The notes beneath the pieces were generated by a model. That model had not been told where the DNA came from and made no database searches. It worked only from the letters and a program-made list of their open reading frames with translations. Shown piece by piece: positions 1 through 44,573 of a stretch of DNA of 44,573 nucleotides. Every line of letters starts with the position of its first letter. Within the stretch, counting starts at the first letter, position 1. The translations under genes were made by a program, and so were the position numbers. The stretch comes from an archaeon. GTDB lineage: Archaea; Aenigmatarchaeota; Aenigmatarchaeia; GW2011-AR5. The stretch lies in contig JACPVU010000018.1 in the NCBI GenBank assembly GCA_016191585.1, positions 1 through 44,573 of the forward strand. Reading direction: 5' to 3'.

Positions 1-78
1 CGGCGGGTCGAATGACAAGGGGCTGAGCTGACACAGGATTTTCTGCAGAGTCTTGTCGACGGCCGCCTGTTTGTTCAG

Positions 79-546
79 GTGAAGAGCATGAAAGAAAACT
101 TCAGCAATCCCGTAATCATAATAGAAGGTGAGACGCTTTTCTACGAGGACAGGAAGATACATCCAAACGCCATACGCGGCGCGCTGGCTGCAATGACTGT
201 CGATTTTTCAATACCAATAATCTGGACAAAAAACCAGCTTGAGACTGCGGAAATGCTGTTCACGATAGCAAAACGCGAACAGATGGAGATAAAAAAGAGC
301 GTTTCCCTGCGCGGCAAGAAGAAGGCAAGGTCAATGAACGAAATACAGGAGTTTTTAATAGCGGGACTGCCAAACATAAGCAGGGAGAAGGCCAAAAATC
401 TTCTGAAACGTTTCGGAACGCCTGAAAAAATCTTCACTGCGTCAGAGGATGAGCTAAAAGACGCTGAAGGCGTCGGTAAAAAACTGGCGAAAAATATCAG
501 AAAGATAGCTACTAAAAAGTATGAAAGATCTATATTGGAGGATTAG
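79..546 (+). CDS. XPF/Hef-type ERCC4 nuclease, C-terminal part (end of nuclease domain plus tandem helix-hairpin-helix); probably continues upstream off the window
   Basis: The C-terminus 'LIAGLPNISREKAKNLLKRFGTPEKIFTASEDELKDAEGVGKKLAKNI' is an (HhH)2 module. 'NPVIIIEG' and the same-frame upstream residues 'DFLQSLVDGRLFVQ' (nt 37-78) match the ERCC4 nuclease core that follows the ERK motif. An in-frame TGA at nt 13-15 interrupts the upstream reading. Confidence 0.6.
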   Translation: MKSMKENFSNPVIIIEGETLFYEDRKIHPNAIRGALAAMTVDFSIPIIWTKNQLETAEMLFTIAKREQMEIKKSVSLRGKKKARSMNEIQEFLIAGLPNISREKAKNLLKRFGTPEKIFTASEDELKDAEGVGKKLAKNIRKIATKKYERSILED

Positions 547-1850
547 ATTTCGTACTGTGATTTATTCTTGTAGCTTATGGATGACGCATAGAATGTGTTC
601 GTTCTTTCTCCTGTTGCTTTTGAATAAGTATCGTTCTTTATTTCGTAGCCCTTGATGGTTTCTGTTGGCATGAACTGATGTACAGGCTTTTCTTCCTGTA
701 CAACGTGCGGCTTGCGTACAAAAGACGGGTTTCCCAAGGCTGTCCTGAATTTCCACAATAATTGTCTGTCTTTTGTCGAGACCGCATACATATGGCCGTC
801 CCACGATCCGAAATAGACAACATCCTTGTTTAACACGGGTGATGATATAACTTCGCCGTCCGTCAGGAAACGCCATAACAGTTCGCCTGTATCACAATCC
901 AGCGCATAAATGTTATTGTCGGACGAACCTGCGTACAAAACGTCTTTTTCACAGATCGGCGACGAACTTGTTCTGTTGCCTGTCTGATATTTCCATTTTA
1001 TTTTTCCTGTTGTATTCAATGCGTATACACGGCCGTCAAAAGAACAGAAATACACATTATCCTTGTATATTGTTGCTGATGATCCGCCAATGCCATTTAC
1101 TATTGTCTTCCAAGCCAGAGAGCCGTCGTCGTTGATGCAGTAGAAATGAGAATCGTCCGATCCTACTAAAATCTTGTAGTTTTTTACCGATGGAATTTCG
1201 CTAAAGGATCTTTTTCTGAAACTGCTGATTTCATTATTATTTTTGTCTATTATAAGCGGGCTCTTTGCCGTATGCTCGCCCGTATGAAATTTCCATAGGA
1301 ATCTTCCATCTTTTGATAGTGTGTTTATGCCGCCGTTAATGTTGCCAAAAACTATGGAGTCATTAACAAGGCTGGCTGTATGAAAGAATTCCTGGTTAGG
1401 CGTCGGATATTTCCATATCTCTTTTCCGTCAATTGAAACTGCATAAAAATTGTTATTGTTAGCACCAAAGTACACATTATCATCTGCGATAGATGGCGTA
1501 GCCCAAATTTTTCCGCCTGTTAGAAACTTCCACAGCAGTTCTCCTTCAAACGATAATGCGTACAAATTATTGTCTGCTGAACCAACTACAATTGTATCTT
1601 TGTAAACAGTTGGGGACGAAAAAACAGGCGAATTTGTTTTGTAGCTCCATATTTTGTTTCCATCCGCGTCAAGAGAATAAATGTATGTATCATTGGAACC
1701 GAAAATAATCATGTCATCAGCAATTATTGGCGATGACAGTATGCTGCCTCCTGCGCTTATGTCCCAGACCCTGGAATGAACGTCTGATTTATGGGTATCT
1801 ATATGAAAATCCGAATCCTCTTTTTCTTCTATCTGCTTTTCGTATTTCAT
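543..1850 (-). CDS. PQQ-like (BamB-like) beta-propeller repeat protein
   Basis: This 435-aa ORF is built from about 8 repeats of the pattern 'D..(V/I)Y.GS.D..(L/F)YA(L/V)...G...W(K/R)'. No obvious signal peptide. Confidence 0.75.
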   Translation of the reverse strand: MKYEKQIEEKEDSDFHIDTHKSDVHSRVWDISAGGSILSSPIIADDMIIFGSNDTYIYSLDADGNKIWSYKTNSPVFSSPTVYKDTIVVGSADNNLYALSFEGELLWKFLTGGKIWATPSIADDNVYFGANNNNFYAVSIDGKEIWKYPTPNQEFFHTASLVNDSIVFGNINGGINTLSKDGRFLWKFHTGEHTAKSPLIIDKNNNEISSFRKRSFSEIPSVKNYKILVGSDDSHFYCINDDGSLAWKTIVNGIGGSSATIYKDNVYFCSFDGRVYALNTTGKIKWKYQTGNRTSSSPICEKDVLYAGSSDNNIYALDCDTGELLWRFLTDGEVISSPVLNKDVVYFGSWDGHMYAVSTKDRQLLWKFRTALGNPSFVRKPHVVQEEKPVHQFMPTETIKGYEIKNDTYSKATGERTNTFYASSISYKNKSQYEI

Positions 1851-1902
1851 GAAAATATAGCCTAATAATAGCTTAAAAATCTATCAAAACAGATTAGGCC
1901 AT

Positions 1903-2157
1903 ATGAGCTCGAGAGGCGTCAGGAACGTTATTTTCACAGTTGTCATACTTGTCATAGGTGTGGAACTGTTATGGTACGTGGCAAAAAAATACGTTTCAGA
2001 GGCGCCTGCCAGCAGCGGAACAGAAATATTGTCTTCAATGGACAGCTTCCTGAACTTGTTCGTAATTGGACTGGTCCTGATAATTTTATTGCTCATACCG
2101 ATTTATCTGTCGCAAAGATCTGAAGAGAATAAAATTTTAAGGGACGTAAGACAGTGA
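1903..2157 (+). CDS. small 2-TM membrane protein, unknown function
   Basis: Two hydrophobic helices (VIFTVVILVIGVELLWYV and FLNLFVIGLVLIILLLIPIYL). The stop overlaps the start of the next gene. A competing antisense ORF (1884..2096) is less protein-like. Confidence 0.4.
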   Translation: MSSRGVRNVIFTVVILVIGVELLWYVAKKYVSEAPASSGTEILSSMDSFLNLFVIGLVLIILLLIPIYLSQRSEENKILRDVRQ

Positions 2158-2894
2158 TTGTAATGCTTTATCTCATAGGCCTCGGCCTGAACAACGAAAA
2201 AGACCTTTCCCTGAATGCCGTGGAAACATTGAAAAAATGCAGTTCTGTTTATGCTGAGGTTTACACAAACGTGTGGCACGGCGACATAAAAAAACTGGAA
2301 AAGCTTATAGGAAAAAAGATTGCTGTACTAGAAAGGTCATCAGTAGAAAATAACTCTGTTCTTGATGATGGAAAATCAAAAAAGGTCGCGCTGCTTATTC
2401 CAGGCGACCCGCTCTCGGCAACGACTCACATAGAGCTGATAATGGAAGCGCGCAGGCGCGGCATCAGGATAAGCATCATCCATTCTGCAAGCATATACAC
2501 TGCAATAGCCGAGACAGGACTGCAACTGTATAAGTTCGGAAGATCAACTACATTGGTTATGCCACAGAAAAATTTCAATCCCTCAAGCCCGTACGAAATA
2601 ATAGCAGAAAACAAAAAGCGTGGCCTGCATACACTAGTTCTTTTAGACGTAAACCGCGAGGAAAAGAAATACATGAAGATAAAGGACGCTGTTGAAAATA
2701 TGATTAAATTCGGTTTCGATCCCAAAGAAAAAATAATTGCGTGCTGCAGGCTTGGCAGTCCTAAAGGTGTGATAAAATACGGGGTCATGCAAGAAATTTC
2801 AAAAGACAAAGAACTGGATTCTGTACCGGCTGTTATAATTTTTCCAGGTGAATTGAATTTCAAGGAAGAAGAGATGTTGGAATTGTGGAAGTAA
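2154..2894 (+). CDS. dph5: diphthine synthase (tetrapyrrole-methylase fold)
   Basis: N-terminus 'MLYLIGLGLNNEKDLSLNAVETLKKCSSVYAEVYTN', plus 'LIPGDPLSATTH' and 'YKFGRSTT', is characteristic of archaeal and eukaryotic Dph5. The likely true start is the ATG at 2163. Confidence 0.9.
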   Translation: MIVMLYLIGLGLNNEKDLSLNAVETLKKCSSVYAEVYTNVWHGDIKKLEKLIGKKIAVLERSSVENNSVLDDGKSKKVALLIPGDPLSATTHIELIMEARRRGIRISIIHSASIYTAIAETGLQLYKFGRSTTLVMPQKNFNPSSPYEIIAENKKRGLHTLVLLDVNREEKKYMKIKDAVENMIKFGFDPKEKIIACCRLGSPKGVIKYGVMQEISKDKELDSVPAVIIFPGELNFKEEEMLELWK

Positions 2895-2902
2895 AATGAT
2901 AG

Positions 2903-3160
2903 ATGATATCAATGGAAACTGAAAGAGAACTCCTGAGGCAGACGGAAAAAATGCTGAAGGACATCAAGACAAAAAGAAAAGACATGAGACTAGTTGACGA
3001 AAGCAAAAAGAACCTAGTAAAAAATCTGGACGCGTACATTTCTGATACTCAACACTTCATAGACAAGAAAGATTTTATACGGGCTTACGAGGCAATAGTC
3101 TACGCGTGGGGCATACTCGAGACTATGGAAATGGCCGGTATAGTAGAACTGTGTGACTAA
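2903..3160 (+). CDS. DUF357-like small archaeal protein
   Basis: 85 aa. The C-terminal pattern 'DAYISDTQHFIDKKDFIRAYEAIVYAWGILETMEMAG' resembles the conserved DUF357 core (recalled from memory, not searched). Confidence 0.5.
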   Translation: MISMETERELLRQTEKMLKDIKTKRKDMRLVDESKKNLVKNLDAYISDTQHFIDKKDFIRAYEAIVYAWGILETMEMAGIVELCD

Positions 3161-3695
3161 TATGAATCAGAAGCCGCCATATAAACCAATCAATCAAAAG
3201 CGATACTGCTGCGTGCCTGCGTGCATTTCTATGATTTTACATAGAAGAAATATCAATCATGGTTCCCAGGAAGAAATTGGCTATGATTTGGGTCTGGTTG
3301 TCCCAAAAGTCAGAACTGAAAAAAAGCCCGCCGCTGGATACGGGACACGGATTGGCACAAAGAAGTATTCAATAAATTCTTATTTTCGCAAAAATAATAT
3401 TGATTTAAAGGAAAAATACTTTCCTGCTGAAATCACCACAGATGTTAAAAAATTTATTATTGAAAATTTGAAAAATGGCAACGATATAATTGTCTGTTTT
3501 AACAACAAAAAATTGTATGGTGCCGGTGATTACGGTCATATTTCACTGATACAGTCCATAAATAATGAAAACATAATACTCATTGATCCTGAGAAAAACA
3601 TGCCCAAAAAACGAAAAGTCAAATTATCAAAACTGGTAGACGCAATGAAATATCACGGAAAGAAAAACAGAGGCGGTTTCTGGATAATTTACTGA
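3153..3695 (+). CDS. putative papain-fold (C39-like) cysteine peptidase
   Basis: 'QKRYCCVPACISMIL' fits a Gln-x4-Cys oxyanion/nucleophile arrangement. A later 'GDYGHISLI' could supply the His and 'LIDPE' the Asp. Assignment is by motif pattern only. Confidence 0.35.
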   Translation: MTNMNQKPPYKPINQKRYCCVPACISMILHRRNINHGSQEEIGYDLGLVVPKVRTEKKPAAGYGTRIGTKKYSINSYFRKNNIDLKEKYFPAEITTDVKKFIIENLKNGNDIIVCFNNKKLYGAGDYGHISLIQSINNENIILIDPEKNMPKKRKVKLSKLVDAMKYHGKKNRGGFWIIY

Positions 3696-3732
3696 TGCCT
3701 CTGAAATCGCTCCGTAATATTCAGGACCTTAT

Positions 3733-3918
3733 TTAGAAAGGCCCTGGTATTATATGGCGGATGAAATAGAACCAGAAAAGCGCCATGACAACAAAGCTTA
3801 TCACGCCAAAAGTTACCTTAATCAGTTTATGGTCAAGGTCGTTCCATTCCTCCTTTGATATGGAGAATAATGTTTTCATAACGCCCAAGGCGGTCTGTAT
3901 CTTTGGCATAAATATCAC
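3733..3918 (-). CDS. small membrane protein (hypothetical)
   Basis: 61-aa ORF with a C-terminal TM helix (VISFVVMALFWFYFI). It competes with the overlapping + strand ORF 3785..4003. Confidence 0.3.
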   Translation of the reverse strand: MIFMPKIQTALGVMKTLFSISKEEWNDLDHKLIKVTFGVISFVVMALFWFYFIRHIIPGPF

Positions 3919-3997
3919 AATCTATATCTCTATAATTACAAAATGCGACAAAAAATATAAAAAAGCATCTGTACGTTTCCGGGGAATGTTTAGAATA

Positions 3998-4744
3998 CTA
4001 TAGTTTCTTTATTTTACCTGGTTTTGGCTCGAAGCACAGGCCTTCGGACAAGAGCTCGTTAACGACAGAATCTATTGTTTCTTCCGGCAGCTTTGATGCT
4101 TCTAAAAGTTCCGAATAGTCGCAGCCCTGGCCTGCATCCAGTTTTTCTATCAGGCTGAGAACAGAATCCTTATTATTTACATCTTCCTTCGGGGTTTCTT
4201 CTGTTGTCTGTATCTGCAGGATCGACTCGAGCTCGTCCTCTCCTATATTTTCCCTTTCTTTTAACAGCCTCGACAGTTCTGACATATCAGCGGTCTGGCT
4301 CTTGTAGCTCATCACTATTTCGTGCTTTTTCTTCATTATTTTTTCCCTGTTCTTTATTTCCAGTTCCCTGAGCAATTGAAAATTGGGGTCGTCAACCTTT
4401 GTTATTATTTCAGGCACAAGGTAGATCTCGCCGTTGTATTCCTTGACGCGTGCTATCACGTCGACAATGTTTCCAACAGAAATATCCTCGAACATCGACA
4501 CCGCATTGAAAACCTTTGTACGTATTGTGTCTGTTCCATCGTCAAGCGTAACAGCCGCGAACTTGCCTGTATCTGAAAGGAACTTATCGACGACGGTTGC
4601 ACAAACGCGCACGCGGGACAGTCTCTGGCCTAGATTGGAAAGCACGTAGCTAGGGTCGAATCCTTCCTGTGCCACGTATTTTCCTTTTGTTATTGCACTG
4701 ATCTTCGTCTTCACCGACGTTATTCTTTTCTTCTCCATACGCAA
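3998..4744 (-). CDS. RPA32/Stn1-like OB-fold protein with an acidic linker and a C-terminal winged-helix-like tail
   Basis: OB-fold signature 'RVRVCATVVDKFLSDTGKFAAVTLDDGTDTIRTKVF...GNIVDVIARVKEYNGEIYLVPE'. It lies directly downstream of mcm on the same strand. Confidence 0.55.
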   Translation of the reverse strand: MRMEKKRITSVKTKISAITKGKYVAQEGFDPSYVLSNLGQRLSRVRVCATVVDKFLSDTGKFAAVTLDDGTDTIRTKVFNAVSMFEDISVGNIVDVIARVKEYNGEIYLVPEIITKVDDPNFQLLRELEIKNREKIMKKKHEIVMSYKSQTADMSELSRLLKERENIGEDELESILQIQTTEETPKEDVNNKDSVLSLIEKLDAGQGCDYSELLEASKLPEETIDSVVNELLSEGLCFEPKPGKIKKL

Positions 4745-4770
4745 GACACCTACGGTTTCTTACCGTTCTA

Positions 4771-4896
4771 TCTTCCCTTATTATTTTTCTTGATCAATCT
4801 TCTTTCTCAAAGAAGATTGTAAAGGTCTTGATGAACCCCAAAAGAAAAGAGTTCCAATTCCTCATCTTCCCTTATTATTTTCTTGATCAAATCTTT
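4771..4896. repeat. dispersed structured intergenic repeat, copy 1 (modules X-Y-X)
   Basis: 'TCTTCCCTTATTATTTTTCTTGATCAATCTTC' at 4771-4803 is repeated at 4865-4896. It contains the hairpin CAATCTTC/GAAGATTG and the module 'AAGGTCTTGATGAACCCCAAAAGAA', which is shared with 12436-12470 and 15226-15262. Confidence 0.8.
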
Positions 4897-4924
4897 GTTT
4901 ACTATTACCCAAACGCATTAATTG

Positions 4925-6913
4925 TTATACTTTCCTCACGTATCCAGGGCGCGGCATGAATATGGTTCCTTCCCTTGTCAGGCGGTCTATTATATCGTCT
5001 ATATCCTCGATACCCTGGTTTTCGGCTTCTGCCTTAAGGTCGTCGATAGGAATTTCCTTTCCGAGTTCCTTCTGAAGCCTTTCAATTATTTCAAGCACTA
5101 TGAATATTTTTCTCCTTTTTGTGGATGTCACGCCGCTTTCCATTTTGTCGATGTCAAATTTGCCTGTTTCAAAATCCAGGCCAAGCTGCTGCATTGAAGC
5201 TTTCATCAGCCTTATCGCACGGTCAGCGTCTTCCTTGCGGACCTTTTCGTCAAGCCTTATTTTTGCAGACGCCTCTGCCAGCCTTATCATTGCCTCGTAC
5301 TGTCGCAGCGTGATGCCGACGGATTGTACGCCTTCTGAAGGTGTCTGACTCCTTATCTGGATGTAAAAATTCTTTATTGTGTCTGCTGCTTCTGGCAGAA
5401 GTTCTATGTCTTTCACGATCTTGTTGGAAAATGCAATATACTTCTTCAGCATGTGAGTCGGCACAGGCGGTTCTATGCTATCTGGTAATGTCCTCGACGT
5501 GACTATATGAGAAGCGATTCTTTCGTCCTTTATTTTATCCGGTATGTCGCGCAATGCAAATTTCAGGTCAAATCTTGACAGCAATGTCTCAGGTATGTCA
5601 ATCTGTTCTGCGATAGGTATGTAGGCGTCAAACCTTCCGAGCTTCGGGTTAGCGCCAGCAAGCACGGCTGTCTGTGCCGGAAGCGTGGCAACGATAGATG
5701 CCTTTGCAATGCTGACCGTTTCAACTGAAGTAGCTTCGTGCATTGCAATCTGGTCGTCCCTGTTCATTTTGTCAAATTCGTCTATGGCTATGAGACCCTT
5801 GTTGCACAGTATCAATGCTCCTGCCTCAAGGACCCAGCCTCCCATTGCCTCATTTTTCACGACTGTTGCAGTGAGTCCTGCACCTGAGACTCCTGAGCCA
5901 GACACGTACCTGCCTCTTGGCACAAGGGATGAAACTAATTTCAAAAGCACGGTTTTCCCGACTCCTGGATCTCCTGTAAGAAGTATGTGAATATTTCCGC
6001 GTGTTCTTGAGCCGTCAGGAAGCACGTGGGGCACGCCGCCAAACAGCTGAAGCATGATAGATTCTTTTATGTCCTCGAAACCGTAAATTCCGGGTGCTAT
6101 CGAAGACACAAGTTTTTTGTAAATTTCAGGGTCGTTAGCCATGCCCCGTATTATTTTTTCATCAGCCATCAGTATTTCAAGCTCTTCGTATTCTATATCG
6201 CTAGATTCGATATGATTTGCTTCTATGTACATGTCCATCTTCGTTGATAATTTTCCTTTTATGCGCTTTGGCAATTCTTTTAAAGTGCCGGTTATCTTCA
6301 GCTTGCTTCCCGGGTCGGTCTTCTTCTGCATCCTCGGTGATGTCAGGTCCTCTTTCAGCTGTACGGAAATTTCACCTGGCTGTTCGCCTGAAGTGAGTTC
6401 AAACGGTTCGACCGCTACGAGCCATCTGACATCGTGCATCTTTTTTTCTAAAAGCTTGAAATCGCCCCTTCTTCCGCAGTCGCACTGCATTGGCTTCTGT
6501 ATTATGTTTGATTCCTGCATCACGTGTATCTTGGCTGTGCATTCCGGACATTCAAAAACAACCTCGTATATCTGAGGCTTTACCTCTGAAGCCGCCTTTA
6601 TTATTGTGTCTATCGTGAGAAATTTTCCAAGGTGTTTTGCGCGCAGATTCCTTATTCTTATCAACTTGCTTTCAGGCAGGTTGCGGATGCGCACGTGTAT
6701 CTTTTCGTTTATTGTTCTTTCGGCTGCCTCGTCCAATGCCTTCAGAATATCATCAGGCGCTTCAAAAAGCTGGTCTGAAATTATAGGATCAAACCTGTCC
6801 AGGATAGAAAAATCCACAGTCAATGACCGGTCGTCCTTTGACGCCTTTATCAGGTCAGAATAGTAATATTCGCGAATGAATTCTTCCATCCTTTCAACGT
6901 TATCCATAACCAC
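4925..6913 (-). CDS. mcm: MCM replicative helicase
   Basis: 662 aa. Zn finger 'CPECTAKIHV...CDCG', Walker A 'GDPGVGKT', Walker B 'IDEFDKM', arginine finger 'SRFDL', and a C-terminal wHTH. No intein. Confidence 0.95.
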   Translation of the reverse strand: MVMDNVERMEEFIREYYYSDLIKASKDDRSLTVDFSILDRFDPIISDQLFEAPDDILKALDEAAERTINEKIHVRIRNLPESKLIRIRNLRAKHLGKFLTIDTIIKAASEVKPQIYEVVFECPECTAKIHVMQESNIIQKPMQCDCGRRGDFKLLEKKMHDVRWLVAVEPFELTSGEQPGEISVQLKEDLTSPRMQKKTDPGSKLKITGTLKELPKRIKGKLSTKMDMYIEANHIESSDIEYEELEILMADEKIIRGMANDPEIYKKLVSSIAPGIYGFEDIKESIMLQLFGGVPHVLPDGSRTRGNIHILLTGDPGVGKTVLLKLVSSLVPRGRYVSGSGVSGAGLTATVVKNEAMGGWVLEAGALILCNKGLIAIDEFDKMNRDDQIAMHEATSVETVSIAKASIVATLPAQTAVLAGANPKLGRFDAYIPIAEQIDIPETLLSRFDLKFALRDIPDKIKDERIASHIVTSRTLPDSIEPPVPTHMLKKYIAFSNKIVKDIELLPEAADTIKNFYIQIRSQTPSEGVQSVGITLRQYEAMIRLAEASAKIRLDEKVRKEDADRAIRLMKASMQQLGLDFETGKFDIDKMESGVTSTKRRKIFIVLEIIERLQKELGKEIPIDDLKAEAENQGIEDIDDIIDRLTREGTIFMPRPGYVRKV

Positions 6914-7023
6914 ACCTTATCTGGTAAGAAAATACAGATTTAGACTTTATAAGACAATACGCCACTGTTTCCTGTATTTCATGTGGAAAAGAAGAAAACA
7001 AGGAATTAGTCCAATAAACGATA

Positions 7024-7428
7024 TTAGTAATTTATCGTTACTATAATTTTTCTTTCCCTTTCCTTGGTGTCGAATTCCCATAGCAGGATGCTTTGCCATG
7101 TTCCAAGGATGAGTTCGCTGTTCGATACCGGTATCGTCAAATGCTGCGAAAGCATAGAAGATTTTATGTGGGAAAAGGCGTTCTCAGGATGCTGGTAAAA
7201 TTTTTTCTCTGGCGCGACTGCGTTGAAGGTGTTGCGAAAGTCCTCGAAAAGCATCCTGTTGTTCTCGTTTATCATCATTCCTGCTGTTGTCGCAGAAAGA
7301 AATATGCTGCAAGTGCCTTCCTTTATCTTCGAAGCCTTCAGAACAGCCTTTACGTTGTTGGTGATGTCGTAAATGCTGTCCGAGCTTGTTTTCAGTTCAA
7401 AAATATCCCTGTAAAGCATACAAATCAC
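7024..7428 (-). CDS. YjbQ/UPF0047 family protein (secondary thiamine-phosphate synthase-like)
   Basis: 'DITNNV...EGTCSIFLSATTAGMMINEN' and 'LILGTWQSILLWEFD' are typical of UPF0047. Confidence 0.8.
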   Translation of the reverse strand: MICMLYRDIFELKTSSDSIYDITNNVKAVLKASKIKEGTCSIFLSATTAGMMINENNRMLFEDFRNTFNAVAPEKKFYQHPENAFSHIKSSMLSQHLTIPVSNSELILGTWQSILLWEFDTKERERKIIVTINY

Positions 7429-7507
7429 TATTTAAGTATTTTTCTCCATACTTAATTTGAATTAAGAGGATAAATATCTTTTTTTGAAATGCTTTGGCTG
7501 TGGTTGA

Positions 7508-8056
7508 ATGGTTGAAAAAATAAAGGTCGAAAATGTTGTTGCTTCTACTGACATAAAAAAGATAATATCCCTTGACAAGCTTTTAGGCGTTTTAGAGGCG
7601 AGTGAATACGAGCCAGAGCAGTTTCCCGGATTGGTATTCAGGCTTGACGAGCCTAAAGTCGCTACTTTGATATTCAGGTCGGGAAAAATAATCTGTGTGG
7701 GTGCAAGGAGCACTGCAGCCGCGAAACTGGCGTTGAAAATAACCGTCGGGAAGATAAAAAAAATCGGCATAAGGTTCAACGAGAACAACATCAAGGTAAA
7801 AATAGAGAATATAGTGGTTGCAATAAACCTCGGGCATGAACTTAACCTTGATCAACTGGCTTTCCAGTTGGAAAACAGCGAATACGAGCCTGAGCAGTTC
7901 CCTGGTCTTGTTTATAGAATATATGAGCCAAAAGTCGCGTTCCTGCTTTTCTCATCGGGCCGCGCTGTGTGCGCAGGAGCCAAATCACTGGACGCCGTGA
8001 AGAAGGCAGTGAAGAAACTGGAAGCGACGCTGCGTACGCTGAAAAGCTCGAAATAA
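7508..8056 (+). CDS. tbp: TATA-box binding protein
   Basis: Two internal repeats, each with 'ENVVAS/ENIVVA ... EYEPEQFPGLV(F/Y)R ... PKVA.L(I/L)F.SG(K/R)..C.GA(R/K)S'. Confidence 0.95.
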   Translation: MVEKIKVENVVASTDIKKIISLDKLLGVLEASEYEPEQFPGLVFRLDEPKVATLIFRSGKIICVGARSTAAAKLALKITVGKIKKIGIRFNENNIKVKIENIVVAINLGHELNLDQLAFQLENSEYEPEQFPGLVYRIYEPKVAFLLFSSGRAVCAGAKSLDAVKKAVKKLEATLRTLKSSK

Positions 8057-8118
8057 ATATTTCTAGAATTTGTTAAAGAACCTGCCGTGTCTTTATAAGC
8101 ATTTTCTGCTTTGTAAAA

Positions 8119-8793
8119 GTGATAATCATGTTGTTGTCAGCGTTAGTGAGCGGCGGGAAAGATTCGGTGTACGCAATGTACTTGGCAATGAAATCAGGTC
8201 ATGAAATAAAGAACATAATTTCTGTAATGTCCGAAAATGCAGAGAGCTACATGTTTCATACTCATAATATAGACCTTGTCAAAGAACAGGCCAATCTAAT
8301 GGGTATTCCTATTGTCGAGAAGCATACGAAAGGTGTAAAAGAAGAAGAACTAGATGATTTGAAACAGGTAATAAGCGAACAGAATGTAGACGGTGTAGTT
8401 ACAGGCGCTGTCGAAAGCAACTACCAGTTTGACAGAATAGAAAAAATTTGCAATGACCTTGGCATAGAATCAATAGCGCCGCTGTGGCACATAGATCAGA
8501 AGCAGTATATGCTCGACATGATCAATGAAGGCTTCGAATCGATAATCGTATCTGTGGCTGCGCCGCCACTTGATGAGAAGTGGTTAGGGCGGTGTGTAGA
8601 TGAAAAGTTCGTCGATGAAATAGTGAAATTAAACAAGGATTTTGGTATATCGATAGTGGGTGAAGGCGGTGAATACGACACGCTCGTAATAAATTGCCCG
8701 ATGTTCAGAAAGGGACTATTAATAGAAGAATCGAAAACTATATGGGATACGAAGACAAGATCAGGATTTATGGTTGTTAATGCAAAACAGTGA
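8119..8793 (+). CDS. PP-loop ATPase of the MJ0570/Dph6 (diphthine-ammonia ligase) family
   Basis: N-terminal PP-loop 'ALVSGGKDSVYAMYLA', 'GAVESNYQ', and about 220 aa in length. Confidence 0.8.
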   Translation: MIIMLLSALVSGGKDSVYAMYLAMKSGHEIKNIISVMSENAESYMFHTHNIDLVKEQANLMGIPIVEKHTKGVKEEELDDLKQVISEQNVDGVVTGAVESNYQFDRIEKICNDLGIESIAPLWHIDQKQYMLDMINEGFESIIVSVAAPPLDEKWLGRCVDEKFVDEIVKLNKDFGISIVGEGGEYDTLVINCPMFRKGLLIEESKTIWDTKTRSGFMVVNAKQ

Positions 8794-9197
8794 TTTTTAT
8801 GGAATTCTACTTCAGACTATCAGAAAATGCGGACGATGAAAAGCAAAACGAATGCAAAAAATATGATAATGTCAGCATAACACCTACAACCTGGTTTTTT
8901 GATTTACAAGAAGAGCGAAGAAAAAACGTGAAAGAATACGAAAACAAGCCAAAACTTGATATAACCGAGACCAATGAGTACACCCACTGGACAGCGTGGG
9001 CCCACACAATACCGGATGAAAAAATAATAAACATAAGGCCGCCAGAATTCATCGACTACAATTTAACAGTTTTACCGCACGAGATAGTCCACAACTATTT
9101 TAAAAATTTGAGCAACGAAAGCTACGTGACGCAGATAGCACAGAGCCCGATTTTCAACAATTATATCAAGGATTGCTTCCGTTATTGTCGTCACTAA
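8790..9197 (+). CDS. hypothetical protein with an HExxH motif (possible small zinc metallopeptidase)
   Basis: 'LPHEIVHNYF' is the only recognisable motif. The likely start is the ATG at 8799. Confidence 0.35.
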   Translation: MIFMEFYFRLSENADDEKQNECKKYDNVSITPTTWFFDLQEERRKNVKEYENKPKLDITETNEYTHWTAWAHTIPDEKIINIRPPEFIDYNLTVLPHEIVHNYFKNLSNESYVTQIAQSPIFNNYIKDCFRYCRH

Positions 9198-9204
9198 ACC
9201 AAAG

Positions 9205-9249
9205 CTTTATATAGTATTAATCACTAATAGATAGTAACAGATTGTAGGT
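9205..9249 (+). promoter_or_regulatory. promoter/leader module, copy 1 (TATA box CTTTATATA plus a conserved 35-nt leader)
   Basis: 'CTTTATATAGTATTAATCACTAATAGATAGTAACA' is identical to 13996-14030. The next 10 nt differ at 2 positions. It ends at a GGTG SD-like motif just before the ATG at 9256. Confidence 0.65.
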
Positions 9250-9522
9250 GTGTGTATGAATAAAGATGGTTATGTAGGCCCGTGGAAAATAAATCCAGGT
9301 GATAAAGTGATAACAATCGGTAATCAAACAATTCTGAGAAGAGAACCTACACATAATTATAATCCTGTAAACCCTGTATCTCCGTCTTCAAAAAGTTATA
9401 AAGGATGCAAGCATTTTATTGACGGTGAAAATTCTCTTGGCATAAAAATAGAACTGTCAGAAGATGAAATGGAAGAATATGGATTGTCTGTTAAAGACAG
9501 GCTTACCGGGAGGCGCTTATAA
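9250..9522 (+). CDS. hypothetical small protein
   Basis: 90-aa ORF. An AGGTG SD-like motif lies 6 nt before the ATG at 9256. The stop overlaps the next start (ATAATG). Confidence 0.45.
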   Translation: MCMNKDGYVGPWKINPGDKVITIGNQTILRREPTHNYNPVNPVSPSSKSYKGCKHFIDGENSLGIKIELSEDEMEEYGLSVKDRLTGRRL

Positions 9523-9914
9523 TGTCGGGTCCAATGGATCATATGACAAGCCCATTGAATGATGAACTTCACGAATCCAACAGAATAGATAAAAGAAAAA
9601 AGAGAAATGGCTTAATAGGAAAAACTGTAACTTACGTCGGGCTGACTGCTCTTGGAATAAGTGCTTTGTATTCTATATACAAAAACTTACCTGAAACCCG
9701 CATTAAAGACTATGAAGGAGAATGGGTTCCTGTTGTAACGAAATACGACGACCGCATATGGAATATAGCAAGGGACCGCGGCGCCGGAGAATACATTTCT
9801 TCGTGGTGCGACAAAATAATCGAGAAAAACAAGGAAAGAGACTTCCTGTTCAATCCAACATATATTCAGATAGGCGACACAATCTGGATACCGAAAGATA
9901 TGACAATAAAATAA
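9522..9914 (+). CDS. membrane-anchored protein with a C-terminal LysM-like domain
   Basis: One TM helix (VTYVGLTALGISALYSIY). The C-terminal 'YDDRIWNIARDRG...IQIGDTIWIPKD' matches the LysM pattern (GDT.W.IA ... G..I.IP). Confidence 0.55.
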   Translation: MSGPMDHMTSPLNDELHESNRIDKRKKRNGLIGKTVTYVGLTALGISALYSIYKNLPETRIKDYEGEWVPVVTKYDDRIWNIARDRGAGEYISSWCDKIIEKNKERDFLFNPTYIQIGDTIWIPKDMTIK

Positions 9915-9918
9915 GGAG

Positions 9919-10116
9919 ATGGTGATAATGGAAGAAATAAACATAGGAAAAGTTTTTACAAAGAATGAACTGATGAAGATAGGATTCGAATATACTGGGC
10001 AGAATTTTTCAAATTACCCGATATACAAACTCGACGGATCGATATACCTGATGAAACCCGTTGCTGGTGACGATAATAAACTCGAAGTTTATCTTAAAGA
10101 AACAAAGACAGCATAA
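9919..10116 (+). CDS. hypothetical small protein
   Basis: 65-aa ORF preceded by AAGGAG/GGTGA SD-like motifs. Confidence 0.35.
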   Translation: MVIMEEINIGKVFTKNELMKIGFEYTGQNFSNYPIYKLDGSIYLMKPVAGDDNKLEVYLKETKTA

Positions 10117-10146
10117 TTCAATCTATCAGATTTCTTTTTAGAATTT

Positions 10147-10518
10147 CTAGAACGGGATCATGGTCGCCAGTATGCCAGGGACTCCTGCAAACATGAGTAT
10201 TATCCACACAATGAATGCGACAGCTGCGGCTATCAGTTTCTTCTTGTGACCGCCTTTGAGCAGGAACTGTCCCAGGACGATCCAAATTATCAGAGGTATT
10301 ATGTAGCCTGAGAACTCAAAGGAAATTCCTGACGCAGCCAGAATAATAGGCACGGCAAGATATGCAATGATTGCCATTATGAAGCTCTTTTTAAATGACA
10401 TCTCGTGTGCCAGGAACTTGTCTGCGAGTGCCAGAACTATTGTTATAATCACTACGTTTATGAGAAGTCCGATTATGCCGCCAAGTGAGAGCGGAATAAT
10501 GCCTGTTATGTCAACCAT
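10147..10518 (-). CDS. 4-TM membrane protein, unknown function
   Basis: 123 aa and almost entirely hydrophobic helices. Confidence 0.55.
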   Translation of the reverse strand: MVDITGIIPLSLGGIIGLLINVVIITIVLALADKFLAHEMSFKKSFIMAIIAYLAVPIILAASGISFEFSGYIIPLIIWIVLGQFLLKGGHKKKLIAAAVAFIVWIILMFAGVPGILATMIPF

Positions 10519-10575
10519 GATAATTTATTGTGGACGGGCGTATATAAAATTGACTAGTCAAAATTGCTAGTTGTT

Positions 10576-12429
10576 TTACATCATTTCCCTGAGCATCTTT
10601 GCGACCTTCTGACCGTCGATACGGCCGCGGACCTTCTGCATAATCATGCCCATAAGAACCGATTCTTTCTTGTCTTTGTTATTTTTGATTGTGTCAGATA
10701 TGATTTTTTTGAGCTCGGTGTCTGTGACGATTTTGTATTTTTCTATTGATTCTTCAATGCTTTTGCCTGTAAGGTGTTCGACAAGAATGTAAAGTATCGA
10801 ATCTGCAGGGACTTCGCCTTTGTTCAGAGCGTCCAGAATTGAGACGTAAACCCGTCTGTCTACTTTCTGTTCGAGTTTGAATCTTGTTTTGAGTTCCTTT
10901 GGCATCTCGATGATCATCCTGGCAATGACAGAAAATTCTATTTTTGGGTATAGTTTTGACAGCGAATCTATCATCGGTATCTCATCGCCACGCAGATGTT
11001 TGTAAGAAGCAAATGCCTCTGCCAGCGCCCTGCTCATGCCCTGCCCGATATACTCCTTTATTTTTTCCTCCCTTCTCTCCATCAGCGTCTTTGGAACTTC
11101 TATCAGTGAAATAAATTTCTTTTCTAATGCAACAGGCGGCACGTCTGACTCCGGGTACAGTCGTCCGGATCCAGGCAATGGTCTTGTATATTTAGATCCT
11201 TCGCCGTCTGCTGTGCGCGTCTCCTTTGGGACACCGATAATGCAGTGGTTTGCCCTTTTCACTATCAGGCTGAGGGCATTGCTTATCTGATTTTCACTGT
11301 ATCCGGCTGTTATAAGTATGAGGTCTTCTGTTCCTGCTGATAGTTCTTCGCGCAGCTTTCTGAACTCAAATTCCAGTCCGTATTTGGCGACGTCCTCGTC
11401 TGTGTGAATTATTCCTAACCCATAAGCTTCTGCGTAAGCCGACAGTTCTCTGCCAAACGTGCGGTCGCCGCAGGGTCTTTTCAAAAGACTAGAAAATTTG
11501 TCAAGCTTTACTGCGTATACAAATCCTTTGTTGTCTATGATTTTCCTGATAAAATTCGATTTTGTATCATTGAATATTTTTGTCACATTTTTGGCATCGA
11601 TTTTTATATCTTTGAACCCGCGCTTCCCGAGCTCGTTCTTTATTTCTATAAGCACTATCTGCCTGTTCACTTCGTTTATCACAACGCCGGGTATTTTTTC
11701 AAGTTCCTGAAAACCTTTTATCTCGACGCGCTCGCCTTGCTCGATGGAAATATTTATGTCCTGTCTTATGCTTCCTATTCCGCGGACTACGTCAGTACTT
11801 CTCAACAATAATCCGATGTGTTCTGCAACCTGCTTTGCCATGTCCGGAGAATTGATCGAGGAGTCGGTTGCAATCTCCACCAATGGAATGCCCAATCTGT
11901 CAAGCCTGTATTCGATAACGTCGTGTTCTCTTGATATAGGAGTTGCTGCGTCCTCCTCGAGCATGACTGTCTGGATGCAAACTTTTCCGAAATCTCCTTC
12001 TACGCAGCCGCTGCTGCCTACAAGAGCTGTTCTTTGGAAGCCTGACACAGCTGAACCGTCGACAACGGTTTTTCGCATGAAGTGAATCTCGTTCACGATA
12101 TCGCAATTAAGGAGCTTGCACATCTGGATCGATGTTTTTACAGCGTTTTCATTTACAGGTTTTGGCGGGTCATCGTCTATTTCAACCAGGCAAGAAGACT
12201 CAGAATTTGTTTTATAAATAAAAGTCTTGTTTTTCAGGTATTCCTGCAGCGCAGCAGGGTCTGTATCACCTAATTCACCTGGAACAGCCCTTAATTTTCT
12301 TCTTACTTCTATCGGAAACTCTTCGCTGCGCATTATCGGACATCTACAGAAAAGTTTTGATCCGCTGTTTAACTGCTGGTGAATTTCCAGGCCGACGCGA
12401 AGTCCAAGTTTTTTGTAATCCATATACAT
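10576..12429 (-). CDS. gatE: Glu-tRNA(Gln) amidotransferase subunit E
   Basis: 617 aa. N-terminus 'GLRVGLEIHQQLNSGSKLFCRCP' and a GatB/YqeY-like C-terminal tail. It follows gatD on the same strand. Confidence 0.95.
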   Translation of the reverse strand: MYMDYKKLGLRVGLEIHQQLNSGSKLFCRCPIMRSEEFPIEVRRKLRAVPGELGDTDPAALQEYLKNKTFIYKTNSESSCLVEIDDDPPKPVNENAVKTSIQMCKLLNCDIVNEIHFMRKTVVDGSAVSGFQRTALVGSSGCVEGDFGKVCIQTVMLEEDAATPISREHDVIEYRLDRLGIPLVEIATDSSINSPDMAKQVAEHIGLLLRSTDVVRGIGSIRQDINISIEQGERVEIKGFQELEKIPGVVINEVNRQIVLIEIKNELGKRGFKDIKIDAKNVTKIFNDTKSNFIRKIIDNKGFVYAVKLDKFSSLLKRPCGDRTFGRELSAYAEAYGLGIIHTDEDVAKYGLEFEFRKLREELSAGTEDLILITAGYSENQISNALSLIVKRANHCIIGVPKETRTADGEGSKYTRPLPGSGRLYPESDVPPVALEKKFISLIEVPKTLMERREEKIKEYIGQGMSRALAEAFASYKHLRGDEIPMIDSLSKLYPKIEFSVIARMIIEMPKELKTRFKLEQKVDRRVYVSILDALNKGEVPADSILYILVEHLTGKSIEESIEKYKIVTDTELKKIISDTIKNNKDKKESVLMGMIMQKVRGRIDGQKVAKMLREMM

Positions 12430-12504
12430 CCCTTTCTTGTAAGAAAGGTCTGTATCAACCCCAAAGAACGGAAGTTCTTCCAGACCTTATCTTCAATTAT
12501 TATT
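12430..12504. repeat. dispersed structured intergenic repeat, copy 2 (gatD-gatE spacer)
   Basis: 'CCCTTTCTTGTAAGAAAGGTCTGTATCAACCCCAAAGAAC...CTTCAATTATTATT' aligns with 15215-15295. Internal hairpins are CCTTTCTT/AAGAAAGG and AAGGTCTG/CAGACCTT. Confidence 0.8.
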
Positions 12505-12520
12505 CTAATGAATTCGTTAA

Positions 12521-13870
12521 TTATTCATATGCCTGAATATCGACATGATCAAGAATCTCTCCTGCAACGTTCGTGAGCAGGATCTTTTTTGCGTCCTCGC
12601 TGTTCTTTGTGTGGCCGAGCGCCCATCCCATTTTAATCAGTGCTGTATCGGGTGTCATTCTCAATTCAAGGATGCCTATGTCTTTTAGCAGGCGCAGATT
12701 GGTGTAAACATTCAGGTTGACCTTTCCATAAGGGCACTGGGATGCCATGCCTATCAGGATTCCCTTCTTGACAAGCCTTGCTAGCGTGTCGTACAAAAGT
12801 TTGTGGTGTTTTGTATAATCGTCCATGTCTCTTATCGGCAGATGGCCGAGGCCCGTCCCTTCAAGAACTATGCCGCGCATGCCCTGCTGCTCGTAGAATT
12901 CAAGGACCTTGTAGTTGAAGCATGTATGAGACTTGATGAGCGCAATGTTTCTGTCGAACCTGTCAACGATATGGGGCTTTCTTTTCTTGTCCTTCTTTGT
13001 GTAATCGCTGCGCAAAAATTCTACTGTACCGTCGGGTTCGACTTTTGCATACGGCAAGACGTCTATAGACTTGAATGCATCCCTCCTAGACGTGTGCATT
13101 TTTCTGACTTGTGTGCCTTGATGAATAAAACAGAATTTGTCTTCTGTGGAACCGTGCATGCATACTGCAACGCCGCCGAAGTCTGATTTTGCGATGAATT
13201 GAGCTGCGCACAGCAGGTTCATTGCCGCGTCGCTGCTGCCCCTGTCTGACGAACGTTGAGACCCTACAATCAATATAGGAACAGGCGAGTTCTGCACCAT
13301 CAATGAAAGTGCTGCTGACGTGCAGTGCATCGTGTCTGTACCGTGGGTGATGATTATTCCGTCTACGCCCGTGCTAATTTCGTCGTCGATTTTCTTTGCA
13401 AGCGTCATCCAGTGGTACGGTTCCATGTCCTCGGACATCATCTGAAAAACCTGGCGGAGTTTAAGGTTTGCAATATCTTTCAGTTCCGGTATGGCAGAAA
13501 TAATTTCTTCTGCTGTCTCAAGTCCCGTGACTCCGCCTGTGCTGTAATCTATCCTGCTCGCTATTGTTCCGCCTGTCGAAAGTATGGTAATTGTCGGCTT
13601 GCTTGGGTCGGGCTTGTATTTTTCCGTCTTGACAGGTTTTGGTTTCTTTTCATCATTTCCCTTTGATTTCTTGATCTTCGTATTTTTGTCGAAATCTATT
13701 CCTGTGTTATACCCGTTTTCGAGCTTGACTATCAATGAGTTTGGAGATCCCTGGCTTTTTGGCATCAGCATGCCGGAAATTTTTTGCTCATTTTTTTCAA
13801 TAATAACATAGTCGCTGATTTTGATGCCTTTCTTCTTCAGTTCGCCGAGAATTTCTTTTGAGTAGTCCAT
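12521..13870 (-). CDS. gatD: Glu-tRNA(Gln) amidotransferase subunit D (asparaginase-like)
   Basis: 449 aa. 'ILSTGGTIAS' and 'ITHGTDTM' are asparaginase motifs, and the N-terminal extension is typical of GatD. Confidence 0.95.
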   Translation of the reverse strand: MDYSKEILGELKKKGIKISDYVIIEKNEQKISGMLMPKSQGSPNSLIVKLENGYNTGIDFDKNTKIKKSKGNDEKKPKPVKTEKYKPDPSKPTITILSTGGTIASRIDYSTGGVTGLETAEEIISAIPELKDIANLKLRQVFQMMSEDMEPYHWMTLAKKIDDEISTGVDGIIITHGTDTMHCTSAALSLMVQNSPVPILIVGSQRSSDRGSSDAAMNLLCAAQFIAKSDFGGVAVCMHGSTEDKFCFIHQGTQVRKMHTSRRDAFKSIDVLPYAKVEPDGTVEFLRSDYTKKDKKRKPHIVDRFDRNIALIKSHTCFNYKVLEFYEQQGMRGIVLEGTGLGHLPIRDMDDYTKHHKLLYDTLARLVKKGILIGMASQCPYGKVNLNVYTNLRLLKDIGILELRMTPDTALIKMGWALGHTKNSEDAKKILLTNVAGEILDHVDIQAYE

Positions 13871-13995
13871 AATTGTTATTTGTAGCGAGCATTTTTATAA
13901 GCGATTTTATTTTCTTTATAAGCTTTTGATTTGGTATCAGTTTGATATAATTGTTGAACAGCTGATTCTGTGCTTTCTGCGTCGCTGAAATAAAT

Positions 13996-14040
13996 CTTTA
14001 TATAGTATTAATCACTAATAGATAGTAACAAATTGTGGGT
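13996..14040 (+). promoter_or_regulatory. promoter/leader module, copy 2
   Basis: 35 nt identical to 9205-9239, then 8 of 10 nt identical. It lies upstream of the ATG at 14048. Confidence 0.65.
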
Positions 14041-14533
14041 ATGCGTCATGAAACTAAGAGAATATCTGGACTCGGTAAAAGAATGCTCAGATAAGGAACT
14101 AGGTAATGAATATGGTATCTACGATAATTTTTCAATTCTTCTGAATGCGAATTTTGAAACTGTAATAAATGACCTGGAGAATTTCGGAAATTACAAATTA
14201 TATCTTGCCGAAGGTGTCACGCCTCCTGGAAAAATTCTCAATCTCAATTATTTGCCTGGGGTTGTCAATCTAAGGATTCTTAATTGGGTAATGCCAGGAT
14301 CTGGCCTATGTATTGAAGGTATTGAAGAAAAAAATTATAACATGACAATTAATCTGCACTCTTATCAGGATAGAAAAATTGATAATACATCAGACTCAAG
14401 GGCTATAGCAATGGTAGTTGGAGATGTGGGTGAGTATATTCTAAAAAATAACATAACTGCATGTTTTCCAAAGTCAAGGGGCGACAAACATCATAAACCT
14501 GCGGATTATACAAGAATTGTTTTTAACCCATAA
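14033..14533 (+). CDS. hypothetical protein
   Basis: 166-aa ORF with no recognisable motif. The likely start is the ATG at 14048. Confidence 0.45.
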   Translation: MWVCVMKLREYLDSVKECSDKELGNEYGIYDNFSILLNANFETVINDLENFGNYKLYLAEGVTPPGKILNLNYLPGVVNLRILNWVMPGSGLCIEGIEEKNYNMTINLHSYQDRKIDNTSDSRAIAMVVGDVGEYILKNNITACFPKSRGDKHHKPADYTRIVFNP

Positions 14534-14542
14534 TCACGGTTT

Positions 14543-14983
14543 TTATCCGTATATTTCTACTGTTACTTCCTGTATATCCTTGAACCCTCTGTCGCCTGTG
14601 ACGAATTTCTTGCAGCCTGAATTCAGGGCCGTTGCGATATGCACGCAGTCAAAATACGTAAACCTTTTTGTCAGTTTCATCCTTCGGTATTTTGCCCGCA
14701 GCAGCCCTGCTGTTGTTGCTATTTCGTCGCTGACAGGAACGAATTCTATGTTCGGCAGCGACTGTATGTAAAAAAGAATTTCCTCTGTTTTTTCCCTGCT
14801 CTTTCTTTTCCTCAGATGAAAAGACAGTTCAGTAAAAAGTACTACTGAGACAACCGCACCGATTTTTTCGGCTTCTTTTACATAGTTGTACGCTTTTTCT
14901 GACATTGCTGCGTCGCCTGACAGGATATCCATGAAAACAAAAGTGTCAAGATATATTCTGCCTTTCTCGTCTTTCAGCGTCAA
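14543..14983 (-). CDS. vapC: PIN-domain ribonuclease toxin VapC
   Basis: Acidic quartet in the expected context: 'IYLDTFVF', 'FTELSF', 'YFDCVHIATA' and 'VTGDRGF'. It lies immediately downstream of an AbrB-type antitoxin gene. Confidence 0.85.
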   Translation of the reverse strand: MTLKDEKGRIYLDTFVFMDILSGDAAMSEKAYNYVKEAEKIGAVVSVVLFTELSFHLRKRKSREKTEEILFYIQSLPNIEFVPVSDEIATTAGLLRAKYRRMKLTKRFTYFDCVHIATALNSGCKKFVTGDRGFKDIQEVTVEIYG

Positions 14984-14992
14984 CCACCTTCA

Positions 14993-15208
14993 CTATTCCT
15001 CCTTTATTTCTCGACGGATGTTTTTCATTGCAATGTCGTGTCCTGACTTTACAAGGGCATCGCCGGGATTGTCGGGCTTTTTCATTATCATGATCTTGTC
15101 GTCTATCTTCGTTATCAGCACCGTTGTCCCGTCCCTGAAGCCGGCAGCGTCGCGCAGGTACTTTGGTATGACAACCTGACCCTTTGAAGATATTTTTGCT
15201 TCTTCCAT
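14993..15208 (-). CDS. vapB: AbrB/SpoVT-family antitoxin VapB
   Basis: 'SSKGQVVIPKYLRDAAGFRDGTTVLI' is the swapped-hairpin AbrB motif. 71 aa. Confidence 0.85.
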   Translation of the reverse strand: MEEAKISSKGQVVIPKYLRDAAGFRDGTTVLITKIDDKIMIMKKPDNPGDALVKSGHDIAMKNIRREIKEE

Positions 15209-15214
15209 AATACT

Positions 15215-15380
15215 TCCCTTTTCTTGAAAGAAAAGGTCTGTATCAACCCTAAAAGAACACCGGATCTTGCAAACCTCGTCTTCAATATTATTTTCATTCT
15301 TTTTCTTTCTTGATCAATCTTCTTTCAACCGATTGAAGTTGCGTCGCAACTTCTGTCTGTCCAGAAGATTGTAGGGGTGT
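15215..15380. repeat. dispersed structured intergenic repeat, copy 3 (modules Y-X-hairpin-Y')
   Basis: It shares 'AAAGGTCTGTATCAACCCTAAAAGAAC' and 'CTTGATCAATCTTCTTTC...AGAAGATTGTAGGGG' with the copies at 4771-4896 and 12430-12504. The perfect nested palindrome GAAGTTGCG/CGCAACTTC lies inside CAATCTTCT/AGAAGATTG. Confidence 0.8.
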
Positions 15381-15423
15381 GGCAGTGGCCTGATATGAAA
15401 AGAATTACTGTACACAGGCCACT

Positions 15424-15512
15424 ATCTTACTTTTTTATTGATTTTCTTACTTTATAAAGATTTTTCTTACATAAAGCCTGATAAGTAGGAAATATACTAC
15501 AGGATTTCTTAC
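15424..15512. repeat. phased short repeats (A/T)TCTTAC with about 20-21-nt spacing
   Basis: Copies end at 15430, 15450, 15470 and 15512. An imperfect inverted copy, GTAGGAA, is at 15485-15491. The two central copies extend to 'TTTTCTTAC(TT)ATAAAG'. Confidence 0.7.
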
Positions 15513-15696
15513 GTTTGTTCTATACATTTAACATATTTCCATATTTTACCAGTAGTGAATCCTATTTCCAGCCGTATCAAAATGCTTATATTCAATGCAG
15601 CGCCTAGTTACATTATCCGTTACAGCGGTGAATCCACAATGAACAGGAAAAGGGAGATTGAAAGAATGAAAACTGGACAGTCAGTCGGGGATTATT

Positions 15697-16134
15697 ATGA
15701 ACTACAGAGATCAAGTAAAAAGTTATGTTTCTCAAATGCAGAGAGACTTTGGGCAGTATGTCCCGAAAGACTTTCCCCTGCAGTTCTTCGATTCAAACGT
15801 CACTAACGAGACTCTATATTCTATGGCCATGAATCTTTACACGATGGTCAAGACGGCAAAAGACAACCAAAAACCAGTGCACAGCGAGCCGGATCCAGGG
15901 AAAAAGATGTTCTACTTAGTCCCGCACACTGAAAAAGACGGCAGCGTTTATTACATGGACAGGTTCACGAGCAAGGTTGTCATGTCCATGGTAAGGCAGC
16001 CTAACGGCTTGTTCAGCTACTATGGGCCGAGAGAAATGATGACGATGTTCGGAGGACGAGGAGAGCTAGGGCAGATGCTCAAGAACGTGGAGGACGAAGA
16101 CTTCTTCCACGACAAGCCTTCAGGAAAGAGATAA
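15697..16134 (+). CDS. hypothetical protein
   Basis: 145-aa ORF followed by a long oligo-T tract. No recognisable motif. Confidence 0.5.
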   Translation: MNYRDQVKSYVSQMQRDFGQYVPKDFPLQFFDSNVTNETLYSMAMNLYTMVKTAKDNQKPVHSEPDPGKKMFYLVPHTEKDGSVYYMDRFTSKVVMSMVRQPNGLFSYYGPREMMTMFGGRGELGQMLKNVEDEDFFHDKPSGKR

Positions 16135-16170
16135 TTTTTTTATTTTTTTTCCTCTTTTTATGTTTTTTTC
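16135..16170 (+). terminator. oligo-T archaeal-type terminator
   Basis: 'TTTTTTTTATTTTTTTTTCCTCTTTTTATGTTTTTTTC' starts directly after the TAA at 16132-16134. Confidence 0.5.
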
Positions 16171-16225
16171 TGCGTTTAGCATGTGACCTTATCACTATGC
16201 CATATATATACCACTACTAAGTGAC

Positions 16226-16238
16226 AAATCTTTATATA
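16226..16238 (+). promoter_or_regulatory. TATA box/BRE (AAATCTTTATATA)
   Basis: It lies about 35 nt upstream of the ATG at 16272. The same AATCTTTATATA core occurs at 13993 and 40386. Confidence 0.5.
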
Positions 16239-16262
16239 CCGGTCTGACCATATATATAGTAG

Positions 16263-16949
16263 GTGTTAAACATGAAAAAGTTCGTGGAAGACTTTTTTGA
16301 ACGTATAAGCCCAAAAGATACACCTATAATACCAAAAAAGGGCGAATACCCAGGAAGAGTAATAGCAACCAAGGAAGATGCAGAGCATGGCGTCAACGCA
16401 AAAATAGACATCACAGAACCTGTGGCATGGGTATATAGAATTCTTGGATACGATCTCGAAGAAACTAAGGATGGATATGTAATCAAGGGAAAATCAGGAA
16501 ACGTAGGAACATCTAAATATAAGGAACTAAAACCGCCAGTTTCTCCAGCTAATTTCGGCAATACATATGTTATCGGTACGGACGGCGCAAGCATGCACGA
16601 CTATAACTCGGTTATGAAGAAATACAAGAATCTCACATTTGAAAATCTCCTGAGAGACGTTCTGAAGAAGTATAATATTTCATTCGAATCTGAAAAAGAC
16701 ATGATCAATAAATACGGGTCAATCGGATTTGAGTACAAGAACGACAAGGAAGACGTCATAAAAATGGCTTATGACATACCAGTAGAAAAGAAGATAGACG
16801 TGCTTGCCCATGAAGCGTCTGCAAAAGAACTGCTTGGCGAAAACAGAACAGATGGTGACCACGATGCGCGCCACAATGAGATAATAGAATACGCCGAAGT
16901 TATCAAGGAAACGTACCTCAGGAAAGCCTTGGAAGCATTGAGAAACTAA
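16263..16949 (+). CDS. hypothetical protein
   Basis: 228-aa ORF. An AGGTG SD-like motif lies 7 nt before the ATG at 16272. No recognisable motif. Confidence 0.55.
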   Translation: MLNMKKFVEDFFERISPKDTPIIPKKGEYPGRVIATKEDAEHGVNAKIDITEPVAWVYRILGYDLEETKDGYVIKGKSGNVGTSKYKELKPPVSPANFGNTYVIGTDGASMHDYNSVMKKYKNLTFENLLRDVLKKYNISFESEKDMINKYGSIGFEYKNDKEDVIKMAYDIPVEKKIDVLAHEASAKELLGENRTDGDHDARHNEIIEYAEVIKETYLRKALEALRN

Positions 16950-17068
16950 AATCCTGACTTTTTCTATACATTTTTTGGGATCGTAGTCTTTGACTGCAAT
17001 ACATGATTTTGCAGGAATGTTTAATAGAAACATCGGCGTGAGAAGCATTATCTTTTTATTCAGCCTGC

Positions 17069-17728
17069 GTGCATAGTTTATGCATGGTAGAAGAGATAGG
17101 GGCGCTCATATTCAGCCAGCTGCTGGGGATGGCACAGTATCCGGGCAGTCCGTTCACCGGCAATTTGTTCAGGGACATCATAATGTTCCTGATAGTCCCG
17201 ACGATATTCATAATTCTTGTTGTTTATTCAATGACAGGCCGTATAGTTACTGATCCAAAACTGAGGATGATGCTAGGTGTCGGAGCGTATTTGTTCATAG
17301 TCGCTGGCGGCTACTATTCGATGTTCGCGCTGCTCGCAGGACCGTACTTCCTGTTCCTTATAATATTCATGGGAATAATCTACTTCGCGTTCGGCCACTT
17401 CACCGGCAACAGGCCCAAAGTCGGTGGAGCAAGCGGAGGATTTTTGCCAAGTCATCCCAAACATGGTAATTATGAAGTAGATAAGGGGGGCAAACTCAAA
17501 TTTCTTCTTGGCATGCCCAACATGGACGCAGCTAATGTAAAACTTCTGAAGAATGATCTCGCAGGCGTAGAAGAAAGGATAGCAGCGCTTGAAAAAGCAA
17601 TAAAAGTTGCAGAAAAAGACCCTAGTAGAGGTGATCTCGGGAGAATGACAGAGACACAGGATAGGCTACTGAAGGAGCGCCAAGAGATCCTATTTAAATT
17701 GAGATACGGCAACTATTCTAGAAACTAA
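17069..17728 (+). CDS. 4-TM membrane protein with a C-terminal coiled coil (paralog family member A)
   Basis: The TM core resembles the next three membrane genes. The C-terminal 'LAGVEERIAALEKAIKVAEKD...LLKERQEILFKL' is heptad-like. The likely start is the ATG at 17084. Confidence 0.6.
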   Translation: MHSLCMVEEIGALIFSQLLGMAQYPGSPFTGNLFRDIIMFLIVPTIFIILVVYSMTGRIVTDPKLRMMLGVGAYLFIVAGGYYSMFALLAGPYFLFLIIFMGIIYFAFGHFTGNRPKVGGASGGFLPSHPKHGNYEVDKGGKLKFLLGMPNMDAANVKLLKNDLAGVEERIAALEKAIKVAEKDPSRGDLGRMTETQDRLLKERQEILFKLRYGNYSRN

Positions 17729-17743
17729 GGTATAGCGATAACT

Positions 17744-18226
17744 ATGACAATTGCATTCGTCGATCCGGCAGTGGTTCCGTACCTTTCCACATTCCTGCTA
17801 GTTTTTGCTACGGTTTTCGGACTTCTCACAATCGCGAACATAGGCAGTAACAAGGAAAAGGGGACACCTGGCATAGGAAAGAAAGTCAACGCGATGATAG
17901 CTCTTGCTGTTGCATTGTTTTCACTGACGTACGAGCCGCTTGTGGTGAACCTCAACACGTATATACCGTATGTCGTCATACTGCTGCTCGCCCTGTTTTT
18001 GATAGTCTTCGTCAAGAAGATCTTCGAGGGCAAGGAAGGGAAGGGACACGACACCCTGCCGATAGTCGCAGCCATAGCGATGCTGCTCATAGTAATGACT
18101 GTTGTTGGTGACAGATTCGCAGCACTGGCTCCGGAAGGGACAAACCCGGAGACGTTAATGTGGATCGCCGGGATCGTATTTGTAATATTGTTTTTCGCTG
18201 CAATCTACAAGCACTCGTCAAAGTAA
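17744..18226 (+). CDS. 4-TM membrane protein (paralog family member B)
   Basis: 160 aa. Same architecture as members C and D ('FLLVFATVFGLLT', 'AMIALAVALFSLTY'). Confidence 0.65.
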   Translation: MTIAFVDPAVVPYLSTFLLVFATVFGLLTIANIGSNKEKGTPGIGKKVNAMIALAVALFSLTYEPLVVNLNTYIPYVVILLLALFLIVFVKKIFEGKEGKGHDTLPIVAAIAMLLIVMTVVGDRFAALAPEGTNPETLMWIAGIVFVILFFAAIYKHSSK

Positions 18227-18302
18227 TCAGCAAAACGAGGACGGATAATTATATAAATACCGGAATGAAATAATAAAGTAAGCAAAAAATGGTGATAACA
18301 AG

Positions 18303-18794
18303 ATGGCTTTTGACCCGACTCTAGGAAATCCGTTTGCGACTCTAGGCATAGACTTCTATGGATTCTTCCTTCCGTGGATATTCACGTTCGCGATCGTATA
18401 CGGACTGCTTGCCAAGCTGAACCTGTTCGGCGGCAAAAACGACAAAATATCAATGGCACTTGCATTTGTTATCGCATTCTTCGTATCAGCAGTAGGCGGA
18501 CCGCAGCTCGCAACATTCTTTACGAGCATATTCGGCGGAGCTGCAATGTTCCTTGCGGGCATACTCGTAATAATACTTTTCGCGGCGCTGCTCGGGCACA
18601 CGGACTTCAAGCACATGGGCGCACTGGTAATAGTCGTGATCATAGGAATATTCCTGTTCCTGTCATCAAGCAACCAGTTCATTTCAGTGAGCGTGATAGG
18701 CCCTGACGTTGCCAGCCTTATATTCTGGATTGTAATCATAATCGTGGCAATATACTTCGTGACACACGAGAAGAAAGATGAGCAACATCATTAA
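18303..18794 (+). CDS. 4-TM membrane protein (paralog family member C)
   Basis: 163 aa. 'FYGFFLPWIFTFAIVYGLLAK ... FFVSAVGGPQLATFFTSIFGGAAMFLAGILVIILF' aligns residue by residue with member D. A GGTGA SD motif is present. Confidence 0.75.
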   Translation: MAFDPTLGNPFATLGIDFYGFFLPWIFTFAIVYGLLAKLNLFGGKNDKISMALAFVIAFFVSAVGGPQLATFFTSIFGGAAMFLAGILVIILFAALLGHTDFKHMGALVIVVIIGIFLFLSSSNQFISVSVIGPDVASLIFWIVIIIVAIYFVTHEKKDEQHH

Positions 18795-18802
18795 TTTTTC
18801 TA

Positions 18803-19384
18803 TTGATTTACATGCCTAATTCGTTTAGAACAAAGGTTCTGATACTTCTCTTTTTACTGTTTTTCATTCTCATAGGATCAATAAACACCCTGTCATTCTA
18901 TCCCATATTTGTACTCTTCTTGATAGTCCTATCCAAATACGGAACGACATTTTTCGGTGCGTCGTGGATAAGTACGCCGAAAAATAAATTCAATAAAATA
19001 GCAAAAGCTGTTATGATGAAACCCTCACAGAGGGTTTACGATCTTGGGTGTGGAAATGGAAAATTTCTGGCTTACGTATCGAAAAGGTATGGCGTATTCG
19101 TTAGGGGCGTTGAACTAGACCCTTTTCGCTGGCTTTACGCCAACTTACAGCTTAAAATAGCCGGGGCAAAGGGGCATGTCATATTAGGCAATTTTTATAA
19201 AACAGATATAAGCAATGCTGATGTCGTTTTCATATACCTCCCGCAGGATACTGTGGATAAGATTCAGCAAAAACTTAAAACCGCCAAAAAAGGGACATTG
19301 ATAGTTTCATACGTATCTGCCTGCAAAAAACTGAGACTGGTAAAGTCTCTAAAAAACGATAGAATATATGTTTATAGAATCTGA
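18803..19384 (+). CDS. membrane-anchored class I SAM-dependent methyltransferase
   Basis: Two N-terminal TM helices followed by motif I 'VYDLGCGNGKF', 'GVELD' and 'DVVFIYL'. Confidence 0.75.
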   Translation: MIYMPNSFRTKVLILLFLLFFILIGSINTLSFYPIFVLFLIVLSKYGTTFFGASWISTPKNKFNKIAKAVMMKPSQRVYDLGCGNGKFLAYVSKRYGVFVRGVELDPFRWLYANLQLKIAGAKGHVILGNFYKTDISNADVVFIYLPQDTVDKIQQKLKTAKKGTLIVSYVSACKKLRLVKSLKNDRIYVYRI

Positions 19385-19430
19385 GACTGATAGATAGATT
19401 AATAAGCAATAAAACAAATATACAAAGAAG

Positions 19431-19907
19431 GTGCGAAAAATGGCTGATCCGTTCACGATATTAGTTGCTAACCTGAATGGTCTTGGATTCTTTGGGTTTC
19501 TGCTTCCGTTCATATTCGTATTTGTTGTCGTATACGGGCTTCTGATCAAGACGAAATTTTTTGAGGACCAGAAGATAATAGGTGTTTTGTCGTTAGTTCT
19601 TGCGTTCTTTGTTATAGGCTACGGAGGTCCGATGCTTGCAAATTTCTTTGTTAACCTGTTTGGATTGGCTGCGGTGATAATAGCAGGCATACTCGTAATC
19701 GTGCTGTTTATTGCAATGACTGGCGGCGATATAAGCAAGATAGCAAGCGGCAAGTCAGTAGCAGCAGCTCTTGCAGGAATAGGAATAATAGTATTTTTCA
19801 TAGCACTCGGCGCTCTCGGCGTGGCAATCAATGATTCCGTGATAGGAATAATCTTTGTTATAGTAATCCTGGCGCTGGCTGTCTTATTCATAACAGGGTC
19901 TAATTAG
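19431..19907 (+). CDS. 4-TM membrane protein (paralog family member D)
   Basis: 'FFGFLLPFIFVFVVVYGLLIK ... FFVIGYGGPMLANFFVNLFGLAAVIIAGILVIVLF'. The likely start is the ATG at 19440, preceded by AAGGTG. Confidence 0.75.
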   Translation: MRKMADPFTILVANLNGLGFFGFLLPFIFVFVVVYGLLIKTKFFEDQKIIGVLSLVLAFFVIGYGGPMLANFFVNLFGLAAVIIAGILVIVLFIAMTGGDISKIASGKSVAAALAGIGIIVFFIALGALGVAINDSVIGIIFVIVILALAVLFITGSN

Positions 19908-19989
19908 ATCTATTAAACCGAATACGATAGCGTTGTTTCTCATATCAGGAACAGCAATTTGTCTGTCAATAAATCCGTATCTTAGAAAA

Positions 19990-20634
19990 TCAGGCCTCTT
20001 CTTCGAGTTCAAGCCGCCCCGACTTTTCCTTTATCTCGTGTATCATCTGCGACAGGGCTTCTATGTTTCTGGTCAGCGACGGCAGGAACTGCTTGAAAGC
20101 CTTCTCAAGTCCGCCGACTCTTGCGTCTAAATCCTCAAGGCTATTAGTGATGTCATTGACCTTGAATTCTATCTCTTTGGAAGATGTGTCGCGCGGCTGG
20201 GCAAGTACAGAACCATACTGTTTAAGCTGGGCGTTTATGTGTTCCAGGGAGTCTTCTATCTTTGTTATTCTGTCCTCAAACTTGGCCCATTTCTCTTCGA
20301 CTATGCCCTCGATAAGCTCCTCGATTATAAGATCGCTCTGGTCACTTTCCATTTCCTGCGGAGCTTCTTCCTCGAAAGTAGGAAGTTCAAATGCCTGCTG
20401 CGGCTGCTGCTGTGAAAATTCTTCTGGCATATATGACTGCTGGTTGTTTGACACAGCTTCTGGTTCGACGCCATCCTTGACAGTTTCCAGCATTGCCTTT
20501 TCTATGTCCTTATAGGAATAGCCTTTGTGCTTGAGGTCCTTTATTATATCTTTGTCGCTCATGCCCTTCCTTGTCATTGCCTTTACGTCATCCATAGGAA
20601 GCGGCTTCTGTTCTTTCTTTTTTCCAAAAAGCAT
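19990..20634 (-). CDS. coiled-coil protein with an N-terminal three-helix (UBA/PEX14-N-like) motif and a Q/E-rich linker
   Basis: 'KGMSDKDIIKDLKHKGYSYKDIEKAM', then an acidic/Q-rich region, then heptad-rich 'ITKIEDSLEHINAQLKQ...LEDLDARVGGLEKAFKQFLPSL'. Confidence 0.6.
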   Translation of the reverse strand: MLFGKKKEQKPLPMDDVKAMTRKGMSDKDIIKDLKHKGYSYKDIEKAMLETVKDGVEPEAVSNNQQSYMPEEFSQQQPQQAFELPTFEEEAPQEMESDQSDLIIEELIEGIVEEKWAKFEDRITKIEDSLEHINAQLKQYGSVLAQPRDTSSKEIEFKVNDITNSLEDLDARVGGLEKAFKQFLPSLTRNIEALSQMIHEIKEKSGRLELEEEA

Positions 20635-20694
20635 AATATCACGATTAATAATTGATTTTTTTAATACTTAATGTTTTCTGTGGGGATTTATTGT

Positions 20695-21072
20695 TCAGGA
20701 AACGCGGACTTCCCTGATGTCTTCGCTCTTTTCCTCGCTGACAGGGCTTATGAGGTCTATCATGTGCTCCATTTCCTTCAGGTCGCGTTTCTGCACGAAC
20801 TTGACGAGCTGCTTGTTCAGTTTTTCAATGGCCATCTTGATGTTTATTATGTCGTTTTCCACTGTCCTCAGAGAAACGTCTGTCTCGGCGAATTTTGTGT
20901 TGGTTTTCTTTGTACGCTCTGACGTTCCCTGAATCAGGATGTTTACCTTGTCTTCTATTGCGTCCATCCTCTGCTCTAACGATCGCAGTCTTCTTACTTC
21001 TTCGTTGCTTCTCCTTACAAGCTCCTGAAGAATTACCTGATAGTTTTCAGTCTGCGCAGCCATAAAAATCAC
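20695..21072 (-). CDS. small coiled-coil protein
   Basis: 125 aa (121 aa from the likely ATG at 21060), helical and heptad-like throughout, ending '...KEMEHMIDLISPV'. It is co-directional with and immediately upstream of 19990..20634. Confidence 0.55.
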   Translation of the reverse strand: MIFMAAQTENYQVILQELVRRSNEEVRRLRSLEQRMDAIEDKVNILIQGTSERTKKTNTKFAETDVSLRTVENDIINIKMAIEKLNKQLVKFVQKRDLKEMEHMIDLISPVSEEKSEDIREVRVS

Positions 21073-21162
21073 TTTTATCTCGACAAAGTCCTGCTTTTAT
21101 AATTATATGCAGCCCTATATAAAAACCACACCCATAAACCGTCGATTTTATTAATTATGAGT

Positions 21163-21253
21163 ATGATCATCTGCGTGAAGGGTATCGTCTATCGATGATA
21201 CCCTTAGCTAGAGCTACTATCAAAGAGATAGTAGCTCTCACGCAGATGATCAT
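21163..21253. repeat. perfect nested inverted repeats (Y-shaped: 16-bp closing stem plus 8-bp and 12-bp hairpins), function unknown
   Basis: ATGATCATCTGCGTGA (21163-21178) pairs with TCACGCAGATGATCAT (21238-21253). Inside are AGGGTATC/GATACCCT and AGAGCTACTATC/GATAGTAGCTCT. No stem has a mismatch. Confidence 0.85.
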
Positions 21254-21448
21254 CATACGTTAAGTTAATACAATCTAATGTGATCCAAATAAAGAATCGG
21301 GATATATAAATTTGGATCACGGTATAGCGCACAAGGAAATTATATACCGTTTATTTCCTTGTAGCACTATAAACCAGCCATTTATTTTAACACGACTATG
21401 AACGTTAGTAAAAATTAATAGTTAGCACAGCAATATGTTACCAGTAAT

Positions 21449-24400
21449 GTGATGCCAATGACTTATGAATACGAATACGACGAGCAGAACCAGAAGATAA
21501 GGATAAACTGCCTCGGCGCTGTACAGGGTTCTAACATAGAGGATTTTCCTGTCTGCATGGCAAAGACGATAGACAACTTGATGGAACTGAAAAAGGTCGC
21601 AAAGATCGTTCTTGTCGACGTACGTGAGTATGAATATGACGTGAGCGAAGCAAGAATGCTGCTTGAGATAGCAAACGCCATTGAGTACATAATAAAGGAA
21701 AAGCTCGTCAGCATGGAAAATATTGTCCTGCCTGGCTGTGAAATGGAATCGCCGGAAAGGTATTCATTTCTGCAGAGATTTCTCAACGACATAAAATACG
21801 ATCCTATCGACGCCTACAAAAAACTCATCCGTGAAATGAGAAAGCAGAAGGTCCGCAGCGAGAGGGAAACTGGCATCGCGAAGGATTGTCATCTTCACTA
21901 CATAAACAATTCACTTATACCGATAAAAACCGCGCTGGATAAATGCAAGATGATACAGCTGGCTGTTCCGCAGCTGGCAGAACACAAGAACCGCTCGCTG
22001 TACAGAAAAATATTTCATCCGACAATAAGGCCGAATTTCATCTATACAAAATACGTATCGCTCCCGCCTCCGCATTCCGAGCTTATTGAAAGATATACTG
22101 TCGGGGAAATGAACGTTGAAATATACAGCGTGCCTGGACAGGTCAGAAAATTCTATCTGGCTATACCGCCTGAGTTCAAGCTCAACGAGACAGAATACAC
22201 GCTGCTGGATACGGCCAGAAGGTATATAGGCCACCACGAGCCGAGGGAAATAGAACTGGCCGAGCCGGAAAGGATAAGAGAAAATCTCTTTAGAATAGGT
22301 GTTGACATAATACGCGACCTTGCTTCGTCACAAAACTATGCAATTTCTGAGTCGAGGATCGAGAAGCTTTCGAAGATACTTGCACGTTACACAGCAGGAC
22401 TTGGCGTGATTGATTTAATACTGCAGGATGAAAACATACAGGACATCGTGATAAACGCGCCTATAGGGTCGTCGCCTGCGTTCATCTTTCACGCAAACCA
22501 CGAGGAATGCGAGACAAATATTGTACCGAGCATAGAAGACGCAGAAACGTGGGCAACGAGATTCCGACTATATTCAGGGCGTCCGTTAGATGAGGCCAAC
22601 CCTGTACTGGATACAGAATTGATAGTGCCAGGAGGCAGGGCTCGTGTCGCTGCTGTAACAAGGACATTGTCGCCTGACGGGCTGGCATTTGCTTTCCGCA
22701 GGCACAGGGACAAGCCGTGGACTTTCCCGCTTTTCATAAAAACGAAGATGATAGACCCGCTCGCAGCAGGGCTTATGTGGTTCCTTATTGACGGTGCAAG
22801 GACCCTGCTCATTGCCGGTACAAGGTCGAGTGGAAAATCCTCATTCTTGGGTGCGTGCATGGTGCAACTGATGCCGAAAATAAGGATAATCAGTACTGAG
22901 GACAGCGTTGCGGGTGATTGTGAAATATTCTATGAGAATCACGGAAAAATAGAAAAATCCACTGTAGGCAATCTTATAGACAGCACCATAGAGAAATATG
23001 GTTGTGACCATGACTTTGACCGGGAGGTTGCCAAGAAAAATCCTGAAAATATAAGGGTATTTTCCATGGACAATAAAGGCAAAATAAAACTATCTAACGT
23101 AAGTTCTTTCATAAGACATAAAACAAAAAAGGACTTATTTGAAATAACTACGCGAACAGGAAGAAAAATAAAGGTAACAGGAGACCACTCTTTGTTTCAT
23201 CTGAATAAAGAAGGAAAAATAGCACCGGTCAAATGCTGCGACCTGAAAATAAATGATTACCTTGCAGTTCCGAGGATTTTGCCGTTTGAAAACAGTCTGG
23301 TCGAATCGCTAGATATTCTTGACTATATAGAAAATGATAAGGATGTTTACCTGCAAGGCGATGGTGTCAGGGATTTTGTAAGACATAACAGGAACGAAAT
23401 AAGGAAACTGGGGTCAAAATCGAATCTGGAGCACTGGACACGCGGCATATTGCCACTGAAAATCACCAGAAAAATAAATTCTCAGCATGGGCTGGAAAAA
23501 GACGTGCAGATAAAATTCGGGAAACATGCCAGACCTTTGCCACGTATAATAATACTCGACAAAGAAATGCTTGAGTTCTTCGGCTTGTGGCTCGCTGACG
23601 GATGTTACGATAAGAATGAAGTCATAATATCCGTAGTTGACGAAGATTCGAGAAATGTTGTGAGAAATATTGCCGCATATCTTGAAATAAAAGTTACCAT
23701 GCATACAGACGGCATATCACTGATACTGCACTCACGTACGCTTAAGCATATGATGAAATGCCTCGGATTTGACGGAAATGCATATACAAAAGAAATTCCA
23801 AAATGGGTCTTCAATCTGTCAAAGAATCAGATAGCACACTTCATGAGGGGCATCTTCAGCGGTGACGGATACCTCACGAACAACGAAGCTGCCATAAATC
23901 TTGTCTCTCAAGGCATGATAAAAGATATCCAGACAATGCTTCTCATGTTTGGCATTACGAGCAGAATAAACAGGATAGGAAAAGATATGACATATTCCTG
24001 CAGGATAAGCCAGCTTGATTCCATAAGAAAATTCGCTTCCATAGGATTTCTCCAGCAATGGAGATTTCAAAAGCTTTCTGAGATGTGCAAAAAAATCTCC
24101 ACCCACGACTCCCCGGATATCGTGCCTTTTTCGAAGGAATTCAAGCTAAAAATACGGGAATCCTATGAAAGTTTTAACTATCACGACTACATTGTTCGCG
24201 GCAATAACATAGGAAGAAACAAATTATTGACAATGACAAAGTCCGTGAATGCACCATCATTAGCTGAAAACCTTTGCCTACTTGCCGAATCGGACATATT
24301 CTGGGATCAGATACGGGAAATAAGACGCATGGAAAACCCTGAAGAATGGGTTTATGATTTTTCTGTGCCTGAATGCGAGAATTTTGTATGTGAAAACATA

Positions 24401-25198
24401 ATTGCTCACAATACACTGGAACTGCCTTTCGACCAGCTGCGCGAGTTGGGATACAACATAGAAAGGCTGAAGTCGCGGTCAGTAATTACGCACGTCGAAA
24501 CAGAGCTGCCAGCAGAAGAGGCGCTGAGAACAGCTCTGCGATTAGGTGACAGCGCGCTGATTGTAGGTGAAATAAGAAGCAAGGAAGCGCTTGCGCTGTA
24601 TGAAGCCATGAGAATAGGCGCCCTGGCTAATATGGTAGCAGGAACAATACACGGAGATTCTGCATACGGAGTTTTTGACCGTGTGGTGAACGACCTTGGC
24701 GTGACTCCGACAAGCTTCAAGGCAACTGACATTGTTCTTGTTGCGAACATGCTGCGTTCGCCTGAAGGCCTGCACGCTTTCAGAAGGGTCGTCGAGATAA
24801 CAGAAGTCAGAAAACACTGGAAGCACGACCCAGCAGAAGAAAACGGCTTCGTTAACTTGTTCGAATATTCTGCAAGGGAAGACATACTCAAGCCGAGCAA
24901 GACGCTCCTGATGGGGGAATCGCAGGTGCTCAATGATATATCGATGCGTATCCGCGAATGGAAGGGAAACTGGAACGCTGTATGGAACAACATACGATTA
25001 AGGTCAAGGATATTGCAGGCAATTGTAGATTATTCTGTCATAAAGAACAGACCTGGTCTTTTGGAAGCTGATTTCGTAGTTGCGTCTAATTCTATGTTCC
25101 ATATAATCAGCTCTGAAGTAAAGGAAGAAGTAGGGGACTTTGACAACGAAGAAATTTTCGAGCGCTGGAACACGTGGATGAAGAAGCAGACGCAGTAA
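21449..25198 (+). CDS. type IV pilus/archaellum-class (FlaI/PilB/VirB11-like) secretion ATPase, interrupted by an intein
   Basis: Walker A 'AGTRSSGKSS'. 'RIISTED|...|TLELPF' restores the conserved IEDT.EL box after intein removal. Walker B 'ALIVGEIR' and His box 'GTIHGDS' are present. The spliced size is about 746 aa. Confidence 0.9.
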   Translation: MMPMTYEYEYDEQNQKIRINCLGAVQGSNIEDFPVCMAKTIDNLMELKKVAKIVLVDVREYEYDVSEARMLLEIANAIEYIIKEKLVSMENIVLPGCEMESPERYSFLQRFLNDIKYDPIDAYKKLIREMRKQKVRSERETGIAKDCHLHYINNSLIPIKTALDKCKMIQLAVPQLAEHKNRSLYRKIFHPTIRPNFIYTKYVSLPPPHSELIERYTVGEMNVEIYSVPGQVRKFYLAIPPEFKLNETEYTLLDTARRYIGHHEPREIELAEPERIRENLFRIGVDIIRDLASSQNYAISESRIEKLSKILARYTAGLGVIDLILQDENIQDIVINAPIGSSPAFIFHANHEECETNIVPSIEDAETWATRFRLYSGRPLDEANPVLDTELIVPGGRARVAAVTRTLSPDGLAFAFRRHRDKPWTFPLFIKTKMIDPLAAGLMWFLIDGARTLLIAGTRSSGKSSFLGACMVQLMPKIRIISTEDSVAGDCEIFYENHGKIEKSTVGNLIDSTIEKYGCDHDFDREVAKKNPENIRVFSMDNKGKIKLSNVSSFIRHKTKKDLFEITTRTGRKIKVTGDHSLFHLNKEGKIAPVKCCDLKINDYLAVPRILPFENSLVESLDILDYIENDKDVYLQGDGVRDFVRHNRNEIRKLGSKSNLEHWTRGILPLKITRKINSQHGLEKDVQIKFGKHARPLPRIIILDKEMLEFFGLWLADGCYDKNEVIISVVDEDSRNVVRNIAAYLEIKVTMHTDGISLILHSRTLKHMMKCLGFDGNAYTKEIPKWVFNLSKNQIAHFMRGIFSGDGYLTNNEAAINLVSQGMIKDIQTMLLMFGITSRINRIGKDMTYSCRISQLDSIRKFASIGFLQQWRFQKLSEMCKKISTHDSPDIVPFSKEFKLKIRESYESFNYHDYIVRGNNIGRNKLLTMTKSVNAPSLAENLCLLAESDIFWDQIREIRRMENPEEWVYDFSVPECENFVCENIIAHNTLELPFDQLRELGYNIERLKSRSVITHVETELPAEEALRTALRLGDSALIVGEIRSKEALALYEAMRIGALANMVAGTIHGDSAYGVFDRVVNDLGVTPTSFKATDIVLVANMLRSPEGLHAFRRVVEITEVRKHWKHDPAEENGFVNLFEYSAREDILKPSKTLLMGESQVLNDISMRIREWKGNWNAVWNNIRLRSRILQAIVDYSVIKNRPGLLEADFVVASNSMFHIISSEVKEEVGDFDNEEIFERWNTWMKKQTQ
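22904..24412 (+). mobile_element. 503-aa intein with a LAGLIDADG homing-endonuclease domain
   Basis: It starts 'SVAGDCEIF' (block A, Ser1), has block B 'VTGDHSLF', LAGLIDADG motifs 'FGLWLADGCY' (about 23580-23610) and 'RGIFSGDGYL' (about 23845-23875), and ends 'VYDFSV...ENIIAHN' followed by the +1 Thr. Confidence 0.9.
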
Positions 25199-25420
25199 TT
25201 CGTATACAAATATTCGAGAATTAGAGTATTGGTTTGGAAAAAGTTATTGTTGAACGCCACATATTTTTTGAAGAATGGTCGTCATGATTTTTTATTCATA
25301 TAATTTTTGAATTCCATTAAATCTATATAAAGTTAGTTGAATATTCTACGCATTCAATTGAACGAGTTGACGAGATTCATCCTGCATCCAGAATCGCAAA
25401 CACTATGTCGTCTTGCCGGC

Positions 25421-27376
25421 TTACGCTGATGTTACAGACGATATCAGCGGGCCGAACATTGTCAGCGTCATCAGAAGCGATACGGTAAACACGACGAAGC
25501 CGATGATGAGTGTGTAGCCTGTCACGTTTGCCCTTCCTATCGGGTCTTCCCCGTTTTCTATGGTGTTTATGAACATCGATATGATGAAAGACGATTCTAT
25601 CATGTAGATCGCAACGACGAAGATGAACTGGAACGGCGATATGGGTATCTGGCTGAATTCCGAGATCATCGGTATGCTCGTGCCAAGCGCAGGTGCCTGG
25701 TCTCCTAGCTGTTTCAGTATCCGGATTATGATTATTGCAAGCGTTGCCACTGTGCCGGATATCATCGGTGTCAGGAAGAATCCCTGGAACTTTAGCGAGC
25801 CGACAACCTCATTCAGCGAGTCCCTGACTTCTTCCTGGGTTGTATGCAAATTTTTGAGATACTTGGATATCGAGAGCATGCTGTTTGACGCGACAACAAT
25901 TCCCTTCTTTGATGATTCTACAACTGTTCGCATTACAGATTTTATCAGTTTTGACGGATAGTAGCGGACAGCTCCGTATTTCTCCTCGAAAAAAGCCTGC
26001 TGGAAAGTGAATCCGAGGAGTTTCATGTTGTTTATTGCCTTTGAAAACAGTTCCTTTATCTTCAGGGTCTTTATCCTTGCGAGCGTGTTTTCCATTGCCA
26101 TTTCTATTGGCCTTCCGCTTGATACCTGGTTGCCTAACTGGAACAAAGCTTCTGCAAACTCGCCCTCGATCTGCATTGTCTCGCTGCGGAGCTTCATCTT
26201 CTGGCTCGACGTGAGTATGAAATACAGCGCAAATCCCAGGGCAAGTCCAAAAGTTATGACGATTGCAGGTGTTATTCCCTCGAAGTTTTTGCTGTCTATA
26301 GATTCATTAGAATAAAGAAACAGACCAAACAAAATAATTAAAATGCCGATTATTGCTGCAATAGGCCACGCCCTGACGAATTTTTTCTTGAACCTGAACC
26401 TGCCTTTTGGCGGGACATTGGGGTTCTCGCTTATGTCGACGTTGCTGAACGTTGCGGGCCGGACAGAAAGTATGTTCATGATTATGAAGTACAGCATGAA
26501 AGGCAGAATTATGTCGTATCCTATAAAGAGTACGACCGCGTTGACGTGCAGGAAAACAGCTATTATAGGGAACAGCACGAGCCCCATGACAGGCAGGATT
26601 ATTCCAAGTGCGTGGACAACTGTAACAGGCAGTCTCAAACTCTGGTTGAAATGCTTTGCATCTTCCCTGTTGCCTTCAAGGATGATATTCACTGCTTCCT
26701 CTAACATATTTAATCTCTTTTCGCCGACCTGCTTCATCGACGATGTCATCAGCTGGACTGACTCAACGAAATGGCGGTTAGCGGACCATTTCTTTGTATA
26801 ATCAGTCAGGGCTTCTTCCATGGAGAGATAGTTGCCGACCTCTACGTCCCAGAGCATCTTCTTGAGCTCGTAGCCTATGCTGCCTGTTATGTTCTCGGCA
26901 GCGAACTTGACAGCGCCTTCCAGGCTTGGGTTGTTCCTCATGTAGATTACTGAATACAGGATGAAAGTCACTATGTCAGAACCAACCATCATCGTGTAGG
27001 TCGTTTTCAGTTTTATCGGGTAATAGTAGATGTAGTAAGTCAGTATCATGCCTATCAGAAGGAGCAGCATTCCGTATCCGAAGAAGCCTAAGAACACCAG
27101 CAGAAAAGTCGGTATGAGAACCATTATCAAAAACAAGAACGTGAATGAGACGATGCCTGTAGGTGTAGCCTTCAGGTGCGTGAAATCTATCGCGTCCTGA
27201 AGTCTTTTTCCGGATTTCTTGTCCGGCTTCACCCTGATTATCTTCTCGGAGAAATTGCAGGCTTTTTCGTAGACGGTTATCGGCAAAGACGTGAGCCGCT
27301 CTTCTTCTAGAAATATCTTGTACTCCCTGGAAATGAGCTTCTTTATCTCGGCTGTCCGCTTTTTTTTGTCCATCAA
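25421..27376 (-). CDS. polytopic FlaJ/TadC/PilC-like pilus platform membrane protein
   Basis: 651 aa. The alternation of cytoplasmic helical domains and TM bundles is typical of the T2SS-F/FlaJ family. It lies adjacent to the secretion ATPase. Confidence 0.75.
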   Translation of the reverse strand: MMDKKKRTAEIKKLISREYKIFLEEERLTSLPITVYEKACNFSEKIIRVKPDKKSGKRLQDAIDFTHLKATPTGIVSFTFLFLIMVLIPTFLLVFLGFFGYGMLLLLIGMILTYYIYYYPIKLKTTYTMMVGSDIVTFILYSVIYMRNNPSLEGAVKFAAENITGSIGYELKKMLWDVEVGNYLSMEEALTDYTKKWSANRHFVESVQLMTSSMKQVGEKRLNMLEEAVNIILEGNREDAKHFNQSLRLPVTVVHALGIILPVMGLVLFPIIAVFLHVNAVVLFIGYDIILPFMLYFIIMNILSVRPATFSNVDISENPNVPPKGRFRFKKKFVRAWPIAAIIGILIILFGLFLYSNESIDSKNFEGITPAIVITFGLALGFALYFILTSSQKMKLRSETMQIEGEFAEALFQLGNQVSSGRPIEMAMENTLARIKTLKIKELFSKAINNMKLLGFTFQQAFFEEKYGAVRYYPSKLIKSVMRTVVESSKKGIVVASNSMLSISKYLKNLHTTQEEVRDSLNEVVGSLKFQGFFLTPMISGTVATLAIIIIRILKQLGDQAPALGTSIPMISEFSQIPISPFQFIFVVAIYMIESSFIISMFINTIENGEDPIGRANVTGYTLIIGFVVFTVSLLMTLTMFGPLISSVTSA

Positions 27377-27672
27377 TACTAATTGTCACGCCTCTTAAAT
27401 AATGTTTTTTCCTGAGGTAATGTGGATGTAATTGTATGTTCAGTTAATTTTGGAACATGTTATGCTGAACATACAGTATAGCGGGTTCAAAATAAAAGTT
27501 CCGATATTATTCGAACCCACTATAAGCGATCTAGATGTTAGTCGGTTGTTATTTTCATGTGTCTGCAGGTGTCTATAGCAATGTCAGAAACGGCAAACAC
27601 TCTGTCGATTCTATTTCAATTGTCAATATTGTCATACTCATACGAAATTTCGTGATTTTATGATACGACTTT

Positions 27673-27855
27673 GATTGAATTCCATATTCGTATAATGATA
27701 GTCAACGTAGACATATACCTCATAGAACTTTGTTCTGTGGGGTCTTGGAAAGCTTTGCTTTCCAAAGACATCAAGGGACGTATATGTCAGCCAGGAGCGT
27801 TATCAAAAATATAATGCTCCTCACGTCGACTATCATATTTTAATGGAATTCAATC
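27673..27855. repeat. 183-nt multi-tier inverted-repeat element with 3 internal hairpins, function unknown
   Basis: Tiers: GATTGAATTCCAT/ATGGAATTCAATC (13 bp), ATGATAGTCAACGT/ACGTCGACTATCAT (14 bp, 1 mismatch) and GACATATAC/GTATATGTC (9 bp). Inner hairpins: AGAAC/GTTCT, GTCTTGGAAAGC/GCTTTCCAAAGAC and AGGAGCGTTAT/ATAATGCTCCT. Confidence 0.85.
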
Positions 27856-27861
27856 TACTAC

Positions 27862-27869
27862 TTTAAAAA
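27862..27869 (+). promoter_or_regulatory. candidate TATA box (TTTAAAAA) of the pilin-like operon
   Basis: It lies 29-36 nt upstream of the ATG at 27898, which has no SD motif, consistent with a leaderless transcript. It also directly follows the 3' arm of the structured element. Confidence 0.35.
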
Positions 27870-27897
27870 TCGGGGGCCACATATACTATTGATAACT

Positions 27898-28053
27898 ATG
27901 GACGAGATGTGGCTGATAATAATGATGTTCTTCATGGTGCTCATATTCGTGTTCATGGTGGCTGTAACTCAGGGATGGATAGATATCGCAAAGCCGCAGA
28001 TAGCCATAGGCGCTGCTATCCTTGTTAAGAATAAAAGAACCAGGAAGCGATGA
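27898..28053 (+). CDS. 51-aa single-TM mini-protein with a polybasic C-terminus (below the ORF-track cutoff)
   Basis: Translates to MDEMWLIIMMFFMVLIFVFMVAVTQGWIDIAKPQIAIGAAILVKNKRTRKR. The stop lies 1 nt before the next ATG. Confidence 0.5.
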   Translation: MDEMWLIIMMFFMVLIFVFMVAVTQGWIDIAKPQIAIGAAILVKNKRTRKR

Positions 28054-28054
28054 A

Positions 28055-28201
28055 ATGGATTTGAGAAAGAATCTGCTGACAACGGTTGTGATTATACTGC
28101 TGATATTAGTTATATTGTTCGCGCTGTGGGAATCTATGACAGGAGATGCGCCTAAAACAGTGTCCCAGTTTTTCATGGATCTGACAAGAGGCCTTGGATA
28201 G
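28055..28201 (+). CDS. 48-aa Flp-sized TM mini-protein (family member 1; below the ORF-track cutoff)
   Basis: Translates to MDLRKNLLTTVVIILLILVILFALWESMTGDAPKTVSQFFMDLTRGLG. It is tightly coupled to both flanking ORFs. Confidence 0.55.
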   Translation: MDLRKNLLTTVVIILLILVILFALWESMTGDAPKTVSQFFMDLTRGLG

Positions 28202-28202
28202 T

Positions 28203-28379
28203 ATGACTGAGAAAAAAGGAATCGTGATAACAACAGAGATGCTTGTAACGATCATATTCATAATAGTCGCAGCTCTAATACTGTTCTTTTTCTGGGCGTC
28301 GTTCTCCAGTGAAGCAGGCGGGCCTGTCAGCAGCCTGTTTTACAAGTTCATGGATTTCCTGACAGGATTCATGTCGTAG
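28203..28379 (+). CDS. 58-aa pilin-like mini-protein (family member 2) with a class-III-like 'KKG' leader
   Basis: Translates to MTEKKG|IVITTEMLVTIIFIIVAALILFFFW...LFYKFMDFLTGFMS. The track ORF 28194..28379 starts at a TTG, and the ATG at 28203 is preferred. Confidence 0.6.
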   Translation: MTEKKGIVITTEMLVTIIFIIVAALILFFFWASFSSEAGGPVSSLFYKFMDFLTGFMS

Positions 28380-28387
28380 GTGTTTTC

Positions 28388-29326
28388 ATGCCCGAAGAAA
28401 ACGTGATAGTCGTCATCATAGTGATGTTCATCGTACTTGCAATAGTCGTTGCGACATTCGGGATGTCAAATCCTTTCAAGACTGTCTACGGAACTTTTTC
28501 ACAAACAAGGGAAATGATAACCATAACCAGGGTTTCTGCTGATCCAGTCGCATACGACGCAGGCAATGGCAAGTATACTATAGCTACAGCACTGCTGTTT
28601 CATGTTGATCCTGATCCTGACGACAAATCAGATACAGTAAATCGCGGTATAATACCTCTCATTAGTTTCAAGAATTCGTACGCAAAATCTGAAACTATAT
28701 TCTTAACAAGCGGAGAAGATGACTACGACAAACCAAGTGTCAAGTTTGAAATAGTGAGCAGTTCACCGCCTATCGAAAACCCGAAAACCATGACCGGCGC
28801 TGAATTTCCGCCGATTGAAGAATATGACAAATGGATTCATAATGAAAGAAAAATCGAGAGAGACCATACTTACTTGTTTGAGGATGGCGATGAAAACAGG
28901 TATCTAATTTCATTGTCAGAACTGGAAATAAAAGGCAACATACTTGGATTTTCCAAGACTTGCAGGGCAAGGTTTAGGATGGAATGCAAAAACGACCTGA
29001 AGCAGTCGGAAGAGGTTGAAGGATGCAATATAGACGAGAAAGAATGCACCGACACAACCGTATTCAGGAACTGCAACGACGGCACTGTCACGATAAAAGC
29101 CAACAGCCTTTATTGCATTGCCGGATACGCAGACGTCACAGTAACGACAAAGGACGGGATGAAGTGGAGTGACATGGGCGAGACAGCTGTCGTAAGCCTT
29201 TTCAGGAACAGCGACTGCGTAAATACAGAGCTGCAGCGGGCTCTTGCAAACGGCATTAAGATACTGAACGAGAACTGCCCTAACGATTTCTTGGCTAGCA
29301 AGAAAATAACATTGAAAATATCGTGA
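28388..29326 (+). CDS. secreted or anchored Cys-containing protein with an N-terminal hydrophobic helix (pilus-associated candidate)
   Basis: N-terminus 'MPEENVIVVIIVMFIVLAIVVATFG'. 312 aa, 9 Cys in the C-terminal half. An AGGTG SD-like motif lies upstream. Confidence 0.6.
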   Translation: MPEENVIVVIIVMFIVLAIVVATFGMSNPFKTVYGTFSQTREMITITRVSADPVAYDAGNGKYTIATALLFHVDPDPDDKSDTVNRGIIPLISFKNSYAKSETIFLTSGEDDYDKPSVKFEIVSSSPPIENPKTMTGAEFPPIEEYDKWIHNERKIERDHTYLFEDGDENRYLISLSELEIKGNILGFSKTCRARFRMECKNDLKQSEEVEGCNIDEKECTDTTVFRNCNDGTVTIKANSLYCIAGYADVTVTTKDGMKWSDMGETAVVSLFRNSDCVNTELQRALANGIKILNENCPNDFLASKKITLKIS

Positions 29327-29383
29327 AAGCATTTTTCTGCTTTTAAAAAGTTTCAATGAATATACAATAACTAGGTTAAAACA

Positions 29384-30136
29384 ATGAAGCTTAAACCACG
29401 GCATGCCCTCATCCCGATACTTGTGTTTCCTGTCTTATTTTGTATATATATGTATACGGCTGAAAAACTCGAAGAAAGACGACAGCATCAGAAATATCAG
29501 GCATACAGAAACGCTGAAAACGACGTTCAGATATATCTCGATGACGTAAAAAACGGCGAGGGATGGAAGATCGACAGCATTTCTTCCGTACTAAACAGCA
29601 GGAGTTATTGCGGTATAACCTATTCAAAAGCCGTAGACGCGCTTGTCAGGACGCGAAGCCCGAAAGCGTATGAACCGCTCCTAAAAGTCGCTGGGGGCGC
29701 AAATCCTTATACATACAGTGAAGTCACTTATAAATTCGATGATGGGTCAACAGACGTTTACGATCCTAATACTGTAGCGATAAAATGGCTTGCAAGAACC
29801 AGCGGAAAGAAGGCGCTGAAACACTTTGTCAGAGAATTCGAAAAAGACCAGCCATACTCAAACCCGTACGTGATCTCGCGCTTTATTCTTGAAGGTGTCA
29901 ATCCAGGAGAGGAAAAAGACGATGTTATTGCAGCCATTTCAAAACCACTCCTTCAGCGCCCTACAAGGTGTGATGAAATAATTTATGCTGACGCGCTGAG
30001 AAAAGTCGATAACAAAGCCGCTGAAATCGTGGCAAAGGAAATCGATAGCTGGAAATTTTTTTATATTAATGATAACTTCTACTACCGAAATAATGACTGC
30101 GCGAAAGATATAACAGCCACACTAATCGGGCAATAG
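29384..30136 (+). CDS. N-terminally anchored protein, possibly HEAT-repeat-like
   Basis: Signal-anchor 'ALIPILVFPVLFCIYMY'. Repeated helical segments 'AVDALVRTRSPKAYEPLLKV', 'AIKWLARTSGKKALKHFV' and 'ADALRKVDNKAAEIV' are a weak HEAT-like pattern. Confidence 0.45.
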   Translation: MKLKPRHALIPILVFPVLFCIYMYTAEKLEERRQHQKYQAYRNAENDVQIYLDDVKNGEGWKIDSISSVLNSRSYCGITYSKAVDALVRTRSPKAYEPLLKVAGGANPYTYSEVTYKFDDGSTDVYDPNTVAIKWLARTSGKKALKHFVREFEKDQPYSNPYVISRFILEGVNPGEEKDDVIAAISKPLLQRPTRCDEIIYADALRKVDNKAAEIVAKEIDSWKFFYINDNFYYRNNDCAKDITATLIGQ

Positions 30137-30545
30137 CTTTACAAAAAACACAACTGGCTATTTTCTTTGTTCATAAATGACGCTTAGTCAATTACTGCCC
30201 ATAAATTGAATGAACGCATTAAGACGAGCATCAATCTTTCGTTGCTTTTTTGGCCCAATTCTGCAAAAATATCAGGTTCATGTTTAGTTGTCGAAATTCA
30301 TCTCATAGCTGAATCCAGAAGCGTTCTTTCGATACCTATAACGCATTTATTTAGCCCGGAACAATATGATATATAGCATCTGACATAAATATTCAGACAT
30401 ATTATGATGTCAGTGCTATATACAGAGACATTATTTTTGTACGAAAAATAATGTCATCTGTTATAGTAAGGCAATCAGAATCCCGTTGTATGAATTGCAT
30501 ATAGCAATAAAATAATGCCGGGGTTGTCTTATTGCTGTACTAGAA

Positions 30546-31403
30546 GTGATAGAATTGAAAGGGTCTATAGAATTTTCGCAGGGCGCTGTGCTGTACATAA
30601 TACTCATGCTTTTAGTCATTTTCATAGGGCTTATGATTGTGACCAAGGGACAGCTCCTGCTGGTATTTGAGCAGGACTCGCTTTCAAAGATGTTCGGACC
30701 TTCGCAGTTTCAGATGACAACCACTGTCAACGGAAAGGAGCAATCACTGTCTGAAAAAAATGTGCAGATCGAATGCATTAACTGGAATCTTAACTGGAAT
30801 CTGAAAATCAACAACGTTGGGTTCAGATATACAGGTGGCGGCAAGGACAACCTTAAATTCATAGTCGTGCTGGACCTGAACAAAGTCATGAGGGTAGGAC
30901 ATGACATCAGTTCAAACTTTTTATTTACGTGCACAAAACAGGGGGAAGGCACAAGCGCCAAATACGAATGCGGCGAGTCAAAAGAAATAATATTTGATTC
31001 TGTGCAGGCCGGCGGAGTTCTCCACTTCACTGCGTGGAAAGACGACGAAAATGCAGAGATTGCCAATAAGATCGCACCTAATCCTGACTATACGTTTGGC
31101 GATCTCGTAGACGAATACTCACAGAACTATATGGGTTCTTATGACCTGTCTGGTTTGACAGCATTCGAGGCGTGTCTCGGAGACATATGCAAAAAAATCA
31201 AAGATGGAGATGCTTGTATGAATACGAAGATAAAAAACAACGACAATAACGATATTGGATGCTGGTTCCAGTCAGGTAATTGCTATGCCTGCAAAACAGT
31301 TACGAAGTGCGGTGATTTTAAAAGCAGTGCTGAATGCAAACAGTGCAGCACTTACAACAACCTGAACTGTGGTTGGATATCGAATCAGTGCAAAAATGGG
31401 TGA
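30546..31403 (+). CDS. archaeal type IV pilin-like protein (class III signal peptide) with a Cys-rich C-terminal module
   Basis: 'MIELKG|SIEFSQGAVLYIILMLLVIFIGL' fits the archaeal prepilin pattern (K-G then x-S-x-E-F plus a hydrophobic helix). It has 14 Cys, 11 of them in the last 85 aa or so. Confidence 0.65.
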   Translation: MIELKGSIEFSQGAVLYIILMLLVIFIGLMIVTKGQLLLVFEQDSLSKMFGPSQFQMTTTVNGKEQSLSEKNVQIECINWNLNWNLKINNVGFRYTGGGKDNLKFIVVLDLNKVMRVGHDISSNFLFTCTKQGEGTSAKYECGESKEIIFDSVQAGGVLHFTAWKDDENAEIANKIAPNPDYTFGDLVDEYSQNYMGSYDLSGLTAFEACLGDICKKIKDGDACMNTKIKNNDNNDIGCWFQSGNCYACKTVTKCGDFKSSAECKQCSTYNNLNCGWISNQCKNG

Positions 31404-31408
31404 TACAT

Positions 31409-31543
31409 ATGGCAGATATATGGAGAGAGGTTTTGTGGATAATATTATTACTGATAGCACTTGGCGCTATTACATCGATAGCCGCTTTCATGAGCGGCGG
31501 CTCTTTCAAGGTTCTTGAGAACGTTCTGGGATTTTTGAGGTGA
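31409..31543 (+). CDS. 44-aa TM mini-protein (family member 3)
   Basis: Translates to MADIWREVLWIILLLIALGAITSIAAFMSGGSFKVLENVLGFLR. A GGGTGA SD motif lies 5 nt upstream. The track ORF 31334..31543 overlaps the previous gene, so the ATG at 31409 is preferred. Confidence 0.6.
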   Translation: MADIWREVLWIILLLIALGAITSIAAFMSGGSFKVLENVLGFLR

Positions 31544-31547
31544 TAAA

Positions 31548-31673
31548 ATGAGGTTGGAATATGTCGTAGTCGGTTTCATACTGGTGATGATTGTGCTTCT
31601 CATAGCGATCTCCATGCTGAATGGAGCTGTACCTGGAATCTTTGATGTCATAAAACTGATATCTGGCCAGTAA
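31548..31673 (+). CDS. 41-aa TM mini-protein (family member 4; below the ORF-track cutoff)
   Basis: Translates to MRLEYVVVGFILVMIVLLIAISMLNGAVPGIFDVIKLISGQ. A GAGGTGA SD motif lies 4 nt upstream. Confidence 0.6.
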   Translation: MRLEYVVVGFILVMIVLLIAISMLNGAVPGIFDVIKLISGQ

Positions 31674-31708
31674 ATGATGGAATTAACTACGGGACAAAAG
31701 GTGTAAGA

Positions 31709-33322
31709 ATGACAGATTCGATAGAAGAGGTAATATTTCCCGCAATCGGCTTAGTTTTCCTTCTTCTCGGGATAGTGCTGTTGGCGTCGATACTGTTTTC
31801 TGCTTTCAATCCATATGACCAGATAGCTTTCATCAACGCAGAAAAACTGAGGGCAAAGATAGACGAGGCGTGCATGACTAATAATGTAATGACAACTAAC
31901 AGTATCGAGCTCAGGCAGAATACGCCCTCGTTCACGTGGGCATTCAGCATACTGCCCAGGTGGTTGATACGTTCAGGCGGCGATCCTAATTATGTTTTAT
32001 ATTATGAAGCTTTTCCTCCAGGCGAAGCAACAGGCTGGGAAGTCTATCATGACATGCAGGCCAGAATAATAACACCTGTAACTGATGATTTCTTGAAAAG
32101 TCAACCAACACAATATGCCGGACAGTCTGTAATGGAATATGTGAAAGAAAAAGTGGAAAAAGCATATACAGGCAGCGACAAGATTGACTCTATAATCATA
32201 AGCAACATAGTTCTCAGCGAAGATTTCAGGGCAGACTACAGAATTGACAAAAAAGAATTGGAAAAATTCACTAGTGGTGGAGGTTCATTTGGTGGAGCTG
32301 GTGCGTCTACTTCGTGGAAGGGCGGGCCTGTTGAAGAGGCAAAGAAATCAGAGGAAAAATTCTTCTCGTACGGAAAATGGAGGGACCAAGATAAAGACAC
32401 GAAAATTCCCCTAACAGGTGCTGACAACGTATTTATGTTTTCAAACTACATGAGTCTCAGCCCGTCAGAAAAAACAGCCATAAAGTACATGCCTTGTGGT
32501 GTGAATTCACTGTGCCTAAAAACGAGAAGCGGCATATACTCGTTTCCGTTGCATCAGTGCAATGTTAAAGGCGTGCCAATAATAAATGATATTTTAATCG
32601 ATTACAATGGTGGTGGTGATGTTCCTCTTGGTAAAAAACTTCTCAACAATGTCAAGTCTGCCTTAGGCGGTCTTCTTATTTGGATAACGAAAGGTACGAG
32701 TCCTGGAGCCGATTTGGCTGGTGGTGGTTTGATTGCATCCGCTATCAGCGACTCATTGGTGAACAGCCTTCAATACAAACTAAGTGAGTTTTATATTGTC
32801 AGCCCGTGCACGATATCTGACAAACAACAGCTCAATAAAATAACGATACAGAAAAAAGAGTGCAAAGACGTATGTGAGAGCTACATATCGTATCCTATTT
32901 ATAGCTACGATTCAAAAAATCAAAAACTCAATCCTACTAATAATAATCACTTTGTATGCACAAGGTCGATTGGAAATACGATAAATAATCCGCCCGACAA
33001 TCTGATGCCCGGACAGTGCATAGTAGTAAGTATTGCAGCGAAAAAAAGCGATTATTGCTGGACACCGCAACCTAAAGACACAGGGTTGATTAGCAATTTA
33101 TGGAATTCTGTCAAACAACTTTATCCACCTGGCGTAGTTGCTTCTGCTGTCTTGAATATAGGTTATGGTTATCCCATTACCGGAAACACGGCATTTATTG
33201 CGCCTAATCAAAATTTAGATACCGACAATATGATAATTCTGAAACCAACCCAAACAGCACTTAAGGAAGGTGAGGGATTTTTCGAGAGCTTGGACAGAAA
33301 ACTGTTCTGGGGCTGGCCATGA
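31709..33322 (+). CDS. large secreted or anchored Cys-containing protein with a pilin-like N-terminus (pilus tip/adhesin candidate)
   Basis: 'MTD SIEEVIFPAIGLVFLLLGIVLLASILF' recalls the SIEF motif of 30546. 537 aa, Gly-rich linker 'SGGGSFGGAGAS', about 13 Cys. An AAAGGTG SD-like motif lies upstream. Confidence 0.6.
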   Translation: MTDSIEEVIFPAIGLVFLLLGIVLLASILFSAFNPYDQIAFINAEKLRAKIDEACMTNNVMTTNSIELRQNTPSFTWAFSILPRWLIRSGGDPNYVLYYEAFPPGEATGWEVYHDMQARIITPVTDDFLKSQPTQYAGQSVMEYVKEKVEKAYTGSDKIDSIIISNIVLSEDFRADYRIDKKELEKFTSGGGSFGGAGASTSWKGGPVEEAKKSEEKFFSYGKWRDQDKDTKIPLTGADNVFMFSNYMSLSPSEKTAIKYMPCGVNSLCLKTRSGIYSFPLHQCNVKGVPIINDILIDYNGGGDVPLGKKLLNNVKSALGGLLIWITKGTSPGADLAGGGLIASAISDSLVNSLQYKLSEFYIVSPCTISDKQQLNKITIQKKECKDVCESYISYPIYSYDSKNQKLNPTNNNHFVCTRSIGNTINNPPDNLMPGQCIVVSIAAKKSDYCWTPQPKDTGLISNLWNSVKQLYPPGVVASAVLNIGYGYPITGNTAFIAPNQNLDTDNMIILKPTQTALKEGEGFFESLDRKLFWGWP

Positions 33323-33376
33323 GCAATATAAATTGATATTTACATTTGTAACAATTACTATCAATAAGAAAAATAT

Positions 33377-34164
33377 TTAGAGTTTTATTATATCGTATAC
33401 GACGATTACTTCCCATAAACGTATGATGAAATGTGTTAATAAAACGTCTTTTTCGTCGTTGTATTCGGTAATCACATGTCTTGTGTGAATTCTTCCCGAA
33501 TCTATGTTTCTGAATCTTGGAAACCAGTGTTTTATCCGCCATGTATTTTCTATGTCGTTGTTGTTGTGTTCCTTGAAGCTGATAAATTTGTCGTGTTTTA
33601 CTTCTGGACCAAATACTTCGAAAATTGCTCTCCTGTACGCAGGTAATCCATCTGTTCGTATAATTTTCGGCCAATAGCCAGGAGGAAAACGCCTTCTAGC
33701 TTCCCAAAACAGAAATTTAGCGTCTTGTAAAGTCCGTGTTTTCGATAAGTGTGATGCCACAACTTTCTTCGTTTTTATGCACTTCACTCCCCACAACCAT
33801 GCTTTTTCGCCATTGAAAAGCTCTATCTGTGTTTCGTCTGTTTCCAGCAGTTCTCCAAGACCACGAATTACTTCTCTGTCATCTTTGGCGAATCTTCTGC
33901 ACCATCTGCCTATGGAAGAGATAGATTTTACGACGATATTAAACGCATTTGACACTACTTTTCTGGTCTTTTTCAGGGTAAGACCTTCGTGCCTTATCTC
34001 GACAGCGCTATAGACCTGATTTTTTGGAAATCTCATTCTTTTCCAATCTGTGTCGATAGACTGCCGACCACAACCCCGACACAAAAATTTTGTACAATAC
34101 CCCTGTTTTTTAACTCCCTCTTACCATTCTTTATCATGGCAAGGCCACAATTTGGACATTTCAT
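33377..34164 (-). pseudogene. IS6-family-like DDE transposase, frameshifted between the N-terminal Zn finger and the catalytic core
   Basis: The core ORF 33377..34084 carries 'TDETQIEL', 'IIRTDGLPAYRRAI' and 'NNNDIENTWRIKHW' (a D-D-E pattern). The upstream ATG at 34164 encodes 'MKCPNCGLAMIKNGKRELKNRGIVQNF' in another frame. The two join only if 2 nt are skipped near 34083-34090 ('...QNF-CRGCGRQ'). Confidence 0.7.
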
Positions 34165-34198
34165 AGATTTATCACCTATGAATTCCTGTGGCTTTGCC

Positions 34199-34708
34199 TT
34201 ATAAATCATACGTTAATGGAATTCTATCCGGTGTTGCTATCAGGATCTCCTTACCGGTTTCTAACAGTATTTTTTGGACAGTATCGGTAGATTCTCCGTG
34301 GTCAAAAATATCGTCAATTATAATTGCTTCGTCGTGTTGTTTCAGATGCTCTATTGCCTGCTCGACGTCAACGCTATCCACTTTTGGTTTGCCTGCAACG
34401 CCTATTCCACCAGTGCCGTACCTGCTTATTTTTATCGGAACGTAGTCTATTTCCTCGCCTTCTCTTGTGCACAATACTTTCCTAAAACCACCGCTCACGT
34501 ACAAAAATATCTGGCTGCCGCCGCGCATGAGCGGGAGAAGAAGGGGCTTTTTCTCTTTGTATTTTTCTTCGCGGTCATTAAGTATTTTTTTTGTAAGTTC
34601 ATAGGAATGTGCGGCTATTCTGAACGGTGTCACGGGCTCAAGGTAGAAGCCGTCTTTGATAAGTATACCATCCCTTTCTTTCCATGTCATACCATAAGAA
34701 TAAACCAA
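34199..34708 (-). CDS. phosphoribosyltransferase (purine PRT-like)
   Basis: PRPP-binding loop 'AIIIDDIFDHGESTDTV'. 169 aa. Confidence 0.75.
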   Translation of the reverse strand: MVYSYGMTWKERDGILIKDGFYLEPVTPFRIAAHSYELTKKILNDREEKYKEKKPLLLPLMRGGSQIFLYVSGGFRKVLCTREGEEIDYVPIKISRYGTGGIGVAGKPKVDSVDVEQAIEHLKQHDEAIIIDDIFDHGESTDTVQKILLETGKEILIATPDRIPLTYDL

Positions 34709-34742
34709 ATCTTTTTAAGTACGTGCAGAACGAATTTTAATT

Positions 34743-36395
34743 ATGCAATTCGCAGAACTTGTAAGACTTTATAAGAACCTGGAAGGGACTACAAAGAAGC
34801 TCGAGAAGACAAAGATACTTGCGGGTTTCTACAGGGACTGCGGCGACGACCTTTACAAGGCTGTTGTGCTGTCGATGGGAACCGTTTACCAGAAAGGGGA
34901 ACAGGAATTGGGCGTTGCAGGCGAGATGGTTAAAAGGATCATTGGAAAAGTCACCGGCAACAATGACAAAGATGTTGTTGAAACATTCAAAAAAACAGGC
35001 GACCTCGGCCTGACAGCTGAATACCTGATGAAACATAGAAAACAAAAACCGCTTGCAAGAAAAGATCTTAGCGTTGACATGGTTTTTGACAACCTGAGAA
35101 AGCTGCCTGACATATCGGGCTCAGGCAGCCAGGAAAAGAAAATAGACCTTGTCGGCGAACTGCTTTCTTCTTCAACACCGGAAGAGTCGATTTACATAGT
35201 AAGGATTACCCTTGGCCAGATGAGGACTGGTGTTGCTGCTGGCTTGGTGAGGGATGCAATTGCTTCTGCTTTCAACCAGGAAAAAAAAGAAATAGAACAC
35301 ATGTTCAACCTGCTCGGCGATTACGGTCTGGTAGCTGAAAGGGCAAAAACAGGAAAGTTAAAGACAGAGATACATATCGGCAGGCCTATAAATGTAATGC
35401 TTGCCGAGCGCGGCGGTTCTGACGTGAAAGCTGCCATTGAAACTTTCAAAAATGCGGCTGTCGAGAAAAAATACGATGGATTCCGGACAGAGATACACAA
35501 AAACGGGAATGAAATAAAAGTATTCTCGCGCAGGCTTGAAGACGTGACGAGGCAGTTCCCGGATATAGTGAAAATGGCGCAGAACAGCATAAAAGCAAAA
35601 AAATGCATTATCGATGGAGAAACTTTAGCTGTGAATTCAAAAGGAAAACCAATGCCTTTCCAGCATTTGTCGAGAAGAATACAGAGAAAGTACGACATAG
35701 AAAAAACCGTCAAGGAAATTCCGATACAGGTCAATTTATTCGATGTTATTTATCTAGAAGGCGAGAACTGCATGAACCTTCCGCTCAGGGAAAGGTGGCT
35801 GATGCTGAAAAAGATCGTGAAGGAAACGGAGAATTTTAAGCTGGCCGAACACCTGGAGACAAATGACGTAAAAGAAGCTGAAAAGTTCTACCAGAATGCA
35901 TTAAGGGCTGGCGAGGAAGGAATTATTGTTAAAAATATGGATGCACACTACCAGCCAGGCCGTCGTGTTGGTTTCTGGCTGAAAGTCAAGCCGATAATGG
36001 AGCCTCTTGACCTGATTGTGACGGGCGCTGAATGGGGCGAAGGAAAAAGAGCCAACTGGTTTTCTTCAGTCCTCTTAGCATGCAGAAACGGGAGCAAACT
36101 CTTGGAAACGGGAAAGATGGCGTCCGGATTCACTGAAGACCAGCTGGAAGAACTGACAAAGAAGCTGAAAGGACTGATAGTTGAAACGCACGGCAAAGAA
36201 GTGAAGGTAAAACCGGAAGTTGTGATAGAAATCGGATACGAGGAAATACAGGAATCCTCAAAATACCCTTCTGGATATGCATTGCGATTCCCGAGGTTAT
36301 TACGGCTTCGTGAAGAGGAAAAAACAGTAAAAGACATCGACACCGTGCAGACGATAAAGAAACTCTATGACATGCAGAGAGGTAGAAAGAAGTGA
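34743..36395 (+). CDS. lig: ATP-dependent DNA ligase
   Basis: Adenylation motif I 'EKKYDGFR', 'DGETLAV', 'EGIIVK', 'WLKVKP', and 550 aa in length. Confidence 0.95.
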   Translation: MQFAELVRLYKNLEGTTKKLEKTKILAGFYRDCGDDLYKAVVLSMGTVYQKGEQELGVAGEMVKRIIGKVTGNNDKDVVETFKKTGDLGLTAEYLMKHRKQKPLARKDLSVDMVFDNLRKLPDISGSGSQEKKIDLVGELLSSSTPEESIYIVRITLGQMRTGVAAGLVRDAIASAFNQEKKEIEHMFNLLGDYGLVAERAKTGKLKTEIHIGRPINVMLAERGGSDVKAAIETFKNAAVEKKYDGFRTEIHKNGNEIKVFSRRLEDVTRQFPDIVKMAQNSIKAKKCIIDGETLAVNSKGKPMPFQHLSRRIQRKYDIEKTVKEIPIQVNLFDVIYLEGENCMNLPLRERWLMLKKIVKETENFKLAEHLETNDVKEAEKFYQNALRAGEEGIIVKNMDAHYQPGRRVGFWLKVKPIMEPLDLIVTGAEWGEGKRANWFSSVLLACRNGSKLLETGKMASGFTEDQLEELTKKLKGLIVETHGKEVKVKPEVVIEIGYEEIQESSKYPSGYALRFPRLLRLREEEKTVKDIDTVQTIKKLYDMQRGRKK

Positions 36396-37327
36396 ATAGC
36401 AACATGATTCTTGTAACGCCGTACTGTGATCCCGACCTGGATGGGACAGCGTGCGCCTTCGCGTACACTGAGTTTCTACAAAAAACAGGCCGGCATGCAA
36501 TTGCCGGAATTTTTGGTAATGTACATAAAGAAACAGAATTTGTGATGAAGACATTCAATATAAACAAAATTACCAACGCTGAAAAACTGATAGATAATTG
36601 TAAAAATATTATACTGGTCGACGCCAGCGACATTTCTGGAATATCCAAGAAAATCAAGACAAAAAATGTAACAGAAATAATAGACCATAGAAAGGTAAAC
36701 GAAGCAGAAAAATTTCCAAATGCAAAAATTCAAATAGAATTTGTCGGGGCTGCTGCGACACTTATTGCAGAAAAATTCTATAAAAACAAATTAGACGTAT
36801 CAAAAAAATCCGCTGCTTTGCTCTTTTCTGCCATCGTATCAAACACGATAAATTTCAAGGCAAACGTGACAACGGACCGTGATGTTAAGATGGCAAAGTG
36901 GTTAAAGAAAAAATCGTGCATACAAAAAAATTACATTCGCGATATGTTTTTGCATAAGTCAAAGCTTTCCGGATCATTGAAAAAATATATAATTCATGAC
37001 TTTGCCGCATTTAATTTTGGATCGAGGTCCATAGGTATAGCACAGATGGAACTTATTGACGTTGAAAAATTCTTACAAGCCAAAAACATCCAGATAGGAA
37101 AAATACTTGACAAAATAAAAAAAGAAAATAGACTTGATATAATATTTCTTACGTGCATTGATGTAGAAAGATGTTACAATGGATTTGTCGCCATAGATAA
37201 TAATTCCAAGCAAATTTTGACGGAATCGTTAAAAATAAGATTCAACAAAAATATAGCAAAAAGAAAAGGCATAATCATGAGGAAAGAAATAGTGCCTCTG
37301 ATCAAGAATCATCTGGAGAAGAAATAA
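36392..37327 (+). CDS. DHH/DHHA2-family phosphoesterase (family II inorganic pyrophosphatase-like)
   Basis: 'LVTPYCDPDLDGTACAFAY', 'ILVDASD' and 'IIDHRK' are DHH motifs I-III. About 310 aa. Confidence 0.7.
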   Translation: MNSNMILVTPYCDPDLDGTACAFAYTEFLQKTGRHAIAGIFGNVHKETEFVMKTFNINKITNAEKLIDNCKNIILVDASDISGISKKIKTKNVTEIIDHRKVNEAEKFPNAKIQIEFVGAAATLIAEKFYKNKLDVSKKSAALLFSAIVSNTINFKANVTTDRDVKMAKWLKKKSCIQKNYIRDMFLHKSKLSGSLKKYIIHDFAAFNFGSRSIGIAQMELIDVEKFLQAKNIQIGKILDKIKKENRLDIIFLTCIDVERCYNGFVAIDNNSKQILTESLKIRFNKNIAKRKGIIMRKEIVPLIKNHLEKK

Positions 37328-37330
37328 TTT

Positions 37331-38533
37331 CTATTTCAGCGACATCTGTTTTGTGATGTCTTCTTTGACAATAGTGCATGGCGGAACTAACATATTAGGA
37401 CATATTTTCTTGCCAGGCATCACAGTCACGTTGACGCCGAACTTTACGTTGTCGCCAACGATGCTGCCCAACTTAGTGTGACCTGTGTCTACGTTCTGAC
37501 TGTTTATTTTCATGAATATATTTTTTTCATCGAGCCTGAGGTTTGCAAATTTCACGCCAGCTGCAACGTTGCAGTTCCTGCCTATTATTGAATCCCCTAC
37601 GTAAGCAAGATGAGAAACAAAAGTATTGTCCATTATTATCGAGTTTTTTATTTCGACACTCTGACCCACACGACATTTAGCGCCGATCGATGAATACTTA
37701 CGGATGAAACAGTTCGGGCCGAGAATGGTTCCAGGGCCGATTGCTACAGGATATTCTATATGAACACCCGGACGAATCTCTACGTCATTCGATATCATAG
37801 AGCCGAACTCTTCAAGAATAAATTCGTTCACGTCGAGAAGATCCCACGGATAGTTTATCGTTACCCACCTTGATAGTTTGAACGAACAGAAGTCTTCGGT
37901 TTTCATGAGTATTTTTATTGAATCTGTTATCTCATACTCTTTTCTCTGCGATGGTTTTGTCTGTTTAATAGCAGTTAAAATAGATTTGTTGAACAGGTAC
38001 AGTCCGCAGTTGACTGTATTTGATTTGGGATTCTTCGGCTTTTCCACAATGTCTATGACTTTGTTGTCTTTAGTGTAAAGAACGCCAAAATTCTCCGGGT
38101 TCGTTACGTCGAATGAACCTATAGTATTTCCGTCTAATTTTACAAATTTCTTGATATCGTCCTTGTGGATAAAATCATCAGAATTTACGACTATGAAGCG
38201 GTCTTTTATGAATTTCTCCGCCGACTGTATCGCATTGGCAGTGCCTATCTGTTTTTCCTGGACAGCAAATCTCACATTGCTCATGTGCTTGAAATGCTCC
38301 TGAATGTCTTTTTCCTGCTTGCTTACAACAACTATTATGTCGTCTACAAAATCCTGTATCGCGCGTATCGACCATTCGAGAAGCGGTTTATTTGCAATTC
38401 GGAGCATTGGCTTGCTGACTGTTTGTGTCAATGGTAGTAATCTTGTTCCTGCACCTGCTGCTAATATGACTGCCTGCATAATTATCACTGATAAATCTTG
38501 GAAGAAAAAGATTAAAGGGCGAAATCTTTCCAT
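37331..38533 (-). CDS. bifunctional sugar-1-phosphate nucleotidylyltransferase / left-handed beta-helix acyltransferase (archaeal GlmU-like)
   Basis: 'AVILAAGAGTRLLPLTQTVSKPML' is the NTP-transferase G-loop, and the C-terminus has hexapeptide repeats. The probable start is the ATG at 38479 ('MQAVILAAG'). Confidence 0.85.
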   Translation of the reverse strand: MERFRPLIFFFQDLSVIIMQAVILAAGAGTRLLPLTQTVSKPMLRIANKPLLEWSIRAIQDFVDDIIVVVSKQEKDIQEHFKHMSNVRFAVQEKQIGTANAIQSAEKFIKDRFIVVNSDDFIHKDDIKKFVKLDGNTIGSFDVTNPENFGVLYTKDNKVIDIVEKPKNPKSNTVNCGLYLFNKSILTAIKQTKPSQRKEYEITDSIKILMKTEDFCSFKLSRWVTINYPWDLLDVNEFILEEFGSMISNDVEIRPGVHIEYPVAIGPGTILGPNCFIRKYSSIGAKCRVGQSVEIKNSIIMDNTFVSHLAYVGDSIIGRNCNVAAGVKFANLRLDEKNIFMKINSQNVDTGHTKLGSIVGDNVKFGVNVTVMPGKKICPNMLVPPCTIVKEDITKQMSLK

Positions 38534-39024
38534 GTTATATCGAGAGTTTTTACCGATGTTAGTTTGTCCCTTTTCAGTGTCTGATTAAAAACTGCAAAAT
38601 GCAAATGAGGTTCTATTGACCATCCTGTATTTCCGCTCAATCCTATTACTTCCCCTTCTTCTACAATCTGGTTCAGTTTTACACTAATGGAGTCGTGCTT
38701 CAAGTGCCCGTATATTGTATACTCGCCACATTTATGTTCTAGCACGATATAATTTCCAGTATGATCGTTTTCTGGCATTATATCACGACGAGGCTCTTTT
38801 TTACCATCGTAATTTTTTGTTACACCTGTCTCTAGGAAATATATCATGCCATCCATGGCAGCCTTTACAGGAGTCTCTTCGTCACAGAGAAAATCTATAG
38901 CCTTTGTCCAGTCGTAAGCATCGTAATAAATTTTGTGGGCTGGCGATTCTGTTGTTTTGGTATCTTTTATAGAATTTTTGTCAATAGGAAGAGCATAAGA
39001 ATTTGATGACATGAAAATCACCAA
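38512..39024 (-). CDS. M23 (LytM/lysostaphin-type) metallopeptidase domain protein
   Basis: 'AIDFLCDEETPVKAAMDG', 'GNYIVLEHKCGEYTIYGHL' and 'IGLSGNTGWSIEPHLHFAV' are the canonical M23 blocks. No signal peptide is evident. Confidence 0.85.
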   Translation of the reverse strand: MVIFMSSNSYALPIDKNSIKDTKTTESPAHKIYYDAYDWTKAIDFLCDEETPVKAAMDGMIYFLETGVTKNYDGKKEPRRDIMPENDHTGNYIVLEHKCGEYTIYGHLKHDSISVKLNQIVEEGEVIGLSGNTGWSIEPHLHFAVFNQTLKRDKLTSVKTLDITWKDFAL

Positions 39025-39030
39025 GAAGAA

Positions 39031-39948
39031 TCACGATTCTTCTTCCTTGGCCTTTTTCTCGACTTCTTCTTCTATGTCCAATGCTTCGGCCATTTCCTTG
39101 TAGCGGTTGCGGATCGTAACCTCGGTCACGCCGACAACATCCGCGACCTCACGCTGCGTTTTCCTTTCACCCTCCAGCACAGAGGCTATGTAAATTGCAG
39201 CAGCTGCGCAGCCTGTAGGACCCTTGCCAGAAATAACGTCCTTTTCTTTCGCGGTTCTGAGTATCTTTATTGCGTGAACCTGCGTGCGATCTGATAGTTT
39301 AAGCATTGACGAGAATCTCGGTATGTAAGATTCTGCACGAGCAGGCAGGATTCTGATATCGAGCTTTCTGGAAATATATCTATATGTGCGTCCGAGCTCT
39401 CTTTTTCCGATACCGGACGCCTGTGAAATCTCTGTAAGTGTTCTAGGTGTTTCATATTCACGGGAAAGCGCGTACACTAGCGCAGCGATTATTGATTCAA
39501 TAGAACGACCACGAACCAGACTTTTCTGGAGGGCTTTTTCATATAACTTGGCAACCTCTTCGTGTAGTGTTTTTGGAAGGCCTAGAAATGATATTAACCT
39601 CTGCAGCTCACTGAGAGCGAAGCTCATGTTCCTGTCCTTGCTTGTAAGCAGCCTTTTCTGCCACTTACGTATGCGGAAGAACTGGCTTCTTTTTTTAGCA
39701 GGAACTTTGAACAATTCAGTAGTACCTTTTCCTATCTCTGTTGTAAGGCCTTTATCGTGACGTTTATGAGTAAGAGGAGCACCTGTTCTTGCGCGTTTCA
39801 TCTTCTGGTCGTGGTCAAATGCGCGCCATTCCTGGCCAGTATCCACCATCGATTCTTCCATCACAAGACCGCACTTTGCGCATACCATTTCTGCCTTGTC
39901 CGGGTCTCTGTAAAAGTTCTTTGAACCACATTCAGGACATTTATCCAT
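39031..39948 (-). CDS. tfb: transcription initiation factor TFB
   Basis: N-terminal Zn ribbon 'CPECGS...CAKCG', B-reader/linker, two cyclin folds and a C-terminal HTH 'VTEVTIRNRYKE'. Confidence 0.95.
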   Translation of the reverse strand: MDKCPECGSKNFYRDPDKAEMVCAKCGLVMEESMVDTGQEWRAFDHDQKMKRARTGAPLTHKRHDKGLTTEIGKGTTELFKVPAKKRSQFFRIRKWQKRLLTSKDRNMSFALSELQRLISFLGLPKTLHEEVAKLYEKALQKSLVRGRSIESIIAALVYALSREYETPRTLTEISQASGIGKRELGRTYRYISRKLDIRILPARAESYIPRFSSMLKLSDRTQVHAIKILRTAKEKDVISGKGPTGCAAAAIYIASVLEGERKTQREVADVVGVTEVTIRNRYKEMAEALDIEEEVEKKAKEEES

Positions 39949-40336
39949 TATTAATCACCAAAAACCACATTAAAGTCTTTCTTCTGAACAAATTATTGAC
40001 GAAAATTTCTACACACCATTAATCACTTGTACGTGACATAAAAATACACATCCGAACTCAACCATCTATTTATTGCGTAAAGTATTTAAGGATTTCGTTA
40101 TTTTGACCATATGCTTTAAATACATATCTGCATGCCGTTTTTTCATCAATTAAAATGCGTTTATACGGCTTATGACAGTGTTTTATCGATAGCATTGCCG
40201 GCTTTTAGCGTATCAAAAATATTGCCAGTTCAAGGTTTCGTAAGCAGTACCAGGGAGGGCAAATTAAGAAATTGAACAATATACTAGACATCACTTGCAG
40301 GATATATATTATAGAATATATAATATATTGTTCAGA

Positions 40337-40417
40337 TTTATATATCATGGGGGCTACATTCAACCCTATACTAGGGTACTATAGTAATCTTTATATATTA
40401 TGAGGGCTACATTTAAC
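40337..40417 (+). promoter_or_regulatory. tandem duplicated TATA-plus-start module (2 x 28 nt, 53-nt offset)
   Basis: TTTATATATCATGGGGGCTACATTCAAC (40337-40364) versus TTTATATATTATGAGGGCTACATTTAAC (40390-40417) differ by 3 transitions. The second copy ends 1 nt before the ATG at 40419. Confidence 0.6.
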
Positions 40418-40418
40418 T

Positions 40419-41039
40419 ATGGAGACTAAATACTTGCTGAAAAGGCTTGAAGGTATACAAACAATTAACACAGTAATGAATACACTTAGTTTAAGCAGGG
40501 AAAAAGCAATTTATTACATATACCGACTGAGAAAACAGGGATATGTTAAAACGAAGAGATTGAGCAATAATACAAGAGTGTATTATATTTCTTTCGAAAA
40601 TAAACTTCAGGGTTTTGATTATAGGGAGATAATTAATGAGAATTCTCCTGTAAAAGTATCGACTGCTCAAACATACAAGATTTACGGGAAAGAGCCAACT
40701 TTAGAAGAAACACTGATTTATGCCATTAAGACAAAAAGCCTCAGGACAATTCTTGCTGCACTGGCTTTGTTCAGGAAGATCAATAACTGGAGTGAATTGT
40801 ACAGACTAAGCAAAGAAAATCATGTCGAAAGGCAGGTCGGGGCTTTGTATGATTTGGCAAGGAAGATCATGAGAACAAAAAGAATGGCAAAGAGATTCAG
40901 GACTGCTGCTCTTCCAAAGGAGCAATATGATTTTGTTTATATGATACCAGATTTGAAATCCAAGGATTTTGTAGACATCGAAAAAACATGGAAAGTTTAC
41001 TTGCCATTTAATCAGAGAGATCTGGAGGATTACAAATGA
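40419..41039 (+). CDS. winged-helix (AbiEi-like) putative regulator/antitoxin
   Basis: N-terminal wHTH 'LSLSREKAIYYIYRLRKQGYVKTKR'. The stop overlaps the start of the nucleotidyltransferase gene (ATGA). Confidence 0.5.
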   Translation: METKYLLKRLEGIQTINTVMNTLSLSREKAIYYIYRLRKQGYVKTKRLSNNTRVYYISFENKLQGFDYREIINENSPVKVSTAQTYKIYGKEPTLEETLIYAIKTKSLRTILAALALFRKINNWSELYRLSKENHVERQVGALYDLARKIMRTKRMAKRFRTAALPKEQYDFVYMIPDLKSKDFVDIEKTWKVYLPFNQRDLEDYK

Positions 41040-41682
41040 TAACATTAGAAGAACAGCAGAAATTATTCCTTGTTATATCAAGAAACCTGAAGAAAAAGAT
41101 GACCGTATACGCAGTAGGCGGCACTGCAATGACATTTCTTGGCATTAAAGATACTACACTCGACATAGATATTGTCTTTGAATCCGACGACAACAAAGAA
41201 GCATTCAAGGACGCTATTAAATCAATTGGATACCAACCAAAAGATTCCACTGTTGTTTATGGCGTTAAGAGAGATCTTCCAGAAATGTTCATTTTGGGTG
41301 ACAATAGATTTGATTTATTCGTGGTTAATGTCATAGACTTTATATTTTCAGAAAAGATGAGAGAAAGGGCTGCCAGATACACCAGTACGATGATAATTTA
41401 ATACTGAGAGTTGCCGACCTGCACGATATTATTCTTATGAAATGTGCGACAGACAGGCTGAAGGACAAGGATGATGTCAGAAAGATAATAGAAAGCCTAG
41501 AAATCAACTGGGATATAATAATCGACGAGGCCGATAACCAGATCGCGCTGGGAAGGAAGAGGGCTATATTTGATCTCGGCTGTTTCTTAGAGGAACTGCG
41601 AGAGAAAATGAATGTAGATAAAATACCTAAATCCGTTGTGGACAGGATAGTTGAGAAATTCAATAATAGACGTAATGAATAG
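41036..41682 (+). pseudogene. minimal nucleotidyltransferase (AbiEii/DUF6036-like) split by a frameshift
   Basis: ORF 41036..41401 has the 'VYAVGGTAMTFLGIKDTTLDIDIVF' NTase G-x and DxD motifs. The C-terminal half '...YDDNLILRVADLHDIILMKCATDRLKDKDD' continues in another frame (open from about 41341 to 41682). The frames switch near 41365-41395. Confidence 0.6.
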
Positions 41683-41846
41683 TATAACTCCATTTTTCAG
41701 GCGCATATTAATGGACAGCGCGGAAACCTGTCTGCGAAACCGGCCTTAACCTACATTTGAGTGAACTCGTTTTTGTGCAGATCAGAGCTTTTGTGCAAAG
41801 CCTGCCAACAATAAAGAATAAGTATGCATGTAGAGAATAGTTCAAT

Positions 41847-42050
41847 ATGTTGTCAGTTCTCGCTTTTGAAAGGCTCGCGAAAAAGGTCGGTATCAAGAGA
41901 ATATCCAAGGACGCTCTTGAGGAAATAAGAGATATAGTAACAGAAGAGGGCATCGACATCGCAGAGCGGGCGTTCAAGATAAGCAAGCACGCCAACAGGA
42001 AGACTGTCATGCTCGACGATGTGAAATTTGTCATGAGACACGAGAAATAA
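41847..42050 (+). CDS. archaeal histone (HMf-like histone fold)
   Basis: 67 aa. 'FERLAKKVGIKRISKDALEEIRDIVTEEGIDIAERAFKISKHANRKTVMLDDV' has the histone-fold pattern, including the 'KHA.RKT' motif. Confidence 0.85.
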   Translation: MLSVLAFERLAKKVGIKRISKDALEEIRDIVTEEGIDIAERAFKISKHANRKTVMLDDVKFVMRHEK

Positions 42051-42087
42051 AAAACCGGTTTTAATACTTTTTTGTCATATTTAGCGA

Positions 42088-42336
42088 ATGGCAAAGAGAA
42101 GAATCAGAAGAAAGAAATTTGAGTGTGGCCATAAGGGGTTGGGCCAGTACTGCCACAGTTGCTACAATCCTGATTGGGGCGGAAAAAAATACATGCGAAT
42201 AGAACAGGGCGACCGCGCCACGTACGAAAAAACACACAACGACAACAAATATGGTCCTTTTTCATTCACTATTGATTTACCTAAAAAGAAACAATTTGAT
42301 GGCTATATTGATATTGATACAATAGGATCCACGTAA
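42088..42336 (+). CDS. small basic Cys/His-containing protein (hypothetical)
   Basis: 'MAKRRIRRKKFECGHKGLGQYCHSCYNPDW' may be a metal-binding knuckle. No family recognised. Confidence 0.4.
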   Translation: MAKRRIRRKKFECGHKGLGQYCHSCYNPDWGGKKYMRIEQGDRATYEKTHNDNKYGPFSFTIDLPKKKQFDGYIDIDTIGST

Positions 42337-42341
42337 AGAAT

Positions 42342-42731
42342 TTACTTCTTGTTCTTGATCATAACATACTTGCCAAAAGACCAGACCAGTACTTCGTCGC
42401 CTTCTGACAACTGGCCTTTCAGATCTTCAGGCACACGGACCTCTGACGTCTCATAAGTTGTCAGATCCATAAGCTGTACGTTGTCGCCTGATAATGCAAG
42501 GACCTGTGCTGTTTTTTTGTCGACGACAGGCACGTCTACTTTTGAGTCGCCTGGCTTGACTATGATCTTTTTTATATTATCAAAAATACCGCTTGCAAAC
42601 AGACGGGCTTTTGCAGCGCCGTGCTTTCCGGACTTGCTTTTCTGCACCTTGACAACCCGCATAGGTATGTCGTCGATGAGAACAAATCCGCCTGGCTTGA
42701 GGTTCTTTATTTCCACTGAATGTTTTTCCAT
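42342..42731 (-). CDS. eif5a: translation initiation factor 5A
   Basis: Hypusination loop 'KSKSGKHGAAKARL'. 129 aa, with an SH3-like domain followed by an OB domain. Confidence 0.95.
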   Translation of the reverse strand: MEKHSVEIKNLKPGGFVLIDDIPMRVVKVQKSKSGKHGAAKARLFASGIFDNIKKIIVKPGDSKVDVPVVDKKTAQVLALSGDNVQLMDLTTYETSEVRVPEDLKGQLSEGDEVLVWSFGKYVMIKNKK

Positions 42732-42809
42732 TTTTACACCAATTTTTTAATTGTTTGCGAATTACTTATTGAGATTTCAGATATTTATAATGAAGATACA
42801 TTATTTTTT

Positions 42810-43190
42810 CTACGTATTCCTGAATTTTCCCCTGTTTGTTATGTTCCTGTGGGTTTTCACTGCTGCGTCTATGGTGTTTCTTATATGCTTCCTGGCTTTC
42901 TCCCTTTCCTCGCTGATGCGCCTGTGCAGTATGCTGCCGATGATAGTCAATGTAACTATGCCTACAGACACACCGGCTATTGCGTAAAAGACCGTGAACA
43001 GTTTTGAAAATGATGTTGTAGGATGCATGTCGCCGTAGCCTATTGTCATGACAGTAATGCTTGAGAAGTAGAACGAATCAGTGTACGACCACTGCTCAAT
43101 ATTATGATAAGCAACAGTGCCGACAGCAACTATCAGTATCATGGTCGATACAGATATCAAGATTTCATACAAGCGGCGCATTCCAATCAA
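42810..43190 (-). CDS. minimal two-TM potassium channel (KcsA-like pore, no RCK domain)
   Basis: Selectivity filter 'TVMTIGYGDMHP' flanked by two TM helices. About 120 aa. Confidence 0.85.
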   Translation of the reverse strand: MIGMRRLYEILISVSTMILIVAVGTVAYHNIEQWSYTDSFYFSSITVMTIGYGDMHPTTSFSKLFTVFYAIAGVSVGIVTLTIIGSILHRRISEEREKARKHIRNTIDAAVKTHRNITNRGKFRNT

Positions 43191-43319
43191 TTATGTACAG
43201 TATTATAAATACGTTTAACAGTTGTCAAGGACCACCGTATTTATACTGTGGCTTGTTGAGACATATGTATCCTTGGTCATCCTGCATTCCACTTTCAACC
43301 ACTGTTTTGAAACAGTGGA

Positions 43320-43940
43320 ATGCAAGATTTCAATACGTTAATAAAAACCCGGATACAAGTCTTATACATGAATCCCAATTTTCTGAACATAAGAACGAAA
43401 AAATACAGCCAGCAGGTGAGGCTTCTCAACTTTCTGATAAGACTCAATATATTCGCGATACCCTTGTACGTAATACTTGTTCTTGGACTGACACTGCCGT
43501 GGCTGCAGAGCACTGTAACGGAAATAACTTATTATCTACTGAATGCAGCAGGAATGCATCCTTCTGTGAGCGGGTTTCTGATATCGATACCAATACAGGA
43601 CGGAACGTGGGCAGCTGCAATAACGTGGGACTGCACGGCTTGGAAGAGCATGCTAGCATTCTTCGCATTGGTCATGGCAACCGACTATGAACTGAGAAAA
43701 AAACGGAACGGACTTGCAGTTTTCATACCGCTGATATTTGCAGTGAACATAGTAAGGATATTCTTCATGTTCTTCTATGTGAAGACTTTCGACCTTGCAA
43801 ACTATTCCTTTGTCCATACTGTTGTCTGGAGCTGGGGAATGATAATAGTTATTCTTGTTTTCTGGATAGCGTGGCTGAAGTTAATGACAAAAAGAAGCCG
43901 CAAAAAGAGTAGAAGATACCATCAACTTAATGGGCATTAG
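43320..43940 (+). CDS. small exosortase/archaeosortase-family protein
   Basis: Conserved Cys ('ITWDCTAWKSML'), Arg ('VNIVRIFF') and His ('FVHTVVWSWG') lie in successive TM segments. The likely start is the ATG at 43368. Confidence 0.65.
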   Translation: MQDFNTLIKTRIQVLYMNPNFLNIRTKKYSQQVRLLNFLIRLNIFAIPLYVILVLGLTLPWLQSTVTEITYYLLNAAGMHPSVSGFLISIPIQDGTWAAAITWDCTAWKSMLAFFALVMATDYELRKKRNGLAVFIPLIFAVNIVRIFFMFFYVKTFDLANYSFVHTVVWSWGMIIVILVFWIAWLKLMTKRSRKKSRRYHQLNGH

Positions 43941-44125
43941 CCGTTATTAATGTCCAGAAACATCTACTAAAACAGACCGACGCAATTTGTGCGTCTTTTT
44001 GCTTGATAATAGCTGGTAAATTGACGATATCGACGCAGAAAAACAAATATATAGTGATACGACAAAATAAGATAATAAGTAATTTGAGAGAACTAGGCAC
44101 ACAACTTAGTTAAGGTGAGTAATCT

Positions 44126-44573
44126 ATGGCTGCAACGCCCAAAGACCTTGAGGAAAAACTGGACAGGCTTGAGAACAGGCTGAAAAGCACGTTCCTTGAG
44201 ATAGAAAAGCGCTTTGAAAGCCTGAAGACAGAAGAGCCTTTTGCGCTGAGCATAGAGACAAGGATCCAGGAGTTGGAAGACCTGCTTCTTTTGCAGCAGT
44301 TAGAAATAACAAAGATAAGGGACAGGGTAGGTGACATAGGTTTCGGATCAGAACCTATAATACCAAATGTAGAAGAAAGGCTGAGGAGGGTCGAAGAAAG
44401 CATTTCCGACAGGGGCGAAACAGCTGTGCCGGTTGTCCAAGTGCAGGGAGACACTTTCAAGAAGATAGAGCTGCTTGAGAAGCGCATAAATGAAATGGCA
44501 CCAAGTGATCAGACACCGAAGATGCCGCGGCTGATGACAAAAGAAATAGGTAAGGAGCTTGACTTGCTGGAAA
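44126..44573 (+). CDS. coiled-coil protein, 3'-truncated by the window edge (not in the ORF track)
   Basis: The ATG at 44126 is preceded by an AGGTGA SD motif. 'MAATPKDLEEKLDRLENRLKSTFLEIEKRFESLK...' stays open to the end of the window. The listed antisense ORF 44110..44487 is its Ser-rich shadow. Confidence 0.65.
   Translation, partial: MAATPKDLEEKLDRLENRLKSTFLEIEKRFESLKTEEPFALSIETRIQELEDLLLLQQLEITKIRDRVGDIGFGSEPIIPNVEERLRRVEESISDRGETAVPVVQVQGDTFKKIELLEKRINEMAPSDQTPKMPRLMTKEIGKELDLLE

Follow-up and report, generated by a model that had tools for sequence, protein, structure and literature searches.

Several families of short, non-coding, multi-copy intergenic elements are known in prokaryotes, such as SM1-SM4 of Sulfolobus, Correia/NEMIS, ERIC, RUP and BOX. 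The Sulfolobus elements and other prokaryotic MITEs have terminal inverted repeats, target duplications and stable hairpins, and are mobilized in trans by a resident insertion sequence. The IS6 family of insertion sequences generates 8-bp target duplications and only two of its MITEs, of 227 and 336 bp, had been catalogued in 2021 (PMC7986276). A literature search found no paper that connects the Aenigmarchaeota with MITEs. Here we describe two elements of this short, non-coding, multi-copy, intergenic kind, termed MITE 1 and MITE 2, which lie side by side upstream of a type IV pilus-like ATPase gene in an archaeon of this group.

The stretch of DNA that was analyzed (the window, 44,573 nt) is contig C3 of the source genome, G000 (756 kb in 105 contigs, 69% complete). 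Contigs given below without a genome prefix belong to G000, while G001 and G002 are relatives of the same genus that were used for comparison of the orthologous spacer. In the spacer between the ATPase gene and a divergent gene for a coiled-coil protein, an earlier note had described a Y-shaped inverted repeat followed by two hairpins, here hp2 and hp3, which were proposed to be a mobile MITE-like element, a structured small RNA, or stacked operator sites. Our analysis indicates, with a probability of about 0.87, that the hairpins are two abutting MITEs, that is, ordinary mobile DNA and not a regulator of the ATPase. The coordinates of the features are given in Table 1.

Table 1. Features of the locus, of the rest of the window and of family B in the source genome.
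Feature	Position	Strand	Basis or remark
MITE 1, 132 nt, non-coding, probably IS6-family-derived	21144..21275	+	Alignment with copies in G000 (C88, C12), G002, G032 and G039
MITE 1 terminal repeats, 24 nt	left 21144-21167, right 21252-21275		Match the ends of IS6-like elements
Left target-site duplication of MITE 1 (TAAACCGTC)	21135..21143	.	Abuts the left terminal repeat
Remainder of right target duplication of MITE 1 (AACCAGC)	21372..21378	.	Parted from MITE 1 by MITE 2
Y-shaped three-way-junction core	21163..21253	+	16-bp closing stem, two 12-bp hairpins joined by AGCT; folds and covariation
MITE 2, 96 nt	21276..21371	+	TA at each end (21276-77, 21370-71); holds hp2 (21280-21320) and hp3 (21331-21362)
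Sibling MITE, 183 nt, same terminal-repeat type (GATTGAATTCCAT...)	27673..27855	+	Terminal-repeat table; Y-like core 27710-27788 from census
Decayed IS6-family insertion sequence	33377..34228	-	Transposase gene and left terminal repeat 34205-34228 (GATAGAATTCCATTAACGTATGAT)
T2SSE-type (type IV pilus-like) ATPase gene, intein-containing	21458..25198	+	Pfam T2SSE, Intein_splicing, LAGLIDADG_3
Divergent coiled-coil protein gene, small	20695..21063	-	ORF list and sequence; conserved in G001 and G002
Family B copies, G000	C105:729-863, C16:8000-8091, C72:2206-2294, C6:7951-8091, C85:2616-2704

All three inverted repeats were located where they had been described and their stems are perfect, with 16 fully complementary bp in the closing stem of the Y (21163-21178/21238-21253), 11 bp in hp2 (GTGATCCAAAT/ATTTGGATCAC, 21280-21290/21310-21320) and 10 bp in hp3 (ACAAGGAAAT/ATTTCCTTGT, 21331-21340/21353-21362). 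The inner hairpins of the Y had been given as 8 and 12 bp without a mismatch; the second indeed consists of 12 perfect bp, but the first also has 12 bp on the + strand, made up of 9 Watson-Crick pairs, one G.T and two more pairs. As RNA, positions 21155-21262 (108 nt) fold with -62.2 kcal/mol compared to -23.7 +/- 3.3 for dinucleotide shuffles (z = -11.6, with none of 200 shuffles reaching this energy), the - strand folds nearly equally (z = -11.5), and for a DNA fold of the entire 376-nt spacer z is -10.1. Both structures extend beyond these stems. The inverted repeat of the Y continues outwards, imperfectly, to 21144-21275, such that MITE 1 is one long imperfect hairpin of ~132 nt with the Y at its tip, and the outer end of the previously described closing stem is formed by the innermost five bases of each MITE 1 terminal repeat (ATGAT/ATCAT). 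The hp3 stem extends, with a bulge, to ~21323-21371, and its loop reads BRE/TATA-like GGAAATTATATA. The Y and the two hairpins had been treated as one region. Instead, they belong to two unrelated elements (132 and 96 nt, with no ORF inside either) that differ in their ends, in their target duplications and in how they are distributed.

MITE 1 begins GATTGTATTAAC, finishes GTTAATACAATC, and its right end reads GATTGTATTAACTTAACGTATGAT. On the right flank, the end of MITE 1 is followed in order by TA, MITE 2, TA and AACCAGC. Removal of MITE 2 and one TA yields a right copy of the target duplication, TAAACCAGC (TA plus AACCAGC), that matches the left flank in register at seven of nine positions, a match that depends on this removal. 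The MITE 1 copy at this locus is without a clean target duplication. The two flanks are in register only when one of the TAs is counted as target sequence, and this supports duplication of TA by MITE 2. Exact direct repeats flank the sister copies on C51 (AGGTAAAT), C14 (ATTATTCT), G039:C11 (AAAGATTAA) and G032:C42 (AAATCAGC), that of the C88 copy is TAATTCAG, and others in G067, G001, G033, G021 and G061 are GACAGAAG, GTCACATG, GGTAATTT, TATTCACC, CCTGCTAA, ATTTATTA and AGAGAAGA. More than 12 sister copies of MITE 1 have exact or near-exact target duplications of 8-9 bp, where the chance expectation for an exact 8-bp abutting repeat is ~1.5e-5 per element.

In addition to the 183-nt sibling MITE, the window contains a solo end-like sequence, TTTGAATTCCATTAAATCTAT, at 25306-25325, which is inverted relative to the right end of the sibling, and the two together bracket the gene for the platform (T2SSF-like) protein. 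An inversion of this sort is what IS6-type intramolecular replicative transposition would leave.

The boundaries of MITE 2 were defined by an alignment of 23 copies from 14 genomes, in which they are sharp, the flanks are unrelated, and the outermost TA is invariant on both sides. Its terminal repeats of 6-8 nt covary between copies (TTATAG...CTATAA versus TTAATG...CATTAA). Many copies of the element exist, in at least 20 genomes, and in the 1.2-Mb genome of G006 its 5' end gave ~97 matches (~1 per 12 kb) compared to 0 for the reversed-pattern control; in the G006 copies, hp2 and hp3 are separated by an additional block with a hairpin. Matches to the hp3 pattern are almost all in MAGs of Candidatus Aenigmatarchaeota, GW2011_AR5 among them, and on this basis the source organism is assigned to that DPANN phylum. 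Because the hp3 loop is BRE/TATA-like, promoter donation was considered as a general role. However, the gene on the hp3 side of MITE 2 shows its start in 10 cases and its end in 10, and since this orientation is random the loop is not a general promoter donor.

A parent element for MITE 2 was searched for and not found. Inverted pairs of its 5' end that are 1.5-3 kb apart in G006 proved to be independent MITEs flanking normal genes. The IS630-type DDE_3 (PF13358) transposase, also considered as the parent, occurs in G000 only on C19 and C93, with ends that mismatch those of MITE 2; PF13358 was not found in G006, G020, G027 or G056, and in G006, where a DDE_3 transposase was not detectable, the IS6-like gene is a fragment only. 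Each of these two very short contigs, C19 (1257 nt) and C93 (1111 nt), is made up of one gene for an IS630-type (DDE_3) transposase with TA on its flanks and with element ends that begin TACTCAAC and TACTTCAC and resemble the TAGTGAAC of MITE 2 at only six of eight positions, and these contigs may be mis-binned. Separately, transposase-like ORFs are located 1-1.5 kb from MITE 2 copies at C21:8643-9686 (-) and C25:7390-8793 (+), and by their N-terminal sequences they look like IS110-type and DUF772/IS5- or IS1182-type transposases.

The spacer of the locus had been noted as unusually long, and it is indeed 394 nt from ATG to ATG compared to 128 nt in G002, where neither MITE 1 nor MITE 2 is present, an empty site in a comparison between species of one genus and not between strains. 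The two insertions are the reason for this length, since their removal (394 - 141 (132+9) - 96 (94+2)) leaves ~157 nt and fully accounts for it. The ATPase gene, for which starts at 21449 and 21452 are alternatives to the 21458 picked from the alignment with G001 and G002, retains ~86 nt of native upstream sequence downstream of both insertions with an AT-rich TATA-like box near 21406-21420, and the TATA-like boxes of the coiled-coil gene (~21098-21126) are to the left of both insertions. The boxes of both genes are therefore outside the inserted DNA, and the ATPase locus appears to need neither element. The orthologous spacer of G001 contains a different Y-shaped element, without hp2 or hp3, which entered this ATPase spacer independently. 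It is on the '-' strand of G001:C13 (L007), at ~2050-2170 of the locus, with a closing stem of ATACAGTATCTC.GAAAGT and the hairpins GGATTACTGCC and GAGGTATACGCC.

The link of MITE 1 to the IS6 family is provided by the decayed insertion sequence in the window, which is its closest autonomous-type relative. The transposase of this element (33377-34084) matches Pfam PF13610 DDE_Tnp_IS240 with 32.8 bits (cut-off 27) and is frameshifted, and a matching right end was searched for and not found. Homologs of the transposase are present in 12 of 61 relatives. The MITE end on G001:C4, GATAGAATTCCATTAAAGTATGAT, is identical to the left end of the window element at 23 of 24 positions, and the intact IS6-like elements at G046:C64 and G007:C49, the latter with a target duplication, have MITE-type ends on both sides that begin GGTT or GATT. 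The ends of the MITE 1 copy and of the window element begin GAT, not the typical GG of IS6, and of the family motifs only TTGTAT is retained. Most sister copies in the relatives have a second, canonical IS6-type end (GGCTCTGTTGAAA..., type 1) around the same core, and the same Y core is found between GGCTCTGT-type and GATTGTATT-type ends. MITE 1 is probably mobilized in trans by an IS6-like transposase. An IS6 transposase is absent from the assemblies of several MITE-rich genomes, including G001 (97% complete) and G039, and hence the helper is absent, unassembled or external in these cases. Among the more distant IS6 homologs whose ends were compared (L095, L096 and L098), none matches the MITE ends. 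A second IS6-like lineage, with 39% identity to the window transposase and the left end GG(T/A)TTAACTCCAATTCTAGCATGAT, is represented by C79:1-750 and L098 (G067:C76), and the G067 copy is directly after an apparent tRNA 3' end (GGTTCGAGTCC).

That these elements are dispersed was evident from the genome-wide search for further copies that the earlier note had suggested. In a BLAST search of G000, the Y was found again on C85 (90% identity) and more diverged Y-shaped relatives on C21, C57 and C14, and the hp2-hp3 block recurs as a single unit on C21, C25 and C105. Many copies accompanied by target duplications, which according to that note would indicate a plain MITE, are what the source genome contains, and the proposal of a mobile palindromic element is borne out by these together with the empty site in G002. 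A census of hairpin pairs inside a perfect closing stem counted ~25 Y-shaped elements in the 756 kb, from at least two families. MITE 1 belongs to family A, whose junction motifs are GTGA(G/A) - hairpin - TAGCT - hairpin - (C/T)AC. Of the 70 genomes of the order that were searched with a covariance model, 22 contain the Y core, a patchy distribution, with bursts of 65, 56 and 37 strand-hits in G001, G067 and G039, where many equal-scoring copies are near contig ends; one genome has >25 equal-scoring copies, often at contig ends. Decayed Y copies are also present (C57:11405, hairpin A of C74, and C12), and these are expected for junk DNA after insertion.

Family B is a second and more numerous family of Y-shaped MITEs, with ends that read (G)ATACTGTCAACTTAAG and >20 copies in both orientations, one of which lies between rpl21e and rpoF, archaeal genes that G000 carries. 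Its copies are flanked by direct repeats of 9-11 bp, such as AAATATCGA at C72 and CGGGTCGCAGA at C6. The same layout of a closing stem plus two hairpins is found in family B and in the MITE 2 family as well as in the Y. A parent element of family B was not found: the candidate full-length element between the ends at C34:5061/6077 proved to be an ordinary RNase H gene with a solo end-like site on either side. A search of 61 genomes for an autonomous element by means of paired GATTGTATTAACT ends gave pairs of MITE length only, the remainder being at control level. Some MITE hairpin loops of G000 carry additional sequence. A similar cassette of a small hairpin followed by GT(T/C)TGTTTT is found inside loops at C88:2326-2447 (family A), C78:8244-8356 (family B) and C57:11405-11500, and C105:729-863 and C6:7951-8091 have another insert of ~50 nt in common. 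Such cassettes within MITE hairpin loops, like the additional block in the G006 copies of MITE 2, suggest that hairpin units are exchanged as modules or inserted into one another.

The covariation analysis that had been proposed as a check supports the helices of both elements by compensated changes. The Y core was compared in 13 copies taken from five genomes; 97.8% of the cells are paired and 29 of 37 pairs have changed on both sides, compared to a pairing of 24-47% when the partner columns were slid, and 121 compensated cells stand against ~10 G.U cells. In MITE 2, 97.9% of the cells in hp2 and the extended hp3 are paired and 12 of 27 pairs have changed on both sides. Between the Y stems of C3 and C85, the only differences are three double changes, each fully compensated, and a single change from a wobble to a Watson-Crick pair. 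Since the stems change by compensated substitutions across copies, their pairing is selected, and the fold of both elements is probably under selection for propagation. Such selection would act on the propagating lineages and not on each inserted copy, with old copies left to decay. Since G.U pairs are so scarce, the constraint seems to operate on the DNA itself or on both strands. A recently acquired or mobile element had been one of the options for which the perfect stems were said to argue, but recency is not simply implied by stems that are maintained by compensation.

The Y core could accordingly be more than passive cargo, a proposal that would add to the MITE reading and not replace it. 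As a structure-dependent module, it might be a cis-acting fold for transposition, for example one in which single-stranded DNA folds back to unite both ends, or else an insulator, a terminator or a similar element, at the RNA or DNA level, that is carried by different transposon ends. If the interior were plain junk, compensatory conservation of this strength, and in combination with at least two kinds of terminal repeat, would not be expected, and the junction bases (GTGA, TAGCT, yAC) are conserved while the helices, almost purely Watson-Crick, vary. The identical type of core on GGCTCTGT-type and GATTGTATT-type ends and the recurrence of the same design in family B and in the TA element are consistent with such a module, as are the many type-1 copies whose closing stems have an A-run and a T-run and so resemble two-way terminators. 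However, the MITE 1 copy at the locus is without a T-run, decayed copies are tolerated, terminal repeats of the same type also hold other cargo (C60:15018, C8:3210), and the scarcity of G.U argues against a constraint purely at the RNA level. We consider a functional module of this type rather unlikely.

That the elements are one or more structured small RNAs that regulate the pilus ATPase or the divergent coiled-coil genes is very improbable. The folds are very stable and their helices are backed by covariation, and the + strand is the better fit for the G.T of the first hairpin and for a G.T that recurs at the junction, while model scores on one strand exceed those on the other by 8-13 bits. 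On the other hand, no Rfam family matched anywhere in the window at the gathering score, the best hits being hairpin noise far under threshold (only noise at E up to 1), and a tRNA/tmRNA search gave none. The elements are missing from the orthologous spacer of G002 and replaced by a different one in G001, dozens of copies adjoin unrelated genes, MITE 2 is oriented 10:10 to its neighbors, and the almost exclusive Watson-Crick pairing is unusual under an RNA-only constraint. The weakest proposal, stacked operators for dimeric regulators of the divergent promoters, has perfect palindromes between two divergent genes and the BRE/TATA-like GGAAATTATATA in its favor but is barely credible, given that the orthologous G002 spacer has neither element, that the TATA-like boxes of both genes are outside the insertions, that there is no orientation bias toward downstream gene starts, and that the copies have no common recognition sequence because their hairpin sequences differ completely while pairing is kept.

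Based on the two-MITE explanation, the history of the locus may be reconstructed as follows. MITE 1 would be non-autonomous, either derived from an IS6-family insertion sequence or a partner of one. An IS6-type DDE transposase, provided in trans, presumably binds and cuts at its 24-nt ends, and its insertion would duplicate 8 (sometimes 9) bp of target, the Y core being the cargo between the ends. MITE 2 would represent a second family that targets and duplicates TA in the manner of IS630/Tc1-type elements. Both are likely to have landed, one next to the other, in a neutral part at the center of the divergent promoter spacer, MITE 1 first, duplicating TAAACCGTC, and MITE 2 next, into the TA of the right copy.

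This interpretation removes a false lead, in that the hairpins ahead of the pilus ATPase gene are inserted DNA and not its control region. It also documents active or recently active MITE families in the Aenigmatarchaeota, whose genomes of ~1 Mb are usually thought to be streamlined, and connects one such family with the IS6-type insertion sequences, which have very few catalogued MITEs. MAG assemblies are broken by these repeats, as many copies are at contig ends, and the repeats may also drive rearrangements, for example around the neighboring platform gene. The one feature that is worth follow-up is the three-way-junction core that is common to different IS6-like ends, and its strict compensatory upkeep raises the question of the substrate needs of these transposases. 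If the Y were a selected module, it would imply a step involving folded DNA in transposition by archaeal IS6-like enzymes or, alternatively, a role at the host level such as a two-way transcription barrier, as well as a modular exchange of hairpin cassettes between MITE families.

Compared to known systems, MITE 2 resembles the Stowaway-like MITEs of IS630/Tc1-mariner elements in its high copy number and in the TA at both ends that behaves as a duplicated target. Its short terminal repeats begin with TA followed by yAGTG, similar to the CAGTG-type ends of Tc1. A matching transposase for MITE 2 was not found, and for this reason its membership in IS630/Tc1 is a lead only. A three-way-junction core that is kept by compensation and is common to different ends is, to our knowledge, undescribed in the Sulfolobus SM1-SM4, Correia/NEMIS, ERIC, RUP and BOX families.

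MITE 1 is closest to the IS6/IS26 group (Varani et al., 2021, PMC7986276), which is already known from archaea. Its relatives likewise make 8-bp target duplications, the GGCTCTGTTGAAA ends of most sister copies fit the GG tip, cTGTt and caaa of the family, and the partner transposase combines DDE_Tnp_IS240 with an N-terminal zinc finger, as seen in some IS6 clades. In contrast, the ends of the MITE 1 copy are of the second type (GATTGTATT...AACGTATGAT, 24 nt) with a GA start instead of GG, the element is just 132 nt compared to 227 and 336 bp for the catalogued MITEs, it holds a conserved Y-shaped core, and its host is a DPANN archaeon. IS6/IS26 elements move via cointegrates, and the route by which the 132-nt MITE 1 became a simple insertion can only be inferred. 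In its design, the Y is analogous to the T-shaped terminal hairpins of parvoviruses, which also have an outer palindrome around two small internal palindromes. The likeness is one of design only, since the MITEs described here, unlike the parvovirus hairpins, have target duplications and transposon ends, are dispersed in archaeal chromosomes, and have no role as a replication origin.

Follow-up and report, generated by a model that had tools for sequence, protein, structure and literature searches.

The locus raises the question of whether a secretion-type ATPase, a platform protein, and a run of helix-anchored proteins encoded side by side form one pilus-like system, and how this system would relate to the known ones. 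We analyzed it within the whole 44.6-kb stretch GCA_016191585.1 JACPVU010000018.1:1-44573 (hereafter the window) and in 12 related loci, designated by L numbers. The source organism is a tiny-genome Aenigmatarchaeota (DPANN) archaeon. The cluster is a genuine, very divergent type IV pilus-like locus conserved across Aenigmatarchaeota; of its roughly 15 conserved genes, the window has only a part, in rearranged form. The initial annotation had described a divergent pilus-like locus of a small-genome archaeon, neither an archaellum nor one of the described Aap, Ups, or Epd loci, and the comparison supports it. We hold with high confidence that the region corresponds to the proximal two-thirds of an Aenigmatarchaeota-specific type IV filament (TFF) machine, rearranged around IS6-end-like sequences.

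The ATPase, its intein, and the platform gene

The gene at 21449..25198 (+ strand) encodes a secretion/assembly ATPase of the GspE/FlaI/TadA superfamily. The ORF of 1249 aa has Pfam matches to Intein_splicing (E 3.6e-27), LAGLIDADG_3 (1.2e-13), and T2SSE, and the extein of 746 aa has a conserved N-terminal extension of ~220-290 aa. The T2SSE match and the PDB matches to afGspE (2OAP, 1.4e-29), CpaF (3e-17), and FlaI (1e-16) agree with the FlaI/PilB class assigned initially. Among NCBIfam models, the TadA-family model TIGR03819 gave 2.6e-30, below the model cutoff, the FlaI equivalog model NF058587 gave 124 bits vs a cutoff of 550, and the bindosome ATPase model BasE (NF053672) gave 52 bits vs a cutoff of 1000. 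From residue 4 on, the protein is 49-74% identical to its orthologues in nine related loci. The assembly ATPase of the GspE/PilB/FlaI/TadA family that is required of TFF systems is present at the locus.

Inside this ATPase, a 503-aa intein containing a LAGLIDADG homing endonuclease (22904-24412, + strand; aa 486-988) was recognized from Pfam and PDB matches and from the junction alignment. It has the splicing domain, a nucleophile at position 1 (Ser1, S486), the TxxH motif (TGDH in block B), and a terminal HN directly before the +1 nucleophile, Thr+1 (HN|T at 987-989). The insertion site is the Asp-box of the ATPase (IISTED|TLEL), and orthologous ATPases without the intein align across the junction. 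It is common to the window and L002 only, being absent in the remaining ATPase orthologues. The name "intein-split ATPase" given before is right about the intein and wrong about the split, since there is one contiguous intein-containing gene. PDB matches include, weakly (2.6e-4), the MJ0781 KlbA intein (2JMZ), and KlbA-type inteins also lie within an archaeal VirB11/GspE-family ATPase. KlbA is a mini-intein with Ala1, whereas the intein found here is large, has a LAGLIDADG endonuclease, and begins with Ser1.

The platform gene (25421..27376, - strand) encodes a polytopic protein of 651 aa of the T2SSF/PilC/TadC/FlaJ class. The window copy matches T2SSF below the threshold (E 1e-3; 19.5 bits vs a Pfam cutoff of 25.2), and 10 of 11 platform orthologues match it, the best with 6e-7, which upholds the FlaJ/TadC-like platform of the initial annotation. 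The platform profile found no match in the PDB. Identity to the proteins of eleven other loci is 36-69%, and the taxon-named records among these loci are all from Aenigmatarchaeota. A T2SSF-type platform adjacent to the ATPase, required of TFF systems, is thus present, and both genes are adjacent and co-oriented in all nine related loci that have them. In the window, the platform gene alone is inverted relative to every one of these.

The ATPase and platform are of the same superfamilies as FlaI and FlaJ, and homologues of FlaI, FlaJ, and FlaG have been annotated in Aenigmarchaeota MAGs (PMC8407114), as would be expected if the region were an archaellum locus serving motility. We consider this very improbable. 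The FlaI equivalog score is far below its cutoff, and the products and neighboring ORFs scanned have no Pfam or NCBIfam match to archaellins, FlaF, FlaG, FlaH, or FlaC/D/E, in line with the absence of archaellin-type genes and FlaF/G/H noted initially. The sole FlaC_arch match is a sub-threshold coiled-coil (E 0.007).

On the other side of the ATPase gene, two coiled-coil proteins of 214 and 125 aa (19990..21072, - strand) are divergently transcribed. Both are syntenic with the ATPase in relatives and are possible cytoplasmic accessory components. Three paralogous multi-pass membrane proteins of ~160 aa are encoded further upstream (17744-18226, 18303-18794, and 19431-19907, + strand), with a methyltransferase ORF interrupting the series. 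At the same position, relatives have tandem matches to the third protein.

Nine helix-anchored proteins and their leaders

Downstream of the platform gene, we found nine + strand genes (g1 to g9, 27898..33322) instead of the ten counted initially, and the gap at 30137-30545 contains no additional ORF with a hydrophobic helix. Each of the nine products has exactly one hydrophobic segment, N-terminal, as had been claimed, and the counts of five mini-proteins (41-58 aa) and three large Cys-rich proteins (g4, g6, and g9, with 8, 14, and 10 Cys) also stand. The "tightly coupled" operon is not uniform, with 57 nt between g4 and g5 and 409 nt between g5 and g6. The linkage on which the pilus-like assignment depended holds in relatives, where the downstream genes keep the same order after the co-oriented ATPase and platform genes wherever downstream sequence is present and detectable. 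Searches with the nine products gave no match to any unrelated, well-characterised family, no Pfam or NCBIfam pilin-family match, and no PDB sequence or fold match.

The starts of four mini-proteins (g1 27898, g2 28055, g3 28203, and g7 31409) were refined. The product of g1 (27898..28053; 51 aa) has one transmembrane helix and is leaderless, with separate orthologues in L009 and L010 and a longer two-helix ORF at its position in L001, L002, L004, and L008. Comparison with orthologues shows that g2 (28055..28201; 48 aa), with a transmembrane helix and an amphipathic tail, is a paralogue of g3; the L011 orthologue bears an MKG| leader. The Flp-sized, pilin-like g3 (28203..28379; 58 aa) has the class III-type leader MTEKKG|IVITTEM and is 64% identical to its L009 orthologue. 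Leaderless in the window, g7 (31409..31543; 44 aa) bears MKG| in L012. For g8 (31548..31673; 41 aa), the alignment revealed an invariant N-terminus MR[LIVM]EY in 10 of 10 orthologues, which in the window is MRLEY, with no leader and no Gly.

Among the larger proteins, g4 (28388..29326; 312 aa) begins with a leaderless helix, its ectodomain with 8 Cys is fast-evolving, and no match was found in Pfam, NCBIfam, or the PDB. The pilin-like g6 (30546..31403; 285 aa) has the class III leader (L)KG|SIEFSQGAV, in full MIELKG|SIEF. Its AF2 model (pLDDT 79, pTM 0.71) has a helix (H12-50), a beta-sandwich, and a Cys-rich C-terminal module, and Foldseek returned weak Ig-like matches only. The product of g9 (31709..33322; 537 aa) has a leaderless helix of ~55 residues, kinked at NPY, and its large alpha/beta ectodomain contains 9 invariant Cys; the taxon-named members of this family are all from Aenigmatarchaeota. 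In its model (pLDDT 81.6, pTM 0.84), H3-32 and H35-57 precede the globular domain, for which no PDB fold match was found. In both models, a beta-rich globular domain comes after a helix of ~40-55 residues, and Foldseek found no significant match to solved pilins. As predicted by these models, g6 and g9 have a pilin-like architecture with globular parts matching nothing known. The initial statement that there are no recognisable pilin globular domains is correct in terms of database matches, while it misses this modelled architecture.

The product of the remaining gene, g5 (29384..30136), is an orphan protein of 250 aa with its helix at the N-terminus. None of the 12 related loci has it, no homologue was found anywhere searched, and Pfam, NCBIfam, and the PDB gave no match, leaving the "HEAT-like" label unsupported. 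A 409-bp non-coding gap directly follows it. The gene was probably inserted locally and would not belong to the conserved system.

We recognized a class III leader by a [KR]-G/A cleavage site immediately ahead of a ~20-aa hydrophobic helix. By motif inspection, it is found in the window only in g3 and g6, where it is conserved in orthologues and by this motif marks both as predicted pilin-like TFF substrates; seven of the nine products are leaderless. From the two or three leaders suggested before, EKKG|IVITTE (g3) and ELKG|SIEF (g6) are retained, and MTD|SIEE (g9) is discarded, as the g9 N-terminus is leaderless in 10 of 10 orthologues. Likewise, g1, g4, and g8 are leaderless in every aligned locus. 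In relatives, the locus runs beyond g9 with five more genes, d1-d5. Leaders of the [KR]G| type are kept in g3, g6, d3, and d4 at every locus examined, in d1 and d5 at most loci, and in some g2 and g7 orthologues. An acidic residue occurs 3-7 positions into most predicted mature N-termini. The membrane topology of the leaderless proteins is uncertain because their N-terminal flanks are acidic.

We suggest that the hexameric GspE/FlaI-class ATPase, functional after intein splicing, would drive the polytopic T2SSF platform, which would pull the helix-anchored subunits from the membrane and stack them to build either a surface filament or a short pseudopilus. The filament body would consist of the Flp-sized g2, g3, g7, and g8, possibly also g1, and the large, fast-evolving, disulfide-rich g4, g6, and g9 would be minor or tip subunits contacting a partner cell. 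Such a filament may serve for adhesion or host attachment. Several results count against a type IV filament machine: a canonical class III leader is found in only two of the nine products, no pilin-family match was obtained for any of them, the platform profile is without a PDB match, and a scan of seven membrane ORFs of the window gave no Peptidase_A24 match, in agreement with the initial annotation, where no prepilin peptidase was visible either.

Rearrangement of the window copy

The distal genes d1-d5 were not found in the window. Their place after g9 is occupied by an IS6-family insertion sequence (33402..34228, - strand), identified by its DDE_Tnp_IS240 match and terminal inverted repeats. 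Its ORFs encode the transposase (33377-34084; Pfam 8.7e-8, 32.8 bits vs a cutoff of 27) and a Zn-finger protein (34033-34209). The ends at ~33402 and ~34228 share ~18/24 nt, and these ends, the transposase, and the length of ~0.8 kb are those of an IS6 element. The right end codes for the C-terminus of an adjoining 169-aa ORF (34199-34708, - strand).

Repeats resembling the ends of this element were also found around the platform gene, which is bracketed by a 15-bp perfect inverted repeat. The left arm (25307-25321) belongs to a solo IS-end-like sequence (25305..25328, + strand), and the right arm (27839-27853) to a 183-bp palindromic MITE-like element with IS-end-like termini (27673..27855), just upstream of g1, with a DNA fold of -43.4 kcal/mol (z = -9.1). 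An end sequence of ~24 nt is common to the IS, the MITE-like element, and the solo site, with a similarity of 17-21/24 nt that is alone not significant in the 44-kb all-against-all comparison. The window copy is inverted, interrupted, and shortened around these sequences resembling mobile-element ends. As to the route, we infer that the platform gene would have flipped between the two inverted IS-end-like copies, the orphan g5 would have been inserted, and the distal genes would have been separated from the rest at the IS, probably being relocated to another contig and not lost. The protein P0060 (MBI3190712.1, labelled "[archaeon]") is a full and intact d4 orthologue whose C-terminal tail is matched by that of g6. 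Its accession comes 419 numbers after that of the window's g9, and this numbering and the shared organism label suggest that it probably lies on another contig of the same MAG.

With its platform inverted and its distal genes detached, the window copy may be impaired. It could even have lost its function, as a relic of the ancestral locus that is decaying after IS activity disrupted it; this might be read from the platform gene inverted out of the operon, the IS at the d1-d5 site, the MITE-like element in the upstream region of the operon, and the inserted orphan gene with 409 bp of non-coding DNA. We regard such decay as rather improbable: the conserved ORFs are all full length, aligning end to end with orthologues without frameshifts or premature stops, the intein keeps its splicing residues, the probable same-genome d4 is intact, and the locus of the relative L012 is also naturally split.

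Possible roles and known systems

In relatives, the pilin-like protein d4 also contains a murein hydrolase domain, either SLT, Peptidase_M23, or both. This catalytic domain is swapped between loci, and the HxxxD and HLHF motifs are intact. It bears on a different use of the machine, as a surface-display or secretion device like the type II secretion pseudopilus or the Sulfolobus bindosome (Bas) and not a long adhesive pilus. Such a device would hold large class III-leader proteins, this hydrolase among them, at the cell surface and expose them there. Most class III-leader proteins of complete loci are indeed large and functional (g6, d3, d4) rather than small and structural, and a recent preprint proposes that archaeal TFF commonly display functional class III-leader proteins (10.64898/2026.04.22.720090). 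However, a filament body would need small subunits such as the four or five conserved Flp-sized mini-proteins, the BasE model scores far below its cutoff, and the locus has no linked genes for substrate-binding proteins or ABC transporters. A display or secretion device is unlikely in our view, and a filament-forming TFF machine is preferred.

For this filament, we tentatively propose a use which is possible, though somewhat doubtful: an attack or attachment organelle against bacteria, most of whose subunits other than d4 would be leaderless pilins. The filament would deliver the pilin-anchored d4 to a peptidoglycan wall, a structure presumably missing in the archaeon itself, and the swapping of SLT and M23 between lineages would be arms-race-like. 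The translated N-termini of the leaderless subunits, already resembling a processed pilin, would bypass the prepilin peptidase. If true, this would run counter to the published inference of an archaea-only host range for the phylum (PMC8407114).

A murein hydrolase inside the pilus operon, as encoded by the relatives, recalls the lytic transglycosylases of bacterial pilus operons. Bacteria have modular pilins and such enzymes, e.g., BfpH and PilT of plasmid R64. The difference is that the hydrolase of the relatives is itself pilin-like with a class III leader, in organisms expected to be without murein, and that its gene is absent from the window. Large SLT proteins are known in Woese- and Pacearchaeota, and DPANN are known to encode murein-like lytic transglycosylases (PMC8204110).

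Similarities to Tad/Flp systems and the Methanococcus Epd system include the Flp-sized subunits (41-58 aa) with a transmembrane helix and a short tail; with Tad/Flp, also the ATPase matches to CpaF and, below cutoff, TIGR03819, and the invariant EY near the g8 N-terminus. The Flp prepilin processing motif is G|XXXXEY, and it is not reproduced here: g8 lacks a leader and the Gly, and in g3 (G|IVITTEM) the acidic residue is at +6 with no Tyr. Bacterial Tad has two platform genes, TadB and TadC, whereas a single fused 651-aa platform is encoded here, with no A24 peptidase found in the window. No TadV or EppA peptidase is linked, g8 is leaderless, and the locus lacks a secretin and the remaining Tad accessory genes. 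Two platform genes are also described for System 1, which contains Epd (10.64898/2026.04.22.720090).

Archaeal TFF systems have been catalogued (Makarova et al. 2016, PMC4858521; Sivabalasarma & Albers 2026, bioRxiv 10.64898/2026.04.22.720090), and in the archaeal TFF literature examined we found no description of this 14-15 gene architecture with mini-proteins, g4, g6, g9, and d1-d5. DPANN islands of this general kind have already been flagged by Makarova et al. (2019; PMC6393860, Fig. 2A), who predicted pilus systems from islands that combine FlaI and TadC with "dark matter" genes for signal-peptide proteins. Most subunits of our locus differ from those of these islands and of other archaeal TFF in being without a class III leader. 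The general plan is the same, with a secretion ATPase and a TadC/FlaJ-type platform followed by unannotatable genes for proteins with a signal or hydrophobic helix, and in both cases the components are fast-evolving.

The assembly ATPase and the platform protein

The ATPase gene of the window (21449-25198, + strand) encodes a 1249-aa protein in which Pfam recognizes T2SSE, an intein splicing domain (3.6e-27) and LAGLIDADG (1.2e-13). The intein spans residues 486-988 (22904-24412, +), with Ser as its first residue (SVAGDCEIF), TGDH as block B and a terminal HN; the next residue is Thr. Its insertion point, marked here by a slash, lies in a conserved IISTED/TLEL box just past Walker A, and the element matches inteins of known structure, among them the KlbA intein from MJ0781, a secretion ATPase of M. 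jannaschii. Among the relatives, designated L001 to L012, only L002 shares the intein, and the intein-free ATPase orthologues align seamlessly over the junction. The initial annotation had described an intein-split ATPase; the intein was confirmed, but the gene is not split, being a single intein-containing ORF.

The spliced extein (746 aa) matches Archaeoglobus GspE (2OAP, 1.4e-29), CpaF (3e-17) and FlaI (1e-16) in the PDB; with the NCBI FlaI equivalog model it reaches 124 bits, the cutoff being 550. Judged by these PDB matches and this score, the protein is an archaeal secretion/assembly ATPase of the type IV pilus-like (TFF) kind and not an archaellum motor. An archaellum, one of the less likely readings of the locus, is rejected on the FlaI score together with the absence of archaellins and of FlaF/G/H. 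None of these genes was found in the scanned products and neighbouring ORFs, in agreement with what had been noticed from the DNA.

The platform gene (25421-27376, - strand) encodes 651 aa with a weak Pfam T2SSF match (E 1e-3), under the gathering score. This domain is matched by 10 of 11 platform orthologues (best 6e-7), and a search of PDB sequences with the family profile found nothing. Both anchor genes were confirmed in the ORF table with their T2SSE and weak T2SSF matches, and their products are members of TFF families. Two coiled-coil proteins (19990-20634 and 20695-21072, both - strand) are encoded divergently from the ATPase and remain syntenic with it in relatives; they have generic coiled-coil Pfam matches only, a sub-threshold one to FlaC_arch included. 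Farther upstream, three paralogous multi-pass membrane proteins of ~160 aa (17744-18226, 18303-18794 and 19431-19907) belong to no assigned family, and tandem matches to the third occur at the equivalent position in relatives. A 'GGD' motif is present in one of the three. No Peptidase_A24 (prepilin peptidase family) match was obtained in the scanned membrane ORFs of the window, these paralogues included, so the initial impression that no prepilin peptidase is visible holds.

Helix-first products and gene order in the relatives

Nine + strand genes follow, and not ten as first counted: g1 (27898-28053, 51 aa), g2 (28055-28201, 48 aa), g3 (28203-28379, 58 aa), g4 (28388-29326, 312 aa with 8 Cys), g5 (29384-30136, 250 aa), g6 (30546-31403, 285 aa with 14 Cys), g7 (31409-31543, 44 aa), g8 (31548-31673, 41 aa) and g9 (31709-33322, 537 aa with 10 Cys). 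A tenth gene was sought in the 409-bp gap after g5 and rejected: with a minimum length of 20 aa, no ORF in 30100-30560 encodes a hydrophobic helix. All nine products start with a single N-terminal hydrophobic segment, as had been claimed. We were not able to find a meaningful Pfam or NCBIfam family for any of them, and a PDB sequence search returned nothing for g3 and g5 and only noise for g4.

Considering also d1-d5, the five genes found after g9 in relatives, the products sort into two N-terminal classes. In all examined loci, g3, g6, d3 and d4 have a class III leader ([KR]G/, often a bare MKG/, ahead of the helix); d1 and d5 have one in most of them, as do some orthologues of g2 and g7. On the other hand, g1, g4, g8, g9 and d2 are leaderless in every examined locus. 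Two or three leaders had been proposed at first; in the window only those of g3 and g6 were retained, while 'MTD/SIEE' of g9 was not. The g8 N-terminus is invariant (MR[LIVM]EY, 10 of 10 orthologues). An acidic residue lies 3-7 positions into almost every predicted mature N-terminus, a feature reminiscent of bacterial pilins (Glu5) and of Flp (EY). In four relatives, one longer ORF (L001:12018-12281, L002:10922-11263, L004:12197-12529 and L008:9225-9581) consists of two helix-plus-tail units with an internal RKKG/ junction of class III type. The same units are separate genes in L009 and in the window, where they abut at 28051-28057 (TGA stop, one base, ATG).

The g9 model, built from a 48-sequence alignment (pLDDT 81.6, pTM 0.84), starts with a long helix (residues 3-32 and 35-57) that has a kink at a near-invariant NPY; a large alpha/beta domain with nine invariant Cys comes next. 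In the g6 model, based on an alignment of five sequences only (pLDDT 79, pTM 0.71), a helix (residues 12-50) is accompanied by a beta-sandwich, and the C-terminal part is Cys-rich. With Foldseek, neither model matched a PDB structure at E <= 0.001, the best match for g9 having E 0.43 and TM <0.2, and those for g6 being weak Ig-like ones (E >= 0.027). The globular domains, reported as unrecognisable from the sequence, are thus equally so in fold libraries, and the models predict a pilin-like architecture, with a helix joined to a globular domain.

A search of a genome collection with the platform protein yielded eight of the related loci, five of them under the title Candidatus Aenigmatarchaeota and three as 'uncultured archaeon'; four more came from contigs encoding g9 homologues. 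ATPase and platform genes are on the same strand in all nine related loci having both. Seven of these nine have detectable downstream orthologues, and all seven keep the order of two or three mini-protein genes, g4, g6, g7, g8 and g9; L009 and L010, which start at the platform gene, show the identical downstream order. A loss of linkage among ATPase, platform and g-genes, which would have spoken against the locus, was therefore not found. In the most divergent loci, L006 and L007, the downstream genes have no detectable homology to g1-g9; this clade has other KKG/-leader Cys-rich proteins in their place, including a GLUG-motif protein (L007:16880-18322). An SNase (staphylococcal nuclease) gene is wedged between the platform and mini-protein genes of L011 (7042-7479, - strand). 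The L012 locus (9213-16921) is naturally split, consisting only of a g6-like gene, g7, g8, g9 and d1-d5, with no ATPase or platform gene in 9 kb upstream and 5 kb downstream. Orthologue identity is 22-44% for g4 and g6 where that of the platform is 56-69%, and g9 is better conserved. For the g9 family, 52 close members were counted, and clustering at 50% identity gave 238 representatives (E <= 0.001); all members with a taxon name are Aenigmatarchaeota.

TFF families, conserved gene order, leaders and helix-first architecture together support the original core reading of a divergent type IV pilus-like locus, and we consider it a real, highly divergent type IV filament locus conserved across the phylum. 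We suggest that the spliced ATPase and the platform would build a surface filament or pseudopilus from the helix-anchored subunits. The body of the filament may consist of the conserved mini-proteins, and g4 and g6, which evolve fast, together with the better-conserved g9 and with d1-d5, could be minor or tip components meeting a partner cell. As the main rival we consider a device for display or secretion instead of a long pilus.

Insertion sequences and the rearranged window copy

Compared with all relatives, the window copy has the platform gene alone inverted, an insertion formed by g5 and the 409 noncoding bp (29327-30545; absent from 12 of 12 related loci), and an IS6-family insertion sequence (33402-34228, - strand) in the position of d1-d5. 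No homologue of g5 was found in the 12 loci, in a metagenome scan or in any other library tried, and the HEAT-like appearance first ascribed to this product was not borne out by any match. The transposase (33377-34084) has the DDE_Tnp_IS240 domain of the IS6 family. A repeat finder alone gave no clean terminal repeats; these were revealed by multi-copy alignment as ends of ~24 nt with the consensus GATTGAATTCCATTAACGTATGAT, with similar copies at four other places. Two of them are at both ends of a MITE-like palindromic element of 183 bp just upstream of g1 (27673-27855; DNA fold z = -9.1), one is a solo copy between the ATPase and platform genes (25305-25328), and a weaker one lies at 21252-21275. 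Every point at which the locus is rearranged has the IS or an IS-end-like sequence. The right end of the IS provides the last codons (DRIPLTYD) of the adjoining 169-aa ORF (34199-34708, - strand), presumably a phosphoribosyltransferase judging from its sequence, and this identifies the IS as a breakpoint.

A perfect 15-bp inverted repeat built of IS-end sequences (25307-25321 and 27839-27853) brackets exactly the platform gene; by our own estimate, about 0.005-0.01 such repeats are expected by chance in the 3.2-kb region. The inversion is most simply explained if inverted copies recombined with each other or took part in intramolecular transposition of the IS6 type. An assembly artefact is implausible since the repeat is too short. 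We also considered a phase-variable switch, for which no evidence was found: a scan of metagenome contigs for the outer flank plus an inverted-repeat arm, able to detect either orientation, gave no match; look-ups of the exact window platform and g9 proteins, and of P0060 (a d4 orthologue outside the window), revealed no alternative assemblies; and there is no recombinase nearby, which leads us to prefer a fixed IS-associated inversion over a programmed switch. Elsewhere in the window, a composite repeat of ~100 nt (9128-9255 and 13942-14046) flanks a 4.7-kb segment and comprises a 67-nt direct repeat (87% identity) and a 42-nt inverted repeat (86% complementarity). A 206-aa membrane protein at 43320-43940 (+) matches Exosortase_EpsH (1.3e-10), of the exosortase/archaeosortase family.

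None of d1-d5 was found in the window. In relatives they encode 130-143, 305-338, 276-379, 615-872 and 108-115 aa, respectively, with an Alba gene following d5 in L009-L012, the four loci whose genes were called. The window has a stand-alone M23-like ORF of 170 aa (38512-39024, - strand) with neither transmembrane helix nor leader, sharing only the catalytic domain with d4 (45-48% identity over ~60 aa). On a 20.7-kb contig, P0060 (MBI3190712.1) is a complete d4 orthologue with an MKMKG/ leader, canonical SLT motifs and a Cys-rich C-terminal tail resembling that of g6 (E 2e-4). Its accession is 419 numbers past that of the window g9 (MBI3190293.1, HYZ41_01165), so it is probably encoded on another contig of the same MAG, and the distal genes were probably relocated and not lost. 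A decaying remnant, as which the inverted gene and the displaced distal genes might be read, is, like the archaellum, among the less likely readings.

A pilin-like murein hydrolase and comparison with known systems

The d4 proteins combine a class III-type leader (e.g. QKKKG/AAATMM), a conserved N-terminal module and a murein hydrolase domain, surveyed in seven loci and four database proteins. The catalytic domain varies between loci: SLT in L009 (9124-11538, 4e-15) and L010 (9248-11866, a weak precomputed match), Peptidase_M23 in L001 (19156-21003, 2.6e-23), L002 (17105-19369), L004 (18328-20598) and L011 (13816-15672), and both in L012 (14234-16558). The M23-type proteins retain the HxxxD and HLHF metal-binding motifs. 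Such a protein is unexpected in an archaeon and suggests a bacterial cell-wall target. It hints at bacterial rather than archaeal partners; in a study that annotated FlaI, FlaJ and FlaG homologues in the phylum, the hosts were argued to be archaeal (Li et al. 2021, PMC8407114). Large SLT proteins have been described in Woese- and Pacearchaeota, in a study that also noted a module specific to Aenigmarchaeota, made up of membrane or extracellular families with no assigned function (Castelle et al. 2021, PMC8204110).

The literature gave no sign of any cultivated Aenigmatarchaeota, and this predicted surface machine of ~15 genes, conserved in the phylum, is the most concrete molecular handle on their contact with partners. 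For research on archaeal surface structures and DPANN, its interest lies in a subunit family never found with a class III leader, in large ectodomains confidently modelled yet without PDB match, and in a murein hydrolase within a pilin-like protein of relatives and probably of the same genome. The window itself is a possible case of IS6-type reshaping, with a single essential gene inverted and the operon split.

A 2026 TFF census (10.64898/2026.04.22.720090) mentions neither murein hydrolases nor inteins, and of the papers listed by a full-text search for archaea together with pilins and class III signal peptides, none mentions a peptidoglycan hydrolase. The architecture of the locus, its leaderless subunits and the pilin-anchored hydrolase appear to be undescribed in the literature searched. 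The cognate pilins of a nanoarchaeal TFF ATPase were not identifiable in an earlier survey (Makarova et al. 2016, PMC4858521), and islands in some DPANN genomes were later reported to combine FlaI and TadC with signal-peptide 'dark matter' genes, probably encoding diverse pilins (Makarova et al. 2019, PMC6393860). Since these divergent DPANN pilus islands were published in 2019, the general class of system is already known, and the locus extends known biology without forming a category of its own.

Follow-up and report, generated by a model that had tools for sequence, protein, structure and literature searches.

Is the large inverted repeat beside the promoter of a pilin-like operon in an Aenigmarchaeota genome a regulatory structure of that locus, or is it something that landed there? 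The sequence analyzed here (the window) is a complete 44.5-kb contig (44,573 nt) of an Aenigmarchaeota (DPANN) MAG, and the repeat lies in its type IV pilus-like locus. At NCBI, the platform protein of the window has an identical entry, HYZ41_01130 [archaeon]; the homologues of this protein that a search returned were nearly all labelled Aenigmarchaeota.

The spacer between the platform gene and the pilin-like operon

The genes and conserved upstream regions around the spacer are as follows.

21449-25198, + strand: secretion ATPase gene (type II/IV), intein-containing
25421-27373, - strand: T2SSF-like platform gene
27374-27432, - strand: conserved upstream region of the platform gene, with TATA-like TTATTTAA on the minus strand
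27862-27899, + strand: conserved leader and putative core promoter of the pilin-like operon of small proteins, with TTTAAAAA at 27862
from 27900, + strand: run of small hydrophobic proteins (pilin-like operon), ATG at 27900

The spacer was compared with loci fetched from related genomes, which carry the labels L001, L002 and so on. The close relatives L001-L004 have a platform protein 90% identical to that of the window. Their spacer is about 213 nt long versus about 526 nt in the window; the two flanks agree at 95-96% identity, with unrelated sequence between them. By BLAST, 27374-27432 is about 95% identical to L001-L004, and the 27862-27899 region has 96% identity over 28 nt to L001. Judging from sequence, the former probably acts as the promoter of the platform gene and the latter as that of the pilin-like operon. 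As a side observation, the ATPase gene is split by an intein that includes a homing-endonuclease domain of the LAGLIDADG type (Intein_splicing, 3.6e-27; LAGLIDADG_3, 1.2e-13), and the 90% relatives have this intein too (1244 aa).

A first-pass annotation had described the spacer as a non-coding region filled with nested inverted repeats, including a 183-nt multi-tier element that abuts the operon promoter. All of its repeats and its palindrome were found again.

27433-27443 / 27465-27475: perfect 11-bp hairpin
27477-27491 / 27510-27524: hairpin with 15-nt arms at 87%, whose ends TAGCGGGTTC..GAACCCACTA are flanked by TA on both sides
27642-27653: 12-nt palindrome ACGAAATTTCGT
27673-27685 / 27843-27855: outermost closing arms, 13 bp, perfect
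27695-27708 / 27823-27836: second closing arms, 14 nt at 93%
27710-27721 / 27777-27788: third closing arms, 12 nt at 92%
about 27719-27741, 27743-27767 and 27793-27821: inner hairpins

The hairpins at 27433-27475 and 27477-27524 have z-scores of -4.4 and -4.1 against shuffles. The first starts exactly at the end of the similarity to the close relative. The second has ends (TA-TAGC...CTA-TA) like those of the TA-targeting family B units described below, which is a resemblance only. No copies of the two hairpins (27433-27524) were found by BLAST in about 0.9 Mb of related loci, and a BLAST search of 27390-27672 and 30137-30545 against all fetched loci gave no repeat copies besides the conserved flanks. 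About 210 nt of the window (27433 to about 27650), including both hairpins, are absent from the closest relative. The stretch 27525-27672 is no more structured than shuffles (z -0.8 and -0.5), and about 10 perfect 12-nt palindromes are expected by chance in 44.5 kb (my own estimate, L x 4^-6). Thus, the spacer is non-coding and does carry repeats, but the word "filled" overstates its middle third, where structure is at the chance level.

The element at 27673-27855 is a different matter. As RNA, it folds with -78.7 kcal/mol on the + strand (z -10.9) and -75.6 kcal/mol on the - strand (z -10.7), while shuffles fold with about -34 kcal/mol. With DNA folding parameters, z is -10.25. Its multi-tier anatomy next to the operon promoter is therefore real, and either strand folds far beyond shuffles with RNA as well as DNA parameters, at z of about -10 to -11. 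A sliding 180-nt fold scan of the whole window gave just three outliers (21100-21390, 27661-27870, and 30361-30540), all of which are intergenic and inside the pilus-like locus. The 3′ arm of the element stops at 27855, 6 nt ahead of TTTAAAAA (27862), and its coding content is a single overlapping 47-aa TTG ORF.

The 183-nt element as a MITE copy

I conclude, with a probability of about 0.88, that 27673-27855 is a non-autonomous DNA transposon (MITE) inserted at this locus, an ordinary mobile insertion probably mobilized by an IS6-like DDE transposase. The features of the copy are as follows.

27664-27672: left copy of the target-site duplication, TACGACTTT, 8/9 identical to 27856-27864
27673-27855, + strand: the 183-nt MITE copy itself (family "A1"), whose orientation is set by the asymmetric inner loops ATTCGT / ATTTTA
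27673-27685: left terminal inverted repeat GATTGAATTCCAT (P1, tier 1), 13/13 complementary to 27843-27855
27843-27855: right terminal inverted repeat ATGGAATTCAATC (P1)
27856-27864: right copy of the target-site duplication, TACTACTTT, whose last 3 nt overlap the TATA box

The family has the element limits GATTG...CAATC. A covariance model made from other copies scores 27673-27855 at 109 bits (E 1.4e-21).

In L001-L004, TACTACTTT is present once, uninterrupted by a MITE, at the homologous site. This empty site was read by hand; a MAFFT alignment of the spacer with the relatives misaligned its centre. The window reads ...ATACGACTTT, the MITE and TACTACTTTAAAAATCGG (in a longer reading, ...TTTTATGATACGACTTT, the 183-nt element and TACTACTTTAAAAATCGGGGGCC). 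L001 reads ...ATACTACTT, element B between two TA dinucleotides and AAAAATCGG (in a longer reading, ...TTTTTATAATACTACTT, a 94-nt element between two TA dinucleotides and AAAAATCGGGAGCC). Thus, the relative holds the target once and without the MITE, and it has a different TA-targeting two-hairpin element inside the TATA box itself.

The first-pass annotation had by implication tied the repeat to this locus and promoter as a structure of their own, and had named many copies elsewhere as the mark of a generic mobile palindrome. Such copies were looked for and found: dozens, with target duplications, lie elsewhere in related genomes. The element is also absent from the orthologous site in the closest relative.

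Number and distribution of the copies

In a BLAST search against the loci of relatives, the element termini recurred at two other intergenic sites in L001, and the interiors of those two copies match 21160-21259 of the window (94% over 100 nt). Both conserved ends were then combined into a pattern, with which one genome per GTDB species and also metagenomes were scanned. The genome scan gave about 30 paired matches in the MAG GCA_964373255.1 alone, further matches in three other Aenigmarchaeota MAGs, and scattered single bacterial matches without family features. Many further copies came from the metagenome scan, and a scan of viral contigs gave one chance match without family features. The covariance-model search collected 81 copies (54 unique sequences). 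Copies of the family are 114-228 nt long. The number of distinct insertions recovered is at least 65, and loci of GCA_964373255.1 account for 37 of these; two copies are in the window.

Over 65 distinct insertions, the flanking 9-mers are identical at 9/9 positions in 27 cases, at 8/9 in 6 and at 7/9 in 4, whereas random 9-mers at equal spacing match at 9/9 in 1/5000. Several other insertions are flanked by what reads as an 8-bp duplication with a one-base offset. The copies are mostly intergenic: the overlap with ORFs of 120 aa or more is at most 15% for 27/37 copies but for just 16% of random windows. The neighbouring genes are found at unrelated loci and include those for ThrRS, ELP3, and SRP54. 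Many copies lie within a few nucleotides of stop codons (median 24.5 nt). An association of the family with promoters was considered and rejected, as a gene start lies beside 38 copy flanks and a gene end beside 40. The dozens of intergenic copies in related Aenigmarchaeota thus indicate an ordinary insertion rather than a regulator built for the pilus-like locus.

Some individual copies deserve mention. Several are located at contig ends, and such repeats break assemblies. One of them, L005 1-206 (the same as L057), is a 213-nt-class copy in the 69% relative that is truncated where the contig stops; 51 nt separate it from the platform gene downstream. This is an independent insertion beside the same gene. 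The copy L041 4932-5063 adjoins SRP54. Here, ATGGAATTCAATC gives an in-frame ATG and the longest ORF starts with MEFNH inside the element, so that a start codon supplied by the MITE is a likely source of mis-called start codons.

A candidate parent insertion sequence

Single-end matches led to an insertion sequence (IS) of about 820 bp. Its left end (IRL), GATTGAATTCCATTAACGTATGAT, is 23/24 identical to the consensus end of the family, GATTGAATTCCATTAAAGTATGAT. Of the 24-nt ends of the window copy, the left one matches this IRL at 20/24 positions and the right one (reverse-complemented) at 22/24. The analysis recovered seven IS loci. Six (L106, L088, L070, L132, L133, and L138) have GATTGAATTCCATTAACGTATGAT or a close variant as IRL, while the seventh, L135, represents a second lineage; L136 is a second contig with the same IS as L135. 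The IS coordinates are as follows.

L106 3508-4336
L133 833-1654
L132 1-830
L138 550-1374
L088 78-901
L135 from 2117

The transposase encoded by the IS is about 263-281 aa long and has a CxxC...CxxC zinc finger at its N terminus. Its DDE domain matches Pfam DDE_Tnp_IS240 with 40.5 bits (cutoff 27), and the score against NCBIfam transpos_IS6 is 70.5 bits, below the cutoff of 125. In all five copies read at their 5′ region (L106, L070, L088, L132, and L133), a -1 shift is needed at a conserved A_AAT_TTT heptamer inside the finger, which suggests that the frameshift may be programmed. Of the four complete IS copies, L138 alone shows a duplication, a perfect one of 9 bp (ACGGATTGT). Homologues of the transposase are mostly found on contigs of about 1 kb, the usual sign of assembly-breaking repeats.

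The autonomous IS was not found in the window contig or in the MITE-rich MAG GCA_964373255.1; all IS copies come from other MAGs or metagenomes. Therefore, the mobilizing enzyme is linked to the element by end similarity only, and the IS6-like transposase is the probable rather than the observed partner.

The second lineage bears on the other strong fold of the window. At 21144-21275 on the - strand, there is a second copy of the family with another terminal-repeat subfamily. The covariance model scores it at 105 bits (E 1e-21), and this copy was outside the training set. Its arms match the L135-type IS at 22/24 positions of IRL and 19/24 of IRR. It is thus a cognate MITE of another IS lineage and not merely a decayed copy. 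A likeness in design between 27673-27855 and 21163-21253 had been pointed out earlier; the likeness is real and reflects homology within one family. From their ends, the MITE subfamilies appear to be matched to IS lineages, each core-bearing set of terminal repeats apparently to its own IS6-like transposase lineage.

A covarying three-way-junction core

The layout of the family was deduced by comparing 35 unique copies (the window copy and 34 others). The 13-bp terminal repeats (P1) are followed by an asymmetric loop (ATTCGTATG / ACTTTA), the 14-bp P2 and a three-way junction, A-P3-AGCT-P4-C, which is closed by P2 and has 12-bp hairpins. In the window copy, the interior is arranged as follows.

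27695-27708: 5′ arm of P2 (tier 2), ATGATAGTCAACGT, paired with 27823-27836
27710-27721: 5′ arm of P3 (tier 3), paired with 27777-27788; the P3 loop holds a nested module
27722-27776: nested two-hairpin module inside P3 (hairpins at about 27719-27741 and 27743-27767)
27793-27821: P4 hairpin; the linker before it is AGCC, versus AGCT in the consensus of the family

Thus, the three tiers of the first-pass annotation are P1, P2, and a split P3, and its three inner hairpins are the nested module and P4. In the cmsearch alignment, the P3 loop of the window copy contains 53 inserted nucleotides, and the nested module is missing from 131-nt copies. The 213-nt copy of L022/L005 has a related module (TGGAAAGC..GCTTTCCA and a second hairpin) in P3 in reverse order. 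The size classes result from hairpins added in loops: in P4 for the 161-nt class and in P3 for the 213-nt copies and the 183-nt window copy. Relative to the outer loops, the inner module is found in either orientation (L001, L007, L031, and L061).

In an alignment of 16 sequences, 97.9% of the pair cells are Watson-Crick or G:U versus 20-41% when the partners are slid, and both sides have changed in 29/51 pairs. The changes are unevenly distributed. Within P1, 9/13 pairs never vary and none has changed on both sides, whereas P2 covaries between genomes (5 pairs changed on both sides) and every pair of P3 and P4 covaries. Moreover, the core ..CGACGT-A-P3-AGCT-P4-C-ACGTCG.. is found under at least four different terminal-repeat sets. 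Besides the set of A1, these include GGCTCTGTTGAAA (subfamily A2), GGTTGTTTCCATT, and GCTTCTTAGAAA. The A2 copies share the same three-way-junction core and have 8-bp target duplications.

L031 1980-2112, MITE subfamily A2
L029 5548-5680, MITE subfamily A2
L051 430-562, MITE subfamily A2
L036 136-268, MITE subfamily A2
L009 6158-6290, MITE subfamily A2
L002 7135-7267, MITE subfamily A2

That covariation preserves the interior even where the terminal repeats are unrelated is not predicted by simple MITE decay and is a hint that the fold is under selection. A tentative extension, which I consider doubtful but worth stating, is that the unit under selection is the three-way-junction core and not the terminal repeats, either because the core is needed for mobilization or because it is a structure exapted by the host. 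If so, the core might be a DNA or RNA module required for the mobilization of very short elements, for example by bending about 130 bp to bring the two ends into a single transposase complex. Or it might be a host-exapted intergenic structure such as an RNA 3′-end stabilizer. In both cases, the family would represent a structure-dependent class of archaeal MITEs growing through the insertion of hairpin modules. Among the features described here, the covarying core alone could repay experimental work.

Other repeats in the window and its relatives

The element found in the TATA box of L001 belongs to family B. Family B is an element of about 94 nt with two hairpins (TAGCTCTACAGGT.. and GCAAACCCAC..), each unit being about 45 nt. 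Its sites are as follows.

L001 9830-9925, reverse strand
L108 6117-6215
L112 about 3770-3865

Family B duplicates TA at three independent sites, namely the L001 TATA box and the MITE-A copies of L108 and L112. At the insertion points in L108 and L112, intact copies read ACTT-TA-ATGG and TTT-TA-ATG. To judge from these sites, family B is itself mobile. A solo hairpin of the family B type, TATAGCGCACAAGGAAAT..ATTTCCTTGTAGCACTATA, is located at 21323-21373 of the window and has 90% identity over 51 nt to the hairpin inserted in the L112 MITE copy. A general TATAGC...GCTATA hairpin motif was tried and rejected: TATAGC occurs 14 times versus 14.5 times in shuffles, with 2 strict hairpins.

The remaining repeats are listed as observations. 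Window 21276-21338, consisting of the hairpin GTGATCCAAAT..ATTTGGATCAC and its flank, is 90% identical over 63 nt to L022 1418-1479; since this match lies in another genome, the segment is another small repeated hairpin. Window 30361-30540, inside the operon, has several hairpins, some of which are TA-flanked with TAGC..GCTA ends (30372-30422 and 30500-30539). L002-L004 have a family-A2 MITE (the L002 7135-7267 copy) in a nearby intergenic spacer of the same operon, and window 30340-30374 matches L002 7068-7102, about 30 nt from that MITE. A further repeat family, AGTATCTCCGAAAGT...ACTTTCGGAGATACT, is represented by L040 4117-4213, L056 2089-2179, L012 1921-2044, and L051 2831-2951; it has the same layout of a stem and two hairpins with unrelated sequence, and gives weak covariance-model matches. 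An isolated hairpin with 15-nt arms (93% complementary) at 43279-43328 of the window reaches 17 bits (E 0.1) in the covariance-model search and, given such a weak match, is probably unrelated to the family.

Proposed history and effect at the locus

The following history is proposed. The MITE would have inserted between two divergent core promoters of the pilus-like locus, duplicating the 9-bp TACTACTTT. Its 13-bp terminal repeats were probably bound in trans by the DDE transposase of the IS6-like IS of about 820 bp, which shares nearly the same left end and the 9-bp duplication (visible in one complete copy). The copy carries the two-hairpin module nested in its P3 loop. The duplication kept the TATA box and the 9 nt before it intact; all sequence further upstream was moved 192 bp away. 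The spacer gives the impression of a landing zone where insertions are tolerated.

The core promoter is intact, as the target duplication restores the 9 nt that precede the TATA box. Both conserved promoter regions lie downstream of the element, which is therefore probably not transcribed. A recent, tolerated insertion is the best-supported explanation, and its effect at the locus is most likely neutral or mild.

The strongest rival is that the element came by transposition but has since taken on a cis effect on the divergent promoters, perhaps by serving as a spacer or insulator, a protein-binding palindrome, or a cruciform that changes the topology near the TATA box. The 6-nt distance to the TATA box, the family copy just upstream of the platform gene in the 69%-identical L005, the other hairpin element at the same promoter in the 90%-identical relative, and the maintenance of the fold by covariation all speak for such an exaptation. 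However, the empty site in the closest relative means that the insertion is recent and not conserved here, the family has no bias toward gene starts, and the target duplication restored the core promoter. I regard exaptation at this locus as unlikely.

Slightly less likely still is that the three-way-junction core is a functional structured RNA, or a cargo that stabilizes or terminates RNA 3′ ends, and that the terminal repeats are only its vehicle. The pairing statistics of the core, its occurrence under several terminal-repeat sets, and the closeness of many copies to stop codons, which could allow co-transcription, would fit this. The mismatch spectrum does not. It had been noted that a G:T pair and an A:C mismatch in the stems leave the strand ambiguous, and this holds for the whole family: over 54 unique copies, stem mismatches are G:T in 30 cases and A:C in 25. 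Such symmetry fits a double-stranded DNA palindrome and not an RNA selected on one strand; a strand-specific RNA was rejected as unsupported on this ground. The inner module also occurs in both orientations, the window copy is probably untranscribed, and the arms of palindromes can homogenize at the DNA level without any RNA function. Rfam gave no match at the gathering threshold in the window (in E-value mode, only a chance RsaJ match with E 0.45), and a tRNA search found nothing.

A regulatory RNA or DNA structure specific to the pilus locus, as implied by the first-pass annotation, is very improbable: the strong fold does adjoin a promoter and a similar element lies across the locus, but dozens of copies are found at unrelated loci (ThrRS, ELP3, and SRP54), the orthologous site is empty, and the similar element is a family member of another subfamily. 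A REP/BIME palindrome handled by RAYT or an IS200/IS605-derived palindromic element (PATE), which are likewise hairpin-rich intergenic repeats, can practically be dismissed, since these classes have no terminal inverted repeats or target duplications, both of which are present here, and the element ends match a DDE-type IS and not a Y1 partner.

Significance and comparison with known systems

For annotation, the mobile-insertion reading means that the three strongest folds of the window would be transposon debris and not riboswitches, small RNAs, or pilus regulators. A high-copy MITE family is documented in Aenigmarchaeota together with its likely parent IS; this parent is IS6-like and has a zinc finger as well as a conserved -1 frameshift site. 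Copies of the first family in turn host a second hairpin element, which targets TA. These repeats mark promoter-proximal spacers as tolerated insertion zones.

Prokaryotic MITEs are exemplified by SM1-SM4 of Sulfolobus, the Correia elements of Neisseria, and the enterobacterial ERIC elements. By every defining feature tested, the 183-nt element is a MITE. The family resembles MITEs in being small (130-215 nt) and non-coding with terminal repeats, target duplications, many intergenic copies, and strong fold-back, in its presence or absence at orthologous sites, and in sharing its ends with an autonomous IS. Unlike MITEs in general, it has a three-way-junction interior that is kept by compensatory changes and is common to subfamilies with unrelated ends; its copies grow by hairpin modules in loops and are the targets of a second hairpin element. 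MITEs are known to be dense in some DPANN genomes (PMC11602168). In the literature, no named description of this MITE family was found.

The relation of the family and its parent to IS6 is partial. The candidate parent is similar to IS6/IS26 in its size of about 820 bp and in its single DDE transposase matching DDE_Tnp_IS240. IS6-family elements typically have an 8-bp duplication and a 14-bp repeat beginning with GG, and only two IS6 MITEs, of 227 and 336 bp, are listed (PMC7986276). Subfamily A2 shows both of these IS6 features: its ends, GGCTCTGTTGAAA, are close to the IS15-delta/IS26 repeat, GGCACTGTTGCAAA (PMC5328509), and its duplications are 8 bp. In contrast, the A1 ends, including those of the window copy, start with GATTG and not GG, and the A1 duplications are mostly 9 bp. 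The parent transposase also differs in its CxxC zinc finger, its conserved -1 slippery heptamer, and its score below the NCBIfam IS6 cutoff; an N-terminal zinc finger in IS6 has been reported only for clostridial clades (PMC7986276).

The family resembles REP/BIME sequences in being short intergenic palindromes with many copies, often near gene ends, but it differs from them in having terminal repeats and target duplications. REPs have neither of these and depend on Y1 (RAYT) enzymes. Other MITEs target TA and are of the IS630/Tc1-mariner type (Stowaway-like). Family B is like these in its TA-TAGC..GCTA-TA ends and in the duplication of TA on insertion, and unlike them in its units of about 45 nt, its element length of about 94 nt, and its few copies.

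Follow-up and report, generated by a model that had tools for sequence, protein, structure and literature searches.

Do the three tiny open reading frames (ORFs) at the head of a pilin-like operon in a DPANN archaeon encode pilins, and of what kind? The window, by which we mean the whole 44,573-nt stretch of DNA analysed here, comes from a genome of the Aenigmatarchaeota. An earlier note had reported three tandem ORFs of 51, 48 and 58 aa in it, tightly juxtaposed with 1-nt gaps and each encoding one transmembrane (TM) helix, and the sequence and ORF list match this to the base:

27898..28053, + strand: m1, 51 aa, ATG 27898 to TGA 28051-28053; acidic N-terminus, one TM helix, short second hydrophobic stretch, polybasic tail KNKRTRKR
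28055..28201, + strand: m2, 48 aa, ATG 28055 to TAG 28199-28201; TM helix, GDAP turn, amphipathic tail
28203..28379, + strand: m3, 58 aa, ATG 28203 to TAG 28377-28379; predicted mini-prepilin with a class III signal

Three small, conserved genes

The ORFs occupy three different frames, with 1 nt between neighbours, and each has one 19-residue stretch with a mean Kyte-Doolittle value of at least 3.0. m1 (P0046) and m2 (P0007) are already recorded as called genes of the source contig; the earlier statement that the ORF track missed two of the three would fit a 60-aa cut-off, which only a TTG-extended m3 ORF (28194-28379, 61 aa) exceeds. The same three ORFs and 1-nt junctions recur in the L009/L017 lineage (platform protein 90% identical), in six independent assemblies whose gene callers give 49, 48 and 58 aa; the stop codons differ in this relative (TGA to TAA, TAG to TAA), yet the junctions are unchanged. 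In the relative L022, the mini-ORF junctions are ATGA overlaps.

Conservation of the frames, which had been proposed as a check, is borne out: the three ORFs and their stop-1nt-ATG junctions are kept, and differences from the relative concentrate at third codon positions (first/second/third, 7/4/17 in m1, 14/7/27 in m2, and in m3 6/6/21 for the partial gene of L009 or 9/8/23 over all 58 codons). Between the window and the relative, dN/dS is 0.17 for m1 and 0.12-0.13 for m3, m2 has a pN of 0.19 with pS saturated, and the off-frames hold many stops and give dN/dS values of 0.85-2.5. Amino-acid identity is 82-84% for m1 against the L009/L017 lineage (with a 6-nt in-frame indel in the basic tail), 75% for m2 against the relative and 83% for m3 against P0001. 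Judged from these alignments, m1-m3 are real, conserved genes, and their occurrence lies far beyond chance.

The same comparisons refute a reading in which the + strand is non-coding (a 5' UTR or RNA element) or the true gene is a 115-aa antisense ORF (27886-28233), and we give it virtually no probability. In its favour, neither the window nor L017 interrupts the antisense ORF, and the first large gene starts only at 28388; against this, an Rfam search of the region gave no match, and the sense proteins are conserved to lineages whose platform protein is ~57-65% identical. The antisense ORF itself is ruled out by the third-position bias of the sense frames (65/109, against 37/88 antisense, where dN/dS is 0.41) and by the closure of the antisense frames in L022.

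Two alternative start codons were rejected. TTG 27889 would add two codons ahead of the m1 ATG, whose three nucleotide differences from L017 are all non-synonymous, and the callers chose the ATG; the frame of TTG 28022, a candidate start for m2, has a stop in the relative. An AGGAAG run (28042-28047), 7 nt upstream of the m2 ATG, is conserved in L017 and L022, and no SD-like purine run precedes m1 in the window sequence.

Operon setting

Pfam scans place m1-m3 at the opening of a pilin-like operon that adjoins genes for a secretion ATPase and a TadC/FlaJ-like platform protein, which supports the earlier assignment to the head of such an operon:

21449..25198, + strand: type II/IV secretion-family ATPase (PilB/FlaI-like), Pfam T2SSE 1.5e-10
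25421..27376, - strand: polytopic TadC/FlaJ-like platform protein, 651 aa, divergent from the mini-ORFs
27862..27869, + strand: TATA-like box TTTAAAAA, ~30 nt upstream of the m1 ATG
28388..29326, + strand: p312, N-terminal TM helix, no leader (MPEEN...); candidate minor pilin or adhesin
30546..31403, + strand: p285, Cys-rich, short class III-like signal; candidate minor pilin or adhesin
31409..31543, + strand: m4, 44 aa, single TM helix, GG turn, amphipathic tail; family separate from m2/m3
31548..31673, + strand: m5, 41 aa, leaderless, single TM helix, N-terminus MR[LIVA]EY
31709..33322, + strand: p537, acidic leaderless N-terminus (MTDSIEEVIF...), then a TM helix; candidate tip or adhesin subunit

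The ATPase gene is split by an intein with a LAGLIDADG endonuclease (Pfam Intein_splicing 3.6e-27, LAGLIDADG_3 1.2e-13), and the platform protein matches Pfam T2SSF weakly, in two stretches and below the Pfam cut-off (E 9.7e-4). Platform homologues (36-90% identity) adjoin the same operon in all Aenigmatarchaeota loci, the linkage of ATPase and platform to the mini-ORF operon is kept in all related loci, and the order mini-ORFs, p312-like, p285-like, m4, m5, p537-like recurs in loci from Aenigmatarchaeota or uncultured-archaeon MAGs. The platform gene, which is inverted, is bracketed by a perfect 15-nt inverted repeat. This could be an inversion scar, but the idea is unproven: a relative has the 15-nt motif in further intergenic regions too, and L017 lacks it at the homologous site.

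The TATA-like box is probably the promoter of the mini-ORF operon, and an mRNA started from it would probably be leaderless or have a very short leader. The block from box to ATG is conserved in a close relative; the remaining intergenic region is unalignable and differs by ~300 nt in length. In the window the operon is cut off by an IS element and five downstream genes of relatives are missing, and the pilus system may therefore be non-functional in this genome.

A class III signal in m3 and a compact family

The processing motif had been called atypical or absent, which is wrong for m3. Its N-terminus, MTEKKG/IVITTEM (slashes mark predicted cleavage sites), runs on into ~21 hydrophobic residues and is an archaeal class III signal of the standard form, defined by a short hydrophilic leader ending in Gly, with Ala tolerated in archaea (PMC4471445); neither m2 (MDLRKN, no Gly) nor m1 has such a leader. 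The mainly hydrophobic segment, IVITTEMLVTIIFIIVAALILFFFW, lies directly after the m3 Gly and has the length expected of alpha1N (best 19-mer mean Kyte-Doolittle 3.02). The locus also supplies a traffic ATPase (T2SSE) and a polytopic platform protein (the T2SSF-like 651-aa protein). Among 1402 candidate starts in the window, m3 has the top class-III-like N-terminus, and m3 and p285 rank highest. Orthologues of m3 lie in the same position in L001, L003, L008, L012, L022 and the L017 group, with leaders such as MKKG/, MHEKRQKG/ and MIREKKG/, and together they follow the pattern M-x(0-6)-[KR]KG, then I-x-[IL]-T-T, then a TM helix. Other operon proteins of relatives begin MKKG/ and MSRKKG/.

The predicted mature m3 (52 aa) would consist of a helix, a turn and an amphipathic helix, and an AlphaFold2 (AF2) monomer of m3 (pLDDT 72.8) is a helix-loop-helix, with helices at residues 11-34 and 41-57 and a 6-residue loop. 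A profile search recovered 38 clusters of the m3 family among 1.84 billion (1.84e9) representatives. Members of this family (profile A4) share an AEAG-like turn, an FFY-x-x-FD-like tail and a site between the platform and p312-like genes. m3 is a full member, with E-values of 1e-22 to 1e-10 to 18 clusters, and m2 is a divergent, leaderless one (P0006, E 7e-13; P0039, E 1.7e-6). JGI annotation labels homologues 'FliL' and 'ZipA'.

No known family was recovered. Scanned against Pfam and NCBIfam, the products of the five mini-ORFs, four larger operon proteins and 14 family members gave sub-threshold noise only, a profile search against PDB sequences gave only generic PsbI-type TM noise, and a Foldseek search of the PDB with the m3 model gave no match. 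A GxGD-type motif search and a multi-TM ORF screen found no prepilin peptidase in the window or in the available stretches of relatives; three conserved ~160-aa multi-TM upstream paralogues, considered for this role, were rejected, having no conserved Asp pair and no Pfam family.

m1 and m2 correspond to one two-module protein

m1 is best taken not for an independent pilin but for the N-terminal module of a two-module protein, which in L001 is a single 87-aa chain. The only jackhmmer matches of m1 were the ORF that comes first behind the platform gene in L010, L022 and the L017 group, and the N-terminal half of the fused L001 protein, whose RKKG signal n-region aligns with the polybasic tail of m1. 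The claim that m1 has the opposite topology holds as a prediction from flank charges: net -2 on the N-flank and +6 on the C-flank of m1, against a neutral or positive N-flank and a C-flank of -1 in m2 and m3. m1 also has a second, weaker hydrophobic stretch, WIDIAKPQIAIGAAILV.

m2 is a paralogue of m3 (L017 m2 against window m3, 35% identity, E 1e-5). In the family alignment (A3) its Met falls at +1 after KKG, the TM helix equivalent to that of m3 beginning at this Met, and because m2 starts exactly at the +1 position it has no leader. No upstream in-frame start of m2 common to the relative was found. The L022 orthologue of m2 starts MNKG/QTGLW.

Two-module proteins are common in the family: 18 of the 38 clusters are 106-157 aa long with the profile on the C-terminal half, 15 of these 18 are matched in two stretches, and all 18 carry a basic-Gly site before the C-terminal half. 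In a low-confidence AF2 model of the fused homologue, RKKG lies between helices, in a linker that is not itself helical. A profile built from the N-terminal halves of the two-module proteins matches m3 and m2 and not m1, which belongs to a narrower subfamily recovered by jackhmmer only; an hhalign comparison of the m2/m3 family with the m1 family gave 44% probability, with only TM segments aligned. In many two-module relatives the N-terminal module is itself pilin-like and starts MKG, and this counts against an internal cytoplasmic cleavage site, for which it raises a topology problem.

Could m1 and m2 instead be the halves of a two-module gene that suffered a recent frameshift and is decaying, or the result of a faulty assembly, with m3 alone functional? 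The single 87-aa protein of L001, the different frames of m1 and m2 and the IS insertion in the window operon point that way. This explanation is nevertheless largely refuted already and very improbable, since the split state is common to the window, the L017 group (six assemblies) and L022, both halves are under purifying selection in their own frames (a changed stop with stop-1nt-ATG kept, an in-frame indel in m1), and the SD-like AGGAAG precedes m2 in all three lineages.

Tails and the other operon proteins

The likeness noted earlier between the tails of m2 and m3 and those of the two ORFs at 31409-31673 (m4 and m5) stands for architecture, in which a TM helix is followed by a turn rich in Gly and Ser and by an amphipathic tail of ~11 residues (muH 0.51-0.65), and not for demonstrable homology. 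We therefore rejected four shared tails as a sign of common descent: hhalign gave the m2/m3 family 5.5% and 5.3% probability against the m4 and m5 families and aligned TM segments only.

m4 is conserved in position in nine lineages (86% identity to L017, pN 0.106). m5 is the most conserved protein of the locus, with a pN of 0.043, below that of the ATPase and the platform protein; its M1, R2, E4 and Y5 are invariant in nine lineages, an SD GAGGTGAT lies upstream, and its frame cannot be extended in that direction. p312 begins 8 nt downstream of m3 and has an SD-like site, TAGGTG; relatives keep it in the same place (53-58% identity to L017, pN 0.28), and it has no Pfam or NCBIfam match. The signal of p285 reads (M)IELKG/SIEFSQGAV, or MKG/ from a TTG at 30555, its L017 orthologue reads (M)RG/TIEFSQGAV from a TTG start, and the protein is conserved in L001, L003 and L008. 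p537 is conserved in L001-L004, L008 and L011 (E down to 2e-85), with 46-53% identity to the close relative and a pN of 0.315.

Small size, a single TM helix, an amphipathic tail and the lack of a known family would also suit hydrophobic peptides unrelated to the pilus, such as membrane-active toxins or holin-like or bacteriocin-like peptides, riding in the operon. We consider this highly unlikely: in every related locus examined the mini-ORFs stand, without exception, between the platform gene and the genes for larger class III proteins, translation is apparently coupled with that of p312, and the family occurs in pilus context only, with no accompanying immunity-like or lysis genes.

Comparison with known pilin systems

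In tad loci, several small paralogous genes stand in tandem at the operon head, followed by larger pseudopilin-like genes. Flp/Tad pilins such as Caulobacter crescentus PilA (mature 45 aa) and Aggregatibacter Flp1 resemble m1-m3 in size, helix-only build and tandem operon-head genes. Flp/Tad subunits have 40-60 residues, consist of alpha1 only, with no globular domain, form helix-only filaments and carry an E5-Y6-G7 motif (PMC10710030); Tad is thought to be archaeal in origin (PMC10710030, PMC6668835). The Flp/Tad likeness drawn in the earlier note survives as one of size and helix-only structure (40-60 aa, with 52 aa in predicted mature m3 and 48 aa in m2; AF2 model of m3) and falls as one of family membership. 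Pfam PF04964 (Flp_Fap) gave no match at E<=1 for m1-m5 or the 14 family members, and NCBIfam gave none. The flp motif (Glu5-Tyr6-Gly7) is not found in m1-m3; predicted mature m3, IVITTEM, has E6 and no Tyr, and its leader has 6 residues (5 plus Gly), short where that of Flp is long. Moreover, m3 is modelled as helix-turn-helix, whereas Flp is one continuous helix, and the only Flp-like EY pair is that of m5 (MRLEY), itself leaderless.

[quoted passage not shown] Archaeal System 1 is reported in some DPANN archaea. Epd major pilins usually come from stand-alone genes (PMC4858521), whereas the mini-ORFs are operon-internal, tandem and apparently coupled; the platform here is one 651-aa protein, where Epd has two genes, and no two-module or leaderless Epd pilins are described. 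Sequence similarity to Epd is not detectable: among archaeal small-pilin profiles, PF04021 (Class_IIIsignal) matched none of the proteins and PF07790 (Pilin_N) reached E 0.11 in 1 of 14 members.

A split pilin is known from Geobacter sulfurreducens, whose PilA-N and PilA-C are encoded by adjacent ORFs and cooperate, PilA-N being short and helix-only (PMC10710030). There the split separates alpha1 from the globular domain, with both in the filament; here it falls at the predicted signal-peptide cleavage site and separates m1 from m2. At DPANN pilus loci, unannotated signal-peptide proteins beside FlaI-like and TadC-like genes have been predicted to be fast-evolving 'dark matter' pilins (Makarova, Wolf and Koonin 2019, PMC6393860). 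In its passages on these loci that prediction is a general one, for larger proteins, and says nothing of the mini-ORF family, the KKG motif, two-module members or the m1/m2 split. Leaderless pilins were also looked for in the literature, with no relevant result.

Proposed function

We regard it as rather probable that m1-m3, the first genes of the pilin operon, encode type IV pilins that lack a globular domain and are analogous to Flp and Epd pilins without being members of either group. A class III signal peptidase, for which no gene lies in the window, would remove the m3 leader (MTEKKG, 6 residues) at the cytoplasmic face, and the mature 52-residue protein would be pulled from the membrane and either polymerise into a thin filament built of helices only or prime such a filament. 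m2, the m3 paralogue, would be born already 'mature'. Together, m1 and m2 would represent the single two-module precursor of relatives: an N-terminal membrane module, a basic linker up to RKKG and a pilin module. The gene would have split exactly at the cleavage site, leaving the basic n-region on m1 as a cytoplasmic C-terminal tail, hence its predicted opposite orientation, and the +1 Met of the pilin module would have been reused to start m2. Where stop and start lie side by side (1-nt gaps, or ATGA overlaps in L022), translation may be coupled, so that the three proteins would be made together.

Against the pilin reading counts the lack of any sequence or fold link to a known pilin family, and a quite different, unlikely role is that the mini-proteins are membrane-resident accessory subunits of the pilus machine that, for example, stabilise or gate the TadC/FlaJ platform, with KKG acting solely as a positive-inside topology signal. 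Conservation of the mini-proteins (pN 0.04-0.19) resembles that of the core machinery (0.06-0.07 for platform protein and ATPase) and not that of exposed pilins, the large exposed proteins of the locus having pN values of 0.27-0.32. The charged termini of m1 and m2 (in m2, D2, R4 and K5 lie where a filament core would be hydrophobic) are poorly suited to such a core, there is no homology to known pilins, and the two-module forms resemble helical hairpins. On the other side, low pN also fits proteins built almost wholly of the conserved alpha1 helix, and major pilins made of helix only are well established (PMC10710030, PMC4858521). The succession of basic-Gly, I-x-L-T-T and TM helix is exactly a class III signal and is kept even within two-module proteins, where insertion could begin without it; leaderless orthologues (L001 m3, window m2) start at or beside the predicted cleavage site, which is hard to explain unless it is the functional N-terminus.

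More speculatively, the pilin reading could be carried further. Aenigmatarchaeota might make helix-only pilins in three interchangeable ways, with a class III leader, as a poly-module precursor with a full membrane module ahead of an internal class III site, or 'born mature', with the start codon at the cleavage site; we hold this extension to be doubtful. The window would then show gene fission exactly at that site, with m1, the former leader module, kept by purifying selection as a separate, oppositely oriented pilin partner. The 'born mature' set would comprise window m2, the L001 m3 orthologue, m5 with its Flp-like MRxEY N-terminus, p312 and p537. If it is true, some of the subunits would not need maturation by prepilin peptidase, a step deemed universal among type IV filaments.

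Significance for DPANN archaea

DPANN archaea are tiny and host-dependent, and type IV pili are prime candidates for host attachment; their pilins are largely unannotated 'dark matter', as the DPANN passages of PMC6393860 put it. What the locus defines is a compact family of pilin-like proteins, helix-only and specific to the lineage, which standard annotation overlooks or mislabels. The family has no Pfam or NCBIfam model, and its architectures are unusual: tandem modules with an internal class III site, fission at that site and leaderless orthologues. Reconstructing such machines calls for annotation that is aware of small ORFs. If processing is confirmed, these architectures would test how far the leader and peptidase step is needed for type IV filament assembly, and would give an archaeal reference for how the bacterial Flp/Tad pilins arose.

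Three mini-genes at the head of a type IV pilus-like locus

The window has genes for archaeal MCM, TFIIB, GatD/E and an ATP-dependent DNA ligase, and its pilus-like locus is of the type IV 'dark matter' kind already noted in DPANN genomes (PMC6393860). The polytopic platform protein gives a weak T2SSF match, and its relatives come from MAGs labelled Candidatus Aenigmatarchaeota or uncultured archaeon.

Machinery genes and mini-ORFs of the locus
21449-25198, upstream of the platform gene: T2SSE-family ATPase, intein-interrupted
25421-27376, minus strand: platform protein, TadC/FlaJ-like, 651 aa
27898-28053, plus strand: m1, ATG 27898 to TGA 28051-28053, 51 aa
28055-28201, plus strand: m2, ATG 28055 to TAG 28199-28201, 48 aa, 1 nt after m1
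28203-28379, plus strand: m3, ATG 28203 to TAG 28377-28379, 58 aa, 1 nt after m2
31409-31543: m4, mini-ORF
31548-31673: m5, mini-ORF, 41 aa

Sequence and ORF list agree exactly with the earlier note's description of m1-m3 as three back-to-back ORFs with 1-nt gaps and one transmembrane (TM) helix each: they occupy three different frames, and each has a single 19-residue segment with mean Kyte-Doolittle hydropathy of at least 3.0. A 60-aa ORF cut-off would list only a TTG-extended m3 (61 aa), which fits the remark that two had been missed. The 312-aa p312 starts 8 nt past the m3 stop behind a TAGGTG Shine-Dalgarno (SD)-like site and is followed by p250 (window-specific), p285, m4, m5 and p537, the larger ORFs being named by length. 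From p312 to p537, every product has an N-terminal hydrophobic helix and none matches Pfam or NCBIfam. Related loci repeat the order mini-ORFs, p312-like, p285-like, m4, m5, p537-like.

A metagenomic contig with a 90% identical platform protein (L009) and six more contigs from independent assemblies (L016-L021), with an 83%-identical m3, align across the mini-ORF region. In these relatives the three ORFs recur at 49, 48 and 58 aa, again separated by single nucleotides, and gene callers called each of them. Between window and relative DNA, two stop codons are altered (TGA to TAA, TAG to TAA) with the stop-1 nt-ATG layout retained, and the sole indel is 6 nt, in-frame, within the m1 basic tail. 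Differences at codon positions 1/2/3 number 7/4/17 in m1, 14/7/27 in m2 and 6/6/21 in the part of m3 on L009 (9/8/23 over all 58 codons against L017). dN/dS is 0.17 for m1 and 0.12-0.13 for m3, m2 has pN 0.19 with pS saturated, and the two off-frames of each ORF are stop-rich with dN/dS of 0.85-2.5. Frame conservation, which the earlier note had proposed as a check, thus holds in L009 and L016-L021, with three open frames, third-position bias and no frameshifts; m1, m2 and m3 are genuine genes. The idea that the region is non-coding, or its gene antisense, retains practically no probability: it is refuted by the codon-position bias, an Rfam search of the mini-ORF region returned no RNA family, and the 115-aa antisense ORF (27886-28233) is open in the close relative but not in a more distant one, and it has flat codon positions (27/24/37) and dN/dS of 0.41.

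m3 carries a predicted class III signal

m3 begins with MTEKKG followed by IVITTEMLVTIIFIIVAALILFFFW: a short hydrophilic leader whose last residues are Lys-Lys-Gly precedes ~21 mainly hydrophobic residues, and this N-terminus conforms to the definition of a class III (prepilin) signal (PMC4471445). The interpretation in the earlier note was therefore partly right: the genes are genuine and pilin-like, but the processing motif that it called atypical or absent is, in m3, a standard predicted class III signal. Orthologues at the same position in other loci begin MKKG/ITITT, MHEKRQKG/IVITTEM, MIREKKG/MLMTTEL and MKKG/IVITTNF (slash, predicted cleavage site). When all 1402 possible start sites of the window were screened with a simple class-III-like criterion, m3 and p285 (..LKG/SIEFSQGAV) ranked top.

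An m3-family profile retrieved just 38 clusters at E<=0.001 (HMMER, 1.84 billion representative proteins), with the consensus [KR]KG, I-x-[IL]-T-T, TM helix, AEAG-like turn and FFY-x-x-FD-like tail. The AlphaFold2 model of m3 comprises helix 11-34, a six-residue loop and helix 41-57 (pLDDT 72.8). Neither sequence nor fold ties the family to a known pilin family: Flp_Fap and Class_IIIsignal matched none of the mini-ORFs or family members searched, Pilin_N reached at best E 0.11 in one member, a PDB profile search gave PsbI-type TM noise only, and Foldseek with the m3 model gave no matches. The JGI names of an m3 and an m2 relative (P0001, P0006), 'flagellar basal body-associated protein FliL' and 'FtsZ-interacting cell division protein ZipA', are almost certainly spurious, transferred via the TM helix.

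Flp/Tad pilins are 40-60 aa long and consist of alpha1 only (PMC10710030), and the mini-proteins would work in the same manner. The Flp/Tad likeness drawn earlier holds for size and helix-only architecture but not for profile match, E5-Y6-G7 motif or long leader, all of which are absent, the m3 leader being short. The mini-proteins further resemble the clade-1/Epd small major pilins of methanogens, which likewise have no globular domain (PMC4858521; preprint 10.64898/2026.04.22.720090), and they do not match the profile of these pilins either. By the available tests, the mini-proteins belong to neither family.

m1 and m2 as halves of a two-module precursor

The helix of m1 is flanked by an acidic N-terminal side (net -2) and a strongly basic C-terminal side (net +6). 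In m2 and m3 the N-flanks are neutral or positive, and the C-flanks, weakly acidic, contain an ~11-residue amphipathic stretch. Sequence comparison identifies m2 as an m3 paralogue: the m2 of L017 matches window m3 (35% identity, E 1e-5), and the m3-family profile also matches m2 orthologues. In the family alignment, the m2 Met falls at the exact +1 position after KKG; an upstream in-frame m2 start is ruled out by a stop in that frame in a relative.

Two-module proteins (106-157 aa) form 18 of the 38 family clusters, with an N-terminal membrane module, a basic linker ending in a basic residue and Gly (often RKKG), and then the pilin module; in some, the first module itself starts MKG. Jackhmmer from m1 matched only the first ORF after the platform gene (L017 group, L010, L022) and the N-terminal half of a fused 87-aa L001 protein (MNLPW...ITNGLINITRPEAVLSIFLYRKKG/MEADLVRV...; AlphaFold2 model of low confidence, pLDDT 64.6), so that m1 plus m2 correspond to one two-module gene. 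The pair is best described as a putative fission of such a precursor at its class III site, in which m1 would have kept the n-region of the signal as its polybasic tail KNKRTRKR, and the start codon of m2 would be what was the +1 Met of the pilin module. Geobacter PilA-N/PilA-C is a precedent for pilin gene fission (PMC10710030), although PilA is split between alpha1 and the globular domain rather than at the signal cleavage site. The split state is common to the window, the L017 group and the more distant L022, where the junctions are ATGA overlaps and m2 reads MNKG/QTGLW. Because it is shared across lineages and both halves are under purifying selection, a recent frameshift or assembly error is excluded; together with the retained stop-1 nt-ATG layout, this refutes a decaying frameshifted gene, which we regard as highly improbable.

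Orthologues in the locus alternate between a KKG or KG leader and a Met start at or beside the predicted cleavage site. In L001, the proteins at 12290 and 13607 (m3 and p285-like sites) start MELTAKTL and MPVHLSQSAV, versus MTEKKG/IVITTEM and ..LKG/SIEFSQGAV in the window. p312 (MPEEN..., 28388) and p537 (MTDSIEEV..., 31709) pass from a short acidic N-terminus straight into the TM helix. In the literature, of which coverage was incomplete, we met neither two-module precursors with a class III site inside the chain nor pilin orthologues that lack a leader.

The C-terminal tail said to be shared by m2/m3 and m4/m5 did not bear out, with hhalign probabilities of 5.5% and 5.3% and at most the TM segment aligned; the likeness is architectural only. 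m4 and m5 are real and kept in nine lineages, in which m5 has an invariant leaderless N-terminus, MR[LIVA]EY; a stop just upstream and a strong GAGGTGAT SD make a leader impossible. At pN 0.043, m5 is better conserved than any other protein of the locus (platform protein 0.056, ATPase 0.073), and its Glu-Tyr pair is reminiscent of the Flp motif in mature Tad pilins.

Variation across related loci

In the window and the L016-L021 lineage, the platform gene (25421-27376, with the adjoining stretches 25199-25420 and 27377-27897) runs opposite to the pilin operon, an inversion that created a divergent promoter region before m1; in all other related loci (L001-L008, L010-L012, L022) it is co-directional with the mini-ORFs and immediately precedes them. 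Flanking the inverted gene is a perfect 15-nt inverted repeat (25307-25321 and 27839-27853; TTGAATTCCATTAAA and TTTAATGGAATTCAA), each copy immediately upstream of a TATA-like run. Since the 15-mer recurs in two other L016 intergenic regions and is missing at the homologous site of L009/L017, it may mark a promoter or regulator site instead of an inversion scar. The ATPase intein, with a LAGLIDADG homing endonuclease at about aa 529-988, is also present in L016-L020 (1244 aa) and absent from the 743-aa L022 ATPase. Upstream of the ATPase, three paralogues of ~155-165 aa with 4-5 TM helices (17744-18226, 18303-18794, 19431-19907) share a motif like FYGFLLPWIFTFAIVYGLL, and 2-4 copies adjoin the pilus locus in L002-L004, L006-L008, L011, L016 and L022. 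They have neither a Pfam family nor the Asp pair typical of prepilin peptidases and are possibly an unrecognised component of the pilus system.

The operon seems to have gained p250 (29384-30136) by a lineage-specific insertion: at that place L017 has a 277-nt spacer, and tblastn found no match in related loci. Within the spacer upstream of p285, elsewhere divergent, a conserved block (CGCATTTATTTAGCCCGRAAC.ATATGATATAT; window ~30355-30390, L017 ~9750-9790) suggests a second promoter for a p285-m4-m5-p537 unit. An IS element beyond p537 (minus-strand DDE_Tnp_IS240 transposase at 33377-34084) terminates the operon, which lacks, by tblastn against the window, five downstream genes of relatives (L017 12609-17346; 123, 293, 272 (MKKG/F...), 767 (MSRKKG/A...) and 135 aa), so this copy may be crippled; in L016 the operon is cut still earlier, after the p312-like gene. 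In the 767-aa protein (L017 14684-16987), a class III signal (MSRKKG/AAPTMQTILLMII) is joined to an SLT lytic-transglycosylase domain (PF01464); such a pilin-like protein with a cell-wall-cutting enzyme is a suggestive find in an archaeon of the host-dependent DPANN group. Elsewhere in the window, an 84-aa ORF (1903-2157) has the class III-like N-terminus MSSRG/VRNVIFTVVILVIGVELLW.

A candidate mini-pilin pathway

A TATA-like box (27862-27869) lies in a block conserved to the m1 ATG, the remaining intergenic region being unconserved, and m1 has no SD-like run; the box would drive a leaderless or very short-leader mRNA. Translation of m2, m3 and p312 is probably coupled, because each start adjoins the stop before it and has a purine-rich SD-like run at a distance of 5-11 nt on its upstream side. 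We lean towards a reading in which m3 would insert N-in/C-out and have its leader MTEKKG removed by a class III signal peptidase whose gene would lie elsewhere (screens of the window and of the available flanking stretches of relatives turned up no prepilin peptidase gene). The ATPase and platform protein would then polymerise m3 as a helix-only subunit. With no processing needed, m2 would join this pathway, m1 would sit N-out/C-in with its basic tail cytoplasmic, and the large operon proteins would be exposed minor pilins or adhesins. pN is 0.04-0.19 for the mini-ORFs versus 0.27-0.32 for the large proteins (only 46-58% identical), a pattern that fits mini-proteins being almost wholly conserved alpha1 helix.

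Conservation like that of core machinery, the charged termini of m1 and m2 and the absence of homology to pilins would also suit accessory membrane subunits outside the filament. We consider this the less probable role, as the full class III motif is kept, even internally, and leaderless orthologues start at or beside the predicted cleavage site. Strict synteny speaks against unrelated membrane-active peptides, to which we give very little credence. m1-m3 belong to a small unannotated Aenigmatarchaeota family of helix-only pilin-like proteins.
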